A stretch of DNA of 64,000 nucleotides from Candidatus Latescibacterota bacterium. GTDB lineage: Bacteria > Latescibacterota > UBA2968 > UBA8231. Below, piece by piece: positions 1 through 64,000 of the stretch; the stretch's first letter is position 1, and the number at the start of each line of letters is the position of its first letter. Made by a program: the position numbers and the translations under genes. Where the stretch lies: positions 3,264,001 through 3,328,000 of the forward strand of contig CBDETY010000003.1 of assembly GCA_965243025.1 (NCBI GenBank), in the 5' to 3' direction. The notes under the pieces were generated by a model that worked only from the letters and a program-made list of their open reading frames with translations, did not search any database and was not told where the DNA came from.

Positions 1-615
1 GATCCAACCGGCCAGCGATGCCGCCAGAATGCAGATCACCACCGAGCCGGGCACTTTCCGGTGCTCGAGCGCGACGATTCCCATGAATCCGAGGGCGGCC
101 AGCGCCACCGTCCACTGAATCAGGTCGCCCAGGCCGACCAGTGTCGCTTCGTTGGCCACCACCACCCCGGCGTTGCGGAGCCCGATGACGACGAGGAAGA
201 ATCCGATTCCCGCGGCGATGGCCATCTTCTGCGAACGCGGGATGCTGTTGACGACCCACTCGCGCACCGGGAGCACCGACAGGACGAGCATCAGGACCCC
301 GGAACAGAACACCGCTCCGAGCGCGGCCTGCCAGGGCAGGCCCAGCGTGCCCACCGCGACAGCGGCGAAGTAGGCGTTCAGCCCCATCCCCGGGGCCAGG
401 GCGATCGGGTAGTTGGCGTACAGGCCCATGACCGCGGACCCGAAGGCCGCGGCGAGACAGGTCGCCACCAGCACCGCCCCGGGGTCCATCCCGGTGCCGG
501 CCAGGATCAGCGGGTTCACGAAGATGATGTAGCACATGGTCAGGAACGTGGTGCATCCGGCAAGCAGCTCGGTGCGCACGTTCGAGCCCCGCTCCTGCAA
601 CTGGAAACAGCCCAT
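1..615 (-). CDS. NCS2 family nucleobase permease (AzgA/PbuG-like), runs off the window edge
   Basis: Manual minus-strand translation: MGCFQLQERGSNVRTELLAGCTTFLTMCYIIFVNPLIL...NYPIALAPGMGLNAYFA, the typical NCS2/AzgA N-terminus. AAGGAG RBS upstream of the ATG at 615. Not in the ORF track because it has no stop inside the window. Confidence 0.9.
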   Translation of the reverse strand, partial: MGCFQLQERGSNVRTELLAGCTTFLTMCYIIFVNPLILAGTGMDPGAVLVATCLAAAFGSAVMGLYANYPIALAPGMGLNAYFAAVAVGTLGLPWQAALGAVFCSGVLMLVLSVLPVREWVVNSIPRSQKMAIAAGIGFFLVVIGLRNAGVVVANEATLVGLGDLIQWTVALAALGFMGIVALEHRKVPGSVVICILAASLAGWI

Positions 616-850
616 CGGGAACTTCGCTCCTTTCAGAATCGGGGATCCTTTGCCCGCGGTCCGCAGGGGTCGGGCACCGGCCGGGCGTTCAATCGCGTTC
701 CCCGAGCAGGCCGCCCCTGCGCGGCCGTACCCGTTCGGGGGATCCCCCCTCAGTCGGCCGGCCCCGGTTTCGGCCAACGGGAACCGGAGGGTACAGGCAG
801 GGCTCCCGGCAGCGCAAACAGGTGGCCGGCTCCGGGAACCGCGCGGGAAG

Positions 851-1657
851 TTACCCCTCCCGAACCCGCTCCACTCCCAGTTCCTCCAGCCGCGCCGCCA
901 TCTTCTCCCGCCCCGCAGCTCCCTTTCGCAGCATCTCCCTGCTGTAAACGAACGGCTGGTCCTCGCTCAAATGCTCTTCAACCTTCGCGCGAAGATCCCT
1001 GACCGCAAGCAGGTCGTCCCGGGGGTCGGGCATGTAGCCGATGAACAGGGTCCGCCGCGGACGGCCGTCCCTGCGCCTGAAGGCGGAGTGCCACAGGCGG
1101 TTGTCCCACAACACCACGTCTCCGGGCCGCGTCCGCAGGGAAACCGCCCCGGGAATGGAATGGGGATCGAGGCGCAGGCGGGGCCTTCCCCTGTCCCAGC
1201 AACCGCAGGAGCGGAACAGGGCCGCGGAGAACTCCGGATAGTGGCTGCCGGGAACCACGTTCAGCGAGCCGAGGTCCCTGTCCTGCTCGTCGAGGTACAG
1301 GGCGGTCTTCAGCGTAACCGCCTGCCGCCCGGGCTGACCGTCGGTGTGCCAGGGGGTGTCGTCCCGGTTCGCCCACATGTCGCTGGCGGCGGTGTACAGG
1401 CACTCCGTCCCCCAGATGTCGCGCATGGCCTCCATCACGCCGGGATGCTCGATCAACCTGTCAAAGGCATCGTCGGCCTGGACGAACGGGCTGAGCATGC
1501 GGGTACCGTTCCGGGCGAAATAGTCGTAGGCCGGTGCCCTGGCAATGACCCGGTCGTGCGCCTTCTGGAGGTCCTTTACCTCGGTTTCGCCGAGGCAGCT
1601 CCTCAGAACGATGAACCCGAACGTCCTGAACTGCCCTGCTTCCAGATCGGACAGCAT
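851..1657 (-). CDS. Phytanoyl-CoA dioxygenase (PhyH) family Fe(II)/2-oxoglutarate dioxygenase
   Basis: F..FGFIVLR N-terminus, WHTD (HxD) motif, GSLNVVPGSH, PGDVVLWDNRLWHS (distal His). Start chosen at the ATG after a GAGGAG RBS. Confidence 0.85.
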   Translation of the reverse strand: MLSDLEAGQFRTFGFIVLRSCLGETEVKDLQKAHDRVIARAPAYDYFARNGTRMLSPFVQADDAFDRLIEHPGVMEAMRDIWGTECLYTAASDMWANRDDTPWHTDGQPGRQAVTLKTALYLDEQDRDLGSLNVVPGSHYPEFSAALFRSCGCWDRGRPRLRLDPHSIPGAVSLRTRPGDVVLWDNRLWHSAFRRRDGRPRRTLFIGYMPDPRDDLLAVRDLRAKVEEHLSEDQPFVYSREMLRKGAAGREKMAARLEELGVERVREG

Positions 1658-1746
1658 CGCGATGTCTCCTCTTTCTCCATTGCCCATACCTGTTTTGCTT
1701 TACGGTTCCCCGGATACTGTAAACACTGAAAACAAAAGGAATCGAA

Positions 1747-2229
1747 ATGAAACTCGGCGTCATGTCCGACAGCCACGACAACGTCCCGAACGTCGAACGG
1801 GCTGTCGCGCTCTTCAACGAAACCGGGACCGACCTGGTGGTCCATGCAGGCGATTTCATCGCCCCCTTCGCCGTAGACCCGTTGTCCGGCCTCGACTGCC
1901 GGGTCGTCGGAGTCTTCGGGAACAACGACGGCGAACGGATCGGGCTGGCGAAGCGGTTCGAAGCCATCGGGGAGGTCCATCCCAACCTCGCGAGCGTATC
2001 GGTCGGCGACAGGAACATCGCGGTCATGCACTACCCGGAGCTCGCCATCCCGATAGCTGAAAGCGGGGAATTCGACCTCGTCGTTTACGGACACACCCAC
2101 GAGATCGACGTCCGCAAGGGCAGATCCCTTCTGCTGAACCCCGGGGAAACCGGGGGTTGGACCACGGGGAAATCGACGGTTTCCATCGTGGATCTGGAGA
2201 CCCTCGAAGCAACCATTCACGATCTGTAA
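1747..2229 (+). CDS. Metallophosphoesterase, YfcE/MJ0936 family
   Basis: SDSHDN, HAGD, GNND, GHTH and LNPGE calcineurin-like motifs. Confidence 0.9.
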   Translation: MKLGVMSDSHDNVPNVERAVALFNETGTDLVVHAGDFIAPFAVDPLSGLDCRVVGVFGNNDGERIGLAKRFEAIGEVHPNLASVSVGDRNIAVMHYPELAIPIAESGEFDLVVYGHTHEIDVRKGRSLLLNPGETGGWTTGKSTVSIVDLETLEATIHDL

Positions 2230-2237
2230 AGGGAGCC

Positions 2238-2588
2238 ATGACACGACGAATCGAGTGGCGCTACCACCGCCCCGGCTGAACGAGTTGCAAGCGGGCGCAA
2301 GAGTTCCTTGCGCAGGGAAGGTTCGAAGAAGGGCAAGTCCGCAGCGCGTCGCAGGATCCCGTGGAGGGAGAAGCCGCCCTGGCTCTTCTCGAAGGGGTGC
2401 GGGAGCTGCTCGTCGCCAGGGGCCGGAAGGTGCTCCCCTTCGACCTGGAGAAGGACCGTCCCTCCGGCGGCGAACTGCTCGAGTTGCTCCTCGGCCGCTC
2501 CGGGAAGCTGCGGGCGCCGACGATCCGCAGCGGCCCCCGGCTGCTGGTCGGGTACAACGAGGAGCTGATGGCGGCCCTTCAGCTCTGA
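2238..2588 (+). CDS. ArsC/Spx-like thioredoxin-fold selenoprotein (UxxC; Sec codon at 2277-2279)
   Basis: GGGAG RBS and ATG at 2238 give MTRRIEWRYHRPG-UGA-TSCKRAQEFL, in frame with the 2361..2588 ORF ending LLGRSGKLRAPTIRSGPRLLVGYNEE (ArsC-like R-x-P motif). A hairpin follows the UGA. Confidence 0.85.
2295..2313 (+). promoter_or_regulatory. Candidate bacterial SECIS hairpin
   Basis: GCGCAAG-agttc-CTTGCGC, a perfect 7-bp stem starting 16 nt after the in-frame UGA, with G at the second loop position. Confidence 0.65.
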
Positions 2589-3580
2589 AGGGCCAGCACC
2601 TCCTCCCAGAAGCGGCGCTCCACCGGCACGCCCTGCCGCAGGGCCTTGCGCCGCCGCTCGGCGCTGCGCTGCCCCGGGTAAACGACCCGCTCTCCGGGCA
2701 GGGAAGCGGCCGAGGCCAGGTCGGCCAGCGACTCCTGCACCGCCTGCTGCACTCGTTCCGGGTCTCCGACCCGTGCCAGATCGATGGCAAGAAACAGCTG
2801 CGACACCCCTTCTTCCCTCGACTCCTTCGAGATTTCCGCGGTGGTCCGCCCACCAGAGACCAGCGCGGCCACCAGGTCCAGGCACAGGGCCAGGCCGCTG
2901 CCCTTCCAGAGGCCGACCGGCAGGGGGTTCTCCAGGGCGGCTGCATCCGTGGTCAGCCTGCCCCCGGCGTCGTACCCGCCCGGCACCGGCAGGGGCTCGC
3001 CGCTGCGCTCGTGGATCTGGGCGCGCCCCCCGGAGAACTGGCTCACCGCCATGTCGAGGAGCACGGGGTCGCCGCCGGGGACCGGGACCGCCATCACCAG
3101 GGGGTTGTTCCCGAGGCGTTTCTCCGCGGAGCCGTGGGGGGGCATCAGGCGCGTCGTGTTCGTCCAGCAGATGCCGATGCAGCCGGCCGCGGCCGCCCGC
3201 AGGCCGTAGGTGCCGGCCCGCATCCAGTGGCCGGTGTTGCGCAGGGCCACGGCGCCGACCGCGTGCTCGCGGGCCAGCTCGACGGCCCGGTCCATGCAGG
3301 CGAGGGCGTTGAGGATGCCGGGGCCGCGGTGCCCTTCCCACTGCTCCAGCGCTCCGAGGGCGGCCGCTCGTTCCGCCCGGGCCGACGGGTCGATCAGCCC
3401 CTCGCGCACGTCCCGGACGAACCCGGGGAAGCGGTTGATCCCGTGGGAGGTCACGCCGTCGCAGGTGTTGTCGGCGAACACCCGGGCCAGGGTTGCCGCG
3501 TCCTCCTCGTCGAACCCGGAGGCGGACAGGGCCCGCAGGAACTCGGCGCGCATCCGCTCATACGGAACCCGGCAGGTCAT
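2579..3580 (-). CDS. yiaK: 3-dehydro-L-gulonate 2-dehydrogenase / 2,3-diketo-L-gulonate reductase (Ldh_2 family)
   Basis: DGVTSHGINRFP, HWMRAGTYG, ICWTNT, LGNNPL, LDMAVSQFS and GLWKGSGL motifs characteristic of YiaK/DlgD. Confidence 0.8.
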   Translation of the reverse strand: MTCRVPYERMRAEFLRALSASGFDEEDAATLARVFADNTCDGVTSHGINRFPGFVRDVREGLIDPSARAERAAALGALEQWEGHRGPGILNALACMDRAVELAREHAVGAVALRNTGHWMRAGTYGLRAAAAGCIGICWTNTTRLMPPHGSAEKRLGNNPLVMAVPVPGGDPVLLDMAVSQFSGGRAQIHERSGEPLPVPGGYDAGGRLTTDAAALENPLPVGLWKGSGLALCLDLVAALVSGGRTTAEISKESREEGVSQLFLAIDLARVGDPERVQQAVQESLADLASAASLPGERVVYPGQRSAERRRKALRQGVPVERRFWEEVLALQS

Positions 3581-4025
3581 GGGGCTCTTCCGGCCGCATT
3601 GGCGTGGAGCAGGCGGCGTAAGGCGAGACCGCTTCTGCTTCGGCCCGCAACTTCTCGATTCTTCATGACGTCTCCCGTTATTCCGTTTCTTTCATCGCTT
3701 TGAAGCGCTGGAGCCTGGACAGGTGCGAAGGGTGGTCGAATCTGCGCCCGCACGGGAGCGAAGTGTCTCCGGGTCCGACTCTTCATCTGGAAATCCACCG
3801 GGATAATCCGGCCTTTTCGGATCTTCGGCAAAGGGGAACAGCTTAAATCCCGTGCAGGCGGGCCGAACACCGATTTGCCCTCCATTTCGCGGCGTCGTCG
3901 CCTTTTCCCATGCAGGTGACTCCCCTACACTAACCCCTTGACCCATGGGTTTTCCCGTGGCACAGGCGGGGTAATCCCAGGAACCCGCAGCTGGATCTTC
4001 CGGGGTAGCCGAAGAGTTGGTGGCC

Positions 4026-7000
4026 ATGAACCATAGGAGCCGGATAGCGCTGTTGGCGGCCGGAGGCCTTTGCGGCCTGCTGATCGGTGTCGGCGCCGCG
4101 GCGGCGTCCGGGCCGCAGGTAGAGGGCTGGGTGCGGCTCGCCTCCGGGCAGGCCGCTGCCGGGGTGCAGGTGCGGCTCTACGATCTGGCCGATCCGACCC
4201 GTTCCCTCGGCGCCGCCACGGACGAGGCGGGCTACTTCTCTCTTGCCGCCCCGCACCAGGCCTGGGAAACAGGTGCCCTGCCCCGGCGCTTCGAGCTGTT
4301 CCAGAATTACCCCAATCCGTTCAACCCCTCAACCACCATCCCCTACCAGTTGCCGGCGCCGGCTCGCGTGCGCCTCGAGGTCTTCAACCTCCTCGGGCAG
4401 CGCGTCGCCACCCTGGTGGACGAGGAACAGCAGGCCGGCCTGCACACCGCGGCCTGGAACGGCACCGATTCTGCTGGCCGCCCCGTGGCCGCGGGGGTCT
4501 ACCTCTACCGTCTCAGGGGAGGCGCAACCAGCGGCACCCGGCGGATGGTGCTCCTCGATGGCCCCGCGGCTGTTTCGGGAGGTGCCACAGCCTCCGGGAT
4601 TCCGGCCGGACAGGAGGCGCCCGCGCCGGTATACGGGCTGACCGTCTCGGGCCCCGGCGTGGCCACGCACGTCGACCCGGACTTTCGGGCCGGCCCCTGG
4701 CCGGTGGAGATCACGGTCGAGGCGCGAGCCGGCACTCCAGGCACGGCGGCGATGAAGGCGGCCGCCAATGGGACCAGGATCCTGGGGGATGTCGACGCCA
4801 ACGGCCGCGTCGACCTCCTCGACGCGATCCTGGTGGCGCTGTACAGCATCGATCCGACGACCACCCTCCCGAACGACGGGGACATCACCCTGGGGGACGT
4901 AAACCGGGACGGGCGCATCGACGTCGCCGACGTCTACCTCATCGCCACCTACAGCGTCGACCCGGCAAACCCGTCGCTCCCTCCAGGGATCGGGGAACCC
5001 CTGGTCCCTGTCGTTGAGGGGAAGATGTACTGGGTGGACTGGGGTTCTGCAAAGATCCAGCGGGCAAACCTCGACGGGTCCCAGGTCGAAGACCTGGTCA
5101 CCACCGGGTTGGAGGAGCCGACGGACCTCGCCCTGGACCTGGCCGGTGGCAAGATGTACTGGTCGGACCGGCTGACCAACAAGATCCAGCGCGCCAACCT
5201 CGACGGGTCCCAGGTCGAGGACCTCGTTACCGAGGTATACGGCGATGTATGGAGCTTTGCCTTGGACGTGGACGGGGGCAAGATGTACTGGGCGAAGGCG
5301 ATTGCGGAGCCAAAGATTCAGCGCGCCAACCTCGACGGGTCCCAGGTCGAAGATCTCGTTACTGTCGGATTGTTTCAGGTAGCGGGTCTGGCCCTGGACG
5401 TGGCCGGGGGAAAGATGTACTGGACGGACCACGGAACGAACAAGATCCAGAGGGCCAACCTCGACGGCTCACGGGTGGAAGTCCTTTTAGCCACCGGATT
5501 GCCAGGTGCGTGGGGACTCAACCTGGACTTTGCGGGAGGGAAGATGTACTGGGTCGACTGGCTCGCAAACCAGATTGCGCGGGCCAACCTCGACGGGTCC
5601 CAGGTCGAGGTTCTTCTTCTCAGGGGCCGGACAACTCCGGGAAGTCTCGTCCTTGTGATTCCCGAGGGGAAGATGTACTGGACCGAAAGGGAAGGGATCC
5701 TTCGTGCGAACCTCGACGGGTCCCAGGTCGAAGAGCTGCTCACAAGCGGATTGGACGCCCCGCGGGGTCTGGCCTTGGACCTCGCCGGTCTCCCGGAGAT
5801 CACCCTGGATCGTCCGCCTGTGCTGGACCTTGTCGGCAGTCAGAGTCTCGAAGAGGGGGAAACCCTGCGTATCGACCTGGCCGCCCGGGACCCGGAGGGA
5901 ACCGAGGTCACATTCGAGGTGCTGTTGGACGACCCCGGGATAGCGACGGTGAGCCTTTCCGGCAACCAGCTGACGATCAGTCCGATAGCGCCGGGGGGGG
6001 CCACGGGAACCTTAACGGCGAGCGATGCCGGCGGGGTCTTCACCACGCAGAACTTTTCGCTGAAAGTGACGGAACCAATTCCCGAGAGCCGGGGCAGGAT
6101 GTACTGGGCGGACGCTGGAACCAACAAGATCCAACGGGCGAGCCTGGACGGCTCCCGGATCGAGGACCTCGTCACCACCAGGTTGGAAAATCCGGCCGCC
6201 CTGGCTCTGGATATTTCCGGGGGCAAGATGTACTGGACTGACACGGGGACGGACAAGATCCAGCGGTCCAATCTGGACGGCTCCCAGGTTGAAGATCTCG
6301 TCACAACCGGGTTGGCCTCCCCAAACGGACTGGCCCTGGACATCGCCGAAGGCATGATGTACTGGACGGACGCCGGCCGTTCTCGAATCATGCGGGCGAA
6401 CCTGGACGGTTCCGGCATCCAGCGCCTCGACAACAGGGAGGTGTGGGGTATCGGCCTGGATCTCACCGAAGGGAAATTGTACTGGACGGACACAGAAAGA
6501 TCTAACATCGGGCGGTCCAACCTCAATGGCTCCAATTCCCGAATTCTCGTTTCCCGGGGCTTGAACAATCCCCGGAGTCTGGCCCTGGACCTGGCGAGGG
6601 GAAAGGTGTACTGGGGAGACAGGGGCACTATCAGGATTCAGCGGGCAAACCTCGGCGGTTCCCCGGCCGAAGACGTAGTAGTCTCCGGGTTGGGGAGCCC
6701 GGGAACAGGTCTGGCCATCGATTCGCGGGAAGGAAAGATGTACTGGACAGACCTGGGCACGAAAAAAATCCAGCGGGCAAACCTCGACGGCACACGGGTC
6801 GAGGACCTCGTCACCGGGTTGAGCGAACCCCAGGGCCTCGCCCTGGAAATCGTCGTCCCGGAAGTCCCGGACCTGGTAGCCGAGACCCCTTCCGTGAATC
6901 CCCCCAACCCGGCTCCCGGACAATACTTCACCCTTTCCGTCGCGCTCCACAACCGCGGCGAATCCCCGGCGCCGGCGACGACTCTGCGCTACTACCGGTC

Positions 7001-7211
7001 GACCGACTCGACGATCACCGGCTACGACACCGAGGTCGCCGCGCGCCCGCTGCGCGGTCTGTCCGCCCCGGGAACCAGCTTCAAGCTGATCCGGTTGAGA
7101 GCCCCCACCTCCCGGGGGACCTACTACTACGGAGCCTGCGTTGAACCTGTCGACGGTGAAGTCGAAACCCGGAACAACTGCTCGCCGGCCGCCGAACTGG
7201 TGGTCCGGTGA
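4026..7211 (+). CDS. Secreted multidomain protein: N-terminal FlgD-Ig-like domain, dockerin-like pair, about 12 YWTD (LDL-receptor class B) repeats, Ig/cadherin-like linker, C-terminal CARDB-like domain
   Basis: Signal peptide; QNYPNPFNPST...VFNLLGQRV...AAGVYLYRL; GDVDANGRVDLLD and GDVNRDGRIDVAD; repeated GKMYWTD...KIQRANLDGSQVEDLV; GTYYYGACV...NNCS. Confidence 0.85.
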   Translation: MNHRSRIALLAAGGLCGLLIGVGAAAASGPQVEGWVRLASGQAAAGVQVRLYDLADPTRSLGAATDEAGYFSLAAPHQAWETGALPRRFELFQNYPNPFNPSTTIPYQLPAPARVRLEVFNLLGQRVATLVDEEQQAGLHTAAWNGTDSAGRPVAAGVYLYRLRGGATSGTRRMVLLDGPAAVSGGATASGIPAGQEAPAPVYGLTVSGPGVATHVDPDFRAGPWPVEITVEARAGTPGTAAMKAAANGTRILGDVDANGRVDLLDAILVALYSIDPTTTLPNDGDITLGDVNRDGRIDVADVYLIATYSVDPANPSLPPGIGEPLVPVVEGKMYWVDWGSAKIQRANLDGSQVEDLVTTGLEEPTDLALDLAGGKMYWSDRLTNKIQRANLDGSQVEDLVTEVYGDVWSFALDVDGGKMYWAKAIAEPKIQRANLDGSQVEDLVTVGLFQVAGLALDVAGGKMYWTDHGTNKIQRANLDGSRVEVLLATGLPGAWGLNLDFAGGKMYWVDWLANQIARANLDGSQVEVLLLRGRTTPGSLVLVIPEGKMYWTEREGILRANLDGSQVEELLTSGLDAPRGLALDLAGLPEITLDRPPVLDLVGSQSLEEGETLRIDLAARDPEGTEVTFEVLLDDPGIATVSLSGNQLTISPIAPGGATGTLTASDAGGVFTTQNFSLKVTEPIPESRGRMYWADAGTNKIQRASLDGSRIEDLVTTRLENPAALALDISGGKMYWTDTGTDKIQRSNLDGSQVEDLVTTGLASPNGLALDIAEGMMYWTDAGRSRIMRANLDGSGIQRLDNREVWGIGLDLTEGKLYWTDTERSNIGRSNLNGSNSRILVSRGLNNPRSLALDLARGKVYWGDRGTIRIQRANLGGSPAEDVVVSGLGSPGTGLAIDSREGKMYWTDLGTKKIQRANLDGTRVEDLVTGLSEPQGLALEIVVPEVPDLVAETPSVNPPNPAPGQYFTLSVALHNRGESPAPATTLRYYRSTDSTITGYDTEVAARPLRGLSAPGTSFKLIRLRAPTSRGTYYYGACVEPVDGEVETRNNCSPAAELVVR

Positions 7212-7258
7212 GGTGTGCCGGCGGGGGCGATGCCTGACCTGAGGCGACAGGGTCCGCA

Positions 7259-7322
7259 GGCGCCGCCACGGACGAGACGGGATACTTCTCTCTCGCGGCC
7301 CCGCGCCAGGCAGAAGAAACGG
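7259..7322 (+). repeat. Diverged partial copy of 4209-4273 (remnant of a paralog of the 4026 gene)
   Basis: ggcgccgccacggacgagacgggatacttctctctcgcggccccgcgccagg vs ggcgccgccacggacgaggcgggctacttctctcttgccgccccgcaccagg. Confidence 0.75.
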
Positions 7323-7528
7323 TCCCAAGGGGACGAACTCAAGCATATTGTCCCCCCCCCCCTCAAAAAAAACCAATCTCATCAGTTTTGATGATTCGGC
7401 GCTTCGATTTTTGGCGGTTATTCGTCAAGGAACAAGATGGGACGATCCAATTTCGGGGTCAGGTTCGTCAATCTCCGGAACTTCGTGGAAGTGGTTTAAA
7501 CCCAACCGTTTCCTGGAAGGCTGTGTAC

Positions 7529-8449
7529 ATGAAGGGATTGCCAAATGAAAAAATCGAGGCGGGGATTTTTTTACCTGTTATTGAGGTGAATGATCCAATA
7601 AAATCCAGTGAAGACAAAAAACCGAGGGATTTTTTCAAAGTAATTGGCATATGGTTATGCTTGGTTACTCCCATATTTTCAGAGGAAACAGTTAGTCAAA
7701 TGCTGCCTCTTGCTGTCGGTAACGAATGGACTTATGTCCATGCTTGGTACTCAGGTGGAGCTGGTGATGATTATTTCGGTTACGTTACCGTTCAAATAAC
7801 CGGCACCGAAATTTTCAATGGATCTACTTATTTCATTTTTAGTGAAATGCCATATGATTTCCCTCCAGTTCCTGCTTTCTTTTTGGCCGGTAAGACAGTT
7901 CGTTGGGATGACAACAATCTCCTATTTTTGGAAGATGGAAATGAAAGCGGCGTGGGAATTTACCATTTTGAGGAAGATGCTGGCTATTCTGTGGAGTTGT
8001 ACTCCGAACCAATGCTCTCCCAAGACCAAAGAAGCCAATACGGCATGACGGAAGTATATCCGGACACCATAGCGGAGGTGTCCAAATTGACGTCAAGTCT
8101 CAAGGGAGATATCTATTTTTTTTCCTTTTCAGGTTCGTCACGGTACGACTTGAATGATATTCCGCAAGGGCAATTCCGTTGGCATGAATATCGCACGGTT
8201 GAATTCCGTTGGGGGATAGGATTGTTCCAGTGTACTGTTGATGGACGGAATATATCCCCTCCATCTGATGATCCAACACGGTCCAACTACAGTGACCATC
8301 CGGTAAGGTCAAATATCCTTTTATTGGAATCCGCAACTATTGGAGGAAGAAAATGGGAAGGTCAGTTTTTGGACCCGGCTACATCAATCTCAGGAACTTC
8401 GTGGGGGTTGGCTAAATACAGATTGGGTCGCGAATCACTACAAAAATAG
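7529..8449 (+). CDS. AT-rich hypothetical secreted protein with C-terminal SWG-x-x-K tail (start uncertain)
   Basis: Long ORF in a visibly AT-rich patch; signal-like FFKVIGIWLCLVTPIFS; PLAVGNEWTY motif; ends PATSISGTSWGLAKYRLGRESLQK. Confidence 0.7.
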   Translation: MKGLPNEKIEAGIFLPVIEVNDPIKSSEDKKPRDFFKVIGIWLCLVTPIFSEETVSQMLPLAVGNEWTYVHAWYSGGAGDDYFGYVTVQITGTEIFNGSTYFIFSEMPYDFPPVPAFFLAGKTVRWDDNNLLFLEDGNESGVGIYHFEEDAGYSVELYSEPMLSQDQRSQYGMTEVYPDTIAEVSKLTSSLKGDIYFFSFSGSSRYDLNDIPQGQFRWHEYRTVEFRWGIGLFQCTVDGRNISPPSDDPTRSNYSDHPVRSNILLLESATIGGRKWEGQFLDPATSISGTSWGLAKYRLGRESLQK

Positions 8450-8687
8450 TTCAACACTGAAATACCTTTTCACGGTGTACAGTGATGGTAATTCCCTGGC
8501 ACCTCGTCTTGCTGAAGTACAGCTCGATGACGCTGATGGTCCGGTTTTCTCCAGCTACTCCACCTCCCCCATGTGCAAGGGGAGGCAGGGTTGTCCAAGC
8601 GAATTCTTCCCTCTGCTCAGGGAGCCTTCGTAGAAGCGGGCCGGGTCGTGCCAGGCCAGCCAGATGCGGAAATCCGAAAAAAGTAAC

Positions 8688-8780
8688 GGAGCCGGGGCAA
8701 GATGTACTGGACGGATCGCGGCACGAAAAAGATCCGGCGGGCGAACCTCGACGGCACGCGGTCGGAGGACCTCGTCACTC
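8688..8780 (+). pseudogene. Isolated YWTD-repeat remnant
   Basis: SRGKMYWTDRGTKKIRRANLDGTRSEDLVT, near-identical to repeats of the 4026 gene, with no start context. Confidence 0.7.
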
Positions 8781-8857
8781 ACCCCGCCAAAGCCCCCACC
8801 CGCAGACAGGTTCCAACCTGCATCTCCCCGGCGTGGCGGGCACAGCCTTTCAGCGGC

Positions 8858-9751
8858 TCAACCCCCGGCCAGCCCCTGGTGGGCGTAATGCCAGTCCTCC
8901 AGGTGGTTGAGCAGCACTCCTGAAGTCCACGTCGGGGGACGCTGCAGGGCGGCGTGGATCTCCGCCTGTTTGGAGGCGATGTGCTCGCGCTCGAGCAGGC
9001 GCCGGTTGAAGGCCGCCACCGCCCCTTCCTCGACGACACCTTCCCGCCGCACCCAGTCCTCGAATTCGAGGTAGGCCGGCAGCTCCTCGCGGAGGAACGC
9101 CAGGGCGGCGTCCTCATCCACCTGCAGGGTGCGCAGGCAGCGCTGGTCGAGGCTGCCCTCGGCGCAGTCGGGGTAGTCGGGATGCAGCAGCCCCCTGGCG
9201 CGCAGGCAGGTCTTGAGCCAGGTGCGGGGCAGCTGGCAGATCCCCAGGGGGCCCCGGTCGATGCTGCTGAGGACGGGGGCCACGGGTCCGGACAGGCCCG
9301 GCGCCCCGGGAGTGAGGATGCGAGCGAAGACCTGGCGGTGGAACAGCTTCCAGTCCTGCAGGCAGTTGAGCAGCACCGCCGAAACCTCGGTCACCTCCTC
9401 CTGCGGCCAGCCTATGTCGCCGTAGGTCTCGTCGATCTTTTCCGGGATATGGTGGGGGCGCTGCGCCAGGGCCTTGTTCCAGCGCTCGATGCGGGCGTTG
9501 TCCCGGGTGCCTTCGGCGATCGCCCACTCCTCGAACTGCAGGTAGGAAGGGCGCTGGTCCCACAGGAACTGCAGGGTGCTGTCCTGGTCGAGACACAGCA
9601 CCTCCAGCACGTACTTGTCGAGGCCGCCGCTGCAATGGGGGTAGCCGGGGTCGAGCCGCCCGGCCTGGTGGAGGAGGTTCTTCCACCACAGGCGCGGCAG
9701 CTGGGCCACGCCGAGCGGGCCCTTGCACAGGGTGCTGATCAATGGTATCAC
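8858..9751 (-). CDS. Hypothetical protein with two tandem homologous domains (DUF5069-like)
   Basis: GPLGVAQLPRLWWK...YPHC..GLD...RPSYLQFEEW recurs as GPLGICQLPRTWLK...YPDC..GSLD...LPAYLEFEDW. Confidence 0.75.
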   Translation of the reverse strand: MIPLISTLCKGPLGVAQLPRLWWKNLLHQAGRLDPGYPHCSGGLDKYVLEVLCLDQDSTLQFLWDQRPSYLQFEEWAIAEGTRDNARIERWNKALAQRPHHIPEKIDETYGDIGWPQEEVTEVSAVLLNCLQDWKLFHRQVFARILTPGAPGLSGPVAPVLSSIDRGPLGICQLPRTWLKTCLRARGLLHPDYPDCAEGSLDQRCLRTLQVDEDAALAFLREELPAYLEFEDWVRREGVVEEGAVAAFNRRLLEREHIASKQAEIHAALQRPPTWTSGVLLNHLEDWHYAHQGLAGG

Positions 9752-9764
9752 GTTTCCGCTCCTT

Positions 9765-11147
9765 TCAGACGATCTCCGCTCCCCAGAACCCCAGCATCGG
9801 CAGGAAGCGCTCCATGTCCGCGGGCACGGTGGCCGGGTCCTTGCCGCAGCCGCCGTGGACCCGGGGCTCCCCTTGCAGGGGCCGTTCCAGAATCAGCTCG
9901 ACGCGGTGGTCCTGCGGGTAGACCACCTTTGTCACCGGCACCTCGCCCGCCTCATCCTCGACCCGGAAGCTGTCGGCCTCCGGGTCGATGCTGTCCATGC
10001 GACTCTCGACGTCGGCAAACTCCAGCTCGACTCGGTCCCCCCGCCTCCGGGCCGCGGCCAGGTCCGGCGCCTTCCAGGCCACCTGCCTGCCGTACGCCAG
10101 CCCCAGGGCCGCCTGCGCCAGCCGCTCCCCCAGGAGCATGTTGCCGGCGGGGCTGGTGTGGATGAGGTCCGAAAGCGGCAGGTCGAGGGCCGGCACCACA
10201 CCTACACCCGGGGTTTGCCTGGCAACCTGCCGCTGCGCTTCGCGCACCTGGCTCCAGCGCCGGTCGGCATCCGGGTCCGCGGGTTGGTACACGCGGTTCA
10301 GCTGCACGGTGAGCACCGGCAGCTCCGGGGCCGCGAGGGCTTCCCGCCAGGCGGCGAGCGCCCGCCGGAAACGCTGCGCATAGCTGGCCGCGTCGGCATC
10401 GGTCCCGGTATCGCTCTCCCCCTGGTACCACACGATCCCCCGGACCTTTCCCCCGACTTTCCCCACGCACCGCACCATGTTGTCGAACAGGTCCGCGGCC
10501 CCGGGCTCGTCCGGATTCCACCGGCTGAGCGGGGAGCCCCCCAGCGAGGTCTGCACCAGACCCACCGGGTGGGAGAGCGTCCTTTTGAGGGTGCGCGCGA
10601 ACTGCAGGTAGGGGGAGTGCCCCGGGTTGGCGGCCTCCCGGTTCACGGCGTGCCGGGTTTCGGTCGATTCGTTCATGGGGTGCGCGGCCAGGGCCCACTG
10701 CTCGCTGTTCCTGAACAGGTGCACACCCAGTTCGGGCGGGTCCTCGTACGGGCCGCGGCCGTACCCGGCGGAGTTGCTCTGCCCGGCGATCACCCACAGA
10801 TCCCCGGTTCCCAGGAAGTGCCGCATGTCGCCCCGGGGCGACCATTCCCCGGCCGGGTTCTCGGCGGTCCGCAGCCGCGTCTCCAGCCGGTACAGCCCTC
10901 CCGCGGGTATGTTCTCCAACACCGCTTTCCAGGCGCCGCCCTTTTCGGTCGGTACCGGCTGCCAGTCCAAGCCGGCCGCAACCGCCGCCCCGGTATCCTC
11001 CCGCACCAGGCGCACCTCCACCTGTCCGGCGGTCTCGAACTTCCACTTCCCCTGCAGCTCGATCCTCCCCTTCCCCCGCCCGTCCTGCTGCAGGATCTGC
11101 CAGTCCGCCGGCCCACGCTCGATTATCGCACCGATCTGCTCTTCCAT
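9765..11147 (-). CDS. Sialate O-acetylesterase (SASA/SGNH) domain protein
   Basis: GDLWVIAGQSN, GIVWYQGESD and DLIHT motifs; start at MEEQIG (the ORF track extends it upstream). Confidence 0.85.
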   Translation of the reverse strand: MEEQIGAIIERGPADWQILQQDGRGKGRIELQGKWKFETAGQVEVRLVREDTGAAVAAGLDWQPVPTEKGGAWKAVLENIPAGGLYRLETRLRTAENPAGEWSPRGDMRHFLGTGDLWVIAGQSNSAGYGRGPYEDPPELGVHLFRNSEQWALAAHPMNESTETRHAVNREAANPGHSPYLQFARTLKRTLSHPVGLVQTSLGGSPLSRWNPDEPGAADLFDNMVRCVGKVGGKVRGIVWYQGESDTGTDADAASYAQRFRRALAAWREALAAPELPVLTVQLNRVYQPADPDADRRWSQVREAQRQVARQTPGVGVVPALDLPLSDLIHTSPAGNMLLGERLAQAALGLAYGRQVAWKAPDLAAARRRGDRVELEFADVESRMDSIDPEADSFRVEDEAGEVPVTKVVYPQDHRVELILERPLQGEPRVHGGCGKDPATVPADMERFLPMLGFWGAEIV

Positions 11148-11193
11148 TCCCTGCCTTCCCGCAAGAATCCAATTCTCATCGGGGACCGGCCCC

Positions 11194-12801
11194 TTACCCG
11201 CCCAGCCGCTCCCTGAGCAGCGCCGCCACCTCCCCGTGCCCCTCCTTCTCGGCCCGGTGGAGCGGCTGCGCCCAGGGCGACTGCGCAGGCGCGGCCGGGT
11301 CGGCGCCCTGCTCCAGCAGGAACCGCGCCATCTCCTCCTGTCCCGCGCGCGCCGCGGCGGCCAGGGGCGTGCCCCCGTACTCGAGCTCGACCGCGTCGAT
11401 GTCGGCCCCGGATTCCAGGTAGACGCGGGCGGCGGCGACGTCCCCCTTTTCCGCGCAGCCGTGCAGGAAGGTGCGGCCGATCCAGTTGGGGCGGTCGAGG
11501 TCGAGGCCGCGGCCGGCAAGGGCGCGGATCGTGTCGGGGTCGGAAGGGTAGTTGCCGCCCCAGATGTCGGTAAGCTGGAGAAGCTCTCCTGCATTCGGCA
11601 CGGTTTCCAGGAAAAGTCCGATGAGCCCGGGATTGTCGCGCCCCATCACCTCGTGCAGCAGTTGCGGGTCCGCAACCCCCTGCTTCCCCTCGCGCAGGGC
11701 CCGTTCCAGCTCGGCGTCGTCCATGGCATACGAGGGGGTCACCGCTCCGTGCCCGCGCAGCAGGGCCTGCATCGGACCGCCCTTCTCTCCGTGGTTGTGC
11801 TCGACGATGGTCAGGCAGGTGCCGGAGGAGTCGACCCCGGCGTTGGGATCGGCGCCGCGTTCGAGCAGCAGTCTCGCCGTCTCCAGGTGGTTTCCCGCGG
11901 AAGCGCCGAACAGGGCCCCGCCCTGAGGCGCGAGTTCCTCGGGCCGGTTGGGATCGGCGCCGTGGCCCAGCAGTTTTTCGACGATCCGGGTATGGCCGTT
12001 GCGGGCCGCGCAGGAGAGCGGACTTCGCCTTCCGGCATCGAGGTCGCGGGCCTGGGCGGGATCGGCCGCCAGCACCGCATCGACGCGGTCCTCGTCGCCG
12101 GCGGCGCAGGCAATGCTCAGGGCGTACTCGGCGCCGCATTCCAGCAGGTGGCGGGTGACCGTCCAGGAGTCCTGCGGGGCTTCCGGGGGCAGGTCGCGGG
12201 TCCGGTACCAGTAGTCGCCGTTGAGCGAGACCAGCAGCGGAGTCTGGCCGTCGGCGCGGCCGGCTTCGAGGTCCGCTCCCCGGGAGACGAGGAGATCCAC
12301 CAGGTCGTTCTGGCGCGTCAGCGCCGCCCAGTGCAGCGGCCCGTTTCCCAGGGCGTCCGCGGCGCGGATGAAACCGGGGTGCCCGGCCAGCAGCGCCTCG
12401 ACCCGGTCGCGGGCGCGGTCCTTGATCGCCTCTGCCAGCGCGGCAAACCCCGGATCGTAGCCGAAGCGCTCGCGCATCGCCGCCGCCAGCAGCGCCCGCA
12501 CCTCCCGGTAGCCGCGCTCCTCCGCCACGGCAAGCAGTTTGTCCCACGAGTTGCCGGTGTAGCGCGACTGTCCGGGATCGGCCCCCGCCCGCAGCAGCAG
12601 CTCCACCACCTCGGCGCGACCCTCGCGCACCGCCATGTGAACGGGGAACTGGTACCAGTGCTGGGCGTTGACCAGCCTCGGGTCGCGGTCGAGCAAGGCC
12701 CTGACCTGAGCAGTATCCCCTGCCCCGCTGGCGCAGAACAGCGCCCAGGCATCGTTCCCGTCCACCGTCTCCACCCCGTACTGGTAGCGCCCGGTCTTCA
12801 T
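11194..12801 (-). CDS. Ankyrin repeat protein
   Basis: Multiple ankyrin repeats: GNGPLHWAA, GQTPLL, RSPLSCAARNGH, GGTPLAAAARAGQEEMARFLLEQGAD. Start 12801 or 12828. Confidence 0.9.
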   Translation of the reverse strand: MKTGRYQYGVETVDGNDAWALFCASGAGDTAQVRALLDRDPRLVNAQHWYQFPVHMAVREGRAEVVELLLRAGADPGQSRYTGNSWDKLLAVAEERGYREVRALLAAAMRERFGYDPGFAALAEAIKDRARDRVEALLAGHPGFIRAADALGNGPLHWAALTRQNDLVDLLVSRGADLEAGRADGQTPLLVSLNGDYWYRTRDLPPEAPQDSWTVTRHLLECGAEYALSIACAAGDEDRVDAVLAADPAQARDLDAGRRSPLSCAARNGHTRIVEKLLGHGADPNRPEELAPQGGALFGASAGNHLETARLLLERGADPNAGVDSSGTCLTIVEHNHGEKGGPMQALLRGHGAVTPSYAMDDAELERALREGKQGVADPQLLHEVMGRDNPGLIGLFLETVPNAGELLQLTDIWGGNYPSDPDTIRALAGRGLDLDRPNWIGRTFLHGCAEKGDVAAARVYLESGADIDAVELEYGGTPLAAAARAGQEEMARFLLEQGADPAAPAQSPWAQPLHRAEKEGHGEVAALLRERLGG

Positions 12802-12884
12802 GCTTTCCGGCTGGGCAAGCCGGGCCATTCGCTGCGCGAAACCCTCCCCGGAAGGAGGAGCCCGCCGCCGCGGTTCCCGTCCGC

Positions 12885-13877
12885 TCATTCTATGGATTCC
12901 ATGCGCGCGTCGGACGCACCTACCGGGCAGGTATGGACCTCGACCGCCACGTGCACGAGGCCGAGGTTGCCGGGAATGCGCTCCTTGTACTGTCCCGGCA
13001 TCGCGGGACGGTGGGCCACGACGGCGATCAGGGCCGAGTAGATATCCGGACCGATGGACCACAGGTGGAGGTCGGTGACCTTGCTGTCCCCGTCCTGTTC
13101 GATGCTGTCGGTGATCCGGTCGCGGATCGATTCGGGACCCTGCCTGTCGAGGAGAATCCCGCTGGTGGTTCGCAGCAGGCCGAACGACCAGCTGGCCACG
13201 AGCACGGCGCCGACGATCCCCACCGCCGGATCCATCCACGCCAACCCGTAATACTTGGCGGAAAGCAGGGCGGCGATCGCCAGCAGCGACGTCAGGGCGT
13301 CGGCCAGCACGTGCAGGTAGGCGGCCTTCAGGTTGTGGTCGTGGTGCCCGTGATCGTGGTGCCCGTGATGGTGATGGTCGTGCCCATGGCCGCCGTGTCC
13401 ATGGTCGTGCCCATGGCGGCCGTCCCCCCGGAGGATGAAGGCGCTGGCTCCGTTGACGAGCAGCCCGGCTACGGCCACCAGCAGGGCCTGATCGAAGATT
13501 ATCTCCACCGGATGCAGGAGCCGGTCGCAGCTCTCCCAGGCCATCAGCAGGGCGAACAGGGCCAGCAGCAGGGCGCCGGTGAACCCCCCCAGGGCGTTGA
13601 CCTTGCCGGTGCCGAGGGTGAACCCCTGGTCGTGGGCGTGGCGCCGCGCATAGATGTAGGCCAGCGCCGCGATCCCGAGGGCCGCGGCATGCGAAGCCAT
13701 GTGCAGACCGTCGGCCAGCAAGGCCATCGATCCCGTGAGGATTCCGGCGGCGATCTCGACCGCCATCATGGTGCCGGTGACGGCGATGACGATCAGCGTC
13801 CTGCGCTCCCCCGGCCGTTTCAGATCCTGCCCGAACGTATGGCCGTGCCGCCAGACATGAAGGTTGTCAGTGTGCAT
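12885..13877 (-). CDS. dmeF: CDF family Co(II)/Ni(II) efflux transporter with His-rich loop
   Basis: GSMALLADGLHMASH, GTGKV, poly-His loop, DHNLKAAYLHVLADALTS, DLHLW. Confidence 0.85.
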   Translation of the reverse strand: MHTDNLHVWRHGHTFGQDLKRPGERRTLIVIAVTGTMMAVEIAAGILTGSMALLADGLHMASHAAALGIAALAYIYARRHAHDQGFTLGTGKVNALGGFTGALLLALFALLMAWESCDRLLHPVEIIFDQALLVAVAGLLVNGASAFILRGDGRHGHDHGHGGHGHDHHHHGHHDHGHHDHNLKAAYLHVLADALTSLLAIAALLSAKYYGLAWMDPAVGIVGAVLVASWSFGLLRTTSGILLDRQGPESIRDRITDSIEQDGDSKVTDLHLWSIGPDIYSALIAVVAHRPAMPGQYKERIPGNLGLVHVAVEVHTCPVGASDARMESIE

Positions 13878-14072
13878 TCCCTGTCGCTCCCCGGTTTCGG
13901 CAAGCTCCGTTCCGCTTTACCCAGGTTTCAAAATGCAAGGCGATTCCCTTCCCGCTCCCGCCAGCCAGCCCCCTTCCAGTGTCGCGTCCCAGGAATCCCT
14001 TGCCGTTTCCGGCGACGATCCATCCCGCCTGAGCCACGGGATTTTTCAGTTACGTGGGACGCGACAGATCGT

Positions 14073-16049
14073 TTACTGATCGCCGACACGGTCCAACGCC
14101 TCCGGCAGCCCCGGCACGGACTCCGCCCCGGCCGGGACGGTTATCGAGGAACCTGCCAGGTCGTCCCCGGCCGGCTCGTAACGGCCGCCCAGGCAGCTCG
14201 CCAGGAAAGCCTCGGTCACCGCGAAGAAGGAGAGGTTGTTCTCCGGACGGGCGAAACCGTGGCCCTCGTCCGGGTAGAGGACGTAGGTCACCGGGATCTC
14301 CTTCTCCCGCATCGCCTGCACGATCTGGTCCGACTCCGACTGCTTCACCCTGGGATCGTTGGCGCCCTGGCCGATCAGCAGGGGGCGGCGGATGCGGTCG
14401 ACGTGCGTCAGGGGTGACCGCTGCTGCAGGAACTCCCGGCCCTCCTCCGTCCGGTGGTCCCCGACGCGGCTGGCGAACAAGTCGACCTGGGGCTCCCAGT
14501 AGGGCGGTATGGACTCGAGCAGGGTGACCAGGTTGGAAGGGCCGACGATGTCGACGCCGCAGGCGAAGGTCTCCGGGGTGAAGGTCATGCCCACCAGGGT
14601 GGCGTAACCGCCGTAGCTGCCGCCCATTACCGCCACCCGCTCCGGGTCGGCGATACCCTGGGCGACCGCCCAGTTCACCGCGTCGATCAGGTCGTCGTGC
14701 ATCCTGCCGGCCCATTCGCGGTTGGCGGCGTTGACGAACTGCTTCCCGAACCCGGTGGAGCCGCGGAAGTTCACGCTGAGGACGGCGTAGCCGCGGTTGG
14801 CCAGCAGCTGAAAACCCGGGTCGTACCCCCATGCATCCCGCCCCCAGGGACCGCCGTGCACCATCAGCACCATCGGTGCCGGCCGGGCGGGGCGGCCGCT
14901 GCCGTCCGGGTCCGTTTCCCGGGGCAGGGAGTAATAGCAGACCAGGTCGAGCCCGTCCCGGGACGGGATCACCGCCGGATGCATCTTCACCAGGGGCAGT
15001 CCCTCCAGGGCGCTGCGGTTGGTGAACAGGAACCGGGCTTCCCCGCGCCCGCGCAAATACCGGTAGTAGCGCACCGGTCCGTCGTCGAGCAGGTACGCGA
15101 CGATCCAGCAGCTGTCGTCCAGGGTGCGGCTGACCACCTCGATTTCGCCGGGAGCGACCGTTTCCAGGTATTCCAGGTCCTGGGCAATCAACTCGTCGAG
15201 GACCTTCCAGCTCTTCCGTTCGTAGTTGAAGGAAACGGCCTGGATCGTCTTTTCCGTGGGATGGACCATGACGCCGCCCGCGTCCGAGCGGGGGTCGGCG
15301 GCCAGCACGGTCTCGGCGCCGGCGTCCAGGTCCAGGGATTTCAGGGCCGCGGTGTTCCTGGCCCGGCTGTCGGTCATGTAGAGCACCCTGCCGCTGCGGT
15401 CGAAGCCCATGGGCCAGGTGGTCATCGAGTCCTCCATGCCTATGGCGAACAGGGAGACCCACTCGTTGTCCCCTGTTTTCCGCAGGTACTCGGAACCGCC
15501 GTCGGGGGTCTGGCGGACGCCGAACCGCAGGTTGAACCCCTCGTCGGTGACGAACCAGGAAAACTGCTCGTTGCGCTGCACCAGGGTGCGTTCCCCGGTA
15601 GCCAGGTCGATGCGGTGGATGTCGTGGAACCGGGGGTCGCGGTCGTTGAGGCCGACCAGGAGATGCCGCGGATGCTGCGGGCTGACCTGCTGAACCTCGG
15701 CGCGCACCCCTTCGATCGGGGTCAGGTCCCGGATCTCGCCGGAGTCGAGGTCGACGGTGTATATGTGCCAGTTCTCGTCGCCGTCGCTGTCCTGCAGGTA
15801 GACGATCCGGGAAGGGGAGTAGGTCCAGGAGTACATGCGGACCCCCCGGCCGGTGTCCCTGGTGACCGGACGGGCTTCGGCCGGCTTCTCCGCCGGAGCC
15901 GCCCAGACGTTGAGCACGCCCTCGACCGGGGCCAGCCAGCCGAGCCAGGCGCCGTCCGGACTGATCTGCGGCGATGCCTTGTCCGGGTTGCCGAGGAAAA
16001 CCTGCCGCCGAATCAGCCGCGGGGCATCATTCCGGACCGGGGAATTCAT
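14073..16049 (-). CDS. S9 family peptidase (acylaminoacyl/dipeptidyl aminopeptidase)
   Basis: VHGGPW, GGSYGG nucleophile, GANDPRV, DEGHGF catalytic motifs. Confidence 0.92.
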   Translation of the reverse strand: MNSPVRNDAPRLIRRQVFLGNPDKASPQISPDGAWLGWLAPVEGVLNVWAAPAEKPAEARPVTRDTGRGVRMYSWTYSPSRIVYLQDSDGDENWHIYTVDLDSGEIRDLTPIEGVRAEVQQVSPQHPRHLLVGLNDRDPRFHDIHRIDLATGERTLVQRNEQFSWFVTDEGFNLRFGVRQTPDGGSEYLRKTGDNEWVSLFAIGMEDSMTTWPMGFDRSGRVLYMTDSRARNTAALKSLDLDAGAETVLAADPRSDAGGVMVHPTEKTIQAVSFNYERKSWKVLDELIAQDLEYLETVAPGEIEVVSRTLDDSCWIVAYLLDDGPVRYYRYLRGRGEARFLFTNRSALEGLPLVKMHPAVIPSRDGLDLVCYYSLPRETDPDGSGRPARPAPMVLMVHGGPWGRDAWGYDPGFQLLANRGYAVLSVNFRGSTGFGKQFVNAANREWAGRMHDDLIDAVNWAVAQGIADPERVAVMGGSYGGYATLVGMTFTPETFACGVDIVGPSNLVTLLESIPPYWEPQVDLFASRVGDHRTEEGREFLQQRSPLTHVDRIRRPLLIGQGANDPRVKQSESDQIVQAMREKEIPVTYVLYPDEGHGFARPENNLSFFAVTEAFLASCLGGRYEPAGDDLAGSSITVPAGAESVPGLPEALDRVGDQ

Positions 16050-16144
16050 CGAATCATTGCCTCCTGTTCCACCTCTCGTCGGGTTCCTTGTAATCGCGCC
16101 GGACGCACCGGTGGACCGTACCTCCGCTTCCGGGGCTCCTGGAT

Positions 16145-17620
16145 CTATTCGCGCTCAACTGTCATCCCTCTGCCTCGCTTTTGGCGCAGGCACCACTCAT
16201 AAGGACCGGGCCCGGTGCGCCCGATCATCGCGGCGATCTGCCCCCGCATCGCGGCGGCCCGCTCCGTGAAACCGCCATCGCCGGCGAGGTTGTCCATCTC
16301 GCCCGGGTCGGCGTCGAGGTCGTACAGCTCGTCGATATCGAAGCGGTTGAGGACATACTTCCAGTTGCCGTCGCGGACCATCACGTGGGCGGCGAGCTGT
16401 TCCGGCTCCCCGGCGCCGTGGTAGATGGCTTCCTGGCTGGCGATCTCGGCGAAAATGGGCATGGGGTCCGGCTCCCGGCCGTTCCGTATCGCCTCTGCGA
16501 CGGAACGCCCGTCGACCGGGGCCGGCGGAGTTTCATCTGCCAGTTCGAGCAGCGTCGGCATCAGATCGACCCCGGCCAGCGGCGCCGACACCCGCAGCCC
16601 TGCGGGCAGCTGTTCAGGCCATGAAATCAGGCAGGGAACCCGAACCGACGCTTCGTACATAAGGCATTTCTCGACGTATCCATGGTCGCCCAGCAGTTCA
16701 CCGTGGTCACTCATGAATACGACAATCGTATTGTCGAAAAGATCCCCTTCTTCGAGGGCTTCGAGGATGCGCCCCACCTGGGCGTCGATGTGGGTGACCA
16801 GAGCGTAGTAGAAGGCGGTCATGCGGCGGAATTCCGCGTCGGTCACCGAAGGCCGGATGCGGAACTTTCCCCGCTTCTGAAAGTCCGGTTTCCCCTCGAG
16901 CGGATCCCGAAGGGAGGAAGGGAGCGGCATCCGTTCCTCGGGGTAGTTCTCCAGCAGCTCGGGCGGTACCAGGATCAGGGGATGAGGATCCTTTACGCTG
17001 GCGAACAGGAAGAACGGGTCATCCCCTTTCTGCCGGATGAACTCGAGAGACCGGTCTATGGTCCAGGTCGTGCGCTGCTGCCGGGGGTCATCGATCGTTC
17101 CGAACCCGAGGGTGTTTTCGTACAGGGTCATCCCCGGGGCGTCCGCGCCATACAGGTTGGGAACCCCTTCCCGTTGGAAGTACTCGAACAGCGGATCGGG
17201 ATGCTCCCCCAGGTAACGGTAGGTGCACCAGAAGTCGGTGAACCCGTGCTGCGGGCGGTGATCCTCCCCCAGGTGCCAGGGTCCGACCATGCCGCAGCGG
17301 TATCCCGCCGCTTTCAGGACATCCCCGACGGTAACGCAGCCGGCAGGCAGGGAGGCGCCGAACTCCCCGATTCTGGCGGGGCCGTAGTTGCGCAGCTGCA
17401 GGTGGGCGTGCGGGTAGAGTCCGGTAAGCCAGCTCGCCCGCGCCGGGGAACAGACCGGGGAAGCGCAGCAGGCGTTCTCGAAGCAGACACCGCCCGCGGC
17501 CAGGCGGTCGAGGTTCGGCGTCCGGACCGTGGGGTTGCCGGCGAATCCGGCCGCGTCCCAGCGCATCTGGTCGCACATGATCAGCACGATGTTCGGGCGT
17601 GGGTCCGGCCTGACGCTCAT
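16145..17620 (-). CDS. Formylglycine-dependent sulfatase (no signal peptide)
   Basis: PNIVLIMCDQ, CSPARAS (CxPxR), SDHGELLGDHG, DELYDL. Confidence 0.92.
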   Translation of the reverse strand: MSVRPDPRPNIVLIMCDQMRWDAAGFAGNPTVRTPNLDRLAAGGVCFENACCASPVCSPARASWLTGLYPHAHLQLRNYGPARIGEFGASLPAGCVTVGDVLKAAGYRCGMVGPWHLGEDHRPQHGFTDFWCTYRYLGEHPDPLFEYFQREGVPNLYGADAPGMTLYENTLGFGTIDDPRQQRTTWTIDRSLEFIRQKGDDPFFLFASVKDPHPLILVPPELLENYPEERMPLPSSLRDPLEGKPDFQKRGKFRIRPSVTDAEFRRMTAFYYALVTHIDAQVGRILEALEEGDLFDNTIVVFMSDHGELLGDHGYVEKCLMYEASVRVPCLISWPEQLPAGLRVSAPLAGVDLMPTLLELADETPPAPVDGRSVAEAIRNGREPDPMPIFAEIASQEAIYHGAGEPEQLAAHVMVRDGNWKYVLNRFDIDELYDLDADPGEMDNLAGDGGFTERAAAMRGQIAAMIGRTGPGPYEWCLRQKRGRGMTVERE

Positions 17621-17624
17621 TCAC

Positions 17625-18479
17625 TCAAACCTCCCGGCGAGGCGGATCGTACCTGGGAAAGAACGCCCCCTCACCGCATTGCCCTTCCCCGACCTTGGCC
17701 GCCTGCCCGCCGCCGGTAACCGGAAACCTCGCCCCGTCCAGTCCCGGCAGGACGTAGCGGTCGAACCAGGCGCTCATCTGTAGGCGCATGTTCGCTATCA
17801 GTGCCTTCCGCGACCTGTCTTCCACCAGGTTGCTCCGCTCCCCCGGGTCGTTCACCAGGTCGTAGAGCTCGTGGGGACCGTACGGATACCGGTGGACGTA
17901 CTTCCACTCCCGCGTGCGGATCATGCGCACCGGACCGTACTCGTCGAAGACGACGATCTCCTCCCCGGCGTCGTTCGTCTCTCCGACAGCGCGGGGAGGA
18001 AGCTCCTGCCGGGGGACATGTCGTCGTTCGGATCCGGCAGGCGGAGGTAGTCGAGCAGGGTCGGCATGAAGTCGTACTGGCTCACCATCGCCTCGCTGAC
18101 CCGTCCGGCGGGGATCCTGCCGGGGTGGCTGACGATGAAGGGGACCTTCACGGAGTTCTCGTACATGTTCAGCGGGAAGGTGCCGTTCCCCTTGTGCCAG
18201 AACCCGTGGTGTCCGCACGAGTACCCGTTGTCGCTGCTGAAGGCGACCAGGGTGTTGTCGCGGATACCGAGCTGCCCCAGCCGTTCGAGGATCCGCCCGA
18301 CGTTTAGGTCGAGGGCCGTTATTGCCGCCGGCCGGCATGGCGAACCAGTGGCTGAAGCCGCCTTCCGAGGCCAGCCGGTCGAGAAAGGGGGTCCGTATCT
18401 CGTCGTTGCCGCAGCAGCCGGCGGCCCACGGCCCCCGGTCGTCCGTCAGGATGAAAACGAGGTTGGGTTTCTTCTCCAT
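17625..18479 (-). pseudogene. Sulfatase pseudogene with internal deletions and frameshifts
   Basis: MEKKPNLVFILTDD...RTPFLDRLASEG jumps straight to GFSHWF, losing CxPxR. Later pieces (SDNGYSCGHHG, MYENSVKVP, HELYDLVNDPGE) lie in different frames. Confidence 0.8.
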
Positions 18480-18519
18480 TCCCGGGCCAGGGCTCCCCGG
18501 TAAACCTCCAGCCGGCTCC

Positions 18520-20295
18520 TCAATTTTCCGAGTTGCCAAAGCTGTCCGCAAACAGAAAGAAATCACCGAAGTCCACAGTTCCGCTGCCGTCGAGGTCGTA
18601 ACGGCCTTCGTCGCTCCCGAAGGCGTCGACAAACAGAAAGAAATCGGAAAAACCCACTTCGCCGTCCCTGTTGAAGTCGGCGGCCAGGCCGGTGCCGGTT
18701 CCAGAGCTTTCCGTAAACACAGGTACTTCTACAACAAGATCATCAAAGAAGTACCCGTCGAGCATGCGCGACCTTACGGTCAACAGAAGCCTGGTGTCTT
18801 CTTCGATGCCGACGCTGCGGTTGAAGGTGATTCCTACTGTCGCCTCGGTAGGACTGACTCTTTCAATGGCATCGGGATCGAGTGCCACTCCATTGATGCC
18901 GGTTATATACAGAATGTCCTTGAGATCCATGTCCGGGATTCTTCGACTGAACCTGCCTCCCTTCACCGTCAAGGTCAGTACGGCCCCGTCCAGGGTCTCC
19001 TCCGTCAAGGGGGCCGGCGTTGAAACAGAGACCCTTACAAGGTCGATGTCCACATACATATCCGGGTTGGCATCCACCAGGGCATAGAGAGGTGATTTGT
19101 CCTCGATGGGGTTCCCCCACAGGTGCAGGTAAGCCAGTTGCACGAGATCCCGCAAGGGAGACACGTCGCTGATTTGATTCGACGTCAGGTACAGGTAGGT
19201 CAGCTCGGAATCAGCGAACTGTGCCAGAGGCTCGATATCGACTATCCGGTTGTCTGACAGATTCAGGTCCTTGAGGGAAGACTGACCCAGAGATCCCAGG
19301 GGGTTGATGTCGACGATTTGATTCTGAGAAAGGTCGAGTTCGGTCACTTCCGAGCCGGCAAGGTTTGTCAGCAGTCCTATGTCCCGTATCCGGTTATTGC
19401 TGAGATCGAACTTTTCGGAAAGCTGGGTCCACGTCCATCGGAAAAGGGGGGACAGATCGCGAATCTGATTGCTTTCTGCTGAAAATTCCGTCAGGGTGAG
19501 TCGGGAAACGGGAGTCAGATTCTGAATCTGATTGCCTCCGAGGTACAGCTTTGAAAGTCTGGTGAGACCGCTCAATACACCAATGTCCCGGATCCGGTTC
19601 CCCTGCAGGTTCAATTCGGTCAACTCCAGGTCGGCCAGGGCGGATATGTCCTCTATCTCATGTCCTCCGAGGTACAACCTTTCCAGGTTGATTGCATGTT
19701 CCAGTCCCGTCAGGTCAGCGACCTTTTCATCAGGGGCAAGTACGTCATCCCAATGGATATCGTCATAGTAGTCCTTCATAAAAAACAGCCCGGTCAAATT
19801 CAGCAATTCCGATTCGGGGATTTTCCTGACTTCGATGTGCGGGCCAACCGCGTCTATGTTGAGAGAAATCCGGGTTGCCCATGCCAGGAACATGTCGGAG
19901 AATTCAATCCGGGGGAGAGGTTGAACCAGGGTCGTCCCCGGTACGGACGCGGACCAGGGGTCAGGGTCTTCGGGATCGATGCCGCATTCACTCAGGTTGG
20001 TATTGCGGTAGCGCACAATGTATGCGGTTCCCGGCTCAAGGTCCTGGAAAAAAACAAGGATTGTTCTGTCCCCTCGCGGCGTCCTTCCGTGGTCGACGAG
20101 GTGGCAGGTAGTCCCCCACTCCTCTTCAAGTTCTTCACGTATCTGAACCTGGTATGCGTTTACCTCACCAAAAAAGAAGTGATCCGTGAAAGTCAGTTTC
20201 AAGGAGGTATTCGTTTCACCGGGAACCAGGGTCTGACCGTAAACCGGGACTACTCCCAGGAGCGCCATAATTATCCACACGGGTTTCCGTTTCAT
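18520..20295 (-). CDS. Secreted internalin-like leucine-rich repeat protein with FN3-like N-terminal domain and C-terminal EF-hand/dockerin-like pair
   Basis: Signal peptide MKRKPVWIIMALLGVVPVYG; LxxLxLxxNxIxDI repeats; ADFNRDGEVGFSDF and DLDGSGTVDFGDF. Confidence 0.85.
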   Translation of the reverse strand: MKRKPVWIIMALLGVVPVYGQTLVPGETNTSLKLTFTDHFFFGEVNAYQVQIREELEEEWGTTCHLVDHGRTPRGDRTILVFFQDLEPGTAYIVRYRNTNLSECGIDPEDPDPWSASVPGTTLVQPLPRIEFSDMFLAWATRISLNIDAVGPHIEVRKIPESELLNLTGLFFMKDYYDDIHWDDVLAPDEKVADLTGLEHAINLERLYLGGHEIEDISALADLELTELNLQGNRIRDIGVLSGLTRLSKLYLGGNQIQNLTPVSRLTLTEFSAESNQIRDLSPLFRWTWTQLSEKFDLSNNRIRDIGLLTNLAGSEVTELDLSQNQIVDINPLGSLGQSSLKDLNLSDNRIVDIEPLAQFADSELTYLYLTSNQISDVSPLRDLVQLAYLHLWGNPIEDKSPLYALVDANPDMYVDIDLVRVSVSTPAPLTEETLDGAVLTLTVKGGRFSRRIPDMDLKDILYITGINGVALDPDAIERVSPTEATVGITFNRSVGIEEDTRLLLTVRSRMLDGYFFDDLVVEVPVFTESSGTGTGLAADFNRDGEVGFSDFFLFVDAFGSDEGRYDLDGSGTVDFGDFFLFADSFGNSEN

Positions 20296-20395
20296 AAACA
20301 CCCCTTTCAAAGGAGCCGCAGCCATGTCAGAAGTAAATCTGCCCAGGTGAGTTATATCCCAATCGAGGCGTCTCAATTCATCCCCTTCCGGCCCT

Positions 20396-20638
20396 TCACA
20401 GACGCCCCCGAAATTCCATCCTGCGATTCAAGGTGTCTCCATCCAATTGATACAGAAAGAGAGCGGGCTCAGGCGGTGGAGCGTCCCCGCGAAACTCGGC
20501 AATCAGCTCCGCAATGGTCTCATCGTCCGGAACTTCGAGCCCGGCTCCTCGAATTGCTTGCGTATGAATGCTTCCACCGTCATTCCATCGATAAGAATGT
20601 CCCACTCTCCCTCAGGAACAAGGGACAGGGTGTTTCAT
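20396..20638 (-). pseudogene. Degenerate paralog fragment of the 20867-21385 gene
   Basis: AGLEVPDDETIAELIAEFRGDAPPPEPALFLYQLDGDTL aligns with AGLEAPSDSVVTEIASEFLGDPLPDYGPVTFGYLLEGDLL. Confidence 0.6.
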
Positions 20639-20866
20639 TGTTCGGCGGCTTGACTCGCGCCTGACGAGGTAACTGTCTCCTGGTTTCTTCAAGGCCATTG
20701 AGATCCTTTCGGTTAGACTGGCGATTTTGAGCTGGTGATGCCGATCCAGATCTGGTACGCCCGGATCGGATGATGTAAAGAGGGCCGCAACCTGTCCGCG
20801 AGAGGAGGGTCCGGAAGCTGCTGAGACCTCCGGATCCAGGTACAGACAAGCCACGGCCCGCAACGT

Positions 20867-21385
20867 CTATCGCCTTCTCTTGATCCTTCCCCAACTCATT
20901 GATTCCACTGTGGTTGCTTCGGGAACACGGCTCAGGAGGATCTCCCCTGTATCGGTTGACAACGTCAGGAGGTCTCCCTCCAGGAGATACCCGAAGGTCA
21001 CCGGCCCGTAGTCCGGAAGGGGGTCCCCGAGAAACTCACTGGCGATTTCCGTCACAACGGAGTCGCTGGGAGCCTCCAGACCGGCATCCTCGAACTGACG
21101 GCGTACGAAGGTCTCCGCGTCAACGCCGTCTACCAGGATCTCCGGGGGGCCGTCCGGGACAATGGACAGGCTGTCCTCTGTTGCCGTGTAACTGCCCCTC
21201 ACAATGGTTTCAAGGGTGACTTCCAGGACATCCGCGGATATCTCGACAAGGATGGTCATGGTGAAAGCGTCGTCGGTGAAAGCGAAGCGGTACTGTTCTC
21301 CCTCGGGGAAGGTGCCTTGCCATTCTCCCGGGAGCTGTGCCGTTGCCGTCGATGCAAGGAAGAGAAGAGGAAACAGATATTTCAT
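20867..21385 (-). CDS. Acidic hypothetical secreted protein with C-terminal SWG-x-I-K tail
   Basis: AAGGAG RBS; signal MKYLFPLLFLASTATA; ends EATTVESMSWGRIKRRR. Confidence 0.75.
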   Translation of the reverse strand: MKYLFPLLFLASTATAQLPGEWQGTFPEGEQYRFAFTDDAFTMTILVEISADVLEVTLETIVRGSYTATEDSLSIVPDGPPEILVDGVDAETFVRRQFEDAGLEAPSDSVVTEIASEFLGDPLPDYGPVTFGYLLEGDLLTLSTDTGEILLSRVPEATTVESMSWGRIKRRR

Positions 21386-21438
21386 TTTTCTCCTTTCGGT
21401 TTCTCTGACCGCCTGCGACCCGAAAAACCGGGCCGTAC

Positions 21439-21591
21439 AAATATAACCTCCCATGAGTGATAAACTGGTGTAAATAGGGGTTTATTTAGTGGTATCTTTA
21501 TGGAATTTGGTGGAAAATAGACACATTTCTGCCGATTCCGCTTGAAATCATGCCCCGACCAGGAGAGGAGAGAATGAAAACGGGCTGCGGG
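21439..21591 (+). repeat. About 150-bp diverged direct repeat, copy 1 (upstream region + RBS + ATG; copy 2 at 22707-22860)
   Basis: Shared blocks tgagtga.aaac.ggtg.aaata.ggg, agtggtatctttatggaa, tgaaatc, gaccagga, ggag..aatgaaa..gctgcgg. Confidence 0.75.
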
Positions 21592-21730
21592 GCAGTGTTC
21601 GGGGCGGCTTGTTTTCGATTACGGCACGAAGCTCGCCTTGATGCGCGCCCATGAGGCGGGCTTGACCGCACTGTCGCCGCTGTCGATGCCACCGGCCGGA
21701 AGCAGGATCCCATCCATCAGGAGGTCGCCT

Positions 21731-22437
21731 TCACTGACTGCAAAATCGTATGCAGTCATCCCGAAGTAGTCGCCGAGCACGTAAGGCTTGCCCGCAAAAT
21801 TGCTGCTCGCCCCATGAGTACCCGGCTGTTCTGATCGCGAACTTGGTCAAAGAAGCCACGCCGTGCCGGTCGAGCTTGTCCATGATGCGCTGCCGGTACG
21901 TGTGGACGGTGTTCTCGCCCAGGTTCGGTTGCCGGGCAATTTGCGCTGTCGTCAGGTCCTCGCTGATGAGCCGCAGCACCTCGCGCTCCCGCTCGCTCAG
22001 CTCCGGATGGGGGGCAAACCTCTGCATCTGGTCGTACACGGCCCCGGCCAACTCCGGGCTCAGGTAGGTGCGGCCGGCCAGGGCCGCCCGCACCGCCCGC
22101 AGCACCTCGACCGGGGCCGCCCCTTTCACCACGTACCCCGAGGCCCCCGCCTCCAGCATGCCGGCGACGTACTGCGGGTCGTCGTGCACCGACAGGGCCA
22201 CCACCTTCACCTCCGGGGCCCGGACGAGGACCTGCGCGTCGCTTCGACTCCGCTCAGGTCGGGCAGGGATACGTCCATGACCACCACGTGCGGCCGGCAG
22301 GACGCGGCCAGCTCCACCGCGGTGCGCGCGTCCCCGGCTTCGGCCACCACCTCGAACTCCTCGTCCTGCGCGAACAGGGCGCGCAGGCCGTCGAGCACCA
22401 GCTCGTGATCGTCCACCAGCAAAACGCGGATCGCCAT
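21731..22437 (-). pseudogene. NarL/LuxR-type response regulator, frameshifted near 22235
   Basis: MAIRVLLVDDHELVLDG...VVMDVSLP in one frame continues as QVLVRAPEVKVVALS...GASGYVVK...LSEREREVL...NTVHTYRQRIMDKL in another. Confidence 0.8.
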
Positions 22438-22439
22438 CG

Positions 22440-22691
22440 GGAGTTCTCCTTTCGCTCCAGCGCCGGGGAAGGGACCGCCAGGCTCGGTTGCCTCTCGTCG
22501 CGGCGCAGGGACCCTGCCGCCGCGTCCGCGCCGACATGCCGGGCGACGTTGAGCAACAGCTCGCGAAGGCAGCGGAACAACGCAGCGCGCAGACCCTCGC
22601 CGGCCACCTCGCAGTTCCCCTCGCTTTGCAGGCTGACCCGCAGCCCGTGCTCCTTCTCGGGGTGCCCGGCGAGCGAGCGCAGGCCGGCCAC
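22440..22691 (-). pseudogene. Remnant of a NarX/DesK-type histidine kinase ATPase region
   Basis: ALFRCLRELLLNVARH N-box; no G boxes and no N-terminus. Confidence 0.6.
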
Positions 22692-22706
22692 CAGTCCGAC
22701 CTCAGT

Positions 22707-22860
22707 AAAAATAACTCCCCCTGAGTGACAAACCGGTGGAAATAAGGGCTATTCCAGTGGTATCTTTATGGAAAATGGTGAAAAATGGACATTTCAGCCG
22801 ATTTCGGCATGAAATCGAGCCTGGGACCAGGAAGGAGGAGAAGATGAAAGCCGCTGCGGA
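22707..22860 (+). repeat. About 150-bp diverged direct repeat, copy 2 (upstream region of the hybrid kinase gene)
   Basis: Aligns with 21439-21591. Confidence 0.75.
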
Positions 22861-25234
22861 GATGGAACGAGACAACGAGGCCCTGCGGGAGCGCCTGACC
22901 CGGTTGAGCCAGGCCAGCCTGCGCATCAACGAGAGCCTCGATTTCAACACCGTGCTGCAGGGAGTCCTGGACTCGGCCCGGTCGTTGACGGGAGCCCGCT
23001 ACGGGGTGATGACCGTCCTCGACGATTCGGGGTTTCCCGGGGACTTCCTCTCCTCGGGGATGACGGCCGAAGAGGACCGGCGGCTCTGGGACCTGCCCGA
23101 TGGGGTGCGGGTCTACGACTACCTCGGCAACTTTTCCTCCCCCCTTCGGCTCCCCGACCTGCTCGGCCATCTTCGGTCGCAGGGCCTGCCGGAGCTGCAG
23201 CAGGCCCTGCCGGTGGGTCCGGTCCTCTCCTTTCTGGCAGCGCCGGTGTTCCACCGGAACGAGCGGGCAGGAAACTTCTACCTGGCCGGCAAGGAGACCG
23301 GGGAGGAGTTCACCCGGGAAGACGAGGAGACCCTGGTCCTGTTCGCCTCCCAGGCCGCCCTGGTGATCGCCAACGCCCGCAAGTACCGGGACGAGCAGCG
23401 GGCCCGGGCCGACCTGGAGACCCTGATCCACACTTCCCCGGTAGGGGTGGTGGTCTTCGACGCGCAGACGGGTGCGACGAAATCCGTAAACCGGGAGGCG
23501 AAGAGGATCGTCGATATCCTGCGGAAGGCGGACCAGTCACCGGAGGATCTGCTCCGGATCCTTACCTTCCGGCGCGGCGACGGGAGGGAGGTCTCCCTGC
23601 GGGATTTCCCCGTGACCCAGGCGTTGAGCACCGGGGAGACGGTGCGCGCCGAGGAGATCGTCATGCAGGTGCCCGGCGGAGAGTCGGTCACCACCCTGGT
23701 CAATGCCACCCCCATCCCCTCGGAGGAAGGCGAAGTCGTCTCCTATGTGGTGACCCTGCAGGATCTGACCCCGCTGGAGGAGCAGGAGCGGCTGCGGGCC
23801 GAGTTCCTCGCCATGGTCAGCCACGAGCTGCGCGTTCCCCTGACCTCCATCAAGGGTTCGGCGGCCACCGTGCTGGACGACCCGTCCGTGCTGAACGCCG
23901 CCGGGATGGTCCTTCAGTTCTTCCGCATCATCAATCAGCAGGCCGACCACATGAGCGGGCTGATAAACGACCTGCTGGACGTTGCCCGCATGGAGACCGG
24001 CACCTTGCTGGTCAACCCCGAACCGACGTCCGTGGCCGGCCTGGTGGACCAGGCCCGCACCAGCTTCCTGAGCAGCGGGGGAGCCGACAACCTGCGGATC
24101 GAACTGCCCCCCGATCTTCCCCCCGTGATGGCGGACCGGCTGCGCATCCTCCAGATCCTGGGCAACCTGCTGTCCAACGCCGCCCGCCACGCCCCCGGGA
24201 CAACACCCATCCGGGTATCGGCGGTGCGGGAGGAGGTCCACGTGGCGGTCACGGTTTCCGACCGGGGCCGGGGAGTGCCTGCCGAGCAGCTGCCTCACCT
24301 GTTCCGGAAGTTCCCCCGCCTCGAGCCACCCGACCGGGAGGAGGGGAATTGGGGGGCTGGCCTGGGGCTGGCCATCTGCCGGGGCATCGTGGAAGCCCAC
24401 GGAGGCCGCATCCGGGCGGAAAGCGGCGGCGTGGGCCGGGGAACCCGCATCACCTTCACCCTCCCCATCGCCGAGGAGACCGGAATGGCGGTTTCGGCGG
24501 AACCGGTTCCGACCTCCCGCCGACAGCGGAAGCGCGGAGGGAAGGGGCCCCGGATTCTGGTGGTGGACGACGATCCGGAGACCCTGCGCACGGTGCGCGA
24601 CGCCCTCTTCAAAGCCGGCTGCCTGTCCATCGCAACCGGCGACCCGAAGGAGGTGTCCGGCCTCATGGAGGAGCACCGCCCCCACCTGGTGCTTCTCGAC
24701 CTCGTGCTGCCGGGGGTCGACGGCATCGAGCTGATGCAGAAGCTCTTCGAAAAAGCCCGGGTGCCGGTCATCTTCCTTTCCGCCTACGGCCAGGAAGAAG
24801 TGATTGCCCGGGCCCTGGACGCAGGGGCAGCCGACTACGTGGTCAAGTCCTTTTCGCCGACCGAACTGACCGCGAGAATCCGGGCCGTCCTGCGCCGACG
24901 GGCCGCAACCGGCCGGCCCGAACCAACCGAACCTTGTGTGCTCGGGGAGTTGACCGTCGACTACGCCCGGCGGAGGGTGACGGTGGCCGCACGCCGGGTG
25001 CCGTTGACCGACACCGAGTACCGGCTGCTGGTGGAGCTCTCCATCGATCCGGGAACGCCGGTGACCTACGACGAGCTGCTGCACCGCATCTGGGGCCTGG
25101 AGGCCTCCTCCGACCGGCGGACCTTGCGCTCGACCGTCAAGAGCATCCGCCGCAAGCTGGGAGACGAAGCCAGGAACCCCACCTACATCTTCAACGAGTC
25201 CAAGGTCGGTTATCGCCTGGGGATGGCCGAGTAA
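22844..25234 (+). CDS. Cytoplasmic hybrid sensor: GAF-PAS-HisKA-HATPase-receiver-OmpR-type winged helix
   Basis: AGGAGG RBS; VSHELRVPL H-box, NLLSNAARH, DRGRG, GAGLGLAI, ILVVDDD/LLDLVLPG receiver, LTDTEYRLL...SIRRKLGD...IFNESKVGY DNA-binding domain. Confidence 0.9.
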   Translation: MKAAAEMERDNEALRERLTRLSQASLRINESLDFNTVLQGVLDSARSLTGARYGVMTVLDDSGFPGDFLSSGMTAEEDRRLWDLPDGVRVYDYLGNFSSPLRLPDLLGHLRSQGLPELQQALPVGPVLSFLAAPVFHRNERAGNFYLAGKETGEEFTREDEETLVLFASQAALVIANARKYRDEQRARADLETLIHTSPVGVVVFDAQTGATKSVNREAKRIVDILRKADQSPEDLLRILTFRRGDGREVSLRDFPVTQALSTGETVRAEEIVMQVPGGESVTTLVNATPIPSEEGEVVSYVVTLQDLTPLEEQERLRAEFLAMVSHELRVPLTSIKGSAATVLDDPSVLNAAGMVLQFFRIINQQADHMSGLINDLLDVARMETGTLLVNPEPTSVAGLVDQARTSFLSSGGADNLRIELPPDLPPVMADRLRILQILGNLLSNAARHAPGTTPIRVSAVREEVHVAVTVSDRGRGVPAEQLPHLFRKFPRLEPPDREEGNWGAGLGLAICRGIVEAHGGRIRAESGGVGRGTRITFTLPIAEETGMAVSAEPVPTSRRQRKRGGKGPRILVVDDDPETLRTVRDALFKAGCLSIATGDPKEVSGLMEEHRPHLVLLDLVLPGVDGIELMQKLFEKARVPVIFLSAYGQEEVIARALDAGAADYVVKSFSPTELTARIRAVLRRRAATGRPEPTEPCVLGELTVDYARRRVTVAARRVPLTDTEYRLLVELSIDPGTPVTYDELLHRIWGLEASSDRRTLRSTVKSIRRKLGDEARNPTYIFNESKVGYRLGMAE

Positions 25235-25380
25235 GGGGGCTGAGGACCGGCACCCGGAAAGGATTCGAGAGCAGAATGGGGAATGCAGAACCGCCAGGAC
25301 TCCCGCTCGACCGGTCGCTGGTGCGCCGCCGCGGGTGGCGGCCGTATCTTTCCGGTCCACCCTGCAACGAACCGGGACGG

Positions 25381-26505
25381 ATGACCACAGAGGAACAGAG
25401 CAGCCCGGCCGGGACCGCCCCCGAGGCGCTCCTGCGGCCCGAGGTCCTGGCCGCCTTCGACCGCGGCTTCTTCGAACGCGAGGGGTACTGGGTCTGGGAC
25501 GGAGTCCTCACGGACGAGGGCCGCCGCCGCTGGACGGCCACCCTGCAGCGGCTCCAGGGACTGAACGACTCCTTCCTCCAGCGCACCGACTGGGGCGCCC
25601 TCGACTACGCCGGCATGGGCCTGACGGCTCCCGATCCGGAGGTCCATGCTCCCGGGTTCCTGGCCTCCTGCTGCGGCGGCTCCGAGCAGATGCGGGTCAT
25701 CCAGATGACCCCGGGCCTGCGCGACTACATGAAGGACCACGGCCTCTTCGGTCCCGGGATCGTCCCCGCGGCGGACGGCCGCGGGTGGGAGGGGGTGATG
25801 CCCGAGTACTTCTCCCCGGCCTACGACGGCTTCATCCTCGACGTCGCCACCACCCACCCGCAGATGATGGAGCTCTTCGGCCGGCTCCTCGGGCCGCGGT
25901 TCCTGCTGGACCACATCCTGATGCTCAACCGCCCGCCGGGGTCGACCGGCCGGCGCTGGCACGCCCACGGCTACCGCCAGGGCCAGCACGAGACCGAGGA
26001 TGTATACGGCCGCGACAACGACCGCCCGCCGAGCCGGGAGTACTTGCCCCACCAGTGCGTGCGCACCCTGTGCTATCCCGAAGGCATGGGCGTCGACGAC
26101 GGGGGCGGCGAGCTGGCGGTGGTCCCCGGGGCCCACCTCTACCGCAGCCCCTACCTGTGGAACACCCGGCGCAGCGAGTTCGACGAGGAGTTCCGGGCCG
26201 GCTGGATGCGGGGCCGGGTCCACGCCTTCACCGGGGAGCCCCTGCGCATCGAACCCCTCTCGCTGAACCCGGGCAGCATGGTCTCCTTCGTCCACCACAT
26301 GCCCCACCGCGTCGGCTTCCGCGACGACGATGCACCCACGCGCTGGGGGCTGCTGATGGCCTACCGCACGCCGGACCCGGACGAGGCCGAGCAGGCGCCC
26401 TGGAACGAGGGCGTCCCCGCCCACTGGGTGGCGCGCCAGGATGCCGCGGGCAGGATCACGCCATCGATGCGCCGGGTCTTCGAGGGAGACAACCCGCCGG
26501 CCTGA
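25381..26505 (+). CDS. PhyH-like Fe(II)/2OG dioxygenase-fold protein
   Basis: FFEREGYWVW, RWHAH, GGELAVVPGAH, PGSMVSFVHHMPH. Confidence 0.7.
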   Translation: MTTEEQSSPAGTAPEALLRPEVLAAFDRGFFEREGYWVWDGVLTDEGRRRWTATLQRLQGLNDSFLQRTDWGALDYAGMGLTAPDPEVHAPGFLASCCGGSEQMRVIQMTPGLRDYMKDHGLFGPGIVPAADGRGWEGVMPEYFSPAYDGFILDVATTHPQMMELFGRLLGPRFLLDHILMLNRPPGSTGRRWHAHGYRQGQHETEDVYGRDNDRPPSREYLPHQCVRTLCYPEGMGVDDGGGELAVVPGAHLYRSPYLWNTRRSEFDEEFRAGWMRGRVHAFTGEPLRIEPLSLNPGSMVSFVHHMPHRVGFRDDDAPTRWGLLMAYRTPDPDEAEQAPWNEGVPAHWVARQDAAGRITPSMRRVFEGDNPPA

Positions 26506-26566
26506 TCGGGGTCCGCGGCAAAACAGGGTGCCTGAAGGTGATTTCCTGAGAAAGGAGTAGTGGTTC

Positions 26567-28939
26567 ATGCGCAATCTGGTCTGTAAGTCGATTTCAGCGG
26601 CATTGCTGGCCCTCCATCCCCTGGGGGCCCAGGAAACCTCCCTGAGCGGTACGGTAACCGATGCGGAAAGCGGCACGCGGCTGCCAGGGGCCAACATCCG
26701 CCTCGTGGATACCTTGCTGGGGGCTTCCACGGACCTGGAAGGCCAGTTCGTGTTGCGGGGCGTGCCTGCGGGCACCCAACAGGTGGAAGTCAGCCTGATC
26801 GGTTATGCAACCCACATCGAAACCCTGCAGGTGGTGACTGGCGAGCAGGCGCACTTGACCGTCGCCCTGACCTCCAGTCCCGTGCACATGGGGGAAACAC
26901 TGATCCAGGCCGACCGGGCCTTCTCGGCGGCTTCCTCGCGGGCCGTGCGCCAGTTCGACCTGCAAACCCGGCCCACCCGCACCGCCCATCAGATGCTGCA
27001 ACTGGCACCCGGCCTCATCATCGCCCAGCACGCCGGCGGCGGCAAAGCGGAACAGATCTTCCTGCGCGGTTTCGACGCCGACCACGGCACCGATGTCGCC
27101 ATCTCGCTGGATGGGGTTCCGGTGAACATGGTCTCCCACGGCCATGGACAAGGCTACGCCGACCTGCACTTCCTGATTCCCGAAGTCGTCGAGGAACTGG
27201 AAGTCAAAAAAGGGCCGTACTTCGCCGAAGTCGGCAATCTGGGTACCGCCGGGGCCATCGCCTACCGCACCCGCAACCATCTCGACGGAAACGCCATTCA
27301 CTTCGAAGGGGGCGCTTTCAATTCGGCCGAGTACACCATGCTGTATCAGATTCCGCTGGCCGATACCGGGCAAAGCGCCTATTTCGCGGGCAAGTACTAC
27401 CAGACCGATGGCCCCCTCAACCGGCCCCAGGGCCTGCAGCGCTTCAATCTCTTCGGCAAGTACCACAACCATCTCTCCGACCGCTCCACCCTTACCCTGA
27501 CCACCAGCGGGTTCAGTTCGGCCTGGGACGCCTCCGGGCAGATTCCCCAACGGGCGGTGGAACAGGGCCTCATCGACCGCTGGGGCGCCATCGACGACCT
27601 GGAAGGCGGCACCACCGGCCGCCAGGACTTCCACGTCAATTTCCACGTCCAGGAGGCCGGCACCAGCGTCTTCGACCTGCAGGCGTACCTGGTCAGCTAC
27701 CAGTTCAAGCTGTTCTCCAACTTCACCTTCTTCCTCGAGGACCGGGAACGCGGCGACGCCATCGAACAGACCGATACCCGCCAGGTCTCCGGGATCAACA
27801 GCCGCTATTCCTTCTACCACCATTGGGGACCGTACCTCGCCCATACCGCGATAGGAGGCGGCTTGCGGGCGGACAATGCGGATGTGGGGTTGTGGAAAAG
27901 CCCGGATCGCCAGCGCCTGATGCCTCTGGTCGACGCCGATGTCATGGAGCGCAACCTGTTCCTGTGGGCGCAGGAGGAGCTCATCCTGACCCCGCGGCTG
28001 AAACTGGCACTGGGTCTGCGAGGCGACTATTTCACCTTCAACGTCGACGATCATCTCGAAGGGCGCCCCGGGGAGCTGCCCCATGCCTCCGGCGTTGCTC
28101 AAGCCTCTATCCTCAGCCCGAAAGCGACCCTGGTGTACAGCCCCGGCCGCGCCCTGGACCTGTTTGCCAATTTCGGCACCGGATTCCATTCCAACGACGC
28201 CCGCAACAACGTCATCGACGCCCGCGCCTCGCAGATTCGCCGGGTCATGCGGCGCAATGGGCGCAGCGAGGCCGACATTGCCCTCGAGTTGGCGGGACGG
28301 CACATCGATCCCGGCCACCTCGAAGAAGGGACGCTGCCTCGGGCGGTGGGGGCCGAAACCGGTCTGAGAACCCGGTTGTTCGACCGTTTGAACCTGGGGG
28401 CGGCTCTGTGGCGGCTGGACCTGGAGAGCGAGTTCGTCTTCGTCGGCGACGCCGGCACCACCGAAGCCAGCGGCAGAACCCGGCGGGAGGGGCTCGATCT
28501 GGAAGCCCGTCTCCAACTGCATCCCTGGCTGTGGGCCGATGTCGACCTCAATCTCGCCCGGGGTGAGGCCGTCGACGAACCGGACGGCGCCGATGAGATC
28601 CCACTGGCCCCTCGACGAACCTCTACGGGAGGCTTGACGTGGTTCCATCCCGATGGCCTGGAAGGCAGCCTGCGCTTCCGCCACGTCGGCGACCGGCCCG
28701 CCAACGAGGACGGCAGCATCACGGCCGAGGGCTATACCCTCCTCGATTTGATCGGAGTCTGCCGTCTGGGGGACTGGCGGTTGAACCTGGGTGTGGAGAA
28801 CGTGCTGAATTCGGCGTGGAACGAGGCGCAGTTCGACACGGAATCGCGACTGCGGGACGAAGAGGAACCTGTTTCGGAGATCCACTTCACCCCGGGGAAT
28901 CCCGCCAACCTGTTGCTGGGAGTCAGTTTTTCCTTCTGA
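26567..28939 (+). CDS. TonB-dependent receptor with N-terminal carboxypeptidase-regulatory-like domain
   Basis: Signal peptide; SGTVTDAESG..LPGANI; plug QHAGGGKAEQIFLRGFDADHGTD; C-terminal Phe (GVSFSF). Confidence 0.92.
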   Translation: MRNLVCKSISAALLALHPLGAQETSLSGTVTDAESGTRLPGANIRLVDTLLGASTDLEGQFVLRGVPAGTQQVEVSLIGYATHIETLQVVTGEQAHLTVALTSSPVHMGETLIQADRAFSAASSRAVRQFDLQTRPTRTAHQMLQLAPGLIIAQHAGGGKAEQIFLRGFDADHGTDVAISLDGVPVNMVSHGHGQGYADLHFLIPEVVEELEVKKGPYFAEVGNLGTAGAIAYRTRNHLDGNAIHFEGGAFNSAEYTMLYQIPLADTGQSAYFAGKYYQTDGPLNRPQGLQRFNLFGKYHNHLSDRSTLTLTTSGFSSAWDASGQIPQRAVEQGLIDRWGAIDDLEGGTTGRQDFHVNFHVQEAGTSVFDLQAYLVSYQFKLFSNFTFFLEDRERGDAIEQTDTRQVSGINSRYSFYHHWGPYLAHTAIGGGLRADNADVGLWKSPDRQRLMPLVDADVMERNLFLWAQEELILTPRLKLALGLRGDYFTFNVDDHLEGRPGELPHASGVAQASILSPKATLVYSPGRALDLFANFGTGFHSNDARNNVIDARASQIRRVMRRNGRSEADIALELAGRHIDPGHLEEGTLPRAVGAETGLRTRLFDRLNLGAALWRLDLESEFVFVGDAGTTEASGRTRREGLDLEARLQLHPWLWADVDLNLARGEAVDEPDGADEIPLAPRRTSTGGLTWFHPDGLEGSLRFRHVGDRPANEDGSITAEGYTLLDLIGVCRLGDWRLNLGVENVLNSAWNEAQFDTESRLRDEEEPVSEIHFTPGNPANLLLGVSFSF

Positions 28940-28993
28940 GCGGTTGTCGCCAGTAGCGGTCCCGGGCGCAGGACGGGTTCCCGCACCCGGCAA

Positions 28994-30004
28994 TTACGGG
29001 CGAATTACGCCGCTTGCCTGCGCGCCCCGGCCCTGACCCAGCGCCAGCTCGGCGAGGTAGACGGCGGTGCCGCCTTCGTGGCTCGAGTAGTAGGAGAGCA
29101 GCCCCCGTTCCTCGCTGAGGGCCACGAACCCGGGGTAGGAGCTGTCCCCGCCGCTCGGCAGTTCCACCGCTTCGTGCAGGGCGTCCCCGTGCAGCCACCA
29201 CAGGGAGGTCGCCGCGGTGTCCCCCATGCTCTTGCGCCCTCCCACGAGGTAGCGGCCCCCCCATCGCACGATCAGCGGTCCGCCGACATTGCGCTCGAGG
29301 CATGCGGACGTCCAAGCCTTCCAGGGCGGCGCCGACCGGCAGATGCGGGCCCTCTTCCCGGCGCCGTCGCGAACCAGGGCAACCGCCGAGCCGTCCTCCT
29401 CGAACAGGAACGCGGTTTCATCGCCGTAATCCCCGGCGAAAAGGGAGTGGAAGTACCACACCAGGCCGTCGGCGCTCGTCAGCATCGCCGACTCGATCGA
29501 CCCGGGCTGCTGCTCGTCCTCGATGCCGGCCCCGTAGCCGCGGCGCCTGCGCCCGCACAGGTACGCGCGGTCCCCGTGGGAAGCCGCCCTCCAGATGTAA
29601 TGGCCGTACGTCCCCTCCATCTGCGCCGGCCCGTTCCAGCCGGAACCGTCGTCGGTCCAGGCGGCGTACCCGAGATGCTCGTTGAGGTTCAGCGGGACCC
29701 CCTCCCCGTGCAGCAGCCAGGTGCCGGTGTAGACGAACAGCGATCCCCGGAACACGAGGAAGTGGGGATCGCGGGTGTCGCGGCCCGGGACCGAAAAGGT
29801 GAACGCCTCCGACCAGGTCACGGCGTCGTCGCTTTCAAGGACGACGACCCGGGCGCAGCTCGTGACCCGGTGCCCGTCCGGACTGCTGCGGAAGGTCAGG
29901 TAGAACCTGCCCGAGTAAACGCACAGGTCGGTGAAGGCGTTGTGGTTGGCATCCTTGCGGACGGTTCTGATCGATTCGACCTGGATGGCCGGCAAGTCCG
30001 TCAT
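28994..30004 (-). CDS. Exo-alpha-sialidase-like (BNR beta-propeller) hypothetical protein
   Basis: HNAFTDL, ESDDAVTW, RDTRDPH, TSADGLVW (Asp-box-like), LPSGGDSSYPG, SYYSSHEG. Confidence 0.7.
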   Translation of the reverse strand: MTDLPAIQVESIRTVRKDANHNAFTDLCVYSGRFYLTFRSSPDGHRVTSCARVVVLESDDAVTWSEAFTFSVPGRDTRDPHFLVFRGSLFVYTGTWLLHGEGVPLNLNEHLGYAAWTDDGSGWNGPAQMEGTYGHYIWRAASHGDRAYLCGRRRRGYGAGIEDEQQPGSIESAMLTSADGLVWYFHSLFAGDYGDETAFLFEEDGSAVALVRDGAGKRARICRSAPPWKAWTSACLERNVGGPLIVRWGGRYLVGGRKSMGDTAATSLWWLHGDALHEAVELPSGGDSSYPGFVALSEERGLLSYYSSHEGGTAVYLAELALGQGRGAQASGVIRP

Positions 30005-30258
30005 GGCTTTTTCCCCTTTCTGATTTCGCGGCGGCGAGGCGGCAGGGCGGCTCCCTCGAGGCGCTCGACGAGGAAGCGGTCGACGAACAGTTCGCGGCGG
30101 GCGTTCAGGAGGACGGCGGCGGTCATGTCGGGGCCTCGGTCTTGGCAGGGTGGGGAGATGAAGTAGCTTTCAGCACACCCGCAACGATACAGGGAAACCT
30201 GGAAAATCGGGTCAACTCCAGGTCCACTGAAACAGCATGCCATGGCGAGCGTCCCCGG

Positions 30259-31875
30259 ATGAAAACGACCCGGTTGTCCCACCTCACCCTCCTGTTGCTC
30301 TCCTGCGTGTTCGTGCGGGACAGCCCGGCCGGTGATTATACCCGCCTGTTGCTGCCCGGAGGCGCTTGGGTCCGCTTTGGGGAAGCGGTACTGACCGGCG
30401 AAATCGCCTGGTCCCCCAACGGCGCCTGGCTGGCGGCGCCCAGCAGCGCCGGCACCTGGCTCTACAACGCCCGCACCGGCCGGTTCAAAGCCCTTCTGGG
30501 TACGGGGTTCGTCCGAGCGGTGGCGTTCGCACCGGACAGCAGGACGCTGGCCGCCGGCAGCGGCAGGGAAGTCCAGCTGTGGAAGGTCAGGACCCGGCGG
30601 CTGGAAACCGCTCTCGACGGTCACGAGGGGTTTGTCCGTTCCGTGGCCTTCTCGCCTGACGGCAAGACCCTGGCAAGCGGCGGCCGGGACCGGACGATCC
30701 GGTTGTGGGAGGCCGGAACCGGCCGGTTGGAGGCCACCCTGGACGGGCATGCCGGAGAGGTCGAGGCCCTGGCGTTCTCCCCGGACGGCAGAACCCTGGC
30801 CAGTGCCGGCGGCGACCATGCGATCCGGTTGTGGGATACAAAAACCGGGCAGCACAAGGCTGTCCTGGAAGGACACACCGGCTGGATCGAGTCGGTGGCC
30901 TTCGCCCCGGACGGAAAAACCCTGGCAAGCGGCGGCTGGGACGGCACCATCCGGTTGTGGGACGTGGAAACGGCGCATGCGAAGACTACACTGAAAGGGC
31001 ATTCCGGGTATGGACTGGCCGAGTGGGTCTGGTCCGTTGACTTCGCGCCGGACGGAAAAACCCTGGCAAGCGGTCACGACCACGCGATGCGGCTGTGGGA
31101 CGTGGAGACCGGACAGGTCATGACCTCTCTCACTCCCGATGGGCATACGAGCTGGGTCTCCTCGGTGGCGTTTGCGCCGGACGGCAAGACCCTGGCCAGC
31201 GGCAGCCGCAGCAGCAATGAGAACGAGAGCAGGCATTTCTCCGTTCTGCTGTGGGATCTGTCCTCCCGCACCCAAGTGGAGGCCGTGGTGGCCGGCGGCA
31301 ACGCCGGGGGCCTGACCGTCGAGTTCTCCCGCTCCATCGCCGGCCGCCGCCGCGACTACGCCTGGAGCGCCGTCACCGACACCGCCGGGAGGCTGGAGCT
31401 CACCCTGTTCCCCGGGGTCACCGGTTTCTACGAAGCCCGCGCCCGGGCCGCCGACGCCACGGTCGCCGGCCGGTGGAACAGCATTCCCCTCAACAGCGGC
31501 GAGCGCCAGTTCCTGGAGCTCACCCTTGGCGGCGGCATGCGGGTGGTGGATGCGGAACAGCTGGCCGCCGCAAAAGTTGCGGCGCCGCAAGGACCGGCGG
31601 AAAGCGAGCTGCATCCCAACACGCCCAACCCTTTCAACGCCAGCACCCGGATCGCCTACCGCCTCGCCGCTTCCGGACCGGTGCGGCTGGAGATCTACAA
31701 TCTCCTCGGGCAGCCGGTGCGCACCCTGATCGACCAGACCCAGACCGCCGGCGCGTACCGGGTTACCTGGGATTCGCGGGACCGGCGGGGCGCCGCGGTG
31801 GCCGCGGGGATCTACCTCACCCGCCTGACCTGCCCGGACGGGGTGCGGACCCGCAGACTGATCCTGTTGAAGTAG
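30259..31875 (+). CDS. Secreted WD40 repeat protein with C-terminal FlgD-Ig-like domain
   Basis: Signal peptide; GH...SVAFSPDGKTLASGG.D.TIRLWD repeats; PNTPNPFNAST...IYNLLGQPVR...AAGIYLTRL. Confidence 0.9.
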   Translation: MKTTRLSHLTLLLLSCVFVRDSPAGDYTRLLLPGGAWVRFGEAVLTGEIAWSPNGAWLAAPSSAGTWLYNARTGRFKALLGTGFVRAVAFAPDSRTLAAGSGREVQLWKVRTRRLETALDGHEGFVRSVAFSPDGKTLASGGRDRTIRLWEAGTGRLEATLDGHAGEVEALAFSPDGRTLASAGGDHAIRLWDTKTGQHKAVLEGHTGWIESVAFAPDGKTLASGGWDGTIRLWDVETAHAKTTLKGHSGYGLAEWVWSVDFAPDGKTLASGHDHAMRLWDVETGQVMTSLTPDGHTSWVSSVAFAPDGKTLASGSRSSNENESRHFSVLLWDLSSRTQVEAVVAGGNAGGLTVEFSRSIAGRRRDYAWSAVTDTAGRLELTLFPGVTGFYEARARAADATVAGRWNSIPLNSGERQFLELTLGGGMRVVDAEQLAAAKVAAPQGPAESELHPNTPNPFNASTRIAYRLAASGPVRLEIYNLLGQPVRTLIDQTQTAGAYRVTWDSRDRRGAAVAAGIYLTRLTCPDGVRTRRLILLK

Positions 31876-31964
31876 CCGCGGCCGGGTTGCAGGATTCGTA
31901 CGGACAGGGCGAAATCGAGCCTGGAGACGGCGGCAGATCACTCTCAGTGAAAGGACTATCCCCC

Positions 31965-32738
31965 ATGCGCGCGATATGGAACCTGCTCTTCGGTTCGCTC
32001 TGCGTTCTCGTTCCGGGATATGGAACCGACGCGGCCCATGCCCAGGACAGGGCGGGATTCGTCGTGGATGGGGATTGGGGGGATTGGGGAAGGGGCGGTC
32101 CCGGTGAGGGGGATGAGTTCTACGATGTCGTCCCGGATACCAACAGCAGCGTGGACATCATCGCATACGGGTACGGACTGGGTTCTTTCAGCCGCGGAGA
32201 AGCGAACGGAACCGAGAAGCTGTTCGCCTTCATTTTCAGGTTCCTGGAGGCTCCCTTTCAGGATTCGACCCCGACCTCGGTGGAGCTGTTTTTCGACGTC
32301 TCCGCCGATTCCACCGTTGGGGAGGAAACGCCGCCCTGGGTCGGTTTCCTCCCGGATTTCCGGATCGAAATCGTCGGCAAGGATGGAGGGTTGACCGGGG
32401 AGACCTACCGCCGCCTGTCCGGAGACCAGTGGATTGTAACCGAAGGAGAAGACCTGGCGGAAGTGGAGGCGGCGCTCTCGGGCGAATGGCTGGAAGGGGC
32501 CGTCCCCCTGGCGGCGCTGGGCAGTCCCGGGGACAGGCCGGAAGACGAGGAAAGAGGGTATTTCACCTTCAAATGGACCGCGAAAACGAGCAATGACGGG
32601 TCGCGCGATTACGTCCCCGACGGAGATTCCTATTTCGAGGTCCCCTGGGGCCCGGTGGACTTGCGCATCTCGACTGCCGTCGAGTCTCAGGGTTGGGGTT
32701 GGATCAAGAGGGAAGAACGGATTGGAGGACAGGAGTGA
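31965..32738 (+). CDS. Acidic hypothetical secreted protein with C-terminal GWG-x-I-K tail
   Basis: AAGGA RBS; signal peptide; VDGDWGDW motif; ends ISTAVESQGWGWIKREERIGGQE. Confidence 0.75.
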   Translation: MRAIWNLLFGSLCVLVPGYGTDAAHAQDRAGFVVDGDWGDWGRGGPGEGDEFYDVVPDTNSSVDIIAYGYGLGSFSRGEANGTEKLFAFIFRFLEAPFQDSTPTSVELFFDVSADSTVGEETPPWVGFLPDFRIEIVGKDGGLTGETYRRLSGDQWIVTEGEDLAEVEAALSGEWLEGAVPLAALGSPGDRPEDEERGYFTFKWTAKTSNDGSRDYVPDGDSYFEVPWGPVDLRISTAVESQGWGWIKREERIGGQE

Positions 32739-34882
32739 AGGCCCGAACGGCCCTGTTCCTCGCCGCCCATTTCTTGTTGGCTCACGGGGTGGGCCACGGC
32801 CAGGAGTTCCCCGTCGGGGCCTGGTTCCCGGGGCTGTTCAACAACCAGGCGGAGCATTTTGCGGAGCGGCTCGACCAGGTGGTCGAAGCCAACTTCAACA
32901 CCATTCACGCCGCCCTCGGAGTCAGGAACGATCCTTCGGTCAATGGGGTCTTCCTCGATCTCGCTCACCAGCGGGGACTCGACGTCCTGCTGTACAGCTG
33001 GAATGTCCCCCCGGCGTGGCGGACGGCCAGCCGGACCTACTGGACCAAGACCGTGGAAGCGGAGCACCGGAGGTTCTTCACCCACCGTGTCGGGACCCGG
33101 GACGGAGGTGCCCTGCATGCGAATACCGCAGACCATACCCCGGGACTCCTTCTCGACACCCCCCCGGAGGGCCCGGGGGTCTTCCTGCGTTACCGGGAAC
33201 AGAAACTGAATGACCGCGGGCAGGTCGTCGAAAACAGGGTGCGTCACGGGATACACGTCTTCCGCCTCAAGACGGACGACAACAGCAGCCCGGAACGCAT
33301 CGCGACCCTGAGAATCCTCAGGCACTCGGACGGCACCCTGCTGCGCACGCGGGATGTGCGGGCGCTGGAATTCCGCGAGGTCGATACCTACCAGGATTTC
33401 CCGATCCGCTACTCCGTTCCCCGCGGCGGCGACTGGGTGCGCTACCAGGTCGAATGGCACGGGACGGGGAACCTCTGGGTCGACAGGATCAGGGCCCACG
33501 ACAGTTACGGCTACAGACTGTTTTCCGGGGATTTCGACGCCGATATCGTCAACGACCTGGCCGCCTATGACGGCGTATCCGTCGACCCGCCCTGGCGGTT
33601 CTACATGGAGGACGAGCCCCATTGGACCGAGAAGGACGAGAGCATCGCCTACCTGAACGACCTGATAAAGGCGCAGACCGGAAAGTCGGGGGTGGCTTCC
33701 TTCCACCAGACCCGCCAGGATTACATGCGGCATTTCGTCTACACGGTCTTCCCGTCGGAGTTCCTGGTAAACTTCTACACTTTCGGGATTTACGTGCCCG
33801 AACCGGGCCAGGCGCGCTACGCGACCCGCCTGCAGAGCGCCCTGGACAGCTACGTCACCTGGTACGGACGCGCCCGGGAGGTGGCCAGGGAGGCCGGCAT
33901 CCCCCTGTGGGCGGTCATCCAGGCCCACAGCTGGCCGAACGGCCTGCGCGACCCGACCCCGGAGGAAATCCGGGTTCAGGTCAATCTCGTCCTCGCCCAC
34001 GGCGTGACGGGGATCTTCTACTTCATGTATTCCAGCCATACCGACGAAGGCGGCCGGCCGGATCTGCAGGGCCTGGTGGACGGGGACTACCGGATCACTC
34101 CCAAATGGAGAGAGGTGCAGGCCCTCAACCGGATGTTGGGGGAGCTTGACGATACCCTGCTGCAGCTGACCTCGGACGCCGTCTTCCGCGGCGACGCTCC
34201 CGAATCCCCGGTCCGGCGGCTTTCCGATCCCGCGGATTACCACCTCGGCGCCTTTACCCACGCGGACGGAACGCGCTACCTGATGGTCGTCAACCGCCGC
34301 TGCCAGCCCTGGCCCCGCAGGCCCCGGACGGTGACCGTCGAACTGGATGCGTCCGAACTGAACGGCCCGGCCTGGTCCTACCTGGCAAGGGATCTCCATA
34401 CCGGGGAGACGGCAGCCACCAGCAACGGACTTTCCCCTTACTTCAACCTCTCCCTGGGCCCGGGAGAAGGGAAGCTGTTCCGCCTCGAACCCTGGGACGA
34501 TCAGGTTGCCCTGAAGGGGGATGTAAAGGTTCCCGCGGGGGTGAAGCTGACCCTGCCTGCCGGAACGACGGTGACGTTCGCCCCGGGGGACGAGACCGGG
34601 GGCGGCAAGGATGACCTGCGTTCCGAGCTCATCGTCGAGGGCGCTCTCGACGCCGGCGCCGGCGGCATCACCTTCCGCTCATCCGATGAAGCCGCGGCCT
34701 CCTCCGACGGCGACTGGTACGGCATCCGCGTGGCAGCAACGGGAAACGCCGACCTTTCGGGCGCCACGATTCAGGACGGGCTCCGCTGTGTGGAGGCGTA
34801 CGAAACGAGCACTGTCGACATGACGGACGCCGCCATGGTCAACTGCGGCCAGGGCGTGGAACTGCTCTCGACTTCCCCGTAG
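32735..34882 (+). CDS. Secreted hypothetical protein, possible glycoside-hydrolase-like TIM barrel with an inserted beta domain
   Basis: GTG start overlapping the upstream stop; signal peptide; FPVGAW, FYMEDEP, PLWAVIQA, PTPEEIRVQVNLVLAHGVTGIFYFMY. Confidence 0.65.
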   Translation: MKARTALFLAAHFLLAHGVGHGQEFPVGAWFPGLFNNQAEHFAERLDQVVEANFNTIHAALGVRNDPSVNGVFLDLAHQRGLDVLLYSWNVPPAWRTASRTYWTKTVEAEHRRFFTHRVGTRDGGALHANTADHTPGLLLDTPPEGPGVFLRYREQKLNDRGQVVENRVRHGIHVFRLKTDDNSSPERIATLRILRHSDGTLLRTRDVRALEFREVDTYQDFPIRYSVPRGGDWVRYQVEWHGTGNLWVDRIRAHDSYGYRLFSGDFDADIVNDLAAYDGVSVDPPWRFYMEDEPHWTEKDESIAYLNDLIKAQTGKSGVASFHQTRQDYMRHFVYTVFPSEFLVNFYTFGIYVPEPGQARYATRLQSALDSYVTWYGRAREVAREAGIPLWAVIQAHSWPNGLRDPTPEEIRVQVNLVLAHGVTGIFYFMYSSHTDEGGRPDLQGLVDGDYRITPKWREVQALNRMLGELDDTLLQLTSDAVFRGDAPESPVRRLSDPADYHLGAFTHADGTRYLMVVNRRCQPWPRRPRTVTVELDASELNGPAWSYLARDLHTGETAATSNGLSPYFNLSLGPGEGKLFRLEPWDDQVALKGDVKVPAGVKLTLPAGTTVTFAPGDETGGGKDDLRSELIVEGALDAGAGGITFRSSDEAAASSDGDWYGIRVAATGNADLSGATIQDGLRCVEAYETSTVDMTDAAMVNCGQGVELLSTSP

Positions 34883-35313
34883 GGAAGCCGCGTCCCTTCG
34901 CGCCCCATCCCGCCGCTCGCGGCGCCGCTGCGCCCTCAGCCAACCAGCCCGCGCAGATAATCGCGGGAGAATTATATACATAATTCAGCAACGGTATTCC
35001 TCCCTTTGGCTGATCCCCTCGGAGGGTTTGGAAGCCGGTCACCGCTGAGAGTTCAGTTCAAATAGTGTGCTTGGGAGATTCAGGAACTGAGCCCTGCGGA
35101 AGAGGTCATCCTCCTGCGGAGAATACAGAAGCGGACAATTCCCGAGGGATCCTCCCGTTGCCTTGCAACCCGCAGGAATCGGCACCCTGGGTCGGAGAGC
35201 CACCGGTCTGATCGAGAAGGGGATTGCATCGAAACCTCCCCTGCCTGACCTCTCCAGGGCTGGAAGGCGGTGGCCGCCGGGGGGATTCAGTTCAGATCGG
35301 GGTGCCTGGGAGT

Positions 35314-36441
35314 TTAAAAGGAAAATTGCATTTGTATCGAATAGGTGTTGTCGGTATAGCTATGGGCGGGGTCGTTCGAGTCGTTGTCCGAGAACGCGTA
35401 TGCCAGCCGAGCCGCAATGTTGTCGAGAAGGTCCTGCTTGAAGCCGAAGCGCAACAGGGTAAGGTGGTCTCGTCGATTGGTACCGATCCCGGGAACTGTC
35501 CAATCCTGGTAAAACTTGAAATGGCGGCGCGCGGAAAGGCTCGCGTTGGAACGTGGTGTCAGTCTCCAGATGAACAAAGACACTATGCGGTGGTTGATGA
35601 AATTGAAATCGAAATCGTCCACGTCTCCATCGCGATGGCCGAATTCCCCCCCCTGTTCAGGTTCGCGAGAAAAGGATTCGTGGCGGGGGAGATTGCGGGT
35701 TGCCAGGTCGATATCAAACCGGTATGTCAAATTGGACAACACTTTACTCAAGACCATGCCTTCAAACTCGAAGCTGGCCGTCTGGCGGATCCCCCCCACG
35801 TTCTCGTTAAGGTCGGACAGGATGATTCTCGGGTCGATAACGCCTCGGTACACGCGCGCCTGATAGCCGGCCGAAACACGTGCAGTCGCGCTGAACCGCC
35901 GTCCGAGCCGGCCTTCGACCATGACACTGCTGTACGTGCTGCCTTCGCTGTTGGGAAAGTGCTTGTTCCGCAACTCGGCCCCGAACCGGGACGACCACGA
36001 CGGATTCCATCGAATCCGGAGTTGACCACTGATATCCTGCTTGAAGTATTCGTTGATGCGGTCATTGGGCTGGTGCCGCAGGCCGAGGTTGGCAACGGTC
36101 AAGAGCGTGGCATCGCCCGAAAGCCTGCGGTGCCAAAGACCTGAGAGCAGGTGATCGTAGCGATTTTTCCGGGTTACATCCGCAAAGCGACGCGGGGCCA
36201 TCTCATAGCGTACTGCGATGCGGGAACCGGGATCAAGCTTCGCCCTGACATGGATCCCGGCCCAAATATACGCGGCAAAATCCTGTTGTTCGCCCCGTTC
36301 TGCCGGCACCTGAAAGACATTGTCTTCGTACTGGTAGCGGAGGTCGAAAAAGGGCTCGGTCCGCAACGATGAATCGGCGAAAACCAGGCAGGGGGTGCTC
36401 AGGACGAACAACCAGAGCACGGCTGCAACTCTCAACGACAC
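35314..36441 (-). CDS. Putative outer-membrane beta-barrel protein
   Basis: Signal peptide; YEDNVF; alternating aromatic strands; ends MQFSF. Confidence 0.7.
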   Translation of the reverse strand: MSLRVAAVLWLFVLSTPCLVFADSSLRTEPFFDLRYQYEDNVFQVPAERGEQQDFAAYIWAGIHVRAKLDPGSRIAVRYEMAPRRFADVTRKNRYDHLLSGLWHRRLSGDATLLTVANLGLRHQPNDRINEYFKQDISGQLRIRWNPSWSSRFGAELRNKHFPNSEGSTYSSVMVEGRLGRRFSATARVSAGYQARVYRGVIDPRIILSDLNENVGGIRQTASFEFEGMVLSKVLSNLTYRFDIDLATRNLPRHESFSREPEQGGEFGHRDGDVDDFDFNFINHRIVSLFIWRLTPRSNASLSARRHFKFYQDWTVPGIGTNRRDHLTLLRFGFKQDLLDNIAARLAYAFSDNDSNDPAHSYTDNTYSIQMQFSF

Positions 36442-36453
36442 GTGTGGATACCG

Positions 36454-37347
36454 TCACTTTCCCTGGAGCATATTTTCGAGTTCCTTGGCGAGATGCAGGG
36501 CTTTCTCATCGTGGATTTCTTCTTTGGCGTACCAGCTCTCCCGTTTGGCTCGCCAATATTCCAGCGCCGATTCCGCCTCCGCAATCTCTCCTTCCAGTTC
36601 AGCGATATCGAGGGTGCGGTCGAGGTCGAATTCGTCCTCTTCTCCGCGGCGAATGTCGCGGAGCAACTCCAGCATGTTGCGTCGCAAATCGAGTACTTTC
36701 CCGGTTTCGCGGATCTGCCGGTCAAGCTCTCCGATTTTGCTTCGTATAATATCCTGTTGGTCTTTGACCACGGCCAATTTCTGCTGGATATCATCGGGGC
36801 CGTCGGTCTGCGCCGGGGTGACATCCAGCGACAACAGAAGCTCACTTGACTCTCCGGCTATCTGCTCCCGGTAGGTTTCTGATTCTTCCTGAAGTTTCAG
36901 CACCTCGGAAAGGATCCGGGTCCTGGTCTTGTGATCTTTGGCGAGGCGCGCTTCCCCGGAAAGCCGCTCGATTTCGTCATTCAGCAGGCCCACGAGCGTT
37001 CGTTTCCTGGCCACCGATGCCTCGGTGAGGGCATAGATCCGGTCGTCGAGCGCCTGGATCCGGTCCGATAATTCCCGGGAAGCCTGAAGGTTGTTCTGCA
37101 ACTGCCGCTCAAGCAATCGGTCGCTGCCTTGTTGCAGGTCTTGTTTGATCGTTCGGATCCTATCGGTCAACTGCTTGTTTTCGCCCAGCAGCTTGTTGCT
37201 CTCCCCCGAAATGCCTTCGACCTGTTCGGCGAGTCGTTCAATCTGTATTCGCAAGTTCTGCAGGGTTGGCTGTTTTGCGAACCCCGCTGGCACCGCCCCG
37301 ATTAAGATGGCGAAAGACAGCAAGAGACACTGCCTGTCAAAAGGCAT
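36454..37347 (-). CDS. Secreted/periplasmic coiled-coil protein
   Basis: Signal peptide ending AGFA; heptad L/I-rich charged helices throughout. Confidence 0.75.
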   Translation of the reverse strand: MPFDRQCLLLSFAILIGAVPAGFAKQPTLQNLRIQIERLAEQVEGISGESNKLLGENKQLTDRIRTIKQDLQQGSDRLLERQLQNNLQASRELSDRIQALDDRIYALTEASVARKRTLVGLLNDEIERLSGEARLAKDHKTRTRILSEVLKLQEESETYREQIAGESSELLLSLDVTPAQTDGPDDIQQKLAVVKDQQDIIRSKIGELDRQIRETGKVLDLRRNMLELLRDIRRGEEDEFDLDRTLDIAELEGEIAEAESALEYWRAKRESWYAKEEIHDEKALHLAKELENMLQGK

Positions 37348-37370
37348 GGGCCTGAACGCTTGACGGGAGA

Positions 37371-38708
37371 TTAGAGTTCATACTTCTCAAATTTGTAGCG
37401 GAAAGTTGTTCGTTCGATGCCGAGCAATTTTGCGGCGTCGGCTTTGACCTTGTTCGCCTTCAGATAGGCATCCCACAAAAGCTGCTTTTCAAAAGCCTCG
37501 ACCCGCTCCGTCAGGGTGCCGCCCTCTACGTGGTTTTCAGGCGATTGAGCGTTCAGCGAGAGATCCTCAGGCGCGATTTCCTTGCCCTGTGCCAGCACCA
37601 CGGCGCGTTCGATGGCGTTTTCGAGCTCCCTGACATTGCCCGCCCAGGAGTGCGTCGTCAGCAATTCCATTGCGCCCGGATGCACGGACGACACCTTCTT
37701 GCCGATCTCGGCGTTGTACTTGAGCAGGAAATGGGCCGCGAGCAGCGGGATGTCTTCGCGACGTTCGCGCAAGGGCGGAACCTCGATGGGCACCACGTTG
37801 AGGCGATAGTACAGGTCTTCGCGGAAGGCCCCTTCCCTGATGCGGTCGGGAAGATTGCGGTTGGTCGCGGCCACGAGCCGGACATCGACCGAGATCGTGC
37901 GGGTTCCCCCGACCCGTTCGAATTCCCCTTCCTGCAGGACGCGCAGCAGTTTGACCTGCATCGCCGGCGTACTCTCGGCAATCTCGTCGAGGAACAACGT
38001 ACCGCCGTCGGCGATCTCGAAACGTCCGGGTCTCATCTTCACGGCCTGGGTAAATGCCCCTTTCTCGTGGCCGAAGAGTTCGCTTTCCAGCACGCCCTCC
38101 GACAGCGCCGCGCAATTGACCTTGACGAAGGGTTTTTCCCAGCGCGGACTGTGCTGGTGGATCGCCCGGGCAACGAGCTCTTTCCCGGTGCCGCTTTCCC
38201 CGCCGATGAGCACGGTCGAAGGGGTTGGCGCGACGGTTTTTATCCTGCGAAAGACCGCTTTCATCTGAAGGCTTTTTCCCATGATCCCGTCAAACCCGTA
38301 ACGCAGCTCGTCTTCCCCGCGCAGGTAGGCGTTTTCCTGACTGAGACGGCGTCCTTCAAGAGCCTGTTCGGTTTTTATTTCGATCTGTTCGAGCGTGTAC
38401 GGTTTGGTTATGAAATCCACCGCTCCCTTTTGCATCGCCTCAACGGCCAACTCAATGGTGCCGAAAGCGGTCATCATCACGACACTGGTTTCGGGCGAGA
38501 TCTCGGCAATGGCGGCAAGGACTTCGAGTCCGGTTTTCTTGGGCATCTGGATGTCGACCATGGCCAAATCGAAAGAGTACTTCCCGACCTCCGAAATCGC
38601 ATCCTCTCCGTCGCAGGCAACATGGGTCGAATGCCCCAGGCCCCCAAGCGCGAGGGCGAGCCCTTCCCTGGTGCTTTTATGGTCATCGGCGATCAGTATC
38701 CGGCTCAT
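37371..38708 (-). CDS. Sigma-54-dependent response regulator (NtrC/AtoC/ZraR family)
   Basis: ILIADD receiver, GESGTGKE Walker A, ESELFGHEKGAFTQA, LFLDEI, FREDLYYRL, WAGNVRELEN, Fis-type HTH. Confidence 0.95.
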   Translation of the reverse strand: MSRILIADDHKSTREGLALALGGLGHSTHVACDGEDAISEVGKYSFDLAMVDIQMPKKTGLEVLAAIAEISPETSVVMMTAFGTIELAVEAMQKGAVDFITKPYTLEQIEIKTEQALEGRRLSQENAYLRGEDELRYGFDGIMGKSLQMKAVFRRIKTVAPTPSTVLIGGESGTGKELVARAIHQHSPRWEKPFVKVNCAALSEGVLESELFGHEKGAFTQAVKMRPGRFEIADGGTLFLDEIAESTPAMQVKLLRVLQEGEFERVGGTRTISVDVRLVAATNRNLPDRIREGAFREDLYYRLNVVPIEVPPLRERREDIPLLAAHFLLKYNAEIGKKVSSVHPGAMELLTTHSWAGNVRELENAIERAVVLAQGKEIAPEDLSLNAQSPENHVEGGTLTERVEAFEKQLLWDAYLKANKVKADAAKLLGIERTTFRYKFEKYEL

Positions 38709-40165
38709 GTCCGTTTTCCTCGGTCCATAGTCGTCGGCAGTTTTAGGGCAAACGTCGTGCCATCGCCCTGCTTACTCCGGCATTCGATGGTCCCTCGGTG
38801 ATGCTCGACCAGCCGCTTGACGATGGCCAACCCGAGCCCGGTGCCCTTGTCCTTGGTGGTGAAAAAGGGGATAAATGCGCGTTCCGCCGTCTCGGGAGAC
38901 ATTCCCACCCCGGTATCCCGAACCTCGACGCGGATGGCATCGGCGTCCGCATCGACAAAACCTTCGACGGCGATGGTTCCGCCCCGGTCGATTGCTTGCG
39001 CGGCATTCTTGATGAGATTGGTGAACACCCGCTTGAGACGGTCGGCGTCTGCTTCGATGGTGGGCAAGGTGTCCAGGTTCTTCGTTTGAACCTCGATTTC
39101 GGCCCCACGCAACTCCGCATCGAGCAGCGCCAGCACGGAAACGACGGTGTCCGACAAGTCCACCGGCTCGGTCTGCAGCGGCCTCGGACGCGCAAAGTCG
39201 AGGAATTCGCTGACCAGCTGGTTCAACGACTGCACTTCCCCCTCTACTCGTTCAATCAGTTGCTCCGCCTTCGGGTCGGCCGGGATCTGGCGCTTGAGCA
39301 AACCCAGGAAAATCCGCATCCCGTTAAGCGGATTCCGAACTTCATGGGCGAGCCCGGCCGATAGTTGCCGAAGCTCCTCTGTCATGCCAGACACCTGCTG
39401 GTCCCGCTTTTGAATCGCGATGCTCATCTCGTTGAATGTCGTGGCCAGCTCGCCGACTTCGTCCTCGCTGCGCGTTTCAACCTGCGTCCCGAATGCCCCG
39501 GCCTTGATCTGTTGGGTCGCTTGCGAGAGTCTCTCAATCGGCACGACGATTGACCGGGCTAAAAAAATGCTGAGAACGACTGCAAAAACCATACCAACGA
39601 CGCCGATGAGTACCATGTTGCGGCTCATCCCCGCAAGGGTTTCGAGGAACAGCACACTAGCATCTACAGCGAGAATGGCGACGATGGCACCGTCTTCGTC
39701 GCGAATGGGAGCGTAAGCCGACCGGTAAAAAGCATCGTCTTTGCCGTGAAAGGCGACGGAGGCAGCCCCTGTCCCTTCCTTGGCCTCGTCAATATGGATT
39801 CTGTCTTCGCCCAGTGAGCGGTATTGACTGCCGATGGGCACATCGAGGCGGGAATCGACGAGGCTTTTGTATTCAAGGTCGAATACGTACATCGCCTGCG
39901 CCTCCGAAGCATCGCGCATGGACTGCAGCTCCTTTTGCAGCATTCGGTACAACCGCGTGCCTTCTTCGCCCGGCTGGAGTGCGCGCAAGTGGCTTCCGTT
40001 GAGTTGCGCTGCAGAGGTCCTGGCGACCGCCACGAGCCGCTCGCCCATCTCGGCGTCGAGCGCACGCTTTGCCGCGTCGTAAAACAGGTAACTGCCAGCG
40101 GTAAAAACCAGGACCACGAGCAGCGCAATGGTCAGGGTTGTCTTGGTTTGGAGCCGGATCTTCAT
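38705..40165 (-). CDS. Membrane sensor histidine kinase with periplasmic domain and HAMP
   Basis: Two TM segments, HAMP (DEVGELATTFNEM), LAHEVRNPL, NLIKNA, DTGVG, GTGLGLAI; stop overlaps the regulator start. Confidence 0.95.
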   Translation of the reverse strand: MKIRLQTKTTLTIALLVVLVFTAGSYLFYDAAKRALDAEMGERLVAVARTSAAQLNGSHLRALQPGEEGTRLYRMLQKELQSMRDASEAQAMYVFDLEYKSLVDSRLDVPIGSQYRSLGEDRIHIDEAKEGTGAASVAFHGKDDAFYRSAYAPIRDEDGAIVAILAVDASVLFLETLAGMSRNMVLIGVVGMVFAVVLSIFLARSIVVPIERLSQATQQIKAGAFGTQVETRSEDEVGELATTFNEMSIAIQKRDQQVSGMTEELRQLSAGLAHEVRNPLNGMRIFLGLLKRQIPADPKAEQLIERVEGEVQSLNQLVSEFLDFARPRPLQTEPVDLSDTVVSVLALLDAELRGAEIEVQTKNLDTLPTIEADADRLKRVFTNLIKNAAQAIDRGGTIAVEGFVDADADAIRVEVRDTGVGMSPETAERAFIPFFTTKDKGTGLGLAIVKRLVEHHRGTIECRSKQGDGTTFALKLPTTMDRGKRT

Positions 40166-40300
40166 GCCCTTTTCGCACCTACACGCAGTAATAAAGGAAT
40201 ATATCCGCTTTGATTAACAATGGGTCCATGGCGTGGGCGGCTGTGCGGAGCAGCATGACCATTGAGCCTCGCTGAATTTACCGGAAAAACTTCCTTGTCC

Positions 40301-40335
40301 GGCAAATTTCTGCCTCCTCCGACGGGAATTTGCCG
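40301..40335. promoter_or_regulatory. Putative enhancer (UAS) palindromes for a sigma-54 activator
   Basis: GGCAAATTTCTGCC and CGGGAATTTGCCG, 55-90 bp upstream of the -24/-12 element and conserved in the paralogous promoter. Confidence 0.5.
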
Positions 40336-40387
40336 CGTCCGGTCGGGATTCCCCCCAAAACCCCCCTGATTCAGTCCCTTTCCTTTC

Positions 40388-40402
40388 TGGCACGGAGATT
40401 GC
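40388..40402 (+). promoter_or_regulatory. Sigma-54 -24/-12 promoter
   Basis: TGGCAC-GGAGA-TTGC, exact match to TGGCAC-N5-TTGC. Confidence 0.85.
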
Positions 40403-40476
40403 GAAGCGGCATGGCGTCCATGCCACATCGAAATGATGTGGTCTGAACTACCCACTCAAACTCCGAGGAGGATGCC

Positions 40477-41205
40477 ATGAAACTCACCATGAGCTACCCG
40501 ATCGTCGCGGTGCTGGTTCTCGCGCTGGCAGGGATGGTCGGCTGTTCCGATAATCCAGTATCGCCCACAGGCAGGTCTGAGCCGGCCGGAGAGCATGGAG
40601 GCAACGAAGGCGGGGAAGGCAGCGAAAGCCACGCCGGCAGCGAAGGCGGGGGAGGCGAGGGAAGTGAGACCAGCGGCCATGCTGAAGGCCCCGAAGGCGG
40701 CGGCGGAGGCGATCCATCCAGCCCCATCCTCGCCCTCGACGAGTCCTGGGACGGTTTCGTCAACGGCGTGCGCGTGGCCATGTCCTATGACCCGGACAGA
40801 CGCTCGTTCTCCGGCATCGTCGAGAACACGACGGCGCAGACCCTCTGCTCCGTCCAGATCGAACTCAACCTCAAGCAGGGGACGCGCACGGTCGTCGAAC
40901 TGGGGCCCTCTCCGGTCGGCGACCTGGCAGCGGGTGCCAGTGCGACCACCGAACTGTTGGTCGACGACGAGCCGCAGGCCGCGGGAGTAACTTTTGACGC
41001 CTGGGAGATCCATCCGGAGGTGTTTGACTGCAACGGCCCCGGTCCCAATCCTCCAGGTGGCGAGGGGAACGAAATCAGCGGCCATGCCGAAGGTCCGGAG
41101 GGCGGCGGAGGGGGTGAAAGCGGCGGTGAGCACGGGAGTGGTGCAGGGGGTGGCGAAGGCGGGGAAAGCCACGCCGGCCGGGAAGGAGGCGAAGGCGGCG
41201 GTTAG
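40477..41205 (+). CDS. Lipoprotein with one beta-sandwich-like domain flanked by Gly/Glu/His-rich tracts
   Basis: GAGGAGG RBS; lipobox GMVG-C; GIVENTT...ELGP...DLA.G...WEIHPEV; GEHG/ESHAG repeats. Confidence 0.85.
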   Translation: MKLTMSYPIVAVLVLALAGMVGCSDNPVSPTGRSEPAGEHGGNEGGEGSESHAGSEGGGGEGSETSGHAEGPEGGGGGDPSSPILALDESWDGFVNGVRVAMSYDPDRRSFSGIVENTTAQTLCSVQIELNLKQGTRTVVELGPSPVGDLAAGASATTELLVDDEPQAAGVTFDAWEIHPEVFDCNGPGPNPPGGEGNEISGHAEGPEGGGGGESGGEHGSGAGGGEGGESHAGREGGEGGG

Positions 41206-41231
41206 GTGAAATCCCAGATAGCGAAAGCGAG

Positions 41232-41275
41232 AAAAAAGCTGGCCGGTTGTACTTTCAATCGGCCAGCTTTTTTTT
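41232..41275 (+). terminator. Rho-independent terminator (possibly bidirectional)
   Basis: AAAAAAGCTGGCCGGTTG-loop-CAATCGGCCAGC followed by a T run. Confidence 0.85.
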
Positions 41276-42178
41276 GCCTGATACGGCTGGGTCGGATGTT
41301 CAAAAAGCCGGCAATCGGTGGAACGGTCGGGCTTCGGAGAGGGAGACAGAGGAGCCGGTCTCGGGTATCGGAAGAGGACGCAGGAGGCTACGCTTCGAAG
41401 GAGGACAGTCGCGGGTGTTACCCGGAAGATTTCAGGAACTGTGAGCGTCGAGGTATCGCTGGAAGCTGACTCGACCGAGGTCTGGCGGTGAGGGTATCCA
41501 GCAAGCTTGCCGGAATTCTGCAAGAATCGACCTGATGGCACTACTTCCGACGGCAAGAGCTTCGCCGACGTGGAGACCCCTTCATCGTCTGGGGTTTCGA
41601 GCAGGCGGTCGAGGGGTCTGCCTCCGATTCTACCCTGGCATGGTCTTTTGCTGAGACCCGCCGTTTCCGTTTGGAGAGGGAAACACACCGTTTTGCATAG
41701 GCCATAAACGGCTCCTTCCCGCGTTTATCTACGCAAATGGTTTAATACCCGAACGACTTCCGGTAGGCTTCCTTCTGGCTTTTGGACATTCCCCCGATCT
41801 TCCGTCGGCAGTCGGGACACCAAGTAGCCCTGCGGCCTATTGACTGAAACCGAACTCCGCAGGGACACACGTAGTCCCGAGGGGGAGTCACAATCCGGGC
41901 CAAATCACCCTTTCCCGATCCGGGGCGCCTGAGAATTCGGTTTTCATCCTCTCTCTCCCATCGTTGTTCCTTGAAATCCCACCATTCGGAGTCAAATCAC
42001 TTTCTCTCCGACTCGGAAGTTTCCCTGTAAACGGTGCGGAGTCTCCTTTGTGTCCACATCCCACAGCCGCACCGTCTCCTCCCTTGCCCCGGTGGCTACC
42101 ACATGGAACGGCGCGGCTGCGGCTGCTGTTCCGCAGCAGCGGACGACTTCCCTGTTGACGACTTCCTGTTCAGAACCT

Positions 42179-42425
42179 TCAGCCAGCCTGGGAATCGATG
42201 AACTCCACCACTTCTTGTACGCTCTTCAGCTCGGTACAATGCTGGGGGGTAAACGTGACCGTGAATTCCCGGGAGACCAGTCTCGCGAAGGCAACGAGAT
42301 CCGTAGAAGGGAACGCCGGACTCCATGAGGCTGAAGTTCAGATCCTCGGGCAGATCTATCGGCTTGCCATCCACTTCGAGGTTTTCGCTGATGAGATTTC
42401 GGAGACGATCTGCGGTTGCGGACAT
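42179..42425 (-). pseudogene. Acyl carrier protein-like gene with an apparent 1-nt frameshift near 42310
   Basis: MSATADRLRNLISENLEVDG...SLMESGV, then in a shifted frame PSTDLVAFARLVSREFTVTFTPQHCTELKSVQEVVEFIDSQAG-stop; ACP-like size and helix pattern. Confidence 0.65.
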
Positions 42426-42452
42426 GGGTCAATGGATCCTTTCTCAAAGGTA

Positions 42453-42496
42453 AGGTGAGTAATGGTCAATCTGTTAGGTGAGTAATGGTCAATCTG
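42453..42496. repeat. Tandem 21-bp duplication
   Basis: AGGTGAGTAATGGTCAATCTG at 42453-42473 and 42476-42496. Confidence 0.9.
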
Positions 42497-43065
42497 CTAT
42501 CTGAGATAGAGGAGCCGGCTTGTCTGCACCCCTCCGGGGTATTGCAGGCGCGTGATATAGACCCCCGCGGCAACCTCCGAACCCCGCTGGTCGCGGGCAT
42601 CCCAGTGAACCTGGTACACCCCGGTCTCCTGAACCCATCCACCAGCGTGCGCACCGGCTGCCCGAGGACGTTGTAGATCACCAGCCGCACGGACCCGGGG
42701 GAGTGCAGGCGGTAGCGAATCTGCGTGGTGCTGTTGAAGGGGTTGGGCACATTGGGGCCCAGCCCGCTGGCGGATGCCACTGGCTTGGCCGCGGCCAGTG
42801 ATTCGACGCCTGCAATCCTCATGCCGCCGCCCAGCGTCAGTTCCAGGACCTGGCGCCGGTTGCGGTTGAGGGGAATGCTGTCCCACTGTCCGACGACCTC
42901 GCCGTCGGCGTTGCGGGCAGGGGCCTGATAGAAACCACTCCCCTGCCTCCCGCCGTAAATAGTCAGGGACGCCTGGCCGTCGGCATCGGTGACCGCGTTC
43001 CAGGCGAAATCGCGGGAACGGCCGGCGATGGCGGGGGAAAAAAGAAGGGGGACCAGGCTGTTCAT
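42497..43065 (-). pseudogene. Truncated, frameshifted paralog of the C-terminal half of the 30259 gene (unnamed module + FlgD-Ig)
   Basis: FSPAIAGRSRDFAWNAVTDADG...WDSIPLN...LELTLGGGMR...PNVPNPFNST; the tail VHWDARDQRG..AAGVYITRL is in another frame. Confidence 0.75.
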
Positions 43066-43118
43066 CGGCAGTCTGACCGGGCACCCCTGTTAACTGTCAA
43101 CCAAATTAGGAGGATGAG

Positions 43119-43622
43119 ATGGTTGCACTAATGATCCTGGCACTGGTGCTGTGGGGATGCAGCGACAGGGAAGCTTCCCCGATGGCACCCATTGGTAATT
43201 CCCTCTGCGACGGCGGTGAGAGCGGCGACTAACATGGTCGAAGCGGCGAACACGGCAACGAAGGCGGAGAAGGCAGTGAAGGGGGCGGGGAAGAATCCGC
43301 TACTCAATACGCTCGAGCCGACACCTTCGATGAAGTGAGGGCCGGTGCCCGTCTGATCATTTCCTATTTTGAGGATGCGGGGGAATTCAGAGGCACGGTG
43401 GAGAACACCACTGACCGTACTCTGCAGCAGGTTCGGGTTGAAGTCCATCTGTCCAACGGCGTTGAACTTGGACCGACAACGCCCACAGACATGGCTCCTG
43501 GGGAAACCATCGAGGTAGCCCTGTCCGTTTCGGAAAATGACCGCACTTTCTCCACCTATGGAGCCCATCCCGAGGTCGGATCGTCTGGACTGGAGGACAT
43601 GGCCGACGGCGGGGAATGCTGA
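43119..43622 (+). pseudogene. Third Gly/Glu/His-rich lipoprotein paralog, interrupted by in-frame TAA at 43230-43232
   Basis: AGGAGG RBS; MVALMILALVLWG-C lipobox; GGESGD-stop-HGRSGEHG; GTVENTT...VEVHLSNGVELGPTTP...HPEVG. Confidence 0.75.
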
Positions 43623-43624
43623 AA

Positions 43625-43657
43625 AAGAGGGGGCAGGCAATCGTCCTGCCCCCTCTT
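43625..43657 (+). terminator. Hairpin/terminator after the 43119 gene
   Basis: AAGAGGGGGCAGG-caatcgt-CCTGCCCCCTCTT, perfect 13-bp stem. Confidence 0.7.
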
Positions 43658-44198
43658 ACTAATCCAACGCAGGGGATTGCAATGGCTCTCAAGTTGCCCT
43701 CGGCGCGCAGACCTCGTAATTCCGCACACCAGCGACACCCCTCCACCTGCAGTCTCTGAACCTCCCTGGCACACCGATCCGGACTGAGCCCCGGGGAAAA
43801 CGGCCTTTAGACCCCAGGGGATGAGTCCCGATCCCCGCAATCCCTCCTGGCCTGGGCAGCTTCCGATCCACGGTGCCGTTTCCGGGAGTGTATGGCGTGC
43901 TTCCGGTGTCCTGACCCCCTGTTCATTAACCCCGAGATCCGGAATACCGATGCTGATTGGCCGACTTCTCAGCACGTAGTCAAGTGCTGTTGTCAGCCAG
44001 CCTGACGTCCCATCTCCCGGCGAAACAGCCAGGATCCGGGGGTCCTTTTTCTCTCTGGGTTCCTCCAGGTTCACCAGTTTTTTTTCGAAAATCGCGCTTT
44101 CGATCAAGTATTCGCCCGTCGTTTCTCCTGTGGGTGGGCTGGTGTGGGGAGCATGAACCCTGAACCTCGCTGAATTCACCGGGAAAACTTCCTTGTCC

Positions 44199-44212
44199 GG
44201 CAGATTTCTGCC
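44199..44212. promoter_or_regulatory. Putative enhancer (UAS) palindrome
   Basis: GGCAGA-TT-TCTGCC, same position as the 40301 site. Confidence 0.5.
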
Positions 44213-44287
44213 TCTCCTCGGGGGAAATTTGCCGCCCCGTTCCAGATTCTTCCCCAACAGCCCCTCGATCCAGTGCCTTTTCCTGTT

Positions 44288-44303
44288 TGGCACGGAGATT
44301 GCA
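44288..44303 (+). promoter_or_regulatory. Sigma-54 -24/-12 promoter
   Basis: TGGCAC-GGAGA-TTGCA, exact consensus and identical core to 40388. Confidence 0.85.
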
Positions 44304-44374
44304 AAGCGGCAAGGTGTCCATGCCACATCGAAAGATGCGGTCTGAACCACCCACTCAAACTCGGGGAGGATGCC

Positions 44375-46000
44375 ATGAAACTCACCATGAGCAACCCGAT
44401 CGTCGCCGTGCTCGTTGTCGCGCTTACTGGAATGATCGGCTGTTCCGATAATCCAGTAGCGCCCGCAATGTCCGCAGGCCAACCCGCTGAATCAGGCAGG
44501 TCTGAGCCGGCAGGAGAGCATGGGGGCAACGCAGACGGAGAAGGCAGTGAAGGCAGGGAAGGCGGAGCAGCCCGCATAGTCGCCAGCGCAGGCGCCGACG
44601 AAGGCGGTGGTGAAGGCAGCGGAAGCGGCGAAGGCAGCGAAAGCCACGCCGTTAGCGAAAGCGGCGGCGAAGGCGGCGACATAGCTCAGCAACTTGCCCC
44701 CAACCAGCGCTACGACCAGACGCGCAACGGCGCGCGGTTGACCATGGCGTACAGCGGGTATGCGTTCCACGGCACCGTGGAGAATACGACGAACCGGACT
44801 CTGCGCCGGGTGCGGGTGGAAGTGCACCTGTCCGACGCAGCCAACGCGATCACCGCGGAGCTGGGACCCACCCCGCCGACGGACCTGGCGCCGGGTGGGA
44901 CGCTGCCCATCAACCTGTCCGCCGTCGGCCAGAATTTTGCCAGCTGGTCGCCCCATGTGGAGGTCGGCTCCGGCGAGGGCGGAGAGGGCGGCGGCTCCGG
45001 CGAGGGCGGAGAGGGCGGCGGCGAAGGCGGAGGCGGCGAGGGTAACGAGGCCAGCGGCCATGCCGAAGGCCCCGAAGGCGGCGGAGGCGATCCATCCAGC
45101 CCGATCCTCGCCCTCGACGAGTTCTGGGACGGCGTCGTCAACGGCGTGCGCGTGGCCATGTCCTATGACCCGGTCAGGCGCTCGTTCTCCGGCCTCGTCG
45201 AGAACAGGACGGCGCAGACCCTCTGCTCCGTCCAGATCGAACTCAACCTCAAGCAGGGGACGCGCACGGTCGTCGAACTGGGGCCGTCTCCGGTCGGGGA
45301 TCTGGTACCGGGTGGCCGTGCGACCACCGAACTGTTGGTCGACGACGAGCCGCAGGCGGCGGGAGTATCTTTCGACGCCTGGGAGATCCATCCGGAGGTG
45401 TTTGACTGCAACGGCAACGGCCCGGGTTCAGGCGGCGAGGAGAACGAAACCAGCGGCCATGCCGAAGGCCCCGAAGGAAGCGGAGGCGGTGAAAGCGGCG
45501 AAAGCCACGCCGGCAGCGAAGGCGGCGGCGAAGGCGGCGACACAGCTCAGCAACTGGCCCCCGACCAGCGCTACGACCAGACGCGCAACGGCGCGCGGTT
45601 GGTCATGGTGTACAATTCCCGCATGGATGTCTTCTACGGCATCGTGGAGAATACGACCAACCGGACTCTGCGCCGGGTGCGGGTGGAAATTCACCTTTCC
45701 GACGAAGCCAACGGGATCACCGCGGAGTTGGGACCAACCACGCCGACGAGCCTGGCGCCGGGCAGGAGGCTGCTCATCAACCTGTCTGCCGCCGGCCAGA
45801 CCTTTGCCGGCTGGTCGCCCCACGTGGAGGTCGGCTCCGGCGAGGGCGGGGAGGGAGGAGGCGGTGAAAGCGGCGGTGAGCACGGGAGCGGTGCAGGGGG
45901 TGGCGAAGGCGGTGAAAGCGGCGGTGAGCACGGGAGTGGTGCAGGGGGTGGCGAAGGCGGCGAAAGCCACGCCGGCCGGGAAGGAGGCAACGGAGGTTGA
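44375..46000 (+). CDS. Lipoprotein with three homologous beta-sandwich-like domains (A-B-A) separated by Gly/Glu/His-rich linkers
   Basis: GGGGAGG RBS; lipobox GMIG-C; three G.VEN.T...ELGP...LAPG...W..H.EV units; middle unit near-identical to the 40477 protein. Confidence 0.85.
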   Translation: MKLTMSNPIVAVLVVALTGMIGCSDNPVAPAMSAGQPAESGRSEPAGEHGGNADGEGSEGREGGAARIVASAGADEGGGEGSGSGEGSESHAVSESGGEGGDIAQQLAPNQRYDQTRNGARLTMAYSGYAFHGTVENTTNRTLRRVRVEVHLSDAANAITAELGPTPPTDLAPGGTLPINLSAVGQNFASWSPHVEVGSGEGGEGGGSGEGGEGGGEGGGGEGNEASGHAEGPEGGGGDPSSPILALDEFWDGVVNGVRVAMSYDPVRRSFSGLVENRTAQTLCSVQIELNLKQGTRTVVELGPSPVGDLVPGGRATTELLVDDEPQAAGVSFDAWEIHPEVFDCNGNGPGSGGEENETSGHAEGPEGSGGGESGESHAGSEGGGEGGDTAQQLAPDQRYDQTRNGARLVMVYNSRMDVFYGIVENTTNRTLRRVRVEIHLSDEANGITAELGPTTPTSLAPGRRLLINLSAAGQTFAGWSPHVEVGSGEGGEGGGGESGGEHGSGAGGGEGGESGGEHGSGAGGGEGGESHAGREGGNGG

Positions 46001-46077
46001 GGATGCCATGACCAAAGGAGTGGGTGAAATTTACCTAGTGCCAACTCGCCCACTCGACGAGATAGCGAAAGCGAGAG

Positions 46078-46118
46078 CAAAGCTGGCCGGTTGTACATTC
46101 AATCGGCCAGCTTTTTTT
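46078..46118 (+). terminator. Rho-independent terminator, paralogous to 41232-41275
   Basis: AAAAGCTGGCCGGTTG-loop-CAATCGGCCAGC followed by a T run. Confidence 0.85.
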
Positions 46119-47303
46119 GTCTGATGCAGCTGTGTCGGATGTTCGAAAAACCGCATCGGTCCGGGGGAATCCGGGCGATGGGAAGCGGAAACTGGCGTTT
46201 TTTCAGGTAACGGCGCGACACCGAGGAACGGATCTGCCGAAGGCTTTGCGGGACTGCCTCCGCGACCTCGTAGTTCTCCTTGGCGGATGATGTCTTCCTG
46301 GCGAGCGCAGCCGGCACCTCGACCCGCAAGGTCCGAGTCGTCCCGGTACACCGATCCCGACTCTGACACCCCAACGTCGAACAGCTTTCAGACCCAGGGG
46401 ATCAGCCACGGAGATCCTACCCCCCCTTCGACCGTAAACCGTGGCTCCCGATCCACGGTGCAAATCTGGCATGCCTGGGTGATCTGGATAGCCTGTGCCG
46501 TTCACCCGAGATCTGGGAAGCCGATTCAGATCACCTTGTTTCAACACGAATCCTGTGAAGTTTCCAGCCAGCTGACATCCCGATTTCGCCTAGCGGCGTC
46601 TTTCAGCACCCGCACCCACGGGCACCTCGAAACCATTTCCTGAAACTCTCAGGCACACCATCTGAACTGAACCCCCCTCCTCAAGCAGGGGTCCCCTTTC
46701 AGATTCAGGACCAGGTACTGGAGGTTCTCGATTCCGCACCCCCTCTCGATCAGAGCGGAGGCTTTCCGATCCTCCCCCGATTCCGTCAAGCTGATCGCCG
46801 GGCTCGGTAGCAATCGAAGGAGTAGGCTGTTCGGGGCCATGCAACGTTGCACCACCAAAGACCGACGCTTTTTTAAAAATCAGCGACGGAATTCAAGGTG
46901 CCTCCCCGTTCTTCTCCTGGAAACTCTTCAGTTCCTCGCTGATTGCGCTGCAGGGAAGGTTTTCGAACAGCTCCTCCCAGGTGACCCAGCGAAGTTGCAG
47001 CCGCTGAACCCGGTCAGCCACGTTCGAGGGATACCTCCAATCCGGAGGCTCGTCTCGTTTCTCCATGCGGCATAAATCGAGATTCTTGATGAGGTCCCAA
47101 CGATTGGTCTCGTATTCCCGGAATTTGTACTGGTAGAGGCGGGACAACCCGGGTGCAGACCGGAATGCTTTGGGGTTACCAGGGCGACGTATATGCGACT
47201 TGCATACCGGCCAGTCCCCCCCCGGGCATTTGGGCCCGATTCCGTAATCCCCCGGCCCACCGTGCTGGACAATTTCCGGGCCAATCCCCCCGTTTTTGGG
47301 AAA

Positions 47304-47392
47304 TGTCCCCCGATTCGGGGGCAATGTCCCCTGATCAGGGGACAAAAAAAAATCACCTGATCAGGTGACAAGAAATCACCTGATCGGGTGAT
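47304..47392. repeat. Array of four related palindromes (GATC/GATTC-centred)
   Basis: CCCCCGATTCGGGGG (47307-47321), TGTCCCCTGATCAGGGGACA (47325-47344, perfect), TCACCTGATCAGGTGA (47353-47368, perfect), ATCACCTGATCGGGTGAT (47375-47392, one mismatch). Confidence 0.85.
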
Positions 47393-47608
47393 ACCGGAGC
47401 CGACATTCGGAGCGATCTTTGTCCTCAAGATGAACAAGGTCGCTGCCGAAGAAAGGAGGTCATACTTGCAGCCGCCATCATTCCGCAAGAAAGGCCCATT
47501 CTCAACCAAGAAAGGAGGCATGAAGTGGATCTGATTGCCGTGGTGCTGGTAATCGTCGGCGTGGATCTCCTGCGTCGGCGACACCGGCGAATCGAAGGGA
47601 GACTCACC

Positions 47609-48063
47609 ATGACAAGGCTCATGGCAGTCATATCTGGGTCGGCTTCGCGGTTCAGACTCAGGCTCAGCCCGTAGTTACCGCTTCCCCGATGGAACTTCCC
47701 GGGTCGGTGACGGCGGAGTTGACGGATCTTCGCTCGGAAAACGGGAAGTGCTTCACGACGAGCTCCGGTCACAAACTGGCCGTGTTCTTCACTTCCCCGA
47801 TACACGGTTTGGTCGACGGCGAGTGGGAAAACCTTACCCGTGAACAGAGAGAAGAGAAGGCAGCCCTCCAGGCTTGGCCCCCCTATACGACCGGCTCCGG
47901 TAAAGCTCTCCAGGGGGGATATGTGGGTTATCCGATCAATGGAGCAACGCTCGACAAGGAAACTAACGGCTCTATTGATTGGTTTTCGTCCGACCGTAAT
48001 TTCGGAAAATGGAATACGGATAACAGGACATACCGCAGCATCTTCTCCTACTATACCCCCCGG
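47609..48063 (+). pseudogene. 5' fragment of a secreted protein gene, frameshifted in the signal peptide and cut at an IS remnant
   Basis: GAAGGGAG RBS, MTRLMAVI then shifted frame WVGFAVQTQA-QP...ELTDLRSENGKCF...; abuts IS1595-like sequence. Confidence 0.45.
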
Positions 48064-48225
48064 CCAAGCGGGTACTACGTCGGCCGTTTCCGCAGGAACT
48101 ACGCTCGCGGCGACCTTGCCGGATTTTCGGTCCATCATGCCGACAACGATGGTTTTTCCCTCCATCCACCGTTCCCGCAGTCTCTTGTCGGCGTGCTTGT
48201 TGGCCTCCTTTCCGCCGAAATAGCT
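48064..48225 (-). mobile_element. IS1595-family transposase fragment
   Basis: SYFGGKEANKHADKRLRERWMEGKTIVVGMMDRKSGKVAASVV matches the region after the first DDE aspartate of IS1595 transposases. Confidence 0.7.
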
Positions 48226-48286
48226 AGCTGCATTCAGTCCTCCCTTTGTGTGTCCGGGTGCCTGGATGACGGCCGGCTCCCGCCGT

Positions 48287-50122
48287 TCACTGCGCCCCGT
48301 TCTCGCGGTCCAGCCAAACCGGGCTGAGCCACGCCCGGTGCCCGTCCTGCTGCCGCAGCCGCAGGTAGTAGCAGGACCCCGTCCCTTCCGGCGCCGGCAG
48401 CTCCGCCCCGTCGATCTCCACGTCCCAGGAATCGGGCGAGTCCCCCCAGACGCACCGGCCGCCGGCGATGATCTCGACCCGCTCGATAGGCGCGGTCCCG
48501 TGCAGGCTGGCGGAGAAATGCACTTCCTTCTCTCCTTCCGCCAGCACCCCCTCGGCTCCCGAACGCACCCCGTTGACGGCGTAGTCGCAGAGGATCGGCA
48601 CGCCCGAAGTCGCGTAGGTCCAGCGCTCGTCCATCGCCTGCCACACCGCCTCGCGGGTCAGCTCCGCCGCCCGGAAACAGGTCATCCCCACGTAGCCTCC
48701 CGGATGTTGAGTCGGGTGCCCCTGGTGGTTGTCGGTCCCGGCGACGAAACCGAGGCGCCAGCCCCGGGCGAAGGCATCCTGCACCGAAGCTCCCATCCCC
48801 CCGCTGCGGATGCCCCAGTAGTCGTCGAGGGCGTCCGCCTCGAAATTGCCCCGGCCCTGGACGATTTCCACAAGACGGGCGCGCTCGTTGGGGAACTCCC
48901 AGTGGTATTGCGACCAGTAGAAGGACTTGCCCATGACCTCGCGGTGCCTGCCGTACTCGATCGGCTGTCCGCAGTTGGGGTGGTGCGGCACCATGACCAC
49001 GTCCCTGTCCCAGGTCACCTCCGAGGGGCAGAGCTCCGGCTTCCAGTGCCAGGTGCCGCCGTCGACCCCCGGGGTGCGCAGGTAGAGGTTGGCATGCCCG
49101 TAGGCGTTGGAGCTTTCCCACGCGGGGATCGTCACGAAGCGGCCGGGCTCGTTGAACTCCTCGTTGACCGCCAGGCACTCCGCCCAGCCGGGGCCGATGG
49201 GGGCGTGGTCCGTCATCGCGACCACGTCGAGGTTGAGGTGGTCGCGGGCATAGGCGTACGCCGCCCGCGGCTCCCTGTCGCCGTCCACCGACAGCCTGGT
49301 GTGGAAGTGGATGCCGCCGAAGTAATGGCCGCGCTCACCGGCCGCATGCGCCGGACCTCCCCTGGCTTCGAGGCCGCGTTCGGGATCGCTAACCTCGATG
49401 CGGACCGGACCGTCCCCCTGCACCTCGACCCCTTCGACCACTCCACGGCCGTCGGCGCCGATCTCCACCCCGGCGGGCAGCCCGGCGACCGCCCCGTCGG
49501 CCTGCACGGCCACCTTCCCCCGGTAGGAGGGTATGGGGTTGAGGTTGTCATCGGTGCCGAAAATCACCACCCTGCGCTTTCCCTCCGCGTCCCCCGCAGC
49601 GGAGATCCGGCCCTCCAGCCGCGTCAGGGGGCCTGGGGCGTTGAGCAGCCGAATCGGGTCCCCCACCTTCTCGAACAGCTCGGCTTCGGGCCGCCGCACC
49701 CGCACCTGCAGGGCGCCGCTGACATCCGCATGCGGCGACGGCGAAATGCCGAAGGGAAAGACCAGCCGCGCTCCGGGGCTCAGCGAGCCGGTGACCTGGA
49801 CGGTGCACAGGTAGACCTCGTTGAGCGGCCGCCCCACCAGCCCGCCGCCGGCGGGACCGTCGCCGCCCCGGGTCAGATCGGTCCAGTCGCCGCCAGGCAG
49901 TCCGTGACCGATCACCACCACCCCCTCCCCCCCTTCGACGAACGGATCCGCAAGCGTCCACCGGGGGGAGTGGGTATGGAAGCTGCTGACCGTAACCCGC
50001 ACGTCGGCACCGGCCTCGAGGCCCGCCGGGCAGGTGACGAAAAGCCGTAAAGGCTTTGGCTCCTGGTCGGTGGCGACGAGCTCCGTCCGCCCCTCGAAAT
50101 GAATCTCCAACTGCTCGTACAT
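48287..50122 (-). CDS. PHP-fold metallohydrolase (DUF3604/CehA-McbA-like)
   Basis: GGIHFHT, MTDH, GHANLY, PHHP, GFVAGTDNH, TYATSG, AWLSPVW. Confidence 0.75.
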   Translation of the reverse strand: MYEQLEIHFEGRTELVATDQEPKPLRLFVTCPAGLEAGADVRVTVSSFHTHSPRWTLADPFVEGGEGVVVIGHGLPGGDWTDLTRGGDGPAGGGLVGRPLNEVYLCTVQVTGSLSPGARLVFPFGISPSPHADVSGALQVRVRRPEAELFEKVGDPIRLLNAPGPLTRLEGRISAAGDAEGKRRVVIFGTDDNLNPIPSYRGKVAVQADGAVAGLPAGVEIGADGRGVVEGVEVQGDGPVRIEVSDPERGLEARGGPAHAAGERGHYFGGIHFHTRLSVDGDREPRAAYAYARDHLNLDVVAMTDHAPIGPGWAECLAVNEEFNEPGRFVTIPAWESSNAYGHANLYLRTPGVDGGTWHWKPELCPSEVTWDRDVVMVPHHPNCGQPIEYGRHREVMGKSFYWSQYHWEFPNERARLVEIVQGRGNFEADALDDYWGIRSGGMGASVQDAFARGWRLGFVAGTDNHQGHPTQHPGGYVGMTCFRAAELTREAVWQAMDERWTYATSGVPILCDYAVNGVRSGAEGVLAEGEKEVHFSASLHGTAPIERVEIIAGGRCVWGDSPDSWDVEIDGAELPAPEGTGSCYYLRLRQQDGHRAWLSPVWLDRENGAQ

Positions 50123-50249
50123 GGGGTTACCTCGATTCTGCGCAGGCCAGTCTGCGCGGGCGGGCCGCTCGCTCGGCAGCCGCCGGGATAAACTCTGCTG
50201 CCCGGCATTGCCGTGGCAATGGCCGCCTCGATTGCCCCCGGGCCCCTTC

Positions 50250-51023
50250 TCAGGGCTGGAGACCCCAGAGCCGCAGCCGCGCCTCTGGCCAGTCGCGCCA
50301 GCCGGGGTGCAGGTGCTTCACCGCCTCAAGGTCGCGCTTCCTGCCGCCGGCGGGAAAGTAGTTCCAGCCCATGGCCCGCCTCGGCCCGGCGCTGGTCTTC
50401 ATCCCGGTGGCGTGCCAGCAGGAGGGCGTCCACACGAGGGTCCACCGCGGGTCGAGGACGACCTCGACCTCGGCGGGATGGCGGGCGAAGCAAAGCTCCG
50501 GGGGCTCGTCGTGGACGCCGGCGGCCAGCTCGAGCTGCAGCAGCTCGGCCGCCACCTCCCCGCGGGGGCGGTGCTGGCTGCCCGGCAGGATCCGCAGCGG
50601 CCCGTTGCCGGCGTCGTGGCGGTCGAGGGCGGTGCGGAAGGAGACCTGCCTGACATCGGGGCCGCCGTCGGCGTGCCAGTGGACCTGCCGCTGCCCCGGC
50701 CCGTCGGCGCCGACCGCCTTCGAGGCGTCGCCGATGCCGCAGGCGCCCACGTGCACTTCCTCGGCGCCGAGAATCAGGCGCGCCGCGGCGACCAGCTCGG
50801 GGTGTTCCACCATCTGCAGCAGAGGCTCGCCGATCATCAGGAACTGGCATGCCAGCCGGTTGAAGCTTTCGGGAAACTCCGCGCGCTCCCACACCGGCTC
50901 CACCTCCCGCTGCAGGATGTCGACCTGGCGGACCGCCCCGGCGCCGAAGGGACCGGGGATCAGGAAGAAGCCGTCGTGCTCGAAGCGAGCCAGGTGCTCG
51001 CCGGTGATGCCGGGAGTTCTCAT
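50250..51023 (-). CDS. Phytanoyl-CoA dioxygenase (PhyH) family protein
   Basis: FEHDGFFLI, WHAD, NGPLRILPGS, CWHAT. Confidence 0.8.
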   Translation of the reverse strand: MRTPGITGEHLARFEHDGFFLIPGPFGAGAVRQVDILQREVEPVWERAEFPESFNRLACQFLMIGEPLLQMVEHPELVAAARLILGAEEVHVGACGIGDASKAVGADGPGQRQVHWHADGGPDVRQVSFRTALDRHDAGNGPLRILPGSQHRPRGEVAAELLQLELAAGVHDEPPELCFARHPAEVEVVLDPRWTLVWTPSCWHATGMKTSAGPRRAMGWNYFPAGGRKRDLEAVKHLHPGWRDWPEARLRLWGLQP

Positions 51024-51197
51024 TTCCTGCCCGCTTTCGGATCTCCGGCGCCCCCAGGACCGCGCCGCCCGACTGGATCCGGATTGCCGTCAGGGCCGAT
51101 TGCAACCATGTACCCGAATCGCGCCGGACATGGCGCCGGCGTCGGAACGACTCGACAATTCCATCCTCCCATGGCTTCGAACAAGGAGGGACCAAGT

Positions 51198-52187
51198 ATG
51201 GAAAAACGAACCCTTGGCCGCACAGGGCTCGAGGTCAGTGTGCTGGGAATGGGGGGACTGAACGTATCCACCCTGGGCGCCGGCGGACTGGAGGAGGGCT
51301 GCCGAACGGTCCGGCGGGCCCTCGAGCTCGGTGTCAACTACGTCGATACGGCGCCCAGCTACGGCGACAGCGAAGAGGTCCTGGGCATCGCCCTCGAGGG
51401 TGCGGCGCAGCCGCATTTCCTCGCGACCAAGCTCGGCGGCCGGCCGCAGCCGTTCGATCCGCAGGACAGGGACCTCCTGCGGCGGTCGGTCGACGAAAGC
51501 CTCCGGCTGCTGAGACGCGACTGCATCGACGTCCTGCTGATACACGAGCCCGACCGCCCCGGCCAGTACGACTGGTGGACGGACCTCGACCGGTTCCACG
51601 GGCCCGTCAGCGACCTGGTGGAAGAGCTGAAGGCGGAGAAGGTCATCCGCTTCACCGGGCTCGGCGGCACCACCGCCTACCAGCTGCCCCTCATCATGGC
51701 GACCGGGAACTACGACGTGGTCCTGACCGCCTTCAACTACAGCCTGCTCTGGCGGGAAGCGGCCATCGCCGTCTTCCCGGAAGCCAGGCGGCAGAACATG
51801 GGCCTCGTCGTCGGCTCCCCCCTGCAGCAGGGCGCCCTGTCGCGGCGCTACCCCGAGATAGAGACCGGGGCGCCGTGGCTGAGCCCGCCGCGGCGGGAAC
51901 AGTACCGGCGGCTCTACGCGTTCCTGGACGAAACCGGGCTGTCGCTGCCCGAGGCCGCCCTGCGCATGATCGTGGCCAACCCCGAAGTTTCCACCGTCCT
52001 GGCGGGAGCGCGGTCGGTGCAGGAGGTGGAAGAGAGCGTGCGCGCCGCGGAAGCGGGGCCGCTGTCGGCGGATCTCCTCGCGGAAATCCAGGAGATCGCC
52101 GACATGGTGCCGTTCCGGCCGTACGAAGAGCCGTTCGGGCTGCCGTTCGGAAGGCCGTACAAATGGCCGGGATGGGCCGGCAGGTAA
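51198..52187 (+). CDS. Aldo/keto reductase
   Basis: AAGGAGG RBS; MEKRTLGRTGLEVS, DTAPSYG, ATK, SLRLL..DCID...HEPD. Confidence 0.9.
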   Translation: MEKRTLGRTGLEVSVLGMGGLNVSTLGAGGLEEGCRTVRRALELGVNYVDTAPSYGDSEEVLGIALEGAAQPHFLATKLGGRPQPFDPQDRDLLRRSVDESLRLLRRDCIDVLLIHEPDRPGQYDWWTDLDRFHGPVSDLVEELKAEKVIRFTGLGGTTAYQLPLIMATGNYDVVLTAFNYSLLWREAAIAVFPEARRQNMGLVVGSPLQQGALSRRYPEIETGAPWLSPPRREQYRRLYAFLDETGLSLPEAALRMIVANPEVSTVLAGARSVQEVEESVRAAEAGPLSADLLAEIQEIADMVPFRPYEEPFGLPFGRPYKWPGWAGR

Positions 52188-52276
52188 ATGATCGGGGCCG
52201 CGTCTCCCTGTACCGACTGCAACCGGCGGCGAAGAGCTTCACGCCGCCCCTCGTGCCGGCTGACAACCCAGCGGGC
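52188..52276. repeat. About 89-bp near-identical copy of 53116-53204 (5' part of the MNT gene)
   Basis: atgatc.gggccgcgtctccctgt.ccgactgcaacc...ggcgaagagcttcacgccgcc.ctcgtgccggctgacaacccagcgggc present at both sites. Confidence 0.85.
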
Positions 52277-52354
52277 CGCGGGGGGGCGGCGGTAGGAGCT
52301 CCCTGAAGTCCTATGGTCCTTGGAATGGATCGCGGGTCAAGGGGCAGCCGCCAA

Positions 52355-52861
52355 CTATTCAGGCGAGGTGCGGCCGCGGACTTCGCGGAGGAACGAATCG
52401 AAAGCCCCGAGATCGCTCAGCACCGCCGGATGGGCATCGTCGAGAGTCGCAAGCAGGAAGTCGATGCGAGCCCAGTCGTACTCCATCTCGACGTAGTAGC
52501 GGCGGAAGTGGCGGAAACGGAGCAATTCACGGAGGCGGACGAGGTTGCGGTCCCCCACCACCTTCGTCCGTATCCCTTCGATCTCGAGGTTCATCATTTC
52601 CAGCAGGGCCGCATGCCACCGGTCCTGCGGCAGGTCGTTCTCGAAGTAACCCGATACCCGGACGAAAAAGGTCTCGAGGGCGGTATAGTAGGTTTCGAGG
52701 TAGCCGGCAACTACCAGAGCGCTGTCGTCAGTGCGGCCGATGCGCGACAGCGTCGTGTCCCGGGCATGGCCGAGCTTCGAGTAGATTGCCTCTACCCGTT
52801 TCCGTGCCTGTGCGAGCTCCGCGATCAGCTCGTCGATGCCGTGTTCAGGCCGGGTTTCCAT
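52355..52861 (-). CDS. HepT-like (HEPN) ribonuclease toxin
   Basis: YLETYYTALE.FF.R, WHAALLEMM, ELLRFRHFRRYY; overlaps and follows an MNT gene. Confidence 0.75.
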   Translation of the reverse strand: METRPEHGIDELIAELAQARKRVEAIYSKLGHARDTTLSRIGRTDDSALVVAGYLETYYTALETFFVRVSGYFENDLPQDRWHAALLEMMNLEIEGIRTKVVGDRNLVRLRELLRFRHFRRYYVEMEYDWARIDFLLATLDDAHPAVLSDLGAFDSFLREVRGRTSPE

Positions 52862-53228
52862 CTTCCCATGCCACTGCGCCGAAGCGCCGGATGAGGTCGG
52901 CCCTTCCCGGATCGAGGCGCTCCATGACGACGAGGTCGACGTGAAATTCGGTCATCGAATCCGCCAGCGAGCGGATTGCCGCGAGGGTTTTTTCGTCGCA
53001 GTTCATCCCCTCGAGGGCGATGTCGATGTCCGAGATTTCGGAGAAGCGTTCGGTATGGACGAGGGATCCCCACTGGTAAATGCGCAGGGGCCGGTACTCC
53101 GCGGCGATTGTGGAGATGATCCGGGCCGCGTCTCCCTGTGCCGACTGCAACCGCAGGCGAAGAGCTTCACGCCGCCGCTCGTGCCGGCTGACAACCCAGC
53201 GGGCGGCGGCGGCAGTATCGACAGCCAT
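52845..53228 (-). CDS. Minimal nucleotidyltransferase (MNT) antitoxin
   Basis: IYQWGSLV...SDIDIA (GS...DxD) and VDLV. Confidence 0.8.
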   Translation of the reverse strand: MAVDTAAAARWVVSRHERRREALRLRLQSAQGDAARIISTIAAEYRPLRIYQWGSLVHTERFSEISDIDIALEGMNCDEKTLAAIRSLADSMTEFHVDLVVMERLDPGRADLIRRFGAVAWEDGNPA

Positions 53229-53383
53229 ATTCCCTCTCAGGTGAACTCGATTAGCATACCTTCTGTGAATCCTCTGTCAAGACGGGGAAGGCAACGCACT
53301 GGCCGGGCGGAGGGATCCCTCGAGGTTGGACCTGAGCCGGACTTCTGCAGCCGCTGCCCGCACACAAAACAAGGGACGACGCC

Positions 53384-55282
53384 ATGGCGAACGGCCTCTA
53401 CGACGTGATTACCGAACGCGACGTAATGGTGGAGATGCGCGACGGAGTGCGGCTCGCCACCGACCTCTACTTCCCCGCCCGCGGCGGGGAACCGCTTCCC
53501 GGCAGGTTCCCGGCGGTCTTCCACCGCACCCCCTACGACAAGAGCGACGTCGAGCGCACCGTCGGGTACGGCCGCTTCTTCGCGCAGCGCGGGTACGTCG
53601 CCGTGTACCAGGACTGCCGGGGGACGTTCGAGTCCGGGGGGGAGGTGAACTTCCTGCTGCCGGAGGCCGAGGACGGGTACGACGCCCTGCAGTGGATCGA
53701 CCGGCAGCCCTGGAGCGACGGCAAAGTGGGGTCGTGGGGGACCTCCTGGTCCGGCTGGACGCAGACGGCGATGGCGGCGCTGGGGCCGGCAAACCTCAAG
53801 GCGATGGTCGTCAACATGAGCGGCGCCGACGCCCACGAGTCCTCGGTGCGGCACGGGGGCGCCCTGGAGCTGCGCTTCCTCGCCTGGGCTTTCTGGCATT
53901 CGGCCGCCAACACGCAACGCGCCCTGAAGGCCGACCCGTCGGTCGACGCGGCCCTCAACATCGGCGCGCCCGGTTTCGCCGACTGGCTGACGCGGATGCC
54001 GCTGCGCGAGGGGCAGACCCAGCTCAGGCTGGTGCCCCCCTACGAGAAGTGGGCGCTGGACCTGCTGACCCGGGCCGACTACGACGACTACTGGAGGCAC
54101 CCCAGCTACGCCCCGGCCCTGTTCTGGGACGATTTCCCCGACGTGCCGACGCTGATCGTCGGCGGCTGGTACGATTCCTACACGCGCTCGACCTGCAGGA
54201 ATTTCGAGGGGCTGGCGGCGCGCAAGCAGGGGCCGGTGCGGATGCTCATGGGGCCGTGGACGCACGGGATCCACACCCTGGAGCAGAGCTTTTCCGGCGA
54301 CGTCGAGTTTGGCGAGGAGGCGGCGCTCGACGACTTCAGAAACCTGCACCTGCGCTACTTCGACCGGGCCCTCAAGGGGGTCGACAACGGCGAGGCCGAG
54401 GCGCCGCCGGTGCAGATCTTCGCCATGGGCGGCGGCGGCGGGCACCGCACCAGCAGCGGCCGGCTGTTCCACGGCGGCCGCTGGCGCGACGAAGCGGAGT
54501 GGCCGCTGGCGCGGACCAACTACACCAATTACTACCTGCACGGCGACGGCACCCTGTCGACGCGGGAGCCGGACGCCGGCGGCGGGGACACCGTCTACCG
54601 CTTCGACCCGGCCAACCCGGTCCCCTCCATCGGCGGCAACGTCTCCTCCCTTTCGGAGACCGGCCCGCTGCCGGCGGGCATCGGGGATTCCGCCAACGCG
54701 CCCTGGCGGGCGCGGGTGGAGCAGCTGATGGTGCCGGGCGGGTTCGACCAGGTGGAGGGACCGGAGTTCTACGGCTGCGAGCCGCCCTACCTGCCGCTGG
54801 GCTCGCGGCCGGACGTGCTGGTCTTCGCTACCGAGCCCCTCGCCGAAGACATGGAGGTGACCGGGCCGATCGAGGTGAAGCTGTGGGTCTCGTCGTCGGC
54901 CCCGGACACGGACTTCACCGCCAAGCTGATCGACTGGTACCCGCCGAGCCGGTGGTACCCGCACGGGTACGCGCTCAACCTGACCGACAGCATCGCCCGC
55001 CTGCGCTACCGCAACGGGCGCGAAAAGGGGGAGCTGCTGACCCCGGGAGAGACCGCCGGGCTGACGGTCACCCTGTACCCGACGAGCAACCTGTTCGCCG
55101 CCGGGCACCGGATCCGCCTCGACGTCTCCAGCTCGAACTTCCCCCGCTTCGACGTCAACCCCAACACCGGCGACCCGGTCGGCCGGGAGCGGCGGCGCCA
55201 GGGGGCGGACAACAGGGTCCACCACAACCGGGCGCAGCCGTCCCACGTGGTGCTGCCGGTCATTCCATCCGGTAAGGGATAA
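53384..55282 (+). CDS. CocE/NonD family hydrolase (S15 Xaa-Pro dipeptidyl-peptidase-like)
   Basis: MRDGVRLATDLY, RTPY, QDCRG, GTSW nucleophile, GGWYD, GPWTH, GHRIRLDVSSSNFP. Confidence 0.92.
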   Translation: MANGLYDVITERDVMVEMRDGVRLATDLYFPARGGEPLPGRFPAVFHRTPYDKSDVERTVGYGRFFAQRGYVAVYQDCRGTFESGGEVNFLLPEAEDGYDALQWIDRQPWSDGKVGSWGTSWSGWTQTAMAALGPANLKAMVVNMSGADAHESSVRHGGALELRFLAWAFWHSAANTQRALKADPSVDAALNIGAPGFADWLTRMPLREGQTQLRLVPPYEKWALDLLTRADYDDYWRHPSYAPALFWDDFPDVPTLIVGGWYDSYTRSTCRNFEGLAARKQGPVRMLMGPWTHGIHTLEQSFSGDVEFGEEAALDDFRNLHLRYFDRALKGVDNGEAEAPPVQIFAMGGGGGHRTSSGRLFHGGRWRDEAEWPLARTNYTNYYLHGDGTLSTREPDAGGGDTVYRFDPANPVPSIGGNVSSLSETGPLPAGIGDSANAPWRARVEQLMVPGGFDQVEGPEFYGCEPPYLPLGSRPDVLVFATEPLAEDMEVTGPIEVKLWVSSSAPDTDFTAKLIDWYPPSRWYPHGYALNLTDSIARLRYRNGREKGELLTPGETAGLTVTLYPTSNLFAAGHRIRLDVSSSNFPRFDVNPNTGDPVGRERRRQGADNRVHHNRAQPSHVVLPVIPSGKG

Positions 55283-55348
55283 CCGCTCCTGCCCGGTCCG
55301 GCGGCGGTCCCGGGGGACGCCTGAAACCCGCAGCTGCCGGTGGAGGCA

Positions 55349-56119
55349 TTACAACACGACGTCGTTCCCGCTGCCTGCCCGCTCGAGACAGTGGTCGATC
55401 ACGTAGCGGTACTTGGAGTATCCGCGCTGGACAAGGGAGAAACGCTTGATGAGGTCCAGCGCCCAGAAAGGCACCAGGGATTCGGTCTTGATCTCCAGTA
55501 CGACGGGAGACTCCTCCCACCGCGCGGTGACCGCGTCGTCGTAGTAGCTCATCTCCTCGTCATGTCCGGACAGGTCGTACGAACCGCGCATCAGACGGTA
55601 GCGCATGCCGCGGTCGAAGGTGATGCGTCCGTACGCGTCCACCTCGCTGACGAACGGCTCGCGGCGGTAGCGAAGGTGGAGCACCGGTTCGGTGCCGTAG
55701 AGGTGATGGACCTCGGCAAAGGACTGCGGCAGGGCGGCGTACGCCGGCGAGGTGCGTTCGCTCCTGGAGACGTCGAGCACCCCGGGCCAGTCCGCCATGG
55801 CGATTCTGTCGCGGACCTTCCAGACGGTGCGGTCGTGCCGGTACTTGACCTCGAGGGTGGCGGACCCGGCCTCCCCGGTGCCGTAGTAACGGACTCTCGG
55901 TTTGAACCGCAGCAGCTGGCGAAGCCTGGTGTCGTGGTAGAAGCGCAGCCCGGGGGTATCCATGTACACGCTGTTGACCGTGTAGGTTCCCTGCTCCCCG
56001 GGAACGTTGGGGTCGAGTGAAAACAGCGGCTGGATGTAATCGCGGATTTCGGCCGCCTGCGGCTCGGTCACCGCGTACTTCATCTCGTAGCGGTGGATCG
56101 CGGGCAGCTCAACCGCCAT
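55349..56119 (-). CDS. VTC-domain (TTM/CYTH-fold) polyphosphate polymerase-like protein
   Basis: RYEMKY, SVYMDT, KPRVRYY, LEVKYR, YRREPF, RITFD, VLEIK and SKY motifs. Confidence 0.88.
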   Translation of the reverse strand: MAVELPAIHRYEMKYAVTEPQAAEIRDYIQPLFSLDPNVPGEQGTYTVNSVYMDTPGLRFYHDTRLRQLLRFKPRVRYYGTGEAGSATLEVKYRHDRTVWKVRDRIAMADWPGVLDVSRSERTSPAYAALPQSFAEVHHLYGTEPVLHLRYRREPFVSEVDAYGRITFDRGMRYRLMRGSYDLSGHDEEMSYYDDAVTARWEESPVVLEIKTESLVPFWALDLIKRFSLVQRGYSKYRYVIDHCLERAGSGNDVVL

Positions 56120-57422
56120 CGCCGGCCCCCTCCTCCCGCAGGACCCCCGGATCCTCGATGCCCAGCTCGTAGTACAGGAAGTAGAGCGCGTGCGCCAGGC
56201 CGCGCCGGCTCTCGGCGATGGCGACCCGCGCATCCATGATCGTGCGCTCCAGCTCGAGGATCTCGTCGGCCGGCACGGTGGGAAAATCCCTTGCCTCGGC
56301 GATCACCTGCGACGAGCCCTCGATGACGGCCTCCCCCTCCCGCAGAGTCAGGTCGCGGGCGAGCAATGCCTCGGTGTACCCGGACAGCGTCTCGCGGACC
56401 TCGTCGGCGACGCGCTCGCGAACCGCCATGAGCTCGAGCTCGCTTCCCGACACGGCAAGGGAAAGGCCGGCCAGGTTGCCGGCATTGCGGTTGAACAGGG
56501 GGAGCTCGAGGCCGAACCTCAGCTCATACCAGTCGTCGTCGGACCGCTCGAAGTGCCGCGATGCCTCCAGGAAGGAGAACTGCGGCATCATCCGCCAGCT
56601 CTCGCGGTCCCGCCTCTGGAGGGCGAGTTTCCGCTCCTCTTCAGCCAGCCGAAGCTCCGGGCGGTTGGCCCAGGCGAGCTCGAGGAGGCGCTCTTCGTCC
56701 AGGGAGACCCGGGGCAGCGGCTCGGGAATCACCCGGATCTCCCCGGAAATCCCGGTGAGCCGCCCCAACCTGCGCTCTTCCTCCCGCAGTGCGTTCAGGC
56801 TGAGCAGGTGTCCCTGCCGCGCCTCGACGACGGCCATCCTCGCCTTGGTGAGATAGACGATCGATCTGCGGCCGACATCGACCATGGTCTCGATCTGGGA
56901 GATGCGCAGATTCTCGTTCTCGACCCGCATGGCGGCGATGCGGACCAGCTCCCCGTACATGGCGACGTCGGCGCAGGATCGGCGCACCCGGGAGGCCAGC
57001 CAGTGCCGCTCGCGCACCGCCTCGGTCTTGCGTCTCCACCAGGCCACCTGCTCCCGCTGCCGCCGCACTCCCGCCTCTCCGAGAAAGGGAGGACGCCAGC
57101 GGATTCCGACCTCGACCTCCCCCACCCGGGAGTTCCTGCGCCTGAAGGTCGAGTTGCGGACCCGCAGTTCCGGATTGTCGATCCAGTCCAGGGAGCGTAC
57201 CCGGTGGGAGCGGACTCCGGCCTCCGTCTCGAGGGAACCGAGCCGCGGGTTGTTGCTCAATCCCCGGGCGACCGTTTCCTCGACGGTCAGGGCAAGCCCT
57301 GCCTCGCCGGCGGCGTCGTGAACGTCAGGGGCTTCGCCGGTGAGATCGGCCGTGGCGGCCGCCGAACAGGGAATCGCAACGAAAGGGGCCAGCAGCGCGA
57401 GAAACCGGCCGCCTGCCCTCAT
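56109..57422 (-). CDS. TolC family outer-membrane efflux protein
   Basis: Signal peptide; LTVEETVARGLSNNP, ANRPELRLA, GLELPLFNRN; coiled-coil helices. Confidence 0.8.
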   Translation of the reverse strand: MRAGGRFLALLAPFVAIPCSAAATADLTGEAPDVHDAAGEAGLALTVEETVARGLSNNPRLGSLETEAGVRSHRVRSLDWIDNPELRVRNSTFRRRNSRVGEVEVGIRWRPPFLGEAGVRRQREQVAWWRRKTEAVRERHWLASRVRRSCADVAMYGELVRIAAMRVENENLRISQIETMVDVGRRSIVYLTKARMAVVEARQGHLLSLNALREEERRLGRLTGISGEIRVIPEPLPRVSLDEERLLELAWANRPELRLAEEERKLALQRRDRESWRMMPQFSFLEASRHFERSDDDWYELRFGLELPLFNRNAGNLAGLSLAVSGSELELMAVRERVADEVRETLSGYTEALLARDLTLREGEAVIEGSSQVIAEARDFPTVPADEILELERTIMDARVAIAESRRGLAHALYFLYYELGIEDPGVLREEGAGDGG

Positions 57423-58510
57423 GGCCCCGGACTCCTGGCTTCCGGGGCGCCTTCTTCGGCGAGGGCCGCCCGCGGCGAGGACGGCCGATCGACGACACGC
57501 ACGCGCACGGACTCACCGGGCAGCAGGAGGTGACCGGGCTCGAGGAGGACGCGGGCCTTCCTCGCCCACGACATCTGCCCGCGCAGCCACAGTCTTTCCG
57601 GCAGCGGGGAATACCCAGGGTGCACGAAGTCGATCCTCCCCGTCGCGTCGAACTCGCTCGACCGCCTCGACATCACTTCCACTCCCTGTCCGACGGCCAG
57701 CTGCAGGTCCTGCGTCTCGGGGACGTACACCTCGACCGCTGAGGCGTCGGTGCTCTCCACGGCAACGATGGGCACGAAGGCATCGACCGTACTCCCCTGC
57801 AGGGCGAGGATCTCGGAGACCGAACCGGAACAGGGCGACCTGACCGTCCTGTACTCGACCCGCTGATCGATCAGGGTAAGCGACTGGCGGACCTCGTGTA
57901 TGCGCTGCACGCGGTCGCCGAGAAGCGAAATCATGATGCTGTCGCCGTAGGCGCTCGAATCCCCGGCCCCGAGCTTGAGCACGTCGGGCCGGATGAGCGC
58001 GGACTGCTCGGCTACCGACTGCGCCAGGGCATCGCGGCGGATGGTCATGCGGGTCAGGTCGCGATCGTGCCCGAGGCCGGCTTCCTCCGCCGCGACAAGG
58101 GCGTCGATTTCCCGGCCGAGGGCCGCCAGCTCCGCCTCCTCGGCCTGCACTGCGGCGTACTGCTCGGAAACGCGCAGCCGCAACAGGTCGTACTCGACGC
58201 TGTATCGACGCCGGTCGGCCGCCGCTATCGACTCGAGGGCCGCCAGCTCTTCTTTGCGCAGCCGCTTTTCCGCCAGCAGGTCGGAAACGTCGAGGCGGAC
58301 CAGGACCTGGCCGGCGGAAACCCTCTCCCCTACCGCGGCGTTCACCTCCTCGACGGTACCCCCCTCGCGGGCGCCCACCGACCGCACCGTCGACACCACC
58401 GTTCCGAGCAGGTACGGATCCGCCCGCCACTCCCGGTAGCCGTAGACGGCGGTGAGCACGGCCGCAATCCACAGGCCGCGGAAGGCGTTCTTCTTCAGCC
58501 AGCGCTTCAT
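57419..58510 (-). CDS. HlyD family membrane-fusion (periplasmic adaptor) protein
   Basis: N-terminal TM; split lipoyl motifs GTVEEV..AVGERVSAGQVLVRLD and VRSPCSGSV around an alpha-hairpin; LLPGESV. Confidence 0.85.
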   Translation of the reverse strand: MKRWLKKNAFRGLWIAAVLTAVYGYREWRADPYLLGTVVSTVRSVGAREGGTVEEVNAAVGERVSAGQVLVRLDVSDLLAEKRLRKEELAALESIAAADRRRYSVEYDLLRLRVSEQYAAVQAEEAELAALGREIDALVAAEEAGLGHDRDLTRMTIRRDALAQSVAEQSALIRPDVLKLGAGDSSAYGDSIMISLLGDRVQRIHEVRQSLTLIDQRVEYRTVRSPCSGSVSEILALQGSTVDAFVPIVAVESTDASAVEVYVPETQDLQLAVGQGVEVMSRRSSEFDATGRIDFVHPGYSPLPERLWLRGQMSWARKARVLLEPGHLLLPGESVRVRVVDRPSSPRAALAEEGAPEARSPGP

Positions 58511-58513
58511 CGA

Positions 58514-59194
58514 CTACACCTCTACAGCAGAGGAGTGGTTCATGAAGGTGAGCCCGCGAATGCCTTCGATCTGTCCGAGGGCCTCGATCAGCCGGGTCGA
58601 GTCCCCTTCGTCGGCGAGCTTCACCTGGTAGGTGCAGTCGACCAGATCGCCCTGGGCGACGTCGCGCATGGTGACCAGGCCGAAGGTCCTGGGCACCTCC
58701 TGCAGGATCCGGGCAACCTGGGCGGCGAAGGCCGGCCCCGACGGTACCTGGAAGCGCACGAGTCCATCGTATTTCATGCGCGTGCCGAACAGGGAGGCGT
58801 GCATGACCACGGCGATGGTGCAGAACAGGGCGGTCGCGAAGGCGGCGGCGGTGTAGCTCTGCACGCCGCAGGCTACCCCGGCCCCGAGCGCGGCGAACAG
58901 GAACACCAGGTCGCGCGGATCGCGCAGGTTGGTGCGGAAGCGGATGATCGCCAGCGACCCGACGATGCCGATGCCCCTGGCGACGTTGTCGCCGATCGCG
59001 ATCATCAGCAGGCAGGTGATGATGCTGCCGAGCACCATGGTCTGCATCAGACCGCGCGACCAGGAAAGGCCCTGGAACGTCCACTCGTACACCAGTGCGA
59101 TAATGCTCGAAAGGCAGAAGGCGGATACGAGAGAGAGAAGGACCATGTTCCAGTGGAGCTTGATCGTCCCGAAATCGAGCAACAGGCTGTCCAT
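58514..59194 (-). CDS. DUF4956 family membrane protein
   Basis: Several TM helices, IGDNVARGIGIVGSLAIIRFRTNLRDPRD signature, C-terminal ferredoxin/ACT-like domain. Confidence 0.85.
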   Translation of the reverse strand: MDSLLLDFGTIKLHWNMVLLSLVSAFCLSSIIALVYEWTFQGLSWSRGLMQTMVLGSIITCLLMIAIGDNVARGIGIVGSLAIIRFRTNLRDPRDLVFLFAALGAGVACGVQSYTAAAFATALFCTIAVVMHASLFGTRMKYDGLVRFQVPSGPAFAAQVARILQEVPRTFGLVTMRDVAQGDLVDCTYQVKLADEGDSTRLIEALGQIEGIRGLTFMNHSSAVEV

Positions 59195-59437
59195 CAGACA
59201 CTGACTCCCGAAAGACCTTCAACAGGTGAGGTGGAGAGGAAGGGAAAAACGCGGCCGAAAGGGGCCATGAAATTCGTCCCCGGACTGTTCAGGCTCAAGG
59301 GTTTCGCCCGGTTCGGGAATGTCCCGGGCGGGGCTTCCGGCTTTGCCCCGGCCCGGCGTCGGGCGACAGACCGCCGGGAAGTGGACCCTTGACCGTTTCG
59401 CTGCCTCTGGAGCTTTTAAAGCGGTTCGGCCTTCAGG

Positions 59438-62400
59438 TCACCGTTTGCGCGCGACCTTCGACATTTTCCTGGTCACCGGGAACCCGTTGACCGTGATGCG
59501 GCACAGGTAGACGCCCGAGGCGACCTCGTGTCCGGCTGCGGAGCGGCCGTCCCAGACCAGCGAGTGCTCGGCCGCCTCCATGATCTCGTCCTCGGCAATC
59601 GTCGCCACGCGGGCTCCCAGCAGGTTGAACACTCGAACGGTCACGTTGGAAGTTCTCGACAGGCTCAGGAACACCGTGGCGCGGGTGGAAAAGGGATTCG
59701 GATAGCTGACGGCCCTCACCCCCGGGTTCGATGCGGAGCGGGTGCCCGGAGCATTCCACGCTCCCGGGGTCCCTCCGTCGGGTGAGGCGTACCAGTTTTC
59801 GTGGCGGGAGTTGTCGGCCGTGGGCTCGATCAGGGCCAGGGTGAAGCCGGTTCCGTTCGGCTCGGTCGGCCAGGGAGGGCGCTCGTCGTACACCACCGAA
59901 TCGACCACCCGCTCCGAGCCGGTCAGAAGAGTGACGCGCTCCCCGCGGCTGCTCAGGCCGAAGGGAAAGTCTCCGAGACAGCCATCGGTCTCCGGATAGA
60001 CACTTCTGAAATCGGTGCTGTCGCGGCACAGCACGGCGTAGCCGCCGGCTTCGAGAAGGAGACCGGGGGGCAGCACGAAGTCGGGCGAGTCCCCCGCATC
60101 GCGAAAACGCCAGCCTCCGATCCCGACGGGGGCGGGGCCGTGGTTGTGAAGCTCGACCCAGTCCCCTGAGTCGAAAGCCTCGCCCGAGTTGTAGTTGATC
60201 TCGTTGATCACGACCGGCGGCTGTTCGGGTGCAACCGGTTCCTGTCCGGACGATGCGAACCGGGCGGCGATCCGGTAGTTCCCCTCGATGGCAATCCTGG
60301 CGCGGGAGGTTTCCGAGACCGGATCCGACCAGGTGTCGAACTCGAACCCCGGTGCCGGCACCGCCGCCAGATCGACGGGCACCCCGTTGAAGTAGAGACC
60401 CGACGAGCGGGAATCCGTCACCGGTACGGTGTTTACATGGATCGCACCCGCTCCCTCGGGCTCGACCTCGAGCGCAAGCGTGGACCGGCCCCCGAGGGAA
60501 AATTTGGTCTGCAGGTGACCCCATACGTGACCAGCCCTCACCCGCGCGAAGGCCCGCATCACCTCGAGATTGGCATCCCACTCCTCTGTCGAAGCGAACG
60601 CATCGCCGTAGAAAGGGGAAGGGTAGGGGGCCCACCGTTCGGAATGGCGGGGTATTTCATCGGCTACGGCGTTCCTCATGCTGTCGATCACGGCCTCGAC
60701 CCGGGCCCTTTCGAAAGTGGTGTTCAGGTGGCTGGCGAACCGTTGAATGAAGTCGTGCCTGACCTCCTCGATCTCGAGCAGCGTTTGCATGAGAAGCGTC
60801 GCCCAGGGCGGATTCGGCCAGCCCCGGCCGGGAGTGGTCGCCAGCGCCACCATGTCGAGCTCGGGAGGGCTGGGGTTCAGGGCCAGGGGCAGGTTGAACC
60901 CGTAGTCCAGGTCGAAGAGAATCCAGCGCCAGCGGCCCCCGGGGCTGCGGGGACGCCAGAACTCCCAGTTGTTGCCGGGCCAGTCGGTATTCGCCACGTA
61001 CATTTCGGCAATCTGGTAGTTGAGGAATTCGTCGAGATCCATGCGGGCCCGTACCTCCTCGATGGCCCCGGCCTCCTCCAGATCCCTGCTCTCGAGGAAC
61101 CTCAGAAGAGACCGATAATGTTCGGCGTCTCCCGTCCTCGCCTCCGAATTGTTGACGAGGTAATCGATTTCGTCCGGTTCGAACCCGTGGTTGTCGGTTA
61201 CGTAGTCGACTGAAATGCGCTCCCGCATGTTGTGGATGCCCCAGTACCGGCCATTGAGAAAAAGAACGGCAGGCCTGTGGGCCTGGTAGTCGATGTCCAT
61301 GCGATCCTTGACCAGGGCCTGCATGATCGCGTCGCGGAGGAGCGTGTAGGTCCAGTCGTTTCCCGAGTTGCGCAGGATGAAACCCTTGTATCGACTCAAC
61401 GGCTTGTCGGGAAAGAGGGGGTAGTATATGGCCTCGTTGCCGTATCCCCGGCGGGCGCGTACGGCGATCGACTTCTGCGGCTGGTTGCGGGACCAGCCGC
61501 CGTGAATCTGCACGCCCACGTCCTGGGAGAATTCCAGACCGCCCCCGGAATCGAAAAACTCGATATGGGCGGGGCGTTCCCAGTCGCGGGTGAAGTTCCT
61601 GCGATCCCCCTCGACATAGATCCCCAGCCTGTCGCTCCAGAGATGTTCCGGGTCGACGGCCAGCGAAACGGCCGGCAGGCTGACCTCGTCGTCGACAAAG
61701 TAGGTGCGAGTCACCACGTCGCTGGGGAGAAGCCCTTTGGCGACCGCGACCGATCTCAAGACCGTCGTGGTTTCGACGCGGACCCCGATCCCGCCGTAAC
61801 GCCTCTTCCCCGTCGGGATGCTGCCCTCGGTAGAGAAGTAGATGCGGGTTTCGGGATCGGGGTGGCTCAAGGTAACGGTGAACGGATGGCCGTAGCGGCC
61901 GCTCTCGTGCGAGAAAGCTGGAGCCTGCGAATGGTCGCGCTTTCCCTGCGCAGCGTTCTTCCTCCCCGGGGAGGGCTCGTCCACGAGGGACCAGGCTTCT
62001 CCGTCCGGCACCCGAGCCCAGGAAACGTCGGGCCGCAGGGGGCCGAATGTCACCGAATCGACGAGCGTGGCGCCGTCGGAAGCGAACAACCCCAGCTGCT
62101 CCCCGTTCGAAGAGAGCCCGAAATTCAAATGGAACCCCGGCTGGTCGCGGTCTCCGTCCGCCCACAGCAGGAGGTATCCGCCGGCGGGGATCGTGGTGGC
62201 CCTGCGGTCATCGGTGGGAAACTGGAAGGCCCCCGGATCGGCGAGGTCGTCGGTGATGAACATGCCGCCGATGTTCACGGCGCGGCCCCCGGCATTGTGC
62301 AGCTCTATCCAGTCGTCGAACTGGCCGTACCGGTCCGGGCAGCAGGACTGGTTGTTCGACATCAGTTCGTTGATCAGCAGCCGCTCGGCAAAAAGCGAAC

Positions 62401-62476
62401 GGGGCAGACTGAAGCAGCCGGCCAGCAGGGCGAGCAGGGGGATGGCCTTTCGGAAGAAGGCCGGGGCCGGAAACAA
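59438..62476 (-). CDS. Secreted CotH kinase family protein with two lamin-tail domains, FN3-associated domain and C-terminal FlgD-Ig-like domain
   Basis: LLINELM...DWIELHN; PAFSHESG; LRNSGND, LNGRYWGIHNMRE, NTDWPGNN, WILFDLDYGF; VVINEINY..DWVELHN; YPNPFS...ASGVYL. Confidence 0.9.
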   Translation of the reverse strand: MFPAPAFFRKAIPLLALLAGCFSLPRSLFAERLLINELMSNNQSCCPDRYGQFDDWIELHNAGGRAVNIGGMFITDDLADPGAFQFPTDDRRATTIPAGGYLLLWADGDRDQPGFHLNFGLSSNGEQLGLFASDGATLVDSVTFGPLRPDVSWARVPDGEAWSLVDEPSPGRKNAAQGKRDHSQAPAFSHESGRYGHPFTVTLSHPDPETRIYFSTEGSIPTGKRRYGGIGVRVETTTVLRSVAVAKGLLPSDVVTRTYFVDDEVSLPAVSLAVDPEHLWSDRLGIYVEGDRRNFTRDWERPAHIEFFDSGGGLEFSQDVGVQIHGGWSRNQPQKSIAVRARRGYGNEAIYYPLFPDKPLSRYKGFILRNSGNDWTYTLLRDAIMQALVKDRMDIDYQAHRPAVLFLNGRYWGIHNMRERISVDYVTDNHGFEPDEIDYLVNNSEARTGDAEHYRSLLRFLESRDLEEAGAIEEVRARMDLDEFLNYQIAEMYVANTDWPGNNWEFWRPRSPGGRWRWILFDLDYGFNLPLALNPSPPELDMVALATTPGRGWPNPPWATLLMQTLLEIEEVRHDFIQRFASHLNTTFERARVEAVIDSMRNAVADEIPRHSERWAPYPSPFYGDAFASTEEWDANLEVMRAFARVRAGHVWGHLQTKFSLGGRSTLALEVEPEGAGAIHVNTVPVTDSRSSGLYFNGVPVDLAAVPAPGFEFDTWSDPVSETSRARIAIEGNYRIAARFASSGQEPVAPEQPPVVINEINYNSGEAFDSGDWVELHNHGPAPVGIGGWRFRDAGDSPDFVLPPGLLLEAGGYAVLCRDSTDFRSVYPETDGCLGDFPFGLSSRGERVTLLTGSERVVDSVVYDERPPWPTEPNGTGFTLALIEPTADNSRHENWYASPDGGTPGAWNAPGTRSASNPGVRAVSYPNPFSTRATVFLSLSRTSNVTVRVFNLLGARVATIAEDEIMEAAEHSLVWDGRSAAGHEVASGVYLCRITVNGFPVTRKMSKVARKR

Positions 62477-62492
62477 GGACCGCCCGAAGCCC

Positions 62493-63857
62493 CTACTTCT
62501 CCCGGTCCGCCACGGCGTCGCGGATCTCGCCGATGCTGTCTTCGAGCCGGTCGAGGCGCTCGTTGGTTTCCTCCACGTCCTTCTGGATCTTCGTCACCAC
62601 CGCGGCCTGCTCCTCCAGCTCCTCGACCTTCACCGAGTCCTCGTCCTTGACCAGCACGCTGGTCAGGGTGGCGGTGAAGACACCCACCAGGACCATCCCC
62701 GTAATCACCAGGAAGACCGTGAGGATTTTCCCGGAAGCGGTCTCGGGATTGTGGATGTCGGCGTAGCCGCCGGTGACCAGGGTGGTGAAGCTCCACCAGA
62801 GGCTCGGCCCGAAGCCCGAGCCGGACTCGAGGCGCTCCAGGCCCATGAAAATGAAGGCGCCGAACACGAGGGACAGCATCCCGTAGAGAAGGGACCGCTT
62901 GAGGAGCCGCACGTCGAGGGTGGAGCTCAGGTGGTCCATGCCGCGCCAGAAGAACAGCCCGACGCGCAACAGCCTCAGCGCCCTCAGGATGCGAACCGCC
63001 CGGAGCAGGCGCCCCAGGCGGACGACTCCCAGGTCGCCGGAGGCGGCGATGACCTGCACCGGGGGCAGCGGTATCGAGGTGATGAAGTCGATCCAGTTGT
63101 TCTTCCAGTACCACTTCTTGGAATCGGCGAGCCTGTACTCGAAGTAGAAGTTGGCCATGAAGAGGCCGCAGCATACCACGTCGATGATCCAGAATATCCA
63201 CAGGGTGCTCACCGGGAAGTGGGGCAGCACCTCGACGACCGGGTCGGCATAGTTTTCCCCGCTGTCGATGATCTTGACCTGCGCCAGCTTTCCCCCGACC
63301 ACCTGCCCGGAAGCAAGGGCGTGCGAACCTTCCTCATCGGAAATTTGGACGTTCACCCGCTCGTACCCTTCTCCCCCGTTCAGAATGAGGATCCGGCTTA
63401 TCTTCCCTTCCTCCACCTCCGCCCTGGCAACGGCGCCGCCGCCGGTGGCCCCGATGCCGAGCAGGTCGACGACGAGGATGGTGATGAGGAACAGAATGAG
63501 GAAGAAAATCAGCAGATCCTTGAGTTTCACCCTGCCGGAACTGCCCAGCACCCTGGCCTGCTCGGCCATCAGGTGTTTCTTCTGGCGCGCCTGCTCGATG
63601 ATCCGGGCCTTGTCCACCAGTTTCTCTTTTTCGGCGTTGAGCCTCGATAGCTGCGCCTCGGCCTTGTCGAGGTTCAGCTCGTACTGCCCGTGCCTTTTGA
63701 TCAGGCTGACCGTCTCCACTCTTTCCGCCATGGCGTCGATCTCTTTCTCTTCGGCGGCCAGCTGGCGGTCCATGCGGTCGATCTCCTGCACCAACACGTC
63801 CTTCATGCGGGTAATGCGTTCGAGGGAGCAGGATTCCAGTCGCTTCGAAAATGACAT
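62493..63857 (-). CDS. 6-TM voltage-gated-type ion (K+) channel with N- and C-terminal coiled coils
   Basis: NWIDFITSIP (S3), RLGRLLRAVRILRALRLLR (S4), SLWWSFTTLVTGGYADI pore region. Confidence 0.85.
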   Translation of the reverse strand: MSFSKRLESCSLERITRMKDVLVQEIDRMDRQLAAEEKEIDAMAERVETVSLIKRHGQYELNLDKAEAQLSRLNAEKEKLVDKARIIEQARQKKHLMAEQARVLGSSGRVKLKDLLIFFLILFLITILVVDLLGIGATGGGAVARAEVEEGKISRILILNGGEGYERVNVQISDEEGSHALASGQVVGGKLAQVKIIDSGENYADPVVEVLPHFPVSTLWIFWIIDVVCCGLFMANFYFEYRLADSKKWYWKNNWIDFITSIPLPPVQVIAASGDLGVVRLGRLLRAVRILRALRLLRVGLFFWRGMDHLSSTLDVRLLKRSLLYGMLSLVFGAFIFMGLERLESGSGFGPSLWWSFTTLVTGGYADIHNPETASGKILTVFLVITGMVLVGVFTATLTSVLVKDEDSVKVEELEEQAAVVTKIQKDVEETNERLDRLEDSIGEIRDAVADREK

Positions 63858-64000
63858 CTCGTTCCGTCTGTGCTCCGGGTTCAGGCCGGTTCGGGGGGTT
63901 GGTGTGCTGCGAACATGTGCCTTGAAAAATAAGGCCGCGTCCGGGATTCAACTTTCAAGGCATGAACCGGGGCGCCGGCAGGCAAGCCCGCTGAACGGCG

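Follow-up and report, generated by a model that had tools for sequence, protein, structure and literature searches.

Genes of a lipoprotein family, built of FxLYD-type domains joined by Gly/Glu-rich tracts, lie beside two-component systems in separate lineages, and by sequence comparison this linkage is the strongest new result of our analysis. The window, that is, the whole 64,000-nt stretch analyzed here (GCA_965243025.1 CBDETY010000003.1:3264001-3328000, from Candidatus Latescibacterota bacterium), to which all coordinates refer, contains two such genes under sigma-54 promoters, one of them divergent from an operon for a sensor kinase and an NtrC-type regulator. This regulatory wiring is well supported. 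More tentatively, we propose a circuit similar to ZraPSR, in which the lipoprotein may bind the cation that its kinase monitors.

Sensor operon

Four genes, separated by a 4-nt overlap and by gaps of 22 and 12 nt (ORF calling), form one operon that is divergent from lipoprotein gene A:

38705..40165, minus strand: sensor histidine kinase, 486 aa (ORF; Pfam/NCBIfam)
37371..38708, minus strand: NtrC-type response regulator (sigma-54 enhancer-binding protein), 445 aa (ORF; Pfam)
36454..37347, minus strand: coiled-coil protein of 297 aa, secreted (signal peptide at the N-terminus; ORF)
35314..36441, minus strand: beta-barrel protein of the outer membrane, 375 aa, encoded at the end of the operon (ORF; AlphaFold2)

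The kinase has a periplasmic domain of approximately 150 aa between two membrane spans, followed by HAMP, HisKA and HATPase_c. In the regulator, Pfam detected Response_reg (2e-26, 92.8 bits), Sigma54_activat (5.6e-72, 241.3 bits), AAA_lid_14 and HTH_8 (32 bits); the first, second and last of these all exceed their cut-offs, so that the NtrC-family architecture is complete. Its sigma-54 contact loop reads GAFTQA in place of the canonical GAFTGA, with the GAFT core retained; the same loop is found in four kin, and eight of 17 such loops in this genome depart from GAFTGA at position 5 or 6. The genome also encodes rpoN (443 bits; cut-off, 277). Among the NCBIfam models, the regulator scored under the cut-offs of AtoC, ZraR and NtrC, and the kinase stayed short of those of the AtoS, ZraS and heavy-metal kinases (for the last, 128.3 bits with 292.55 required); neither protein reached the cut-off of any named metal system.

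Sigma-54 promoters and upstream repeats

The initial annotation had described an exact TGGCAC-N5-TTGC promoter with upstream palindromes before the divergent lipoprotein gene. Our analysis confirmed this arrangement and found it at both lipoprotein genes:

40272..40374, plus strand: upstream activating region A, nested inverted repeats (sequence reading; alignment)
40388..40402, plus strand: sigma-54 promoter A, TGGCACGGAGATTGC (-24 GG, -12 GC; exact TGGCAC-N5-TTGC match)
44170..44272, plus strand: upstream activating region B; GGCAGATTTCTGCC occupies 44199-44212 and AAATTTGCCG lies further downstream (repeat family D8; alignment)
44288..44302, plus strand: sigma-54 promoter B, a 15-mer identical to promoter A (exact match)

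Sites with at most one mismatch were not more frequent in the window than expected by chance (5 seen, 3.4 expected). The assignment of the two promoters is therefore based not on site count but on their location approximately 75 nt 5' of the lipoprotein start codons, on their duplication, and on an exact site at the position of promoter A in all five kin records. On the side of the kinase operon, no sigma-54 site with two or fewer mismatches was found on the minus strand of 40166-40387.

In region A, the outer repeat CTGAAT...ATTCAG (40272-40277 and 40369-40374) encloses an inner repeat, CGGCAAATT...AATTTGCCG (40300-40308 and 40327-40335), and GGCAAATTTCTGCC lies at 40301-40314. When seven upstream regions, including those of kin, were aligned, the repeat blocks were conserved and the flanking sequence was variable. 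The sequence GGCARATTTCTGCC occurs only twice in the 6.8-Mb genome, in both cases 87-89 nt upstream of promoters A and B, and it accompanies none but these two among the 22 exact sigma-54 sites of the genome. As a control, seven of the 22 exact sites were located within 5 kb of one of the 17 enhancer-binding-protein genes, compared with a mean of 0.55 and a maximum of 5 for random placement (2000 trials). The divergent pair, rpoN, and upstream repeats that are conserved in kin and unique in the genome thus bear out the earlier reading of sigma-54 regulation.

Lipoprotein genes and their duplication

The genes downstream of these promoters, their terminators and a third copy are as follows:

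40477..41205, plus strand: lipoprotein gene A, 242 aa, with a lipobox, a Gly/Glu/His tract, one T1 domain and a Gly/Glu/His tail (ORF)
41232..41270, plus strand: terminator hairpin A, with a T run after it (repeat families D12 and I1)
43119..43622, plus strand: broken third copy, with a lipobox, a tract and one T2 domain (frame translation; FxLYD_dom, 31.4 bits)
44375..46000, plus strand: lipoprotein gene B, 541 aa, with a lipobox, then T2-T1-T2 with Gly/Glu/His tracts between them (ORF; FxLYD_dom, 1.1e-15)
46079..46117, plus strand: terminator hairpin B, with a 15-pair stem and a subsequent T run (repeat families D12 and I1)

We set the start of lipoprotein B at ATG 44375, because the ORF from GTG 44273 overruns the promoter and this ATG aligns with the start of A. 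By pattern matching, the lipoboxes run LAGMVGC followed by SDN in A and LTGMIGC followed by SDN in B, and a lipobox-like pattern is present in 82 of the 119 homologues starting with M among the matches listed.

As initially proposed, the whole promoter-gene-terminator unit recurs, at 44134-46153. The correspondence is made up of three blocks: 40233-40629 with 44134-44554 (79% identity), 40635-41165 with 45016-45540 (88%), and 41092-41310 with 45890-46153 (74%). The third copy at 43119 was likewise found to be broken; it is open in one frame save for a single TAA at 43230-43232, and no sigma-54-like site with two or fewer mismatches lies upstream of it. Gene A is approximately 300 nt shorter than the kin genes, which have the order T1-T2, and this difference corresponds to a missing T2 domain. 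The target unit has been duplicated and shuffled in this genome, probably via recombination in the repetitive tract DNA, in such a way that A lost its T2, B gained a second one, and a promoter-less T2 copy was broken.

Domain family, fold and tracts

The repeated domain is present once in A and three times in B, in accordance with the first description, and it has two subtypes, T1 and T2, with 37-41% identity between T1 and the T2 copies (tblastn). The family had been called uncharacterised, which holds for its function but not for its name: the FxLYD_dom model (NCBIfam NF038353; cut-off, 23 bits) matched lipoprotein B with 57.3 bits and also matched the broken copy, and one close homologue is named FxLYD domain-containing protein by NCBI. 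Lipoprotein A, which contains T1 only, did not match this model. Pfam has no family for A and none above cut-off for B, and our literature search found no paper mentioning FxLYD. The domain is thus catalogued yet functionally unstudied. AlphaFold2 predicted an Ig-like beta-sandwich for T1 and T2, and disorder for the intervening Gly/Glu tracts. Structure matches of the sandwich reached a best Z of 8.3 and included RbmA (Z 8.1), SadB (Z 7.6), YjhA (3cfu; Z 7.3) and a DUF1425 protein (3o0l; Z 7.2). The modeled fold is generic and gives no functional signal. Related domains are also contained in giant multi-repeat proteins.

The description of the proteins as rich in Gly, Glu and His was right for Gly and Glu but not for His. 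Lipoprotein A consists of 23.5% G and 11.5% E and has 7 His in 242 residues; His, at approximately 3-4%, is placed in recurring GEHG/ESHAG/SGHAEG motifs. Among the 120 listed homologues, the 118 with enough tract to measure averaged 33% G, 17% E and 4% H, and 114 of these carry at least one [EQSG]H[GAS] motif; Cys and Met motifs were not found in the tracts. Within the domains, two strands of T2 carry the invariant pairs E-x-H and H-x-E; in T1 the pairs read E-x-N and H-x-E.

Linkage to two-component systems

Similarity to kin is limited to 35314-41279, a module of approximately 6 kb that is kept in all five kin records and in 12 kin genomes; in the latter, the barrel, coil and lipoprotein genes lie on one contig, 4.0-5.7 kb apart. 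Outside the phylum, a regulator and/or a kinase lies within 2.5 kb of the family gene in 17 of 34 loci; among the 19 loci where each flank extends for 2.5 kb or more, two-component genes adjoin it in 13. The other six well-flanked loci have no adjacent two-component system, and the same is true of all 12 intact solitary T2-only copies examined within the phylum. The pairs found outside the phylum are of the OmpR type, not the sigma-54 type, and they occur without coil or barrel. Thus, of the gene linkage on which the initial annotation had staked its reading, the two-component part extends beyond the kin, by way of a different regulator class, whereas the coil and the barrel do not.

The linked loci include Chloroflexota-named MAGs and a 33%-GC anaerobe. 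In both of these lineages, the lipoprotein gene lies directly upstream of the regulator and kinase genes, on the same strand and at a distance of 110-280 nt, and the Chloroflexota homologues share the three-domain order of lipoprotein B. One homologue is fused to Cache sensor domains. The OmpR-linked kinases have conserved acidic Glu/Gly/His loops in their sensor domains. Given that these domains show no detectable relationship to those of the sigma-54-linked kinases, homology gives no reason to assume a shared ligand. Comparison of the window with locus L010, from a Chloroflexota-named MAG, gave approximately 79% identity for T1 and less than 30% for the neighbouring kinases. We also scanned the loci beside the family for metal transporter, efflux and resistance genes and found none. 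Against TIGR01386 and TIGR01387, the Chloroflexota partners scored 147.6-156 versus a cut-off of 292.55 and 155-163 versus 279.2 bits.

Proposed circuit and alternatives

The reading that we favor, though we would give it slightly less than an even chance, is a circuit resembling ZraPSR, with the lipoprotein as its output and as a binder of the cation monitored by the kinase. The membrane kinase would sense an extracytoplasmic signal and phosphorylate the NtrC-type regulator, which would bind the nested inverted repeats 55-115 bp upstream and activate RNA polymerase-sigma-54 at the perfect -24/-12 promoter; lipoprotein genes A and B are its only predicted targets in the genome. The products would be tethered by an N-terminal lipid, with their FxLYD-type sandwiches joined by disordered Gly/Glu tracts. 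These tracts, and possibly also the conserved Glu/His pairs on two strands per domain, may bind the divalent cation in question, which could be one of the transition metals (Zn, Cu or Ni, for example) or possibly Ca/Mg. The lipoprotein would then act as an envelope buffer for this cation and, like ZraP toward ZraSR, perhaps damp the kinase. Cation binding, like the metal sensing or buffering put forward in the initial annotation, is suggested by the composition, the GEHG-type motifs and the acidic loops of the partner kinases. The low His content of the tracts, their lack of Cys/Met motifs and the lack of metal genes in the scanned loci speak against it. The circuit as a whole is weakened by the noncanonical GAFTQA loop, by the lack of a sigma-54 site before the kinase operon (unlike zraSR), by ZraSR and heavy-metal model scores far under the cut-offs, by the unrelated sensor domains, by the family members that have no two-component neighbours, and by the generic fold. 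The roles of the coil and the barrel stay outside this model.

A broader reading, which we regard as improbable, is that the twin-sandwich GEHG-tract proteins constitute a new class of cation-binding lipoproteins, accessory or effector, dedicated to two-component systems, passed horizontally between phyla and re-wired according to the regulator class of each host. Horizontal passage is suggested by the contrast between the closely similar T1 of the window and the MAG and their divergent neighbouring kinases. In the window, the wiring would be of the sigma-54 type, and a private pair of coil and 16-strand barrel would bring the lipoprotein to the outer membrane independently of any Slam-related route.

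We also considered a co-sensor reading without any role for cations: the lipoprotein would be an accessory protein that contacts the periplasmic domain of the kinase or a ligand-bound partner to tune signaling, as LpqB and CseA are described to do in actinobacteria, its tracts being mere spacers. In Chloroflexota and the low-GC lineage, genes are ordered as in accessory-protein operons, the adjacency is independent of regulator class, and the Cache fusion also fits this idea. However, a conserved interface between lipoprotein and kinase is unlikely, because the sensor domains are unrelated across lineages while T1 is so highly conserved, and plain spacers would not need the His-bearing motifs that the tracts retain across lineages. 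We therefore consider this explanation unlikely.

Another explanation concerns the barrel and the coil. If the lipoprotein were a surface or matrix protein (an adhesin, a biofilm scaffold or an envelope spacer), these two proteins could bring it to the cell surface or keep it there, with its production timed by the two-component system. In favor of this, the sandwich resembles the biofilm scaffold RbmA and the lipoprotein SadB as much as other proteins, the giant multi-repeat proteins bear related domains, and barrel and coil are co-inherited with the lipoprotein gene; the coil, whose sole Pfam match is a weak DUF948, is found next to the barrel in 13 further genomes within this taxonomic family. 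In addition, six of 17 barrel homologues have sub-threshold matches to the Slam family (best E, 0.004). However, the match of the barrel itself to Slam (PF04575, SlipAM) is confined to the C-terminus and under the cut-off (13.5 bits; gathering threshold, 22), and DUF481 and BBP2_2 match 10 and six of the 17 homologues, respectively. NCBIfam TIGR03016 and EpsL also match the C-terminus only and below cut-off. The AlphaFold2 model, of moderate confidence (mean pLDDT 63, pTM 0.59), has 16 strands; compared with solved 16-strand barrels, it gave VIA Z 15-17 over 260-300 residues, with porins, PelB, PgaA and FhaC tied. The modeled barrel therefore looks like any 16-strand porin or secretion channel, and it fits porins and polysaccharide channels equally well. 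The barrel family, with only 23 protein clusters among 5.8 billion, is restricted to a single taxonomic family. The lipoprotein family, by contrast, is far wider and thrives in Chloroflexota and the low-GC lineage with neither barrel nor coil. The surface-protein explanation thus seems very unlikely, and surface display through the barrel, which had been suggested at the outset, finds almost no support.

Long disordered acidic tails are common in holdases, and the lipoproteins are predicted to have such tails; moreover, the layout fits that of ZraPSR, where passages of PMC4987338 present ZraP as a zinc-dependent chaperone. Nevertheless, a circuit that responds to misfolded envelope proteins through the kinase and uses the lipoprotein as a holdase like ZraP/Spy/CpxP, with metal secondary or absent, is highly improbable, given a beta-sandwich model, no Pfam match to the CpxP/Spy/ZraP family, no fold or sequence link to it, and no protein-folding genes seen in the neighbourhoods.

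Comparison with known systems

Retention of a gene for an outer-membrane barrel next to lipoprotein genes is a trait shared with Slam (surface lipoprotein assembly modulator). The Slam barrel has 14 strands; by comparison, our model has 16 strands and no periplasmic TPR domain, and SlipAM matches it below cut-off, with DUF481 and BBP2_2 matching equally well or better.

In actinobacteria, the MtrAB and CseBC two-component systems have accessory lipoproteins, LpqB and CseA, respectively, and as in our family the lipoprotein gene is maintained next to the regulator-kinase pair. The Chloroflexota pair has MtrA/MtrB and CseB among its better, though sub-threshold, NCBIfam matches. Neither LpqB nor CseA is related to our proteins by sequence or fold, and the lipoprotein of the window is a regulated target located outside the kinase operon.

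SilE/PcoE and CusF, induced by SilRS/PcoRS/CusRS, are small periplasmic metal buffers that are disordered or of simple fold. They share with the circuit proposed here the induction by a two-component system of a small, largely disordered protein, for which metal buffering would in our case be the putative part. Those sponges have His/Met motifs, OmpR-type regulators and resistance operons with efflux pumps, whereas no pump was found in the loci that we scanned and the heavy-metal kinase and regulator models were not reached.

At the level of fold, the predicted sandwich aligns with the lipoprotein domains of YjhA/DUF4352 (3cfu) and YcfL/DUF1425 (3o0l). Beyond what is described for FxLYD, the family here shows T1-T2 pairing, with T1 as a distinct and highly conserved subtype, GEHG-type tracts, and linkage to two-component systems.

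The initial annotation compared the layout with ZraSR-ZraP, and this analogy fits as far as the passages of PMC4987338 describe that system, which belongs to Escherichia coli and Salmonella. There, divergent sigma-54 promoters serve both the effector and the kinase operon, and ZraP is described as a zinc-binding, zinc-dependent chaperone that responds to envelope stress and represses its own system. In the window, the sigma-54 site is on the effector side only, and coil and barrel genes are added. The regulator and kinase scored 421.5 against 760 bits (NF007689) and 198 against 479 bits (NF007688) for the ZraR and ZraS models. The effector, as had been noted, is unrelated to ZraP; it is a lipid-anchored beta-sandwich protein with disordered Gly/Glu/His tracts, not a member of the helical ZraP/CpxP/Spy family. 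What the two systems share, as far as those passages go, is a kinase and an NtrC-type sigma-54 activator encoded divergently from the gene of a small extracytoplasmic protein with a sigma-54 promoter.

Sensor operon

The window belongs to a genome of 6.8 Mb in three contigs, and the closest relatives with a name are MAG records that carry the label Gemmatimonadota/Gemmatimonadetes or Candidatus Latescibacterota. On the minus strand, four closely packed genes make up an operon:

38705-40165 (-), sensor kinase (HAMP, HisKA, HATPase_c)
37371-38708 (-), regulator, overlapping the kinase gene by 4 nt (Response_reg, Sigma54_activat, AAA_lid_14, HTH_8)
36454-37347 (-), secreted coiled-coil protein
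35314-36441 (-), barrel protein

The kinase and the regulator fell under all NCBIfam equivalog cut-offs, including those for AtoSC, ZraSR and NtrBC. The barrel belongs to a very small family, represented by 23 clusters in 5.8 billion. AlphaFold2 modelling on 17 homologues gave a barrel of 16 strands (mean pLDDT 63, pTM 0.59), to which porins, polysaccharide channels and two-partner secretion barrels matched equally (Z 15-17). The reference sequences used for the kinase (38705-40162) and the barrel (35314-36438) lacked the first residue and included the stop codon, with no effect on the results.

Target genes and predicted regulon

Lipoprotein gene A (40477-41205) is divergent from the kinase gene. 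The following elements lie upstream of it, and a ribosome-binding site comes next after the last of them:

40272, CTGAAT
40300-40314, CGGCAAATTTCTGCC
40327-40335, AATTTGCCG
40369-40374, ATTCAG
40388-40402, TGGCACGGAGATTGC, the sigma-54 15-mer

This 15-mer is repeated at 44288, ahead of a second intact lipoprotein gene, B, which starts with the ATG at 44375. From the upstream repeats to the terminator hairpin, the A and B units share 74-88% identity. The initial annotation had reported this exact TGGCAC-N5-TTGC promoter and the recurring unit. Sites with at most one mismatch occur in the window at chance level (5 against 3.4 expected), and the promoter is raised above chance by its conservation in related records, the presence of rpoN in the genome, the clustering of exact sites near activator genes, and a unique repeat. 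The exact site occupies the same place in all five named related records. Seven aligned upstream regions showed no variation in the repeat blocks or in the -24/-12 elements, and the leader carried a 24-nt indel and substitutions. Of the 22 exact sites in the genome, seven have one of the 17 enhancer-binding-protein genes no more than 5 kb away (mean 0.55 and maximum 5 in 2000 trials with random placement). The 14-mer GGCARATTTCTGCC is found upstream of just this locus' two sites among the 22 and is absent elsewhere in the genome; therefore, the predicted regulon consists of A and B.

The sigma-54 contact loop of the regulator reads GAFTQA, not GAFTGA, and the same variant is present in four related records. 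Noncanonical loops are carried by eight of the 17 sigma-54 activator-like proteins of the genome (GAFTGA 9, GAFTDA 3, GAFTNA 3, GAFTQA 1, GAFTGT 1).

Another exact TGGCAC-N5-TTGC site, at 38748-38762 (-), was provisionally rejected as a promoter. It falls within the kinase gene at its 3' end, in codons for DGTTFAL, about 40 nt ahead of the regulator start codon, and is exact in no related record. Given its position within coding sequence and its lack of conservation, it is probably fortuitous, but it could also act as an internal promoter for the regulator, coiled-coil and barrel genes.

The broken third copy noticed earlier at 43119 was also recovered (43119-43622). It retains a lipobox, a tract and one domain, is interrupted by an in-frame TAA at 43230-43232, and has no sigma-54-like site upstream.

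Lipoprotein domains and tracts

The domain of roughly 95 residues claimed in the initial annotation is present and occurs as two subtypes. The pattern of T1 is DPSSPILALDESWDG...VEN...IELNLKQG..TVVELGP.PVGDL.PG...AWEIHPE, usually with a covarying Cys pair, and that of T2 is YD..RNGARL...G.VEN.T..L.RVRVEIHLS.G.ELGPTTP.DL.PG...W.PHAEVG.GE. Lipoprotein A contains T1, B contains T2-T1-T2, and the broken copy contains T2. No Pfam family reached its cut-off on the lipoproteins, and the NCBIfam model FxLYD_dom was exceeded by T2, not by T1. On this profile evidence, the domain is a member of FxLYD, a family named yet unstudied, of which we found no mention in the literature searched; nothing relevant on His/Gly-rich lipoproteins with two-component systems was among the papers listed in that literature.

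AlphaFold2 predicted two confident beta-sandwiches (pLDDT 80-94) for a T1-T2 homologue, and its Gly/Glu/His tracts all scored below 50, which we read as predicted disorder. The best matches in fold searches were generic Ig-like sandwiches (GH2 Ig domain, Z 8.3; RbmA, 8.1; SadB, 7.6; YjhA, 7.3; DUF1425, 7.2), and no metal-binding fold stood out in searches with the two-domain model, although one may be present. Foldseek returned TM values of 0.09-0.15 for this model, which is mostly linker. The family profile had zero matches among sequences of solved structures at E up to 1, and the protein atlas returned unnamed clusters at 0.88-0.89 and YcfL at 0.84, all below 0.9, the level at which this tool gives more than a lead.

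Tract composition was measured in the 118 of 120 listed homologues with enough tract, and averaged 33% G, 17% E and 4% H. One or more [EQSG]H[GAS] motifs were present in the tracts of 114 of these 118. Thus, the earlier description of the proteins as Gly/Glu/His-rich holds for Gly and Glu, while His is not abundant and is instead regularly placed.

A T1 search against 1.84 billion representatives found 510 clusters (defined at 50% identity) with E no higher than 0.001, of which 33 reached 1e-30 or lower. Three protein matches (P0226, P0210 and P0250) carry related domains with GEHGG tracts, in fusions to a double Cache sensor module, a metallo-beta-lactamase fold with a very His/Glu-rich linker, and a GH43 domain.

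Linkage within the phylum

Similarity to the related records was limited to 35314-41279, so that the borders of the module are sharp. The order barrel-coiled coil-regulator-kinase/lipoprotein was kept in all five named records as far as their contigs reach. Of 168 genomes scanned from the phylum, 17 have the barrel, the window's own counted. All 17 belong to a single taxonomic family (16 of 75 others) and are spread over four of 49 genera. Strong matches to the coiled-coil protein occurred in the same set of genomes. The coiled-coil and barrel proteins are specific to the window's lineage. They may hold the lipoprotein in place or carry it outward, or they may make up a regulated channel that has nothing to do with it.

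The lipoprotein family was present in 28 of the 168 genomes, and 12 genomes have the barrel, coiled-coil and lipoprotein genes on one contig, 4.0-5.7 kb apart. In G130 the barrel is split, the coiled-coil gene is truncated and a lipoprotein match is absent; G133 has just a barrel fragment; and in G138 (locus L079) kinase and regulator fragments adjoin a T2-only gene. From these gene remnants, the parts of the module look to decay jointly. Given that the related proteins are about 80-90% identical, these genomes amount to few independent observations.

Solitary copies from the phylum were also retrieved, 13 in all and most of them T2-only. One was the decayed module of G138, and none of the other 12 has a two-component system next to it (at L071, a kinase is found some 7 kb away). 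The 13 include a fourth family member in the window's genome; this gene, G000:C3:2809859-2810293 (-) (L003, L081), encodes a lipoprotein of the 170-aa class with one T2 and GEHGG tails; no two-component system lies within 8 kb of it, and no sigma-54-like site nearby.

Linkage beyond the phylum

Outside the phylum, 34 loci (24 from Chloroflexota-named MAGs and 10 from metagenomes) were analyzed by uniform tblastn. A regulator and/or kinase lies within 2.5 kb at 17 of the 34, and at 13 of the 19 with at least 2.5 kb of flank on each side; the well-flanked loci without a two-component system are L020, L027, L029, L030, L032 and L036. Here the partners are OmpR-type regulators and HAMP-HisKA-HATPase_c kinases, and the lipoprotein gene is either immediately upstream on the same strand or divergent. 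The source of two loci (L087 and L088) is an anaerobe with 33% GC. Taken with the related records and the Chloroflexota-named loci, this means that the adjacency is kept in at least three deep lineages and with two regulator classes, so the linkage called for in the initial annotation is borne out both by the conserved module and by these outside loci.

The sigma-54-linked and OmpR-linked kinases align just from the last periplasmic strand on, by BLASTP and by profiles, and profiles built from their sensor domains alone matched at E 0.26 over 19 columns. Homology of the two sensor domains was therefore not detectable, and the likeness of GEDRIHID to GDEGFHID is anecdotal. Complex prediction between the periplasmic part of the kinase (alignment A6, residues 28-178) and T1 (A5, residues 76-188), run without controls, scored 0.01 against a mark of 0.32, which speaks neither for nor against binding. 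The OmpR-linked kinases (L018:12013-12620, L087:8821-9720; alignment A2) have a conserved acidic Glu/Gly/His loop in the extracellular domain, e.g. YEYETESREGHEGESIGEGDEGFH and GESEEEIEGDEGEESGEENHCDE, and these loops resemble the lipoprotein tracts in composition. Immediately upstream of the lipoprotein-regulator-kinase trio, the low-GC locus has a gene for a hemerythrin HHE cation-binding domain (L087:6127-6681, +).

Domain shuffling and flanking DNA

The kinase-adjacent genes of the related records are T1-T2. Relative to these, A is missing some 300 nt that encode T2, and the breakpoints fall within the tract-coding repeats. B has an extra N-terminal T2, and three-domain forms also occur in G136 and G129. 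The breakpoints suggest that the repetitive GGN/GAR tract DNA is probably a recombination site, through which the locus probably records the movement of whole domains between paralogues.

Rfam gave no match in 34500-47500, and of 13 ORFs taken from the DNA between the copies and outside them, 12 had no Pfam match at E up to 0.01; the single match was a sub-threshold FlgD_ig at 42500-43084. Two overlapping ORFs at 42466-43084 (-) contain this match and, likewise short of the cut-off, a T9SS C-terminal sorting domain (TIGR04183, 18.6 bits where 23 are required). They resemble what is left of a frameshifted secreted-protein gene between the lipoprotein copies. Directly past this remnant, at 42450-42495, a 23-nt unit, GTAAGGTGAGTAATGGTCAATCT, occurs in two tandem copies with 96% identity. 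The segments 41300-42460, 43650-44130 and 46150-48200 (about 4.5 kb) have no Pfam-family ORF, Rfam match or alignment to the related loci; past the end of the conserved module, the DNA seems to have decayed or been rearranged.

Proposed mechanism

Judging from gene anatomy and conservation, we propose that a signal would activate the kinase, and that the phosphorylated regulator would bind the nested repeats and drive sigma-54 transcription of A and B. The lipoproteins may then bind and buffer a divalent cation, possibly with ZraP-like feedback. We favour cation binding because the family is tied to extracytoplasmic sensing, Glu and His stand in fixed small tract motifs, and the partner kinases have acidic loops. 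In the prion octarepeat, Cu(II) is bound by His followed by glycines, and in PhoQ an acidic patch binds Mg/Ca; the likeness of the lipoproteins and kinases to these is one of analogy. Against this reading stand the low His content, the generic fold, the six well-flanked loci without a two-component system, and the absence of metal genes in the neighbourhoods scanned.

Comparison with known systems

The module is real and well delimited. The initial annotation had likened it to ZraSR-ZraP, and the likeness holds in circuit logic, which is that of the ZraPSR system as described in PMC4987338. However, equivalog scores, effector family and the lack of a kinase-side promoter place the module outside that system. 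The effector family is uncharacterised in function, although its domain had already been named FxLYD.

Two-component systems with a dedicated extracytoplasmic partner, such as ZraP, CpxP, LpqB and CseA, show how bacteria gauge the state of their envelope, and few such partner families are known to us. As its genes adjoin kinase/regulator pairs in three or more groups that are distant relatives, and with two regulator classes, the present family is a candidate new type of partner or effector, with a simple property that can be checked, namely cation binding. Its sigma-54 version, a compact pair of promoter and regulator with two predicted targets, could be rebuilt in a laboratory host.

Follow-up and report, generated by a model that had tools for sequence, protein, structure and literature searches.

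A pump-less four-gene unit joining DUF4956 and VTC proteins to an efflux-type adaptor and duct: a candidate polyphosphate-externalising system

Introduction

A gene cluster from a Candidatus Latescibacterota bacterium raises the question of what could pass through a HlyD-type adaptor and a TolC-type duct that are encoded beside a VTC-domain protein and without a pump. In the yeast VTC complex, polyphosphate (polyP) passes through a membrane channel as it is made, and no separate pump is involved. The first-pass annotation of the cluster combined all six of its genes into one system, in which polyP would be made and exported, then be used by a secreted CotH kinase or form a surface layer, while a channel supplied counter-ions. 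Of this reading, the pump-less synteny of HlyD and duct and the analogy with Vtc4 were supported; the place of CotH in the core and the role of the channel were weakened. The literature searched describes only a Gram-positive VTC/DUF4956/CotH trio and holds no measured function for any bacterial VTC-domain or DUF4956 protein.

Results

Organization of the locus

The window is the whole 64,000-nucleotide stretch that was analysed (contig CBDETY010000003.1). Open reading frame calls with Pfam and NCBIfam matches bore out six co-oriented genes at 55349-63857, all on the minus strand, in the order Kv-like channel, secreted CotH kinase, DUF4956 protein, HlyD-type adaptor, TolC-type duct and VTC protein. 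The cluster is bounded on both sides by unrelated genes on the opposite strand, the upstream one lying past the window end in an extension of the same locus (L002).

62493-63857, minus strand: channel, 454 aa (Pfam Ion_trans 8.4e-15)
59438-62476, minus strand: CotH kinase-like protein, 1012 aa (CotH 3.9e-45; LTD 1.7e-28)
59195-59437, minus strand: CotH/DUF4956 intergenic gap, 243 nt (read from the sequence)
58514-59194, minus strand: DUF4956 inner-membrane protein, 226 aa (Pfam DUF4956 6.8e-12)
57419-58510, minus strand: HlyD/EmrA-type periplasmic adaptor, 363 aa (HlyD_D23 4.2e-13; HlyD_3 1.2e-9)
56109-57422, minus strand: TolC-type outer-membrane factor, 437 aa (Pfam OEP 5.3e-12)
55349-56119, minus strand: soluble VTC-domain protein, 256 aa (Pfam VTC 2.6e-28)
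53384-55282, plus strand: Peptidase_S15 gene, convergent, downstream of the cluster
L002:1020-2954, plus strand: DUF6785/DUF6784 membrane-protein gene, divergent, upstream

The spacings first proposed also held when read from the sequence: 16 nt between the channel and CotH genes, 243 nt between CotH and DUF4956, 3 nt between DUF4956 and HlyD, a 4-nt ATGA overlap of HlyD with TolC and an 11-nt overlap of TolC with VTC. The VTC gene start was corrected to the ATG at 56119 in place of the first ATG of the reading frame at 56233. The 243-nt gap may mark the boundary between two transcription units. One weak terminator-like hairpin lies within it (59267-59252), but the scan found 5 such sites against 5.3 expected, which is not above chance, and an Rfam search of the gap gave no match. 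No ABC, RND or MFS pump was found in the cluster, as first noted, or beside it, and the immediate flanks of the unit contain no polysaccharide-synthesis genes, pel included.

A conserved unit of four genes

We surveyed the 80 public loci closest to the window's DUF4956, picked solely by DUF4956 similarity. HlyD directly follows DUF4956 in 76/80 loci, two of the four others being contig ends, and a duct gene follows HlyD in every one of the 64 loci that leave 1200 nt or more for it. The full set of four is found in 63/80, in the order DUF4956-HlyD-duct-VTC in 44 loci and VTC-DUF4956-HlyD-duct in 19. The conserved unit consists of these four genes only, and because it recurs elsewhere, the four-gene core is more than a chance arrangement. 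The expectation that adaptor and duct join DUF4956 and VTC mainly in diderms was borne out: within this DUF4956 subfamily they do so almost without exception, and every survey locus whose record title names a lineage comes from a diderm one. The titles list Latescibacterota, KSB1, Neomarinimicrobiota, Ignavibacteriota, Myxococcota, Bdellovibrio, Acidobacteriota, Gammaproteobacteria, Spirochaetales and Thermodesulfobacteriota.

The absence of a pump is equally consistent. The screen took in 80 loci with the DUF4956-HlyD unit, of which 72 belong to the survey and 8 to relatives, and looked for reading frames that have at least five hydrophobic segments, contain ABC motifs or reach 900 aa; no ABC, RND or MFS candidate was found inside the unit. 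Pumps in the flanks are sporadic. The ten flagged flank reading frames that were scanned comprise opposite-strand RND genes (L037 and L090), a MacB-like permease (L057), an opposite-strand ABC-3 permease (L068), a PHO4 phosphate transporter, a Na+/H+ antiporter, a YfhO-like protein, a polysaccharide flippase-like protein and two frames without a family. The flanks of the unit in two other genera of the window's family hold no pump genes. Directly after VTC, a Thiotrichaceae locus (L094) has the gene for a PHO4 phosphate transporter, which we counted as a link to phosphate.

A quick maximum-likelihood tree sets 10 HlyD-less DUF4956 genes, all from relatives in the window's own family, apart from 83 others at a branch with 99% SH-aLRT support; 79 of the 83 are HlyD-linked, and one genome (G020) carries both kinds. 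Judged by sequence, the HlyD-linked DUF4956 proteins are a distinct subfamily. VTC and DUF4956 also occur with no adjacent HlyD or duct at 11 loci in diderm relatives of the window's family. Since such loci exist there and in Gram-positive bacteria, the VTC/DUF4956 pair can work without crossing an outer membrane, and export of its product is not obligatory. A search for longer proteins, weak evidence by the tool's own account, returned no genuine VTC-DUF4956 or DUF4956-HlyD fusion; its single match looks like a frameshift read-through.

Proteins of the unit

The VTC protein is a candidate polyphosphate polymerase. Against solved structures, its profile matched active Vtc4 (3g3q, 1.5e-18) better than the inactive Vtc2 (1.3e-11) and Vtc3 (4.9e-9). 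Nine Vtc4 residues are described as critical for polyP synthesis in the available text of 10.1101/2023.01.27.525886, K458 being the only one that differs in Vtc2/3. All nine are kept: K200, R264, R266, K281, Y359, R361, E426, S457 and K458 correspond to K15, R76, R78, K93, Y152, R154, E210, S236 and K237 (numbering of the query used), with eight conserved in 85/85 aligned sequences and S236 in 84/85. The VTC and DUF4956 genes are each present in one copy in the genome, which also encodes one PPK1 and two PPK2 copies elsewhere, so that the unit is not its sole route to cytoplasmic polyP.

Of the four genes, DUF4956 is the best conserved (77-95% identity within the family). It encodes five predicted helices of MgtC-like type followed by a cytoplasmic ACT-like domain. 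In the AF2 model (pLDDT 77.8), the helices span residues 2-39, 47-67, 71-88, 93-110 and 114-133, and a beta-alpha-beta-beta-alpha-beta unit lies C-terminal to them. Fold searches accounted solely for the ACT domain (2nzc, Z 11.5; the MgtC C-domains 7qa5 and 2lqj, Z 8.8 and 8.5); no VTC chain was matched by these searches, which did not really probe the membrane part. No pore is visible in the five-helix monomer model. The window's protein matches Pfam MgtC below the cut-off (0.0015; 19.3 bits against 31.4), and weak MgtC matches spanning nearly the whole profile recur in 52/71 members of the subfamily. We propose DUF4956 as the platform or conduit of the putative machine in the inner membrane.

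The adaptor combines a membrane helix at its N terminus with a lipoyl domain, a long alpha-hairpin and a beta-barrel domain; no membrane-proximal domain is seen in its model (pLDDT 91.9). The membrane helix covers residues 2-30 and the hairpin 76-143 and 149-220, its first helix being 68 residues long. The top Foldseek matches are EmrA (8zal, 4.5e-19), 4tko and MacA (3fpp). The window's adaptor is the short form, without the C-terminal periplasmic beta-propeller that extends 39/67 complete adaptors among its orthologues. The duct carries a signal peptide, and its orthologue profile gave full-length matches to SilC (9rmm, 6.4e-24), CusC (1.1e-21), MtrE and OprM. TolC-type channels are selective for cations and have rings of acidic residues where they open to the periplasm. 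Counter-ions would be needed for a bare polyanion.

CotH/LTD proteins and the channel

The CotH protein consists of a signal peptide, an LTD stretch, CHB_HEX_C (Pfam CHB_HEX_C_1), CotH, Flg_new_2, a second LTD stretch and a C-terminal T9SS sorting domain (TIGR04183, 32.5 bits against a cut-off of 23). Its CotH-domain profile matched Bacillus cereus CotH (5jd9) with an E value of 1.7e-62; D498 and D522 align with the catalytic aspartates, and N503 and K335 were also aligned. Two full-length PorU T9SS sortases are encoded in the genome, and LTD proteins from KSB1 and Marinimicrobia loci, where checked, have T9SS tails too. A CotH-domain reading frame was found in 29/80 survey loci and an LTD-only protein in 15/80. 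With one or the other in 44/80, these proteins are frequent but optional partners, which weakens the earlier view of CotH as a core part of the system. The remaining 36/80, including all ten Bdellovibrio loci, have neither nearby. CotH is a facultative accessory outside the conserved core, so the suggested use of polyP as a donor for CotH could be no more than accessory.

In the channel, an N-terminal coiled coil accompanies an S4-type arginine repeat and a filter of degenerate sequence, TGGYAD, which aligns opposite TVGYGD. It also matches Pfam Ion_trans_2 (5.2e-10), and its best solved relatives are Kv channels (6uwm, 2.1e-11), with KvAP and KcsA also matched. A channel HMM matched only three reading frames in 102 loci: two in the same genus (L003 and L006) and the one in the window's own extension. 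Outside this genus, the channel lies beside the unit in one metagenomic relative of about 96-97% identity. The counter-ion role once assigned to it finds no comparative support in this distribution, and as a neighbor of the unit the gene is most likely unrelated or specific to the lineage.

Discussion

Proposed machine and competing explanations

We infer that DUF4956, adaptor, duct and VTC protein form one envelope-spanning machine with a polymerase in place of a pump. A cytoplasmic, Vtc4-like tunnel enzyme would make polyP from ATP at the cytoplasmic face of a DUF4956 oligomer, and synthesis itself would feed the chain through the inner membrane, as in the yeast complex. The EmrA-like, membrane-anchored adaptor and the TolC-type channel would then take the chain over the periplasm and outer membrane. 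Surface proteins, where present, would be exported separately and then bind or use the polymer; in the window, this would be the T9SS-sorted CotH kinase with its two LTD domains. We give this polymerase-driven export of polyP across both membranes about an even chance of being correct, and the system is a candidate for a probably widespread polyphosphate-externalising machine. Several observations weigh against it: the monomer model without a pore, the standing of MgtC, the family nearest to DUF4956, as a regulator and not a channel, the VTC/DUF4956 pairs without adaptor and duct, the lack of genuine fusions, the cation selectivity of TolC-type channels and the metal-efflux type of the best duct matches.

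In a different arrangement, polyP or a phosphoryl group would be passed only to the periplasmic side and modify an envelope polymer or protein there, the adaptor and duct exporting the modified product or tethering the complex to the outer membrane. CotH/LTD proteins would then be part of a pathway for modifying the surface, comparable to the accessory genes at Pel loci of Gram-positive bacteria. The available text of PMC12345266 reports less Pel and less aggregation in Streptococcus intermedius mutants of the DUF4956- and CotH-type genes beside pel, and that of 10.1101/768473 places the trio directly next to the pel operons of streptococci, clostridia and bifidobacteria. A co-oriented CotH/LTD reading frame lies at most 300 nt from the core in 40/80 survey loci, and the propeller of many adaptors, being weakly phytase-like or DUF3616-like, suggests periplasmic handling of a phosphorylated ligand. 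However, the loci that lack both CotH and LTD speak against this explanation, as do the immediate flanks here; a purely periplasmic product also needs no TolC-type duct, and we consider it unlikely. The same CotH/LTD genes, which abut the unit in half of the survey, could instead be taken as cargo of type I-like secretion through adaptor and duct, with VTC and DUF4956 merely linked. This is very improbable: the window's CotH combines a Sec-type signal peptide with a T9SS sorting domain, the sortases and the T9SS-tailed LTD proteins of other loci point the same way, many units have no such neighbor, and type I secretion needs an ABC transporter, which the screen did not find inside the unit.

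The best solved duct matches are metal-efflux ducts and suit cation export equally well, which, together with the weak MgtC matches and the typical role of ACT domains as ligand sensors, could point to a new tripartite efflux system for cations or another small solute. DUF4956, as an MgtC relative, would be its transporter, the ACT domain would sense a ligand, and VTC would be a nucleotide- or triphosphate-hydrolysing regulator or energiser. To our knowledge, no tunnel enzyme energises transport, and the VTC protein keeps the polymerase residues, including the lysine that distinguishes Vtc4. MgtC itself is without demonstrated transport, as generally understood and as the available text of PMC12345266 indicates, where it is described as a regulator, one binding to other membrane proteins, and not as a channel. 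We regard such an efflux system as quite improbable.

Comparison with known systems

Polymerase-driven polyP export would share with the yeast VTC complex (Vtc4/Vtc3/Vtc1; 3g3q, 7ytj, 8i6v) the triphosphate-tunnel domain, in which the nine residues that bind substrate and metal are the same, and, as proposed, the coupling of synthesis to membrane passage. However, the catalytic domain here is a free soluble protein of 256 aa with no SPX and no fused three-helix transmembrane domain, its partner in the membrane has five MgtC-like helices and an ACT domain, and the barrier is the cell envelope and not the vacuole, with adaptor and outer-membrane duct added. Those two parts resemble EmrAB-TolC, MacAB-TolC, HlyBD-TolC and CusCBA in the lipoyl, long-hairpin and beta-barrel architecture of the membrane-anchored adaptor (closest to EmrA/MacA), the full-length outer-membrane factor and the translationally coupled genes, but no ABC, RND or MFS transporter was found in the unit in the window or in the 80 screened loci, DUF4956 precedes the adaptor and many orthologous adaptors bear the extra propeller.

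Cellulose (Bcs), alginate and Pel are secreted by synthase-dependent systems through beta-barrel porins with TPR scaffolds. Inner-membrane polymerisation would likewise drive export by a dedicated envelope route, whereas the polymer here would be inorganic and the route built from an efflux-pump adaptor and duct. The Gram-positive pel loci (10.1101/768473; SIR_1592-1594 of S. intermedius, PMC12345266) have the same three families side by side, and the S. intermedius DUF4956 is likewise described as an MgtC-like membrane domain with an ACT domain (PMC12345266). In the available text of these sources, that trio occurs in monoderms, contiguous with pel, and no adaptor or duct is mentioned, whereas the unit here lacks flanking pel genes and its DUF4956 falls in the separate HlyD-linked clade.

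Members of the MgtC family (Salmonella, Mycobacterium; 2lqj, 7qa5) likewise have a membrane domain of five helices and, after it, an ACT-like domain in the cytoplasm, but the window's DUF4956 scores below its Pfam cut-off. We know of no MgtC encoded with VTC, adaptor or duct genes. A published link of MgtC to phosphate homeostasis is noted in the available text of PMC12345266.

Organization of the gene cluster

The cluster at 55349-63857 comprises six genes arranged head to tail on the minus strand, as determined from ORF calls and from Pfam and NCBIfam matches. Four of them, encoding a DUF4956 membrane protein, an HlyD-type adaptor, a TolC-type duct and a VTC-domain protein, are referred to here as the four-gene unit, and the channel and CotH genes are additional to it.

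Genes of the cluster, with coordinates, strand and supporting domain matches
62493-63857, minus strand: voltage-gated-channel-like protein (Ion_trans, 8.4e-15)
59438-62476, minus strand: secreted CotH protein of 1012 aa (CotH, 3.9e-45; two LTD domains; chitobiase C-terminal domain; TIGR04183)
58514-59194, minus strand: DUF4956 membrane protein (Pfam match)
57419-58510, minus strand: HlyD-type adaptor (HlyD_D23 and HlyD_3, above cut-offs)
56109-57422, minus strand: TolC-type outer-membrane factor (OEP, 46.4 bits against a cut-off of 22)
55349-56119, minus strand: VTC-domain protein of 256 aa (VTC, 2.6e-28)

The channel and CotH genes are separated by 16 nt and CotH and DUF4956 by 243 nt; within the unit, DUF4956 and HlyD lie 3 nt apart, HlyD and TolC share a 4-nt ATGA overlap, and TolC and VTC overlap by 11 nt. 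The first-pass annotation, which read the cluster as a system for polyphosphate (polyP) synthesis and export with a surface kinase, had described this co-orientation and spacing, and both were borne out by the ORF calls, the domain matches and the sequence. The ATG at 56119 was assigned as the VTC start in preference to the first ATG of the ORF, because the orthologue alignments begin there.

Downstream, the cluster is bordered by a convergent Peptidase_S15 gene and upstream, just past the end of the window, by a divergent DUF6785/DUF6784 membrane-protein gene. The latter, at 1020-2954 (plus strand) of the region that extends the window (L002), encodes a 644-aa multi-helix membrane protein (DUF6785, 1.7e-119; DUF6784, 5e-22) and diverges from the channel gene. 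No pelDEAFG-type operon adjoins the cluster, these two genes being its immediate neighbors. VTC and DUF4956 are each present as a single gene in the organism's own genome, both in this cluster. Rfam gave zero matches across 55000-64000 of the window, and a promoter and terminator scan of the cluster region gave nothing above chance.

Conservation of the four-gene unit

Among 41 related genomes searched, including the window's own, 17 carried VTC, and 20 regions around VTC matches were mapped with the six proteins (the VTC matches on contigs C382 of genome G008 and C301 of genome G022 were left out of the counts). The order DUF4956-HlyD-TolC-VTC was found in four genera of the family (genomes G001, with two loci, G002, G020, G003 and G018), and a genome from another family of the class (G026) showed the order VTC-DUF4956-HlyD-TolC. 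Identity to the window's proteins was 77-95% for DUF4956 within the family and 49-86% for HlyD, TolC and VTC. Eleven loci of relatives contained VTC followed by DUF4956 only, with no adjacent adaptor or duct, and G020 carries both architectures.

Extra copies or remnants of the unit also occur in these relatives (regions L004, L005 and L007, from G001, G002 and G020). G001 harbors a second complete unit, and about 3 kb from it lies an ISL3 transposase gene; one locus of G002 contains VTC, duct and adaptor with no DUF4956 detected, and G020 has a duct fragment and a second VTC about 5 kb upstream of its complete unit.

In a wider survey, one genome per species was scanned with a DUF4956 alignment, yielding at least 565 relatives, and the best 80, ranked by DUF4956 similarity only, were mapped with HMMs built iteratively from the window's proteins. 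These loci came from Latescibacterota, KSB1, Neomarinimicrobiota, Ignavibacteriota, Myxococcota (cultured Nannocystis among them), Bdellovibrio (with some complete genomes), Acidobacteriota, Gammaproteobacteria (Thiotrichaceae, Arenicellales and Oceanococcus), Spirochaetales, Thermodesulfobacteriota and others. HlyD directly followed DUF4956 in 76 of these best 80 of at least 565 loci; of the other four, L065 and L097 end 3-5 nt past DUF4956, leaving L060 and L073 as real exceptions. A TolC-type gene followed HlyD in every locus among the best 80 of at least 565 that had at least 1200 nt beyond the adaptor (64/64). The duct gene is divergent in Bdellovibrio and gammaproteobacteria and was recognized as homologous by hhalign (probability 95.6%, E 1.2e-8, 311 columns). 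The complete set of four genes was found in 63 of the best 80 of at least 565 loci; 44 of these share the window's gene order, the other 19 read VTC-DUF4956-HlyD-duct, and contig ends truncate most of the loci with an incomplete set.

A quick maximum-likelihood tree of 93 DUF4956 sequences, whose sampling favors the window's subfamily, placed ten genes lacking HlyD, all from the window's family, apart from the other 83, 79 of them HlyD-linked, across a branch with 99% SH-aLRT support. The unit is widespread in diderm phyla, including the cultured, tractable species Bdellovibrio bacteriovorus and Nannocystis exedens.

Search for a dedicated pump

The first-pass annotation had noted that the HlyD/TolC pair is accompanied by no ABC, RND or MFS gene, and none was found in the window's cluster or its flanks. 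Eighty loci with DUF4956-HlyD (72 from the survey and eight from relatives) were also screened, covering every ORF in the unit and in 5 kb on each side. ORFs were flagged when they showed at least five hydrophobic segments, Walker A and ABC-signature motifs, or a length of at least 900 aa, which is a heuristic and not a full family scan. By this heuristic, no pump-like ORF was flagged inside the four-gene unit in any of the 80 loci. Ten flagged ORFs from the flanks were scanned against Pfam.

Flagged ORFs in the flanks of the unit
L037 and L090, opposite strand: AcrB-type RND genes
L057, upstream: MacB-like permease
L068, opposite strand: ABC-3 permease
L094, 12116-13777, plus strand: PHO4/PiT-type phosphate transporter (E 2.3e-111), the next gene after VTC and co-oriented with it, on a Thiotrichaceae contig
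Remaining flagged ORFs: Na+/H+ antiporter; YfhO-like protein; polysaccharide flippase-like protein; two ORFs without a family match

Pumps in the flanks are sporadic. Since no flank pump recurs, DUF4956 is the adaptor's constant inner-membrane neighbor. The flanks of the unit in two other related genera (L009 and L010) consist of unrelated genes, with no transporter. Within the best 80 of at least 565 loci, the expectation that HlyD and TolC join VTC and DUF4956 in diderms held, every named lineage being diderm.

Catalytic residues of the VTC-domain protein

The VTC protein matched PF09359 with 99.6 bits (cut-off 23) over profile positions 2-228 of 235. When solved structures were searched with VTC, DUF4956 and CotH as single sequences, nothing useful emerged, and profiles were used for VTC and CotH. 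A profile of 85 VTC orthologues matched yeast Vtc4 (3g3q) at 1.5e-18 versus 1.3e-11 for Vtc2 and 4.9e-9 for Vtc3 and is, at the level of sequence, closer to Vtc4 than to these inactive paralogues. In the portions of the Vtc4 study available to us, K200, R264, R266, K281, R361, K458, S457 and Y359 bind triphosphate and are required for polyP synthesis, E426 holds Mn2+, and K458 alone among these residues differs in the inactive Vtc2/3 (10.1101/2023.01.27.525886). Profile alignment to 3g3q and 8i6v placed Vtc4 K200, R264, R266, K281, Y359, R361, E426, S457 and K458 at K15, R76, R78, K93, Y152, R154, E210, S236 and K237, respectively (numbering of a 257-aa query that starts one codon before the ATG). 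S236 is kept in 84 of the 85 sequences and the other eight residues in all of them.

In the eukaryotic VTC complex, the catalytic domain shares one chain with an SPX domain and a three-helix membrane domain, whereas the window's protein carries neither an SPX domain nor a C-terminal three-helix membrane domain, VTC being the sole Pfam match over its 256 aa. A search of longer proteins yielded no fused VTC protein, which is weak evidence. Because the protein has no other Pfam domain and, by eye, no hydrophobic N-terminal stretch, it should be cytoplasmic. In a full-text literature search, no assay of any bacterial VTC-domain protein was found, and an essay on VTC evolution is confined to eukaryotes in the portion available (PMC10657179).

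Structural features of DUF4956, the adaptor and the duct

The model of DUF4956 (pLDDT 77.8) shows five helices followed by a beta-alpha-beta-beta-alpha-beta domain at residues 143-219. In fold searches this domain resembled ACT domains, at Z up to 11.5, and MgtC C-terminal domains, at Z 8.5-8.8; the matches were to the ACT domain only, and these searches barely probe the membrane part. At the profile level, DUF4956 reached 19.3 bits against the MgtC membrane-domain model, below the cut-off of 31.4, over positions 1-116 of 121, and sub-threshold MgtC matches covering nearly the whole membrane model were found in 52 of 71 members of the subfamily (best E 2.6e-5). The best-conserved stretch is arginine-rich with the motif RFRT...R.PRD, in which R85, R87 and D95 are invariant in 93 sequences, and by the positive-inside rule this segment should face the cytoplasm. 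A complex prediction of DUF4956 with the adaptor from paired-order alignments scored 0.11 against a mark of 0.32 and speaks neither for nor against an interaction.

A candidate natural fusion of DUF4956 and HlyD, a 512-aa metagenomic protein from one contig (P0001) and the sole match in a search of DUF4956 against longer proteins, was rejected. Its DUF4956 part ends about 45 residues early in unrelated sequence before HlyD begins, and we read it as the product of a frameshift that carries translation across the 3-nt junction between the genes.

The adaptor model (pLDDT 91.9) contains a membrane helix at residues 2-30, a lipoyl domain, a hairpin whose first helix spans 68 residues, and a beta-barrel domain. 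Its best structural matches were EmrA of the EmrAB-TolC pump (8zal, 4.5e-19) and MacA (3fpp, 1.3e-17), and inspection of the hairpin by eye for a tip motif of the R-L-S type gave no clear match. The duct profile matched SilC, CusC, MtrE and OprM over their full length.

In 39 of 67 complete adaptor genes, the product is 565-690 aa long and ends in a C-terminal beta-propeller, which the window's adaptor lacks. The fused propeller is about 330 aa in length, as in the survey loci L033 (8670-10742, plus strand), L029, L066 and L069. One of three tested propellers gave a sub-threshold Phytase-like match, and the nearest language-model clusters were DUF3616, Phytase-like and DUF6910; these likenesses are leads only. 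One query for the propeller elsewhere in the window's own genome found nothing, an empty answer that is uninformative, and a propeller HMM detected no separate propeller gene in short-adaptor loci. At L009, from a related genus, a gene for an SdiA-regulated/Phytase-like/NHL propeller (4059-4919, plus strand) is co-oriented with VTC and overlaps its end, and this gene was missed by the HMM built from adaptor-fused propellers.

CotH, LTD and channel partners

The CotH domain (PF08757, 155.2 bits) matched Bacillus cereus CotH (5jd9) at 1.7e-62 when a domain profile was used. In its sequence, D498 and D522 occupy the positions of the aspartates in the NFD and WDYD motifs of B. cereus CotH (counted as D224 and D247), which by a constant offset of four would correspond to D228 and D251, the catalytic aspartates given for Bacillus subtilis CotH in the text available (PMC7821199). 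Aspartates at these positions are kept in 33 and 32, respectively, of 36 neighboring CotH domains. The protein ends in a T9SS sorting tail (TIGR04183, 32.5 bits; cut-off 23). The organism has two genes for full-length PorU sortases, and about 48 more weak matches on contig C3, falling on the C-terminal sorting-domain region of PorU itself, suggest a large T9SS secretome. On the basis of these sortases and sorting-domain matches, CotH probably ends up at the cell surface.

Separate CotH-domain and LTD HMMs were used to count these partners in the best 80 of at least 565 loci. Of the 80, 29 contain a CotH-domain ORF, another 15 contain an LTD-only ORF, and the remaining 36, among them all ten Bdellovibrio loci, contain neither; in 40 of the 80, a CotH or LTD ORF lies no more than 300 nt from the core in the same orientation. 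On these counts, CotH and LTD proteins are frequent, optional partners of the four-gene unit, and a possible use of polyP by CotH cannot be the core function. The LTD-only proteins that were examined carry three LTDs each, and two from KSB1/Marinimicrobia-type loci also have a T9SS tail.

At three survey loci, from KSB1, Marinimicrobia and relatives, the gene right after VTC encodes a secreted triple-LTD protein and not CotH (L035, 6569-8530; L048, 12968-14941; L061, 9814-11325; all plus strand), with the T9SS tail present in those of L035 and L048. Of these accessory domains, LTD may therefore have the tightest link to the core unit.

The channel has an Ion_trans domain with an S4 helix and a pore loop, and Kv channels are its best solved relatives. 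Because its filter reads TGGYAD instead of the Kv sequence TVGYGD, potassium selectivity is uncertain. Its N-terminal half is unusual, with a coiled coil, one hydrophobic helix and a segment of about 70 aa preceding the voltage-sensor-like helices. Among the mapped relatives, the channel and the large CotH stand beside the unit only in the window's genus (L003 and L006), and the suggestion that the channel supplies counter-ions gained no comparative support.

Proposed polyphosphate export and alternative explanations

The constant link of adaptor and duct with DUF4956, together with a catalytically intact Vtc4-like enzyme and no pump, led us to propose export of polyP driven by its own synthesis, to which we give an even chance. 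The VTC enzyme would make polyP at the cytoplasmic face of DUF4956, chain growth would push the polymer through the membrane as in yeast VTC, and the adaptor and duct would carry it over the periplasm and outer membrane. What is established goes no further than the gene content, how well it is conserved, the active-site residues and the folds; from these we infer that the proteins would bind one another, form a pore, make polyP and export it. PPK1 and two PPK2 genes lie elsewhere in the genome, so the unit would be an extra, specialized polyP route and not the sole source.

Two other explanations were weighed. The unit could belong to a pathway that modifies another polymer or protein, in the periplasm or at the surface, by transferring polyP or phosphate to it, as the Pel phenotypes reported for the Gram-positive trio would suggest in the parts of those studies available (PMC12345266; 10.1101/768473). 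The Gram-positive pel accessory group of VTC, DUF4956 and CotH is contiguous with the pel operon, whereas the window's cluster is not, and we consider this pathway unlikely. An efflux system of a new type, for cations or another solute and regulated by VTC, would agree with the best matches of the duct, which are metal-efflux ducts, and with the MgtC-like character of DUF4956; against it stands a VTC active site kept in nearly every orthologue, and we consider this reading quite improbable.

Returning to polyP export, the unit shares its adaptor and TolC-family factor with tripartite pumps and type I secretion systems; however, those systems encode an ABC, RND or MFS transporter with the adaptor, and none was found inside the four-gene unit in the loci screened. 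It may join two known kinds of machinery, the VTC synthase-translocase and the tripartite ducts, and there is a substantial chance that it represents a categorically new export mechanism. More tentatively, and with less than even confidence, it could be a fourth kind of diderm envelope-spanning exporter, in which an adaptor and TolC-type duct are powered by a Vtc4-like polymerase docked on an MgtC-like protein, rather than by an ABC, RND or MFS pump, and bring polyP to the surface in one step. On this view, LTD proteins and CotH kinases would read or use polyP at the surface, and the adaptor propeller would be a periplasmic polyP-handling module.

In the portions of the literature available, VTC, DUF4956 and CotH appear together only as a three-gene group in Gram-positive pel loci, and extracellular and surface polyP is reported in several organisms. 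A full-text search, with supplements outside its reach, returned no paper in which the unit is described together with its adaptor and duct. We know of no way by which bacteria place polyP outside the cytoplasm. If the unit works as proposed, it would be the missing polyP exporter and a dedicated bacterial route to extracellular polyP, the first tripartite duct without a conventional pump, and a bacterial counterpart of the yeast VTC synthase-translocase, in which synthesis is coupled to membrane transit.

Occurrence in sponge and marine metagenomes

The window's organism or close relatives occur in runs labelled sponge or marine metagenome, which contained 0.28-0.35 of the stretch's sampled words; polyP cycling is of ecological interest in such settings. 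Four runs were compared with the stretch. From one of them, a metatranscriptomic library (X20), 24 contig pieces with 90-99% likeness, with depth in 26 of 30 bins, cover parts of VTC, duct, adaptor, CotH and channel. Since DNA may occur in such libraries and contigs report no more than presence, these pieces hint at best weakly that a relative expresses the cluster. Finally, DNA contigs from a metagenomic run (X13) tile 55349-63837 with about 3-4% differences, and one of them runs from DUF4956 through CotH into the end of the channel gene, which indicates a close relative with the same six-gene arrangement.
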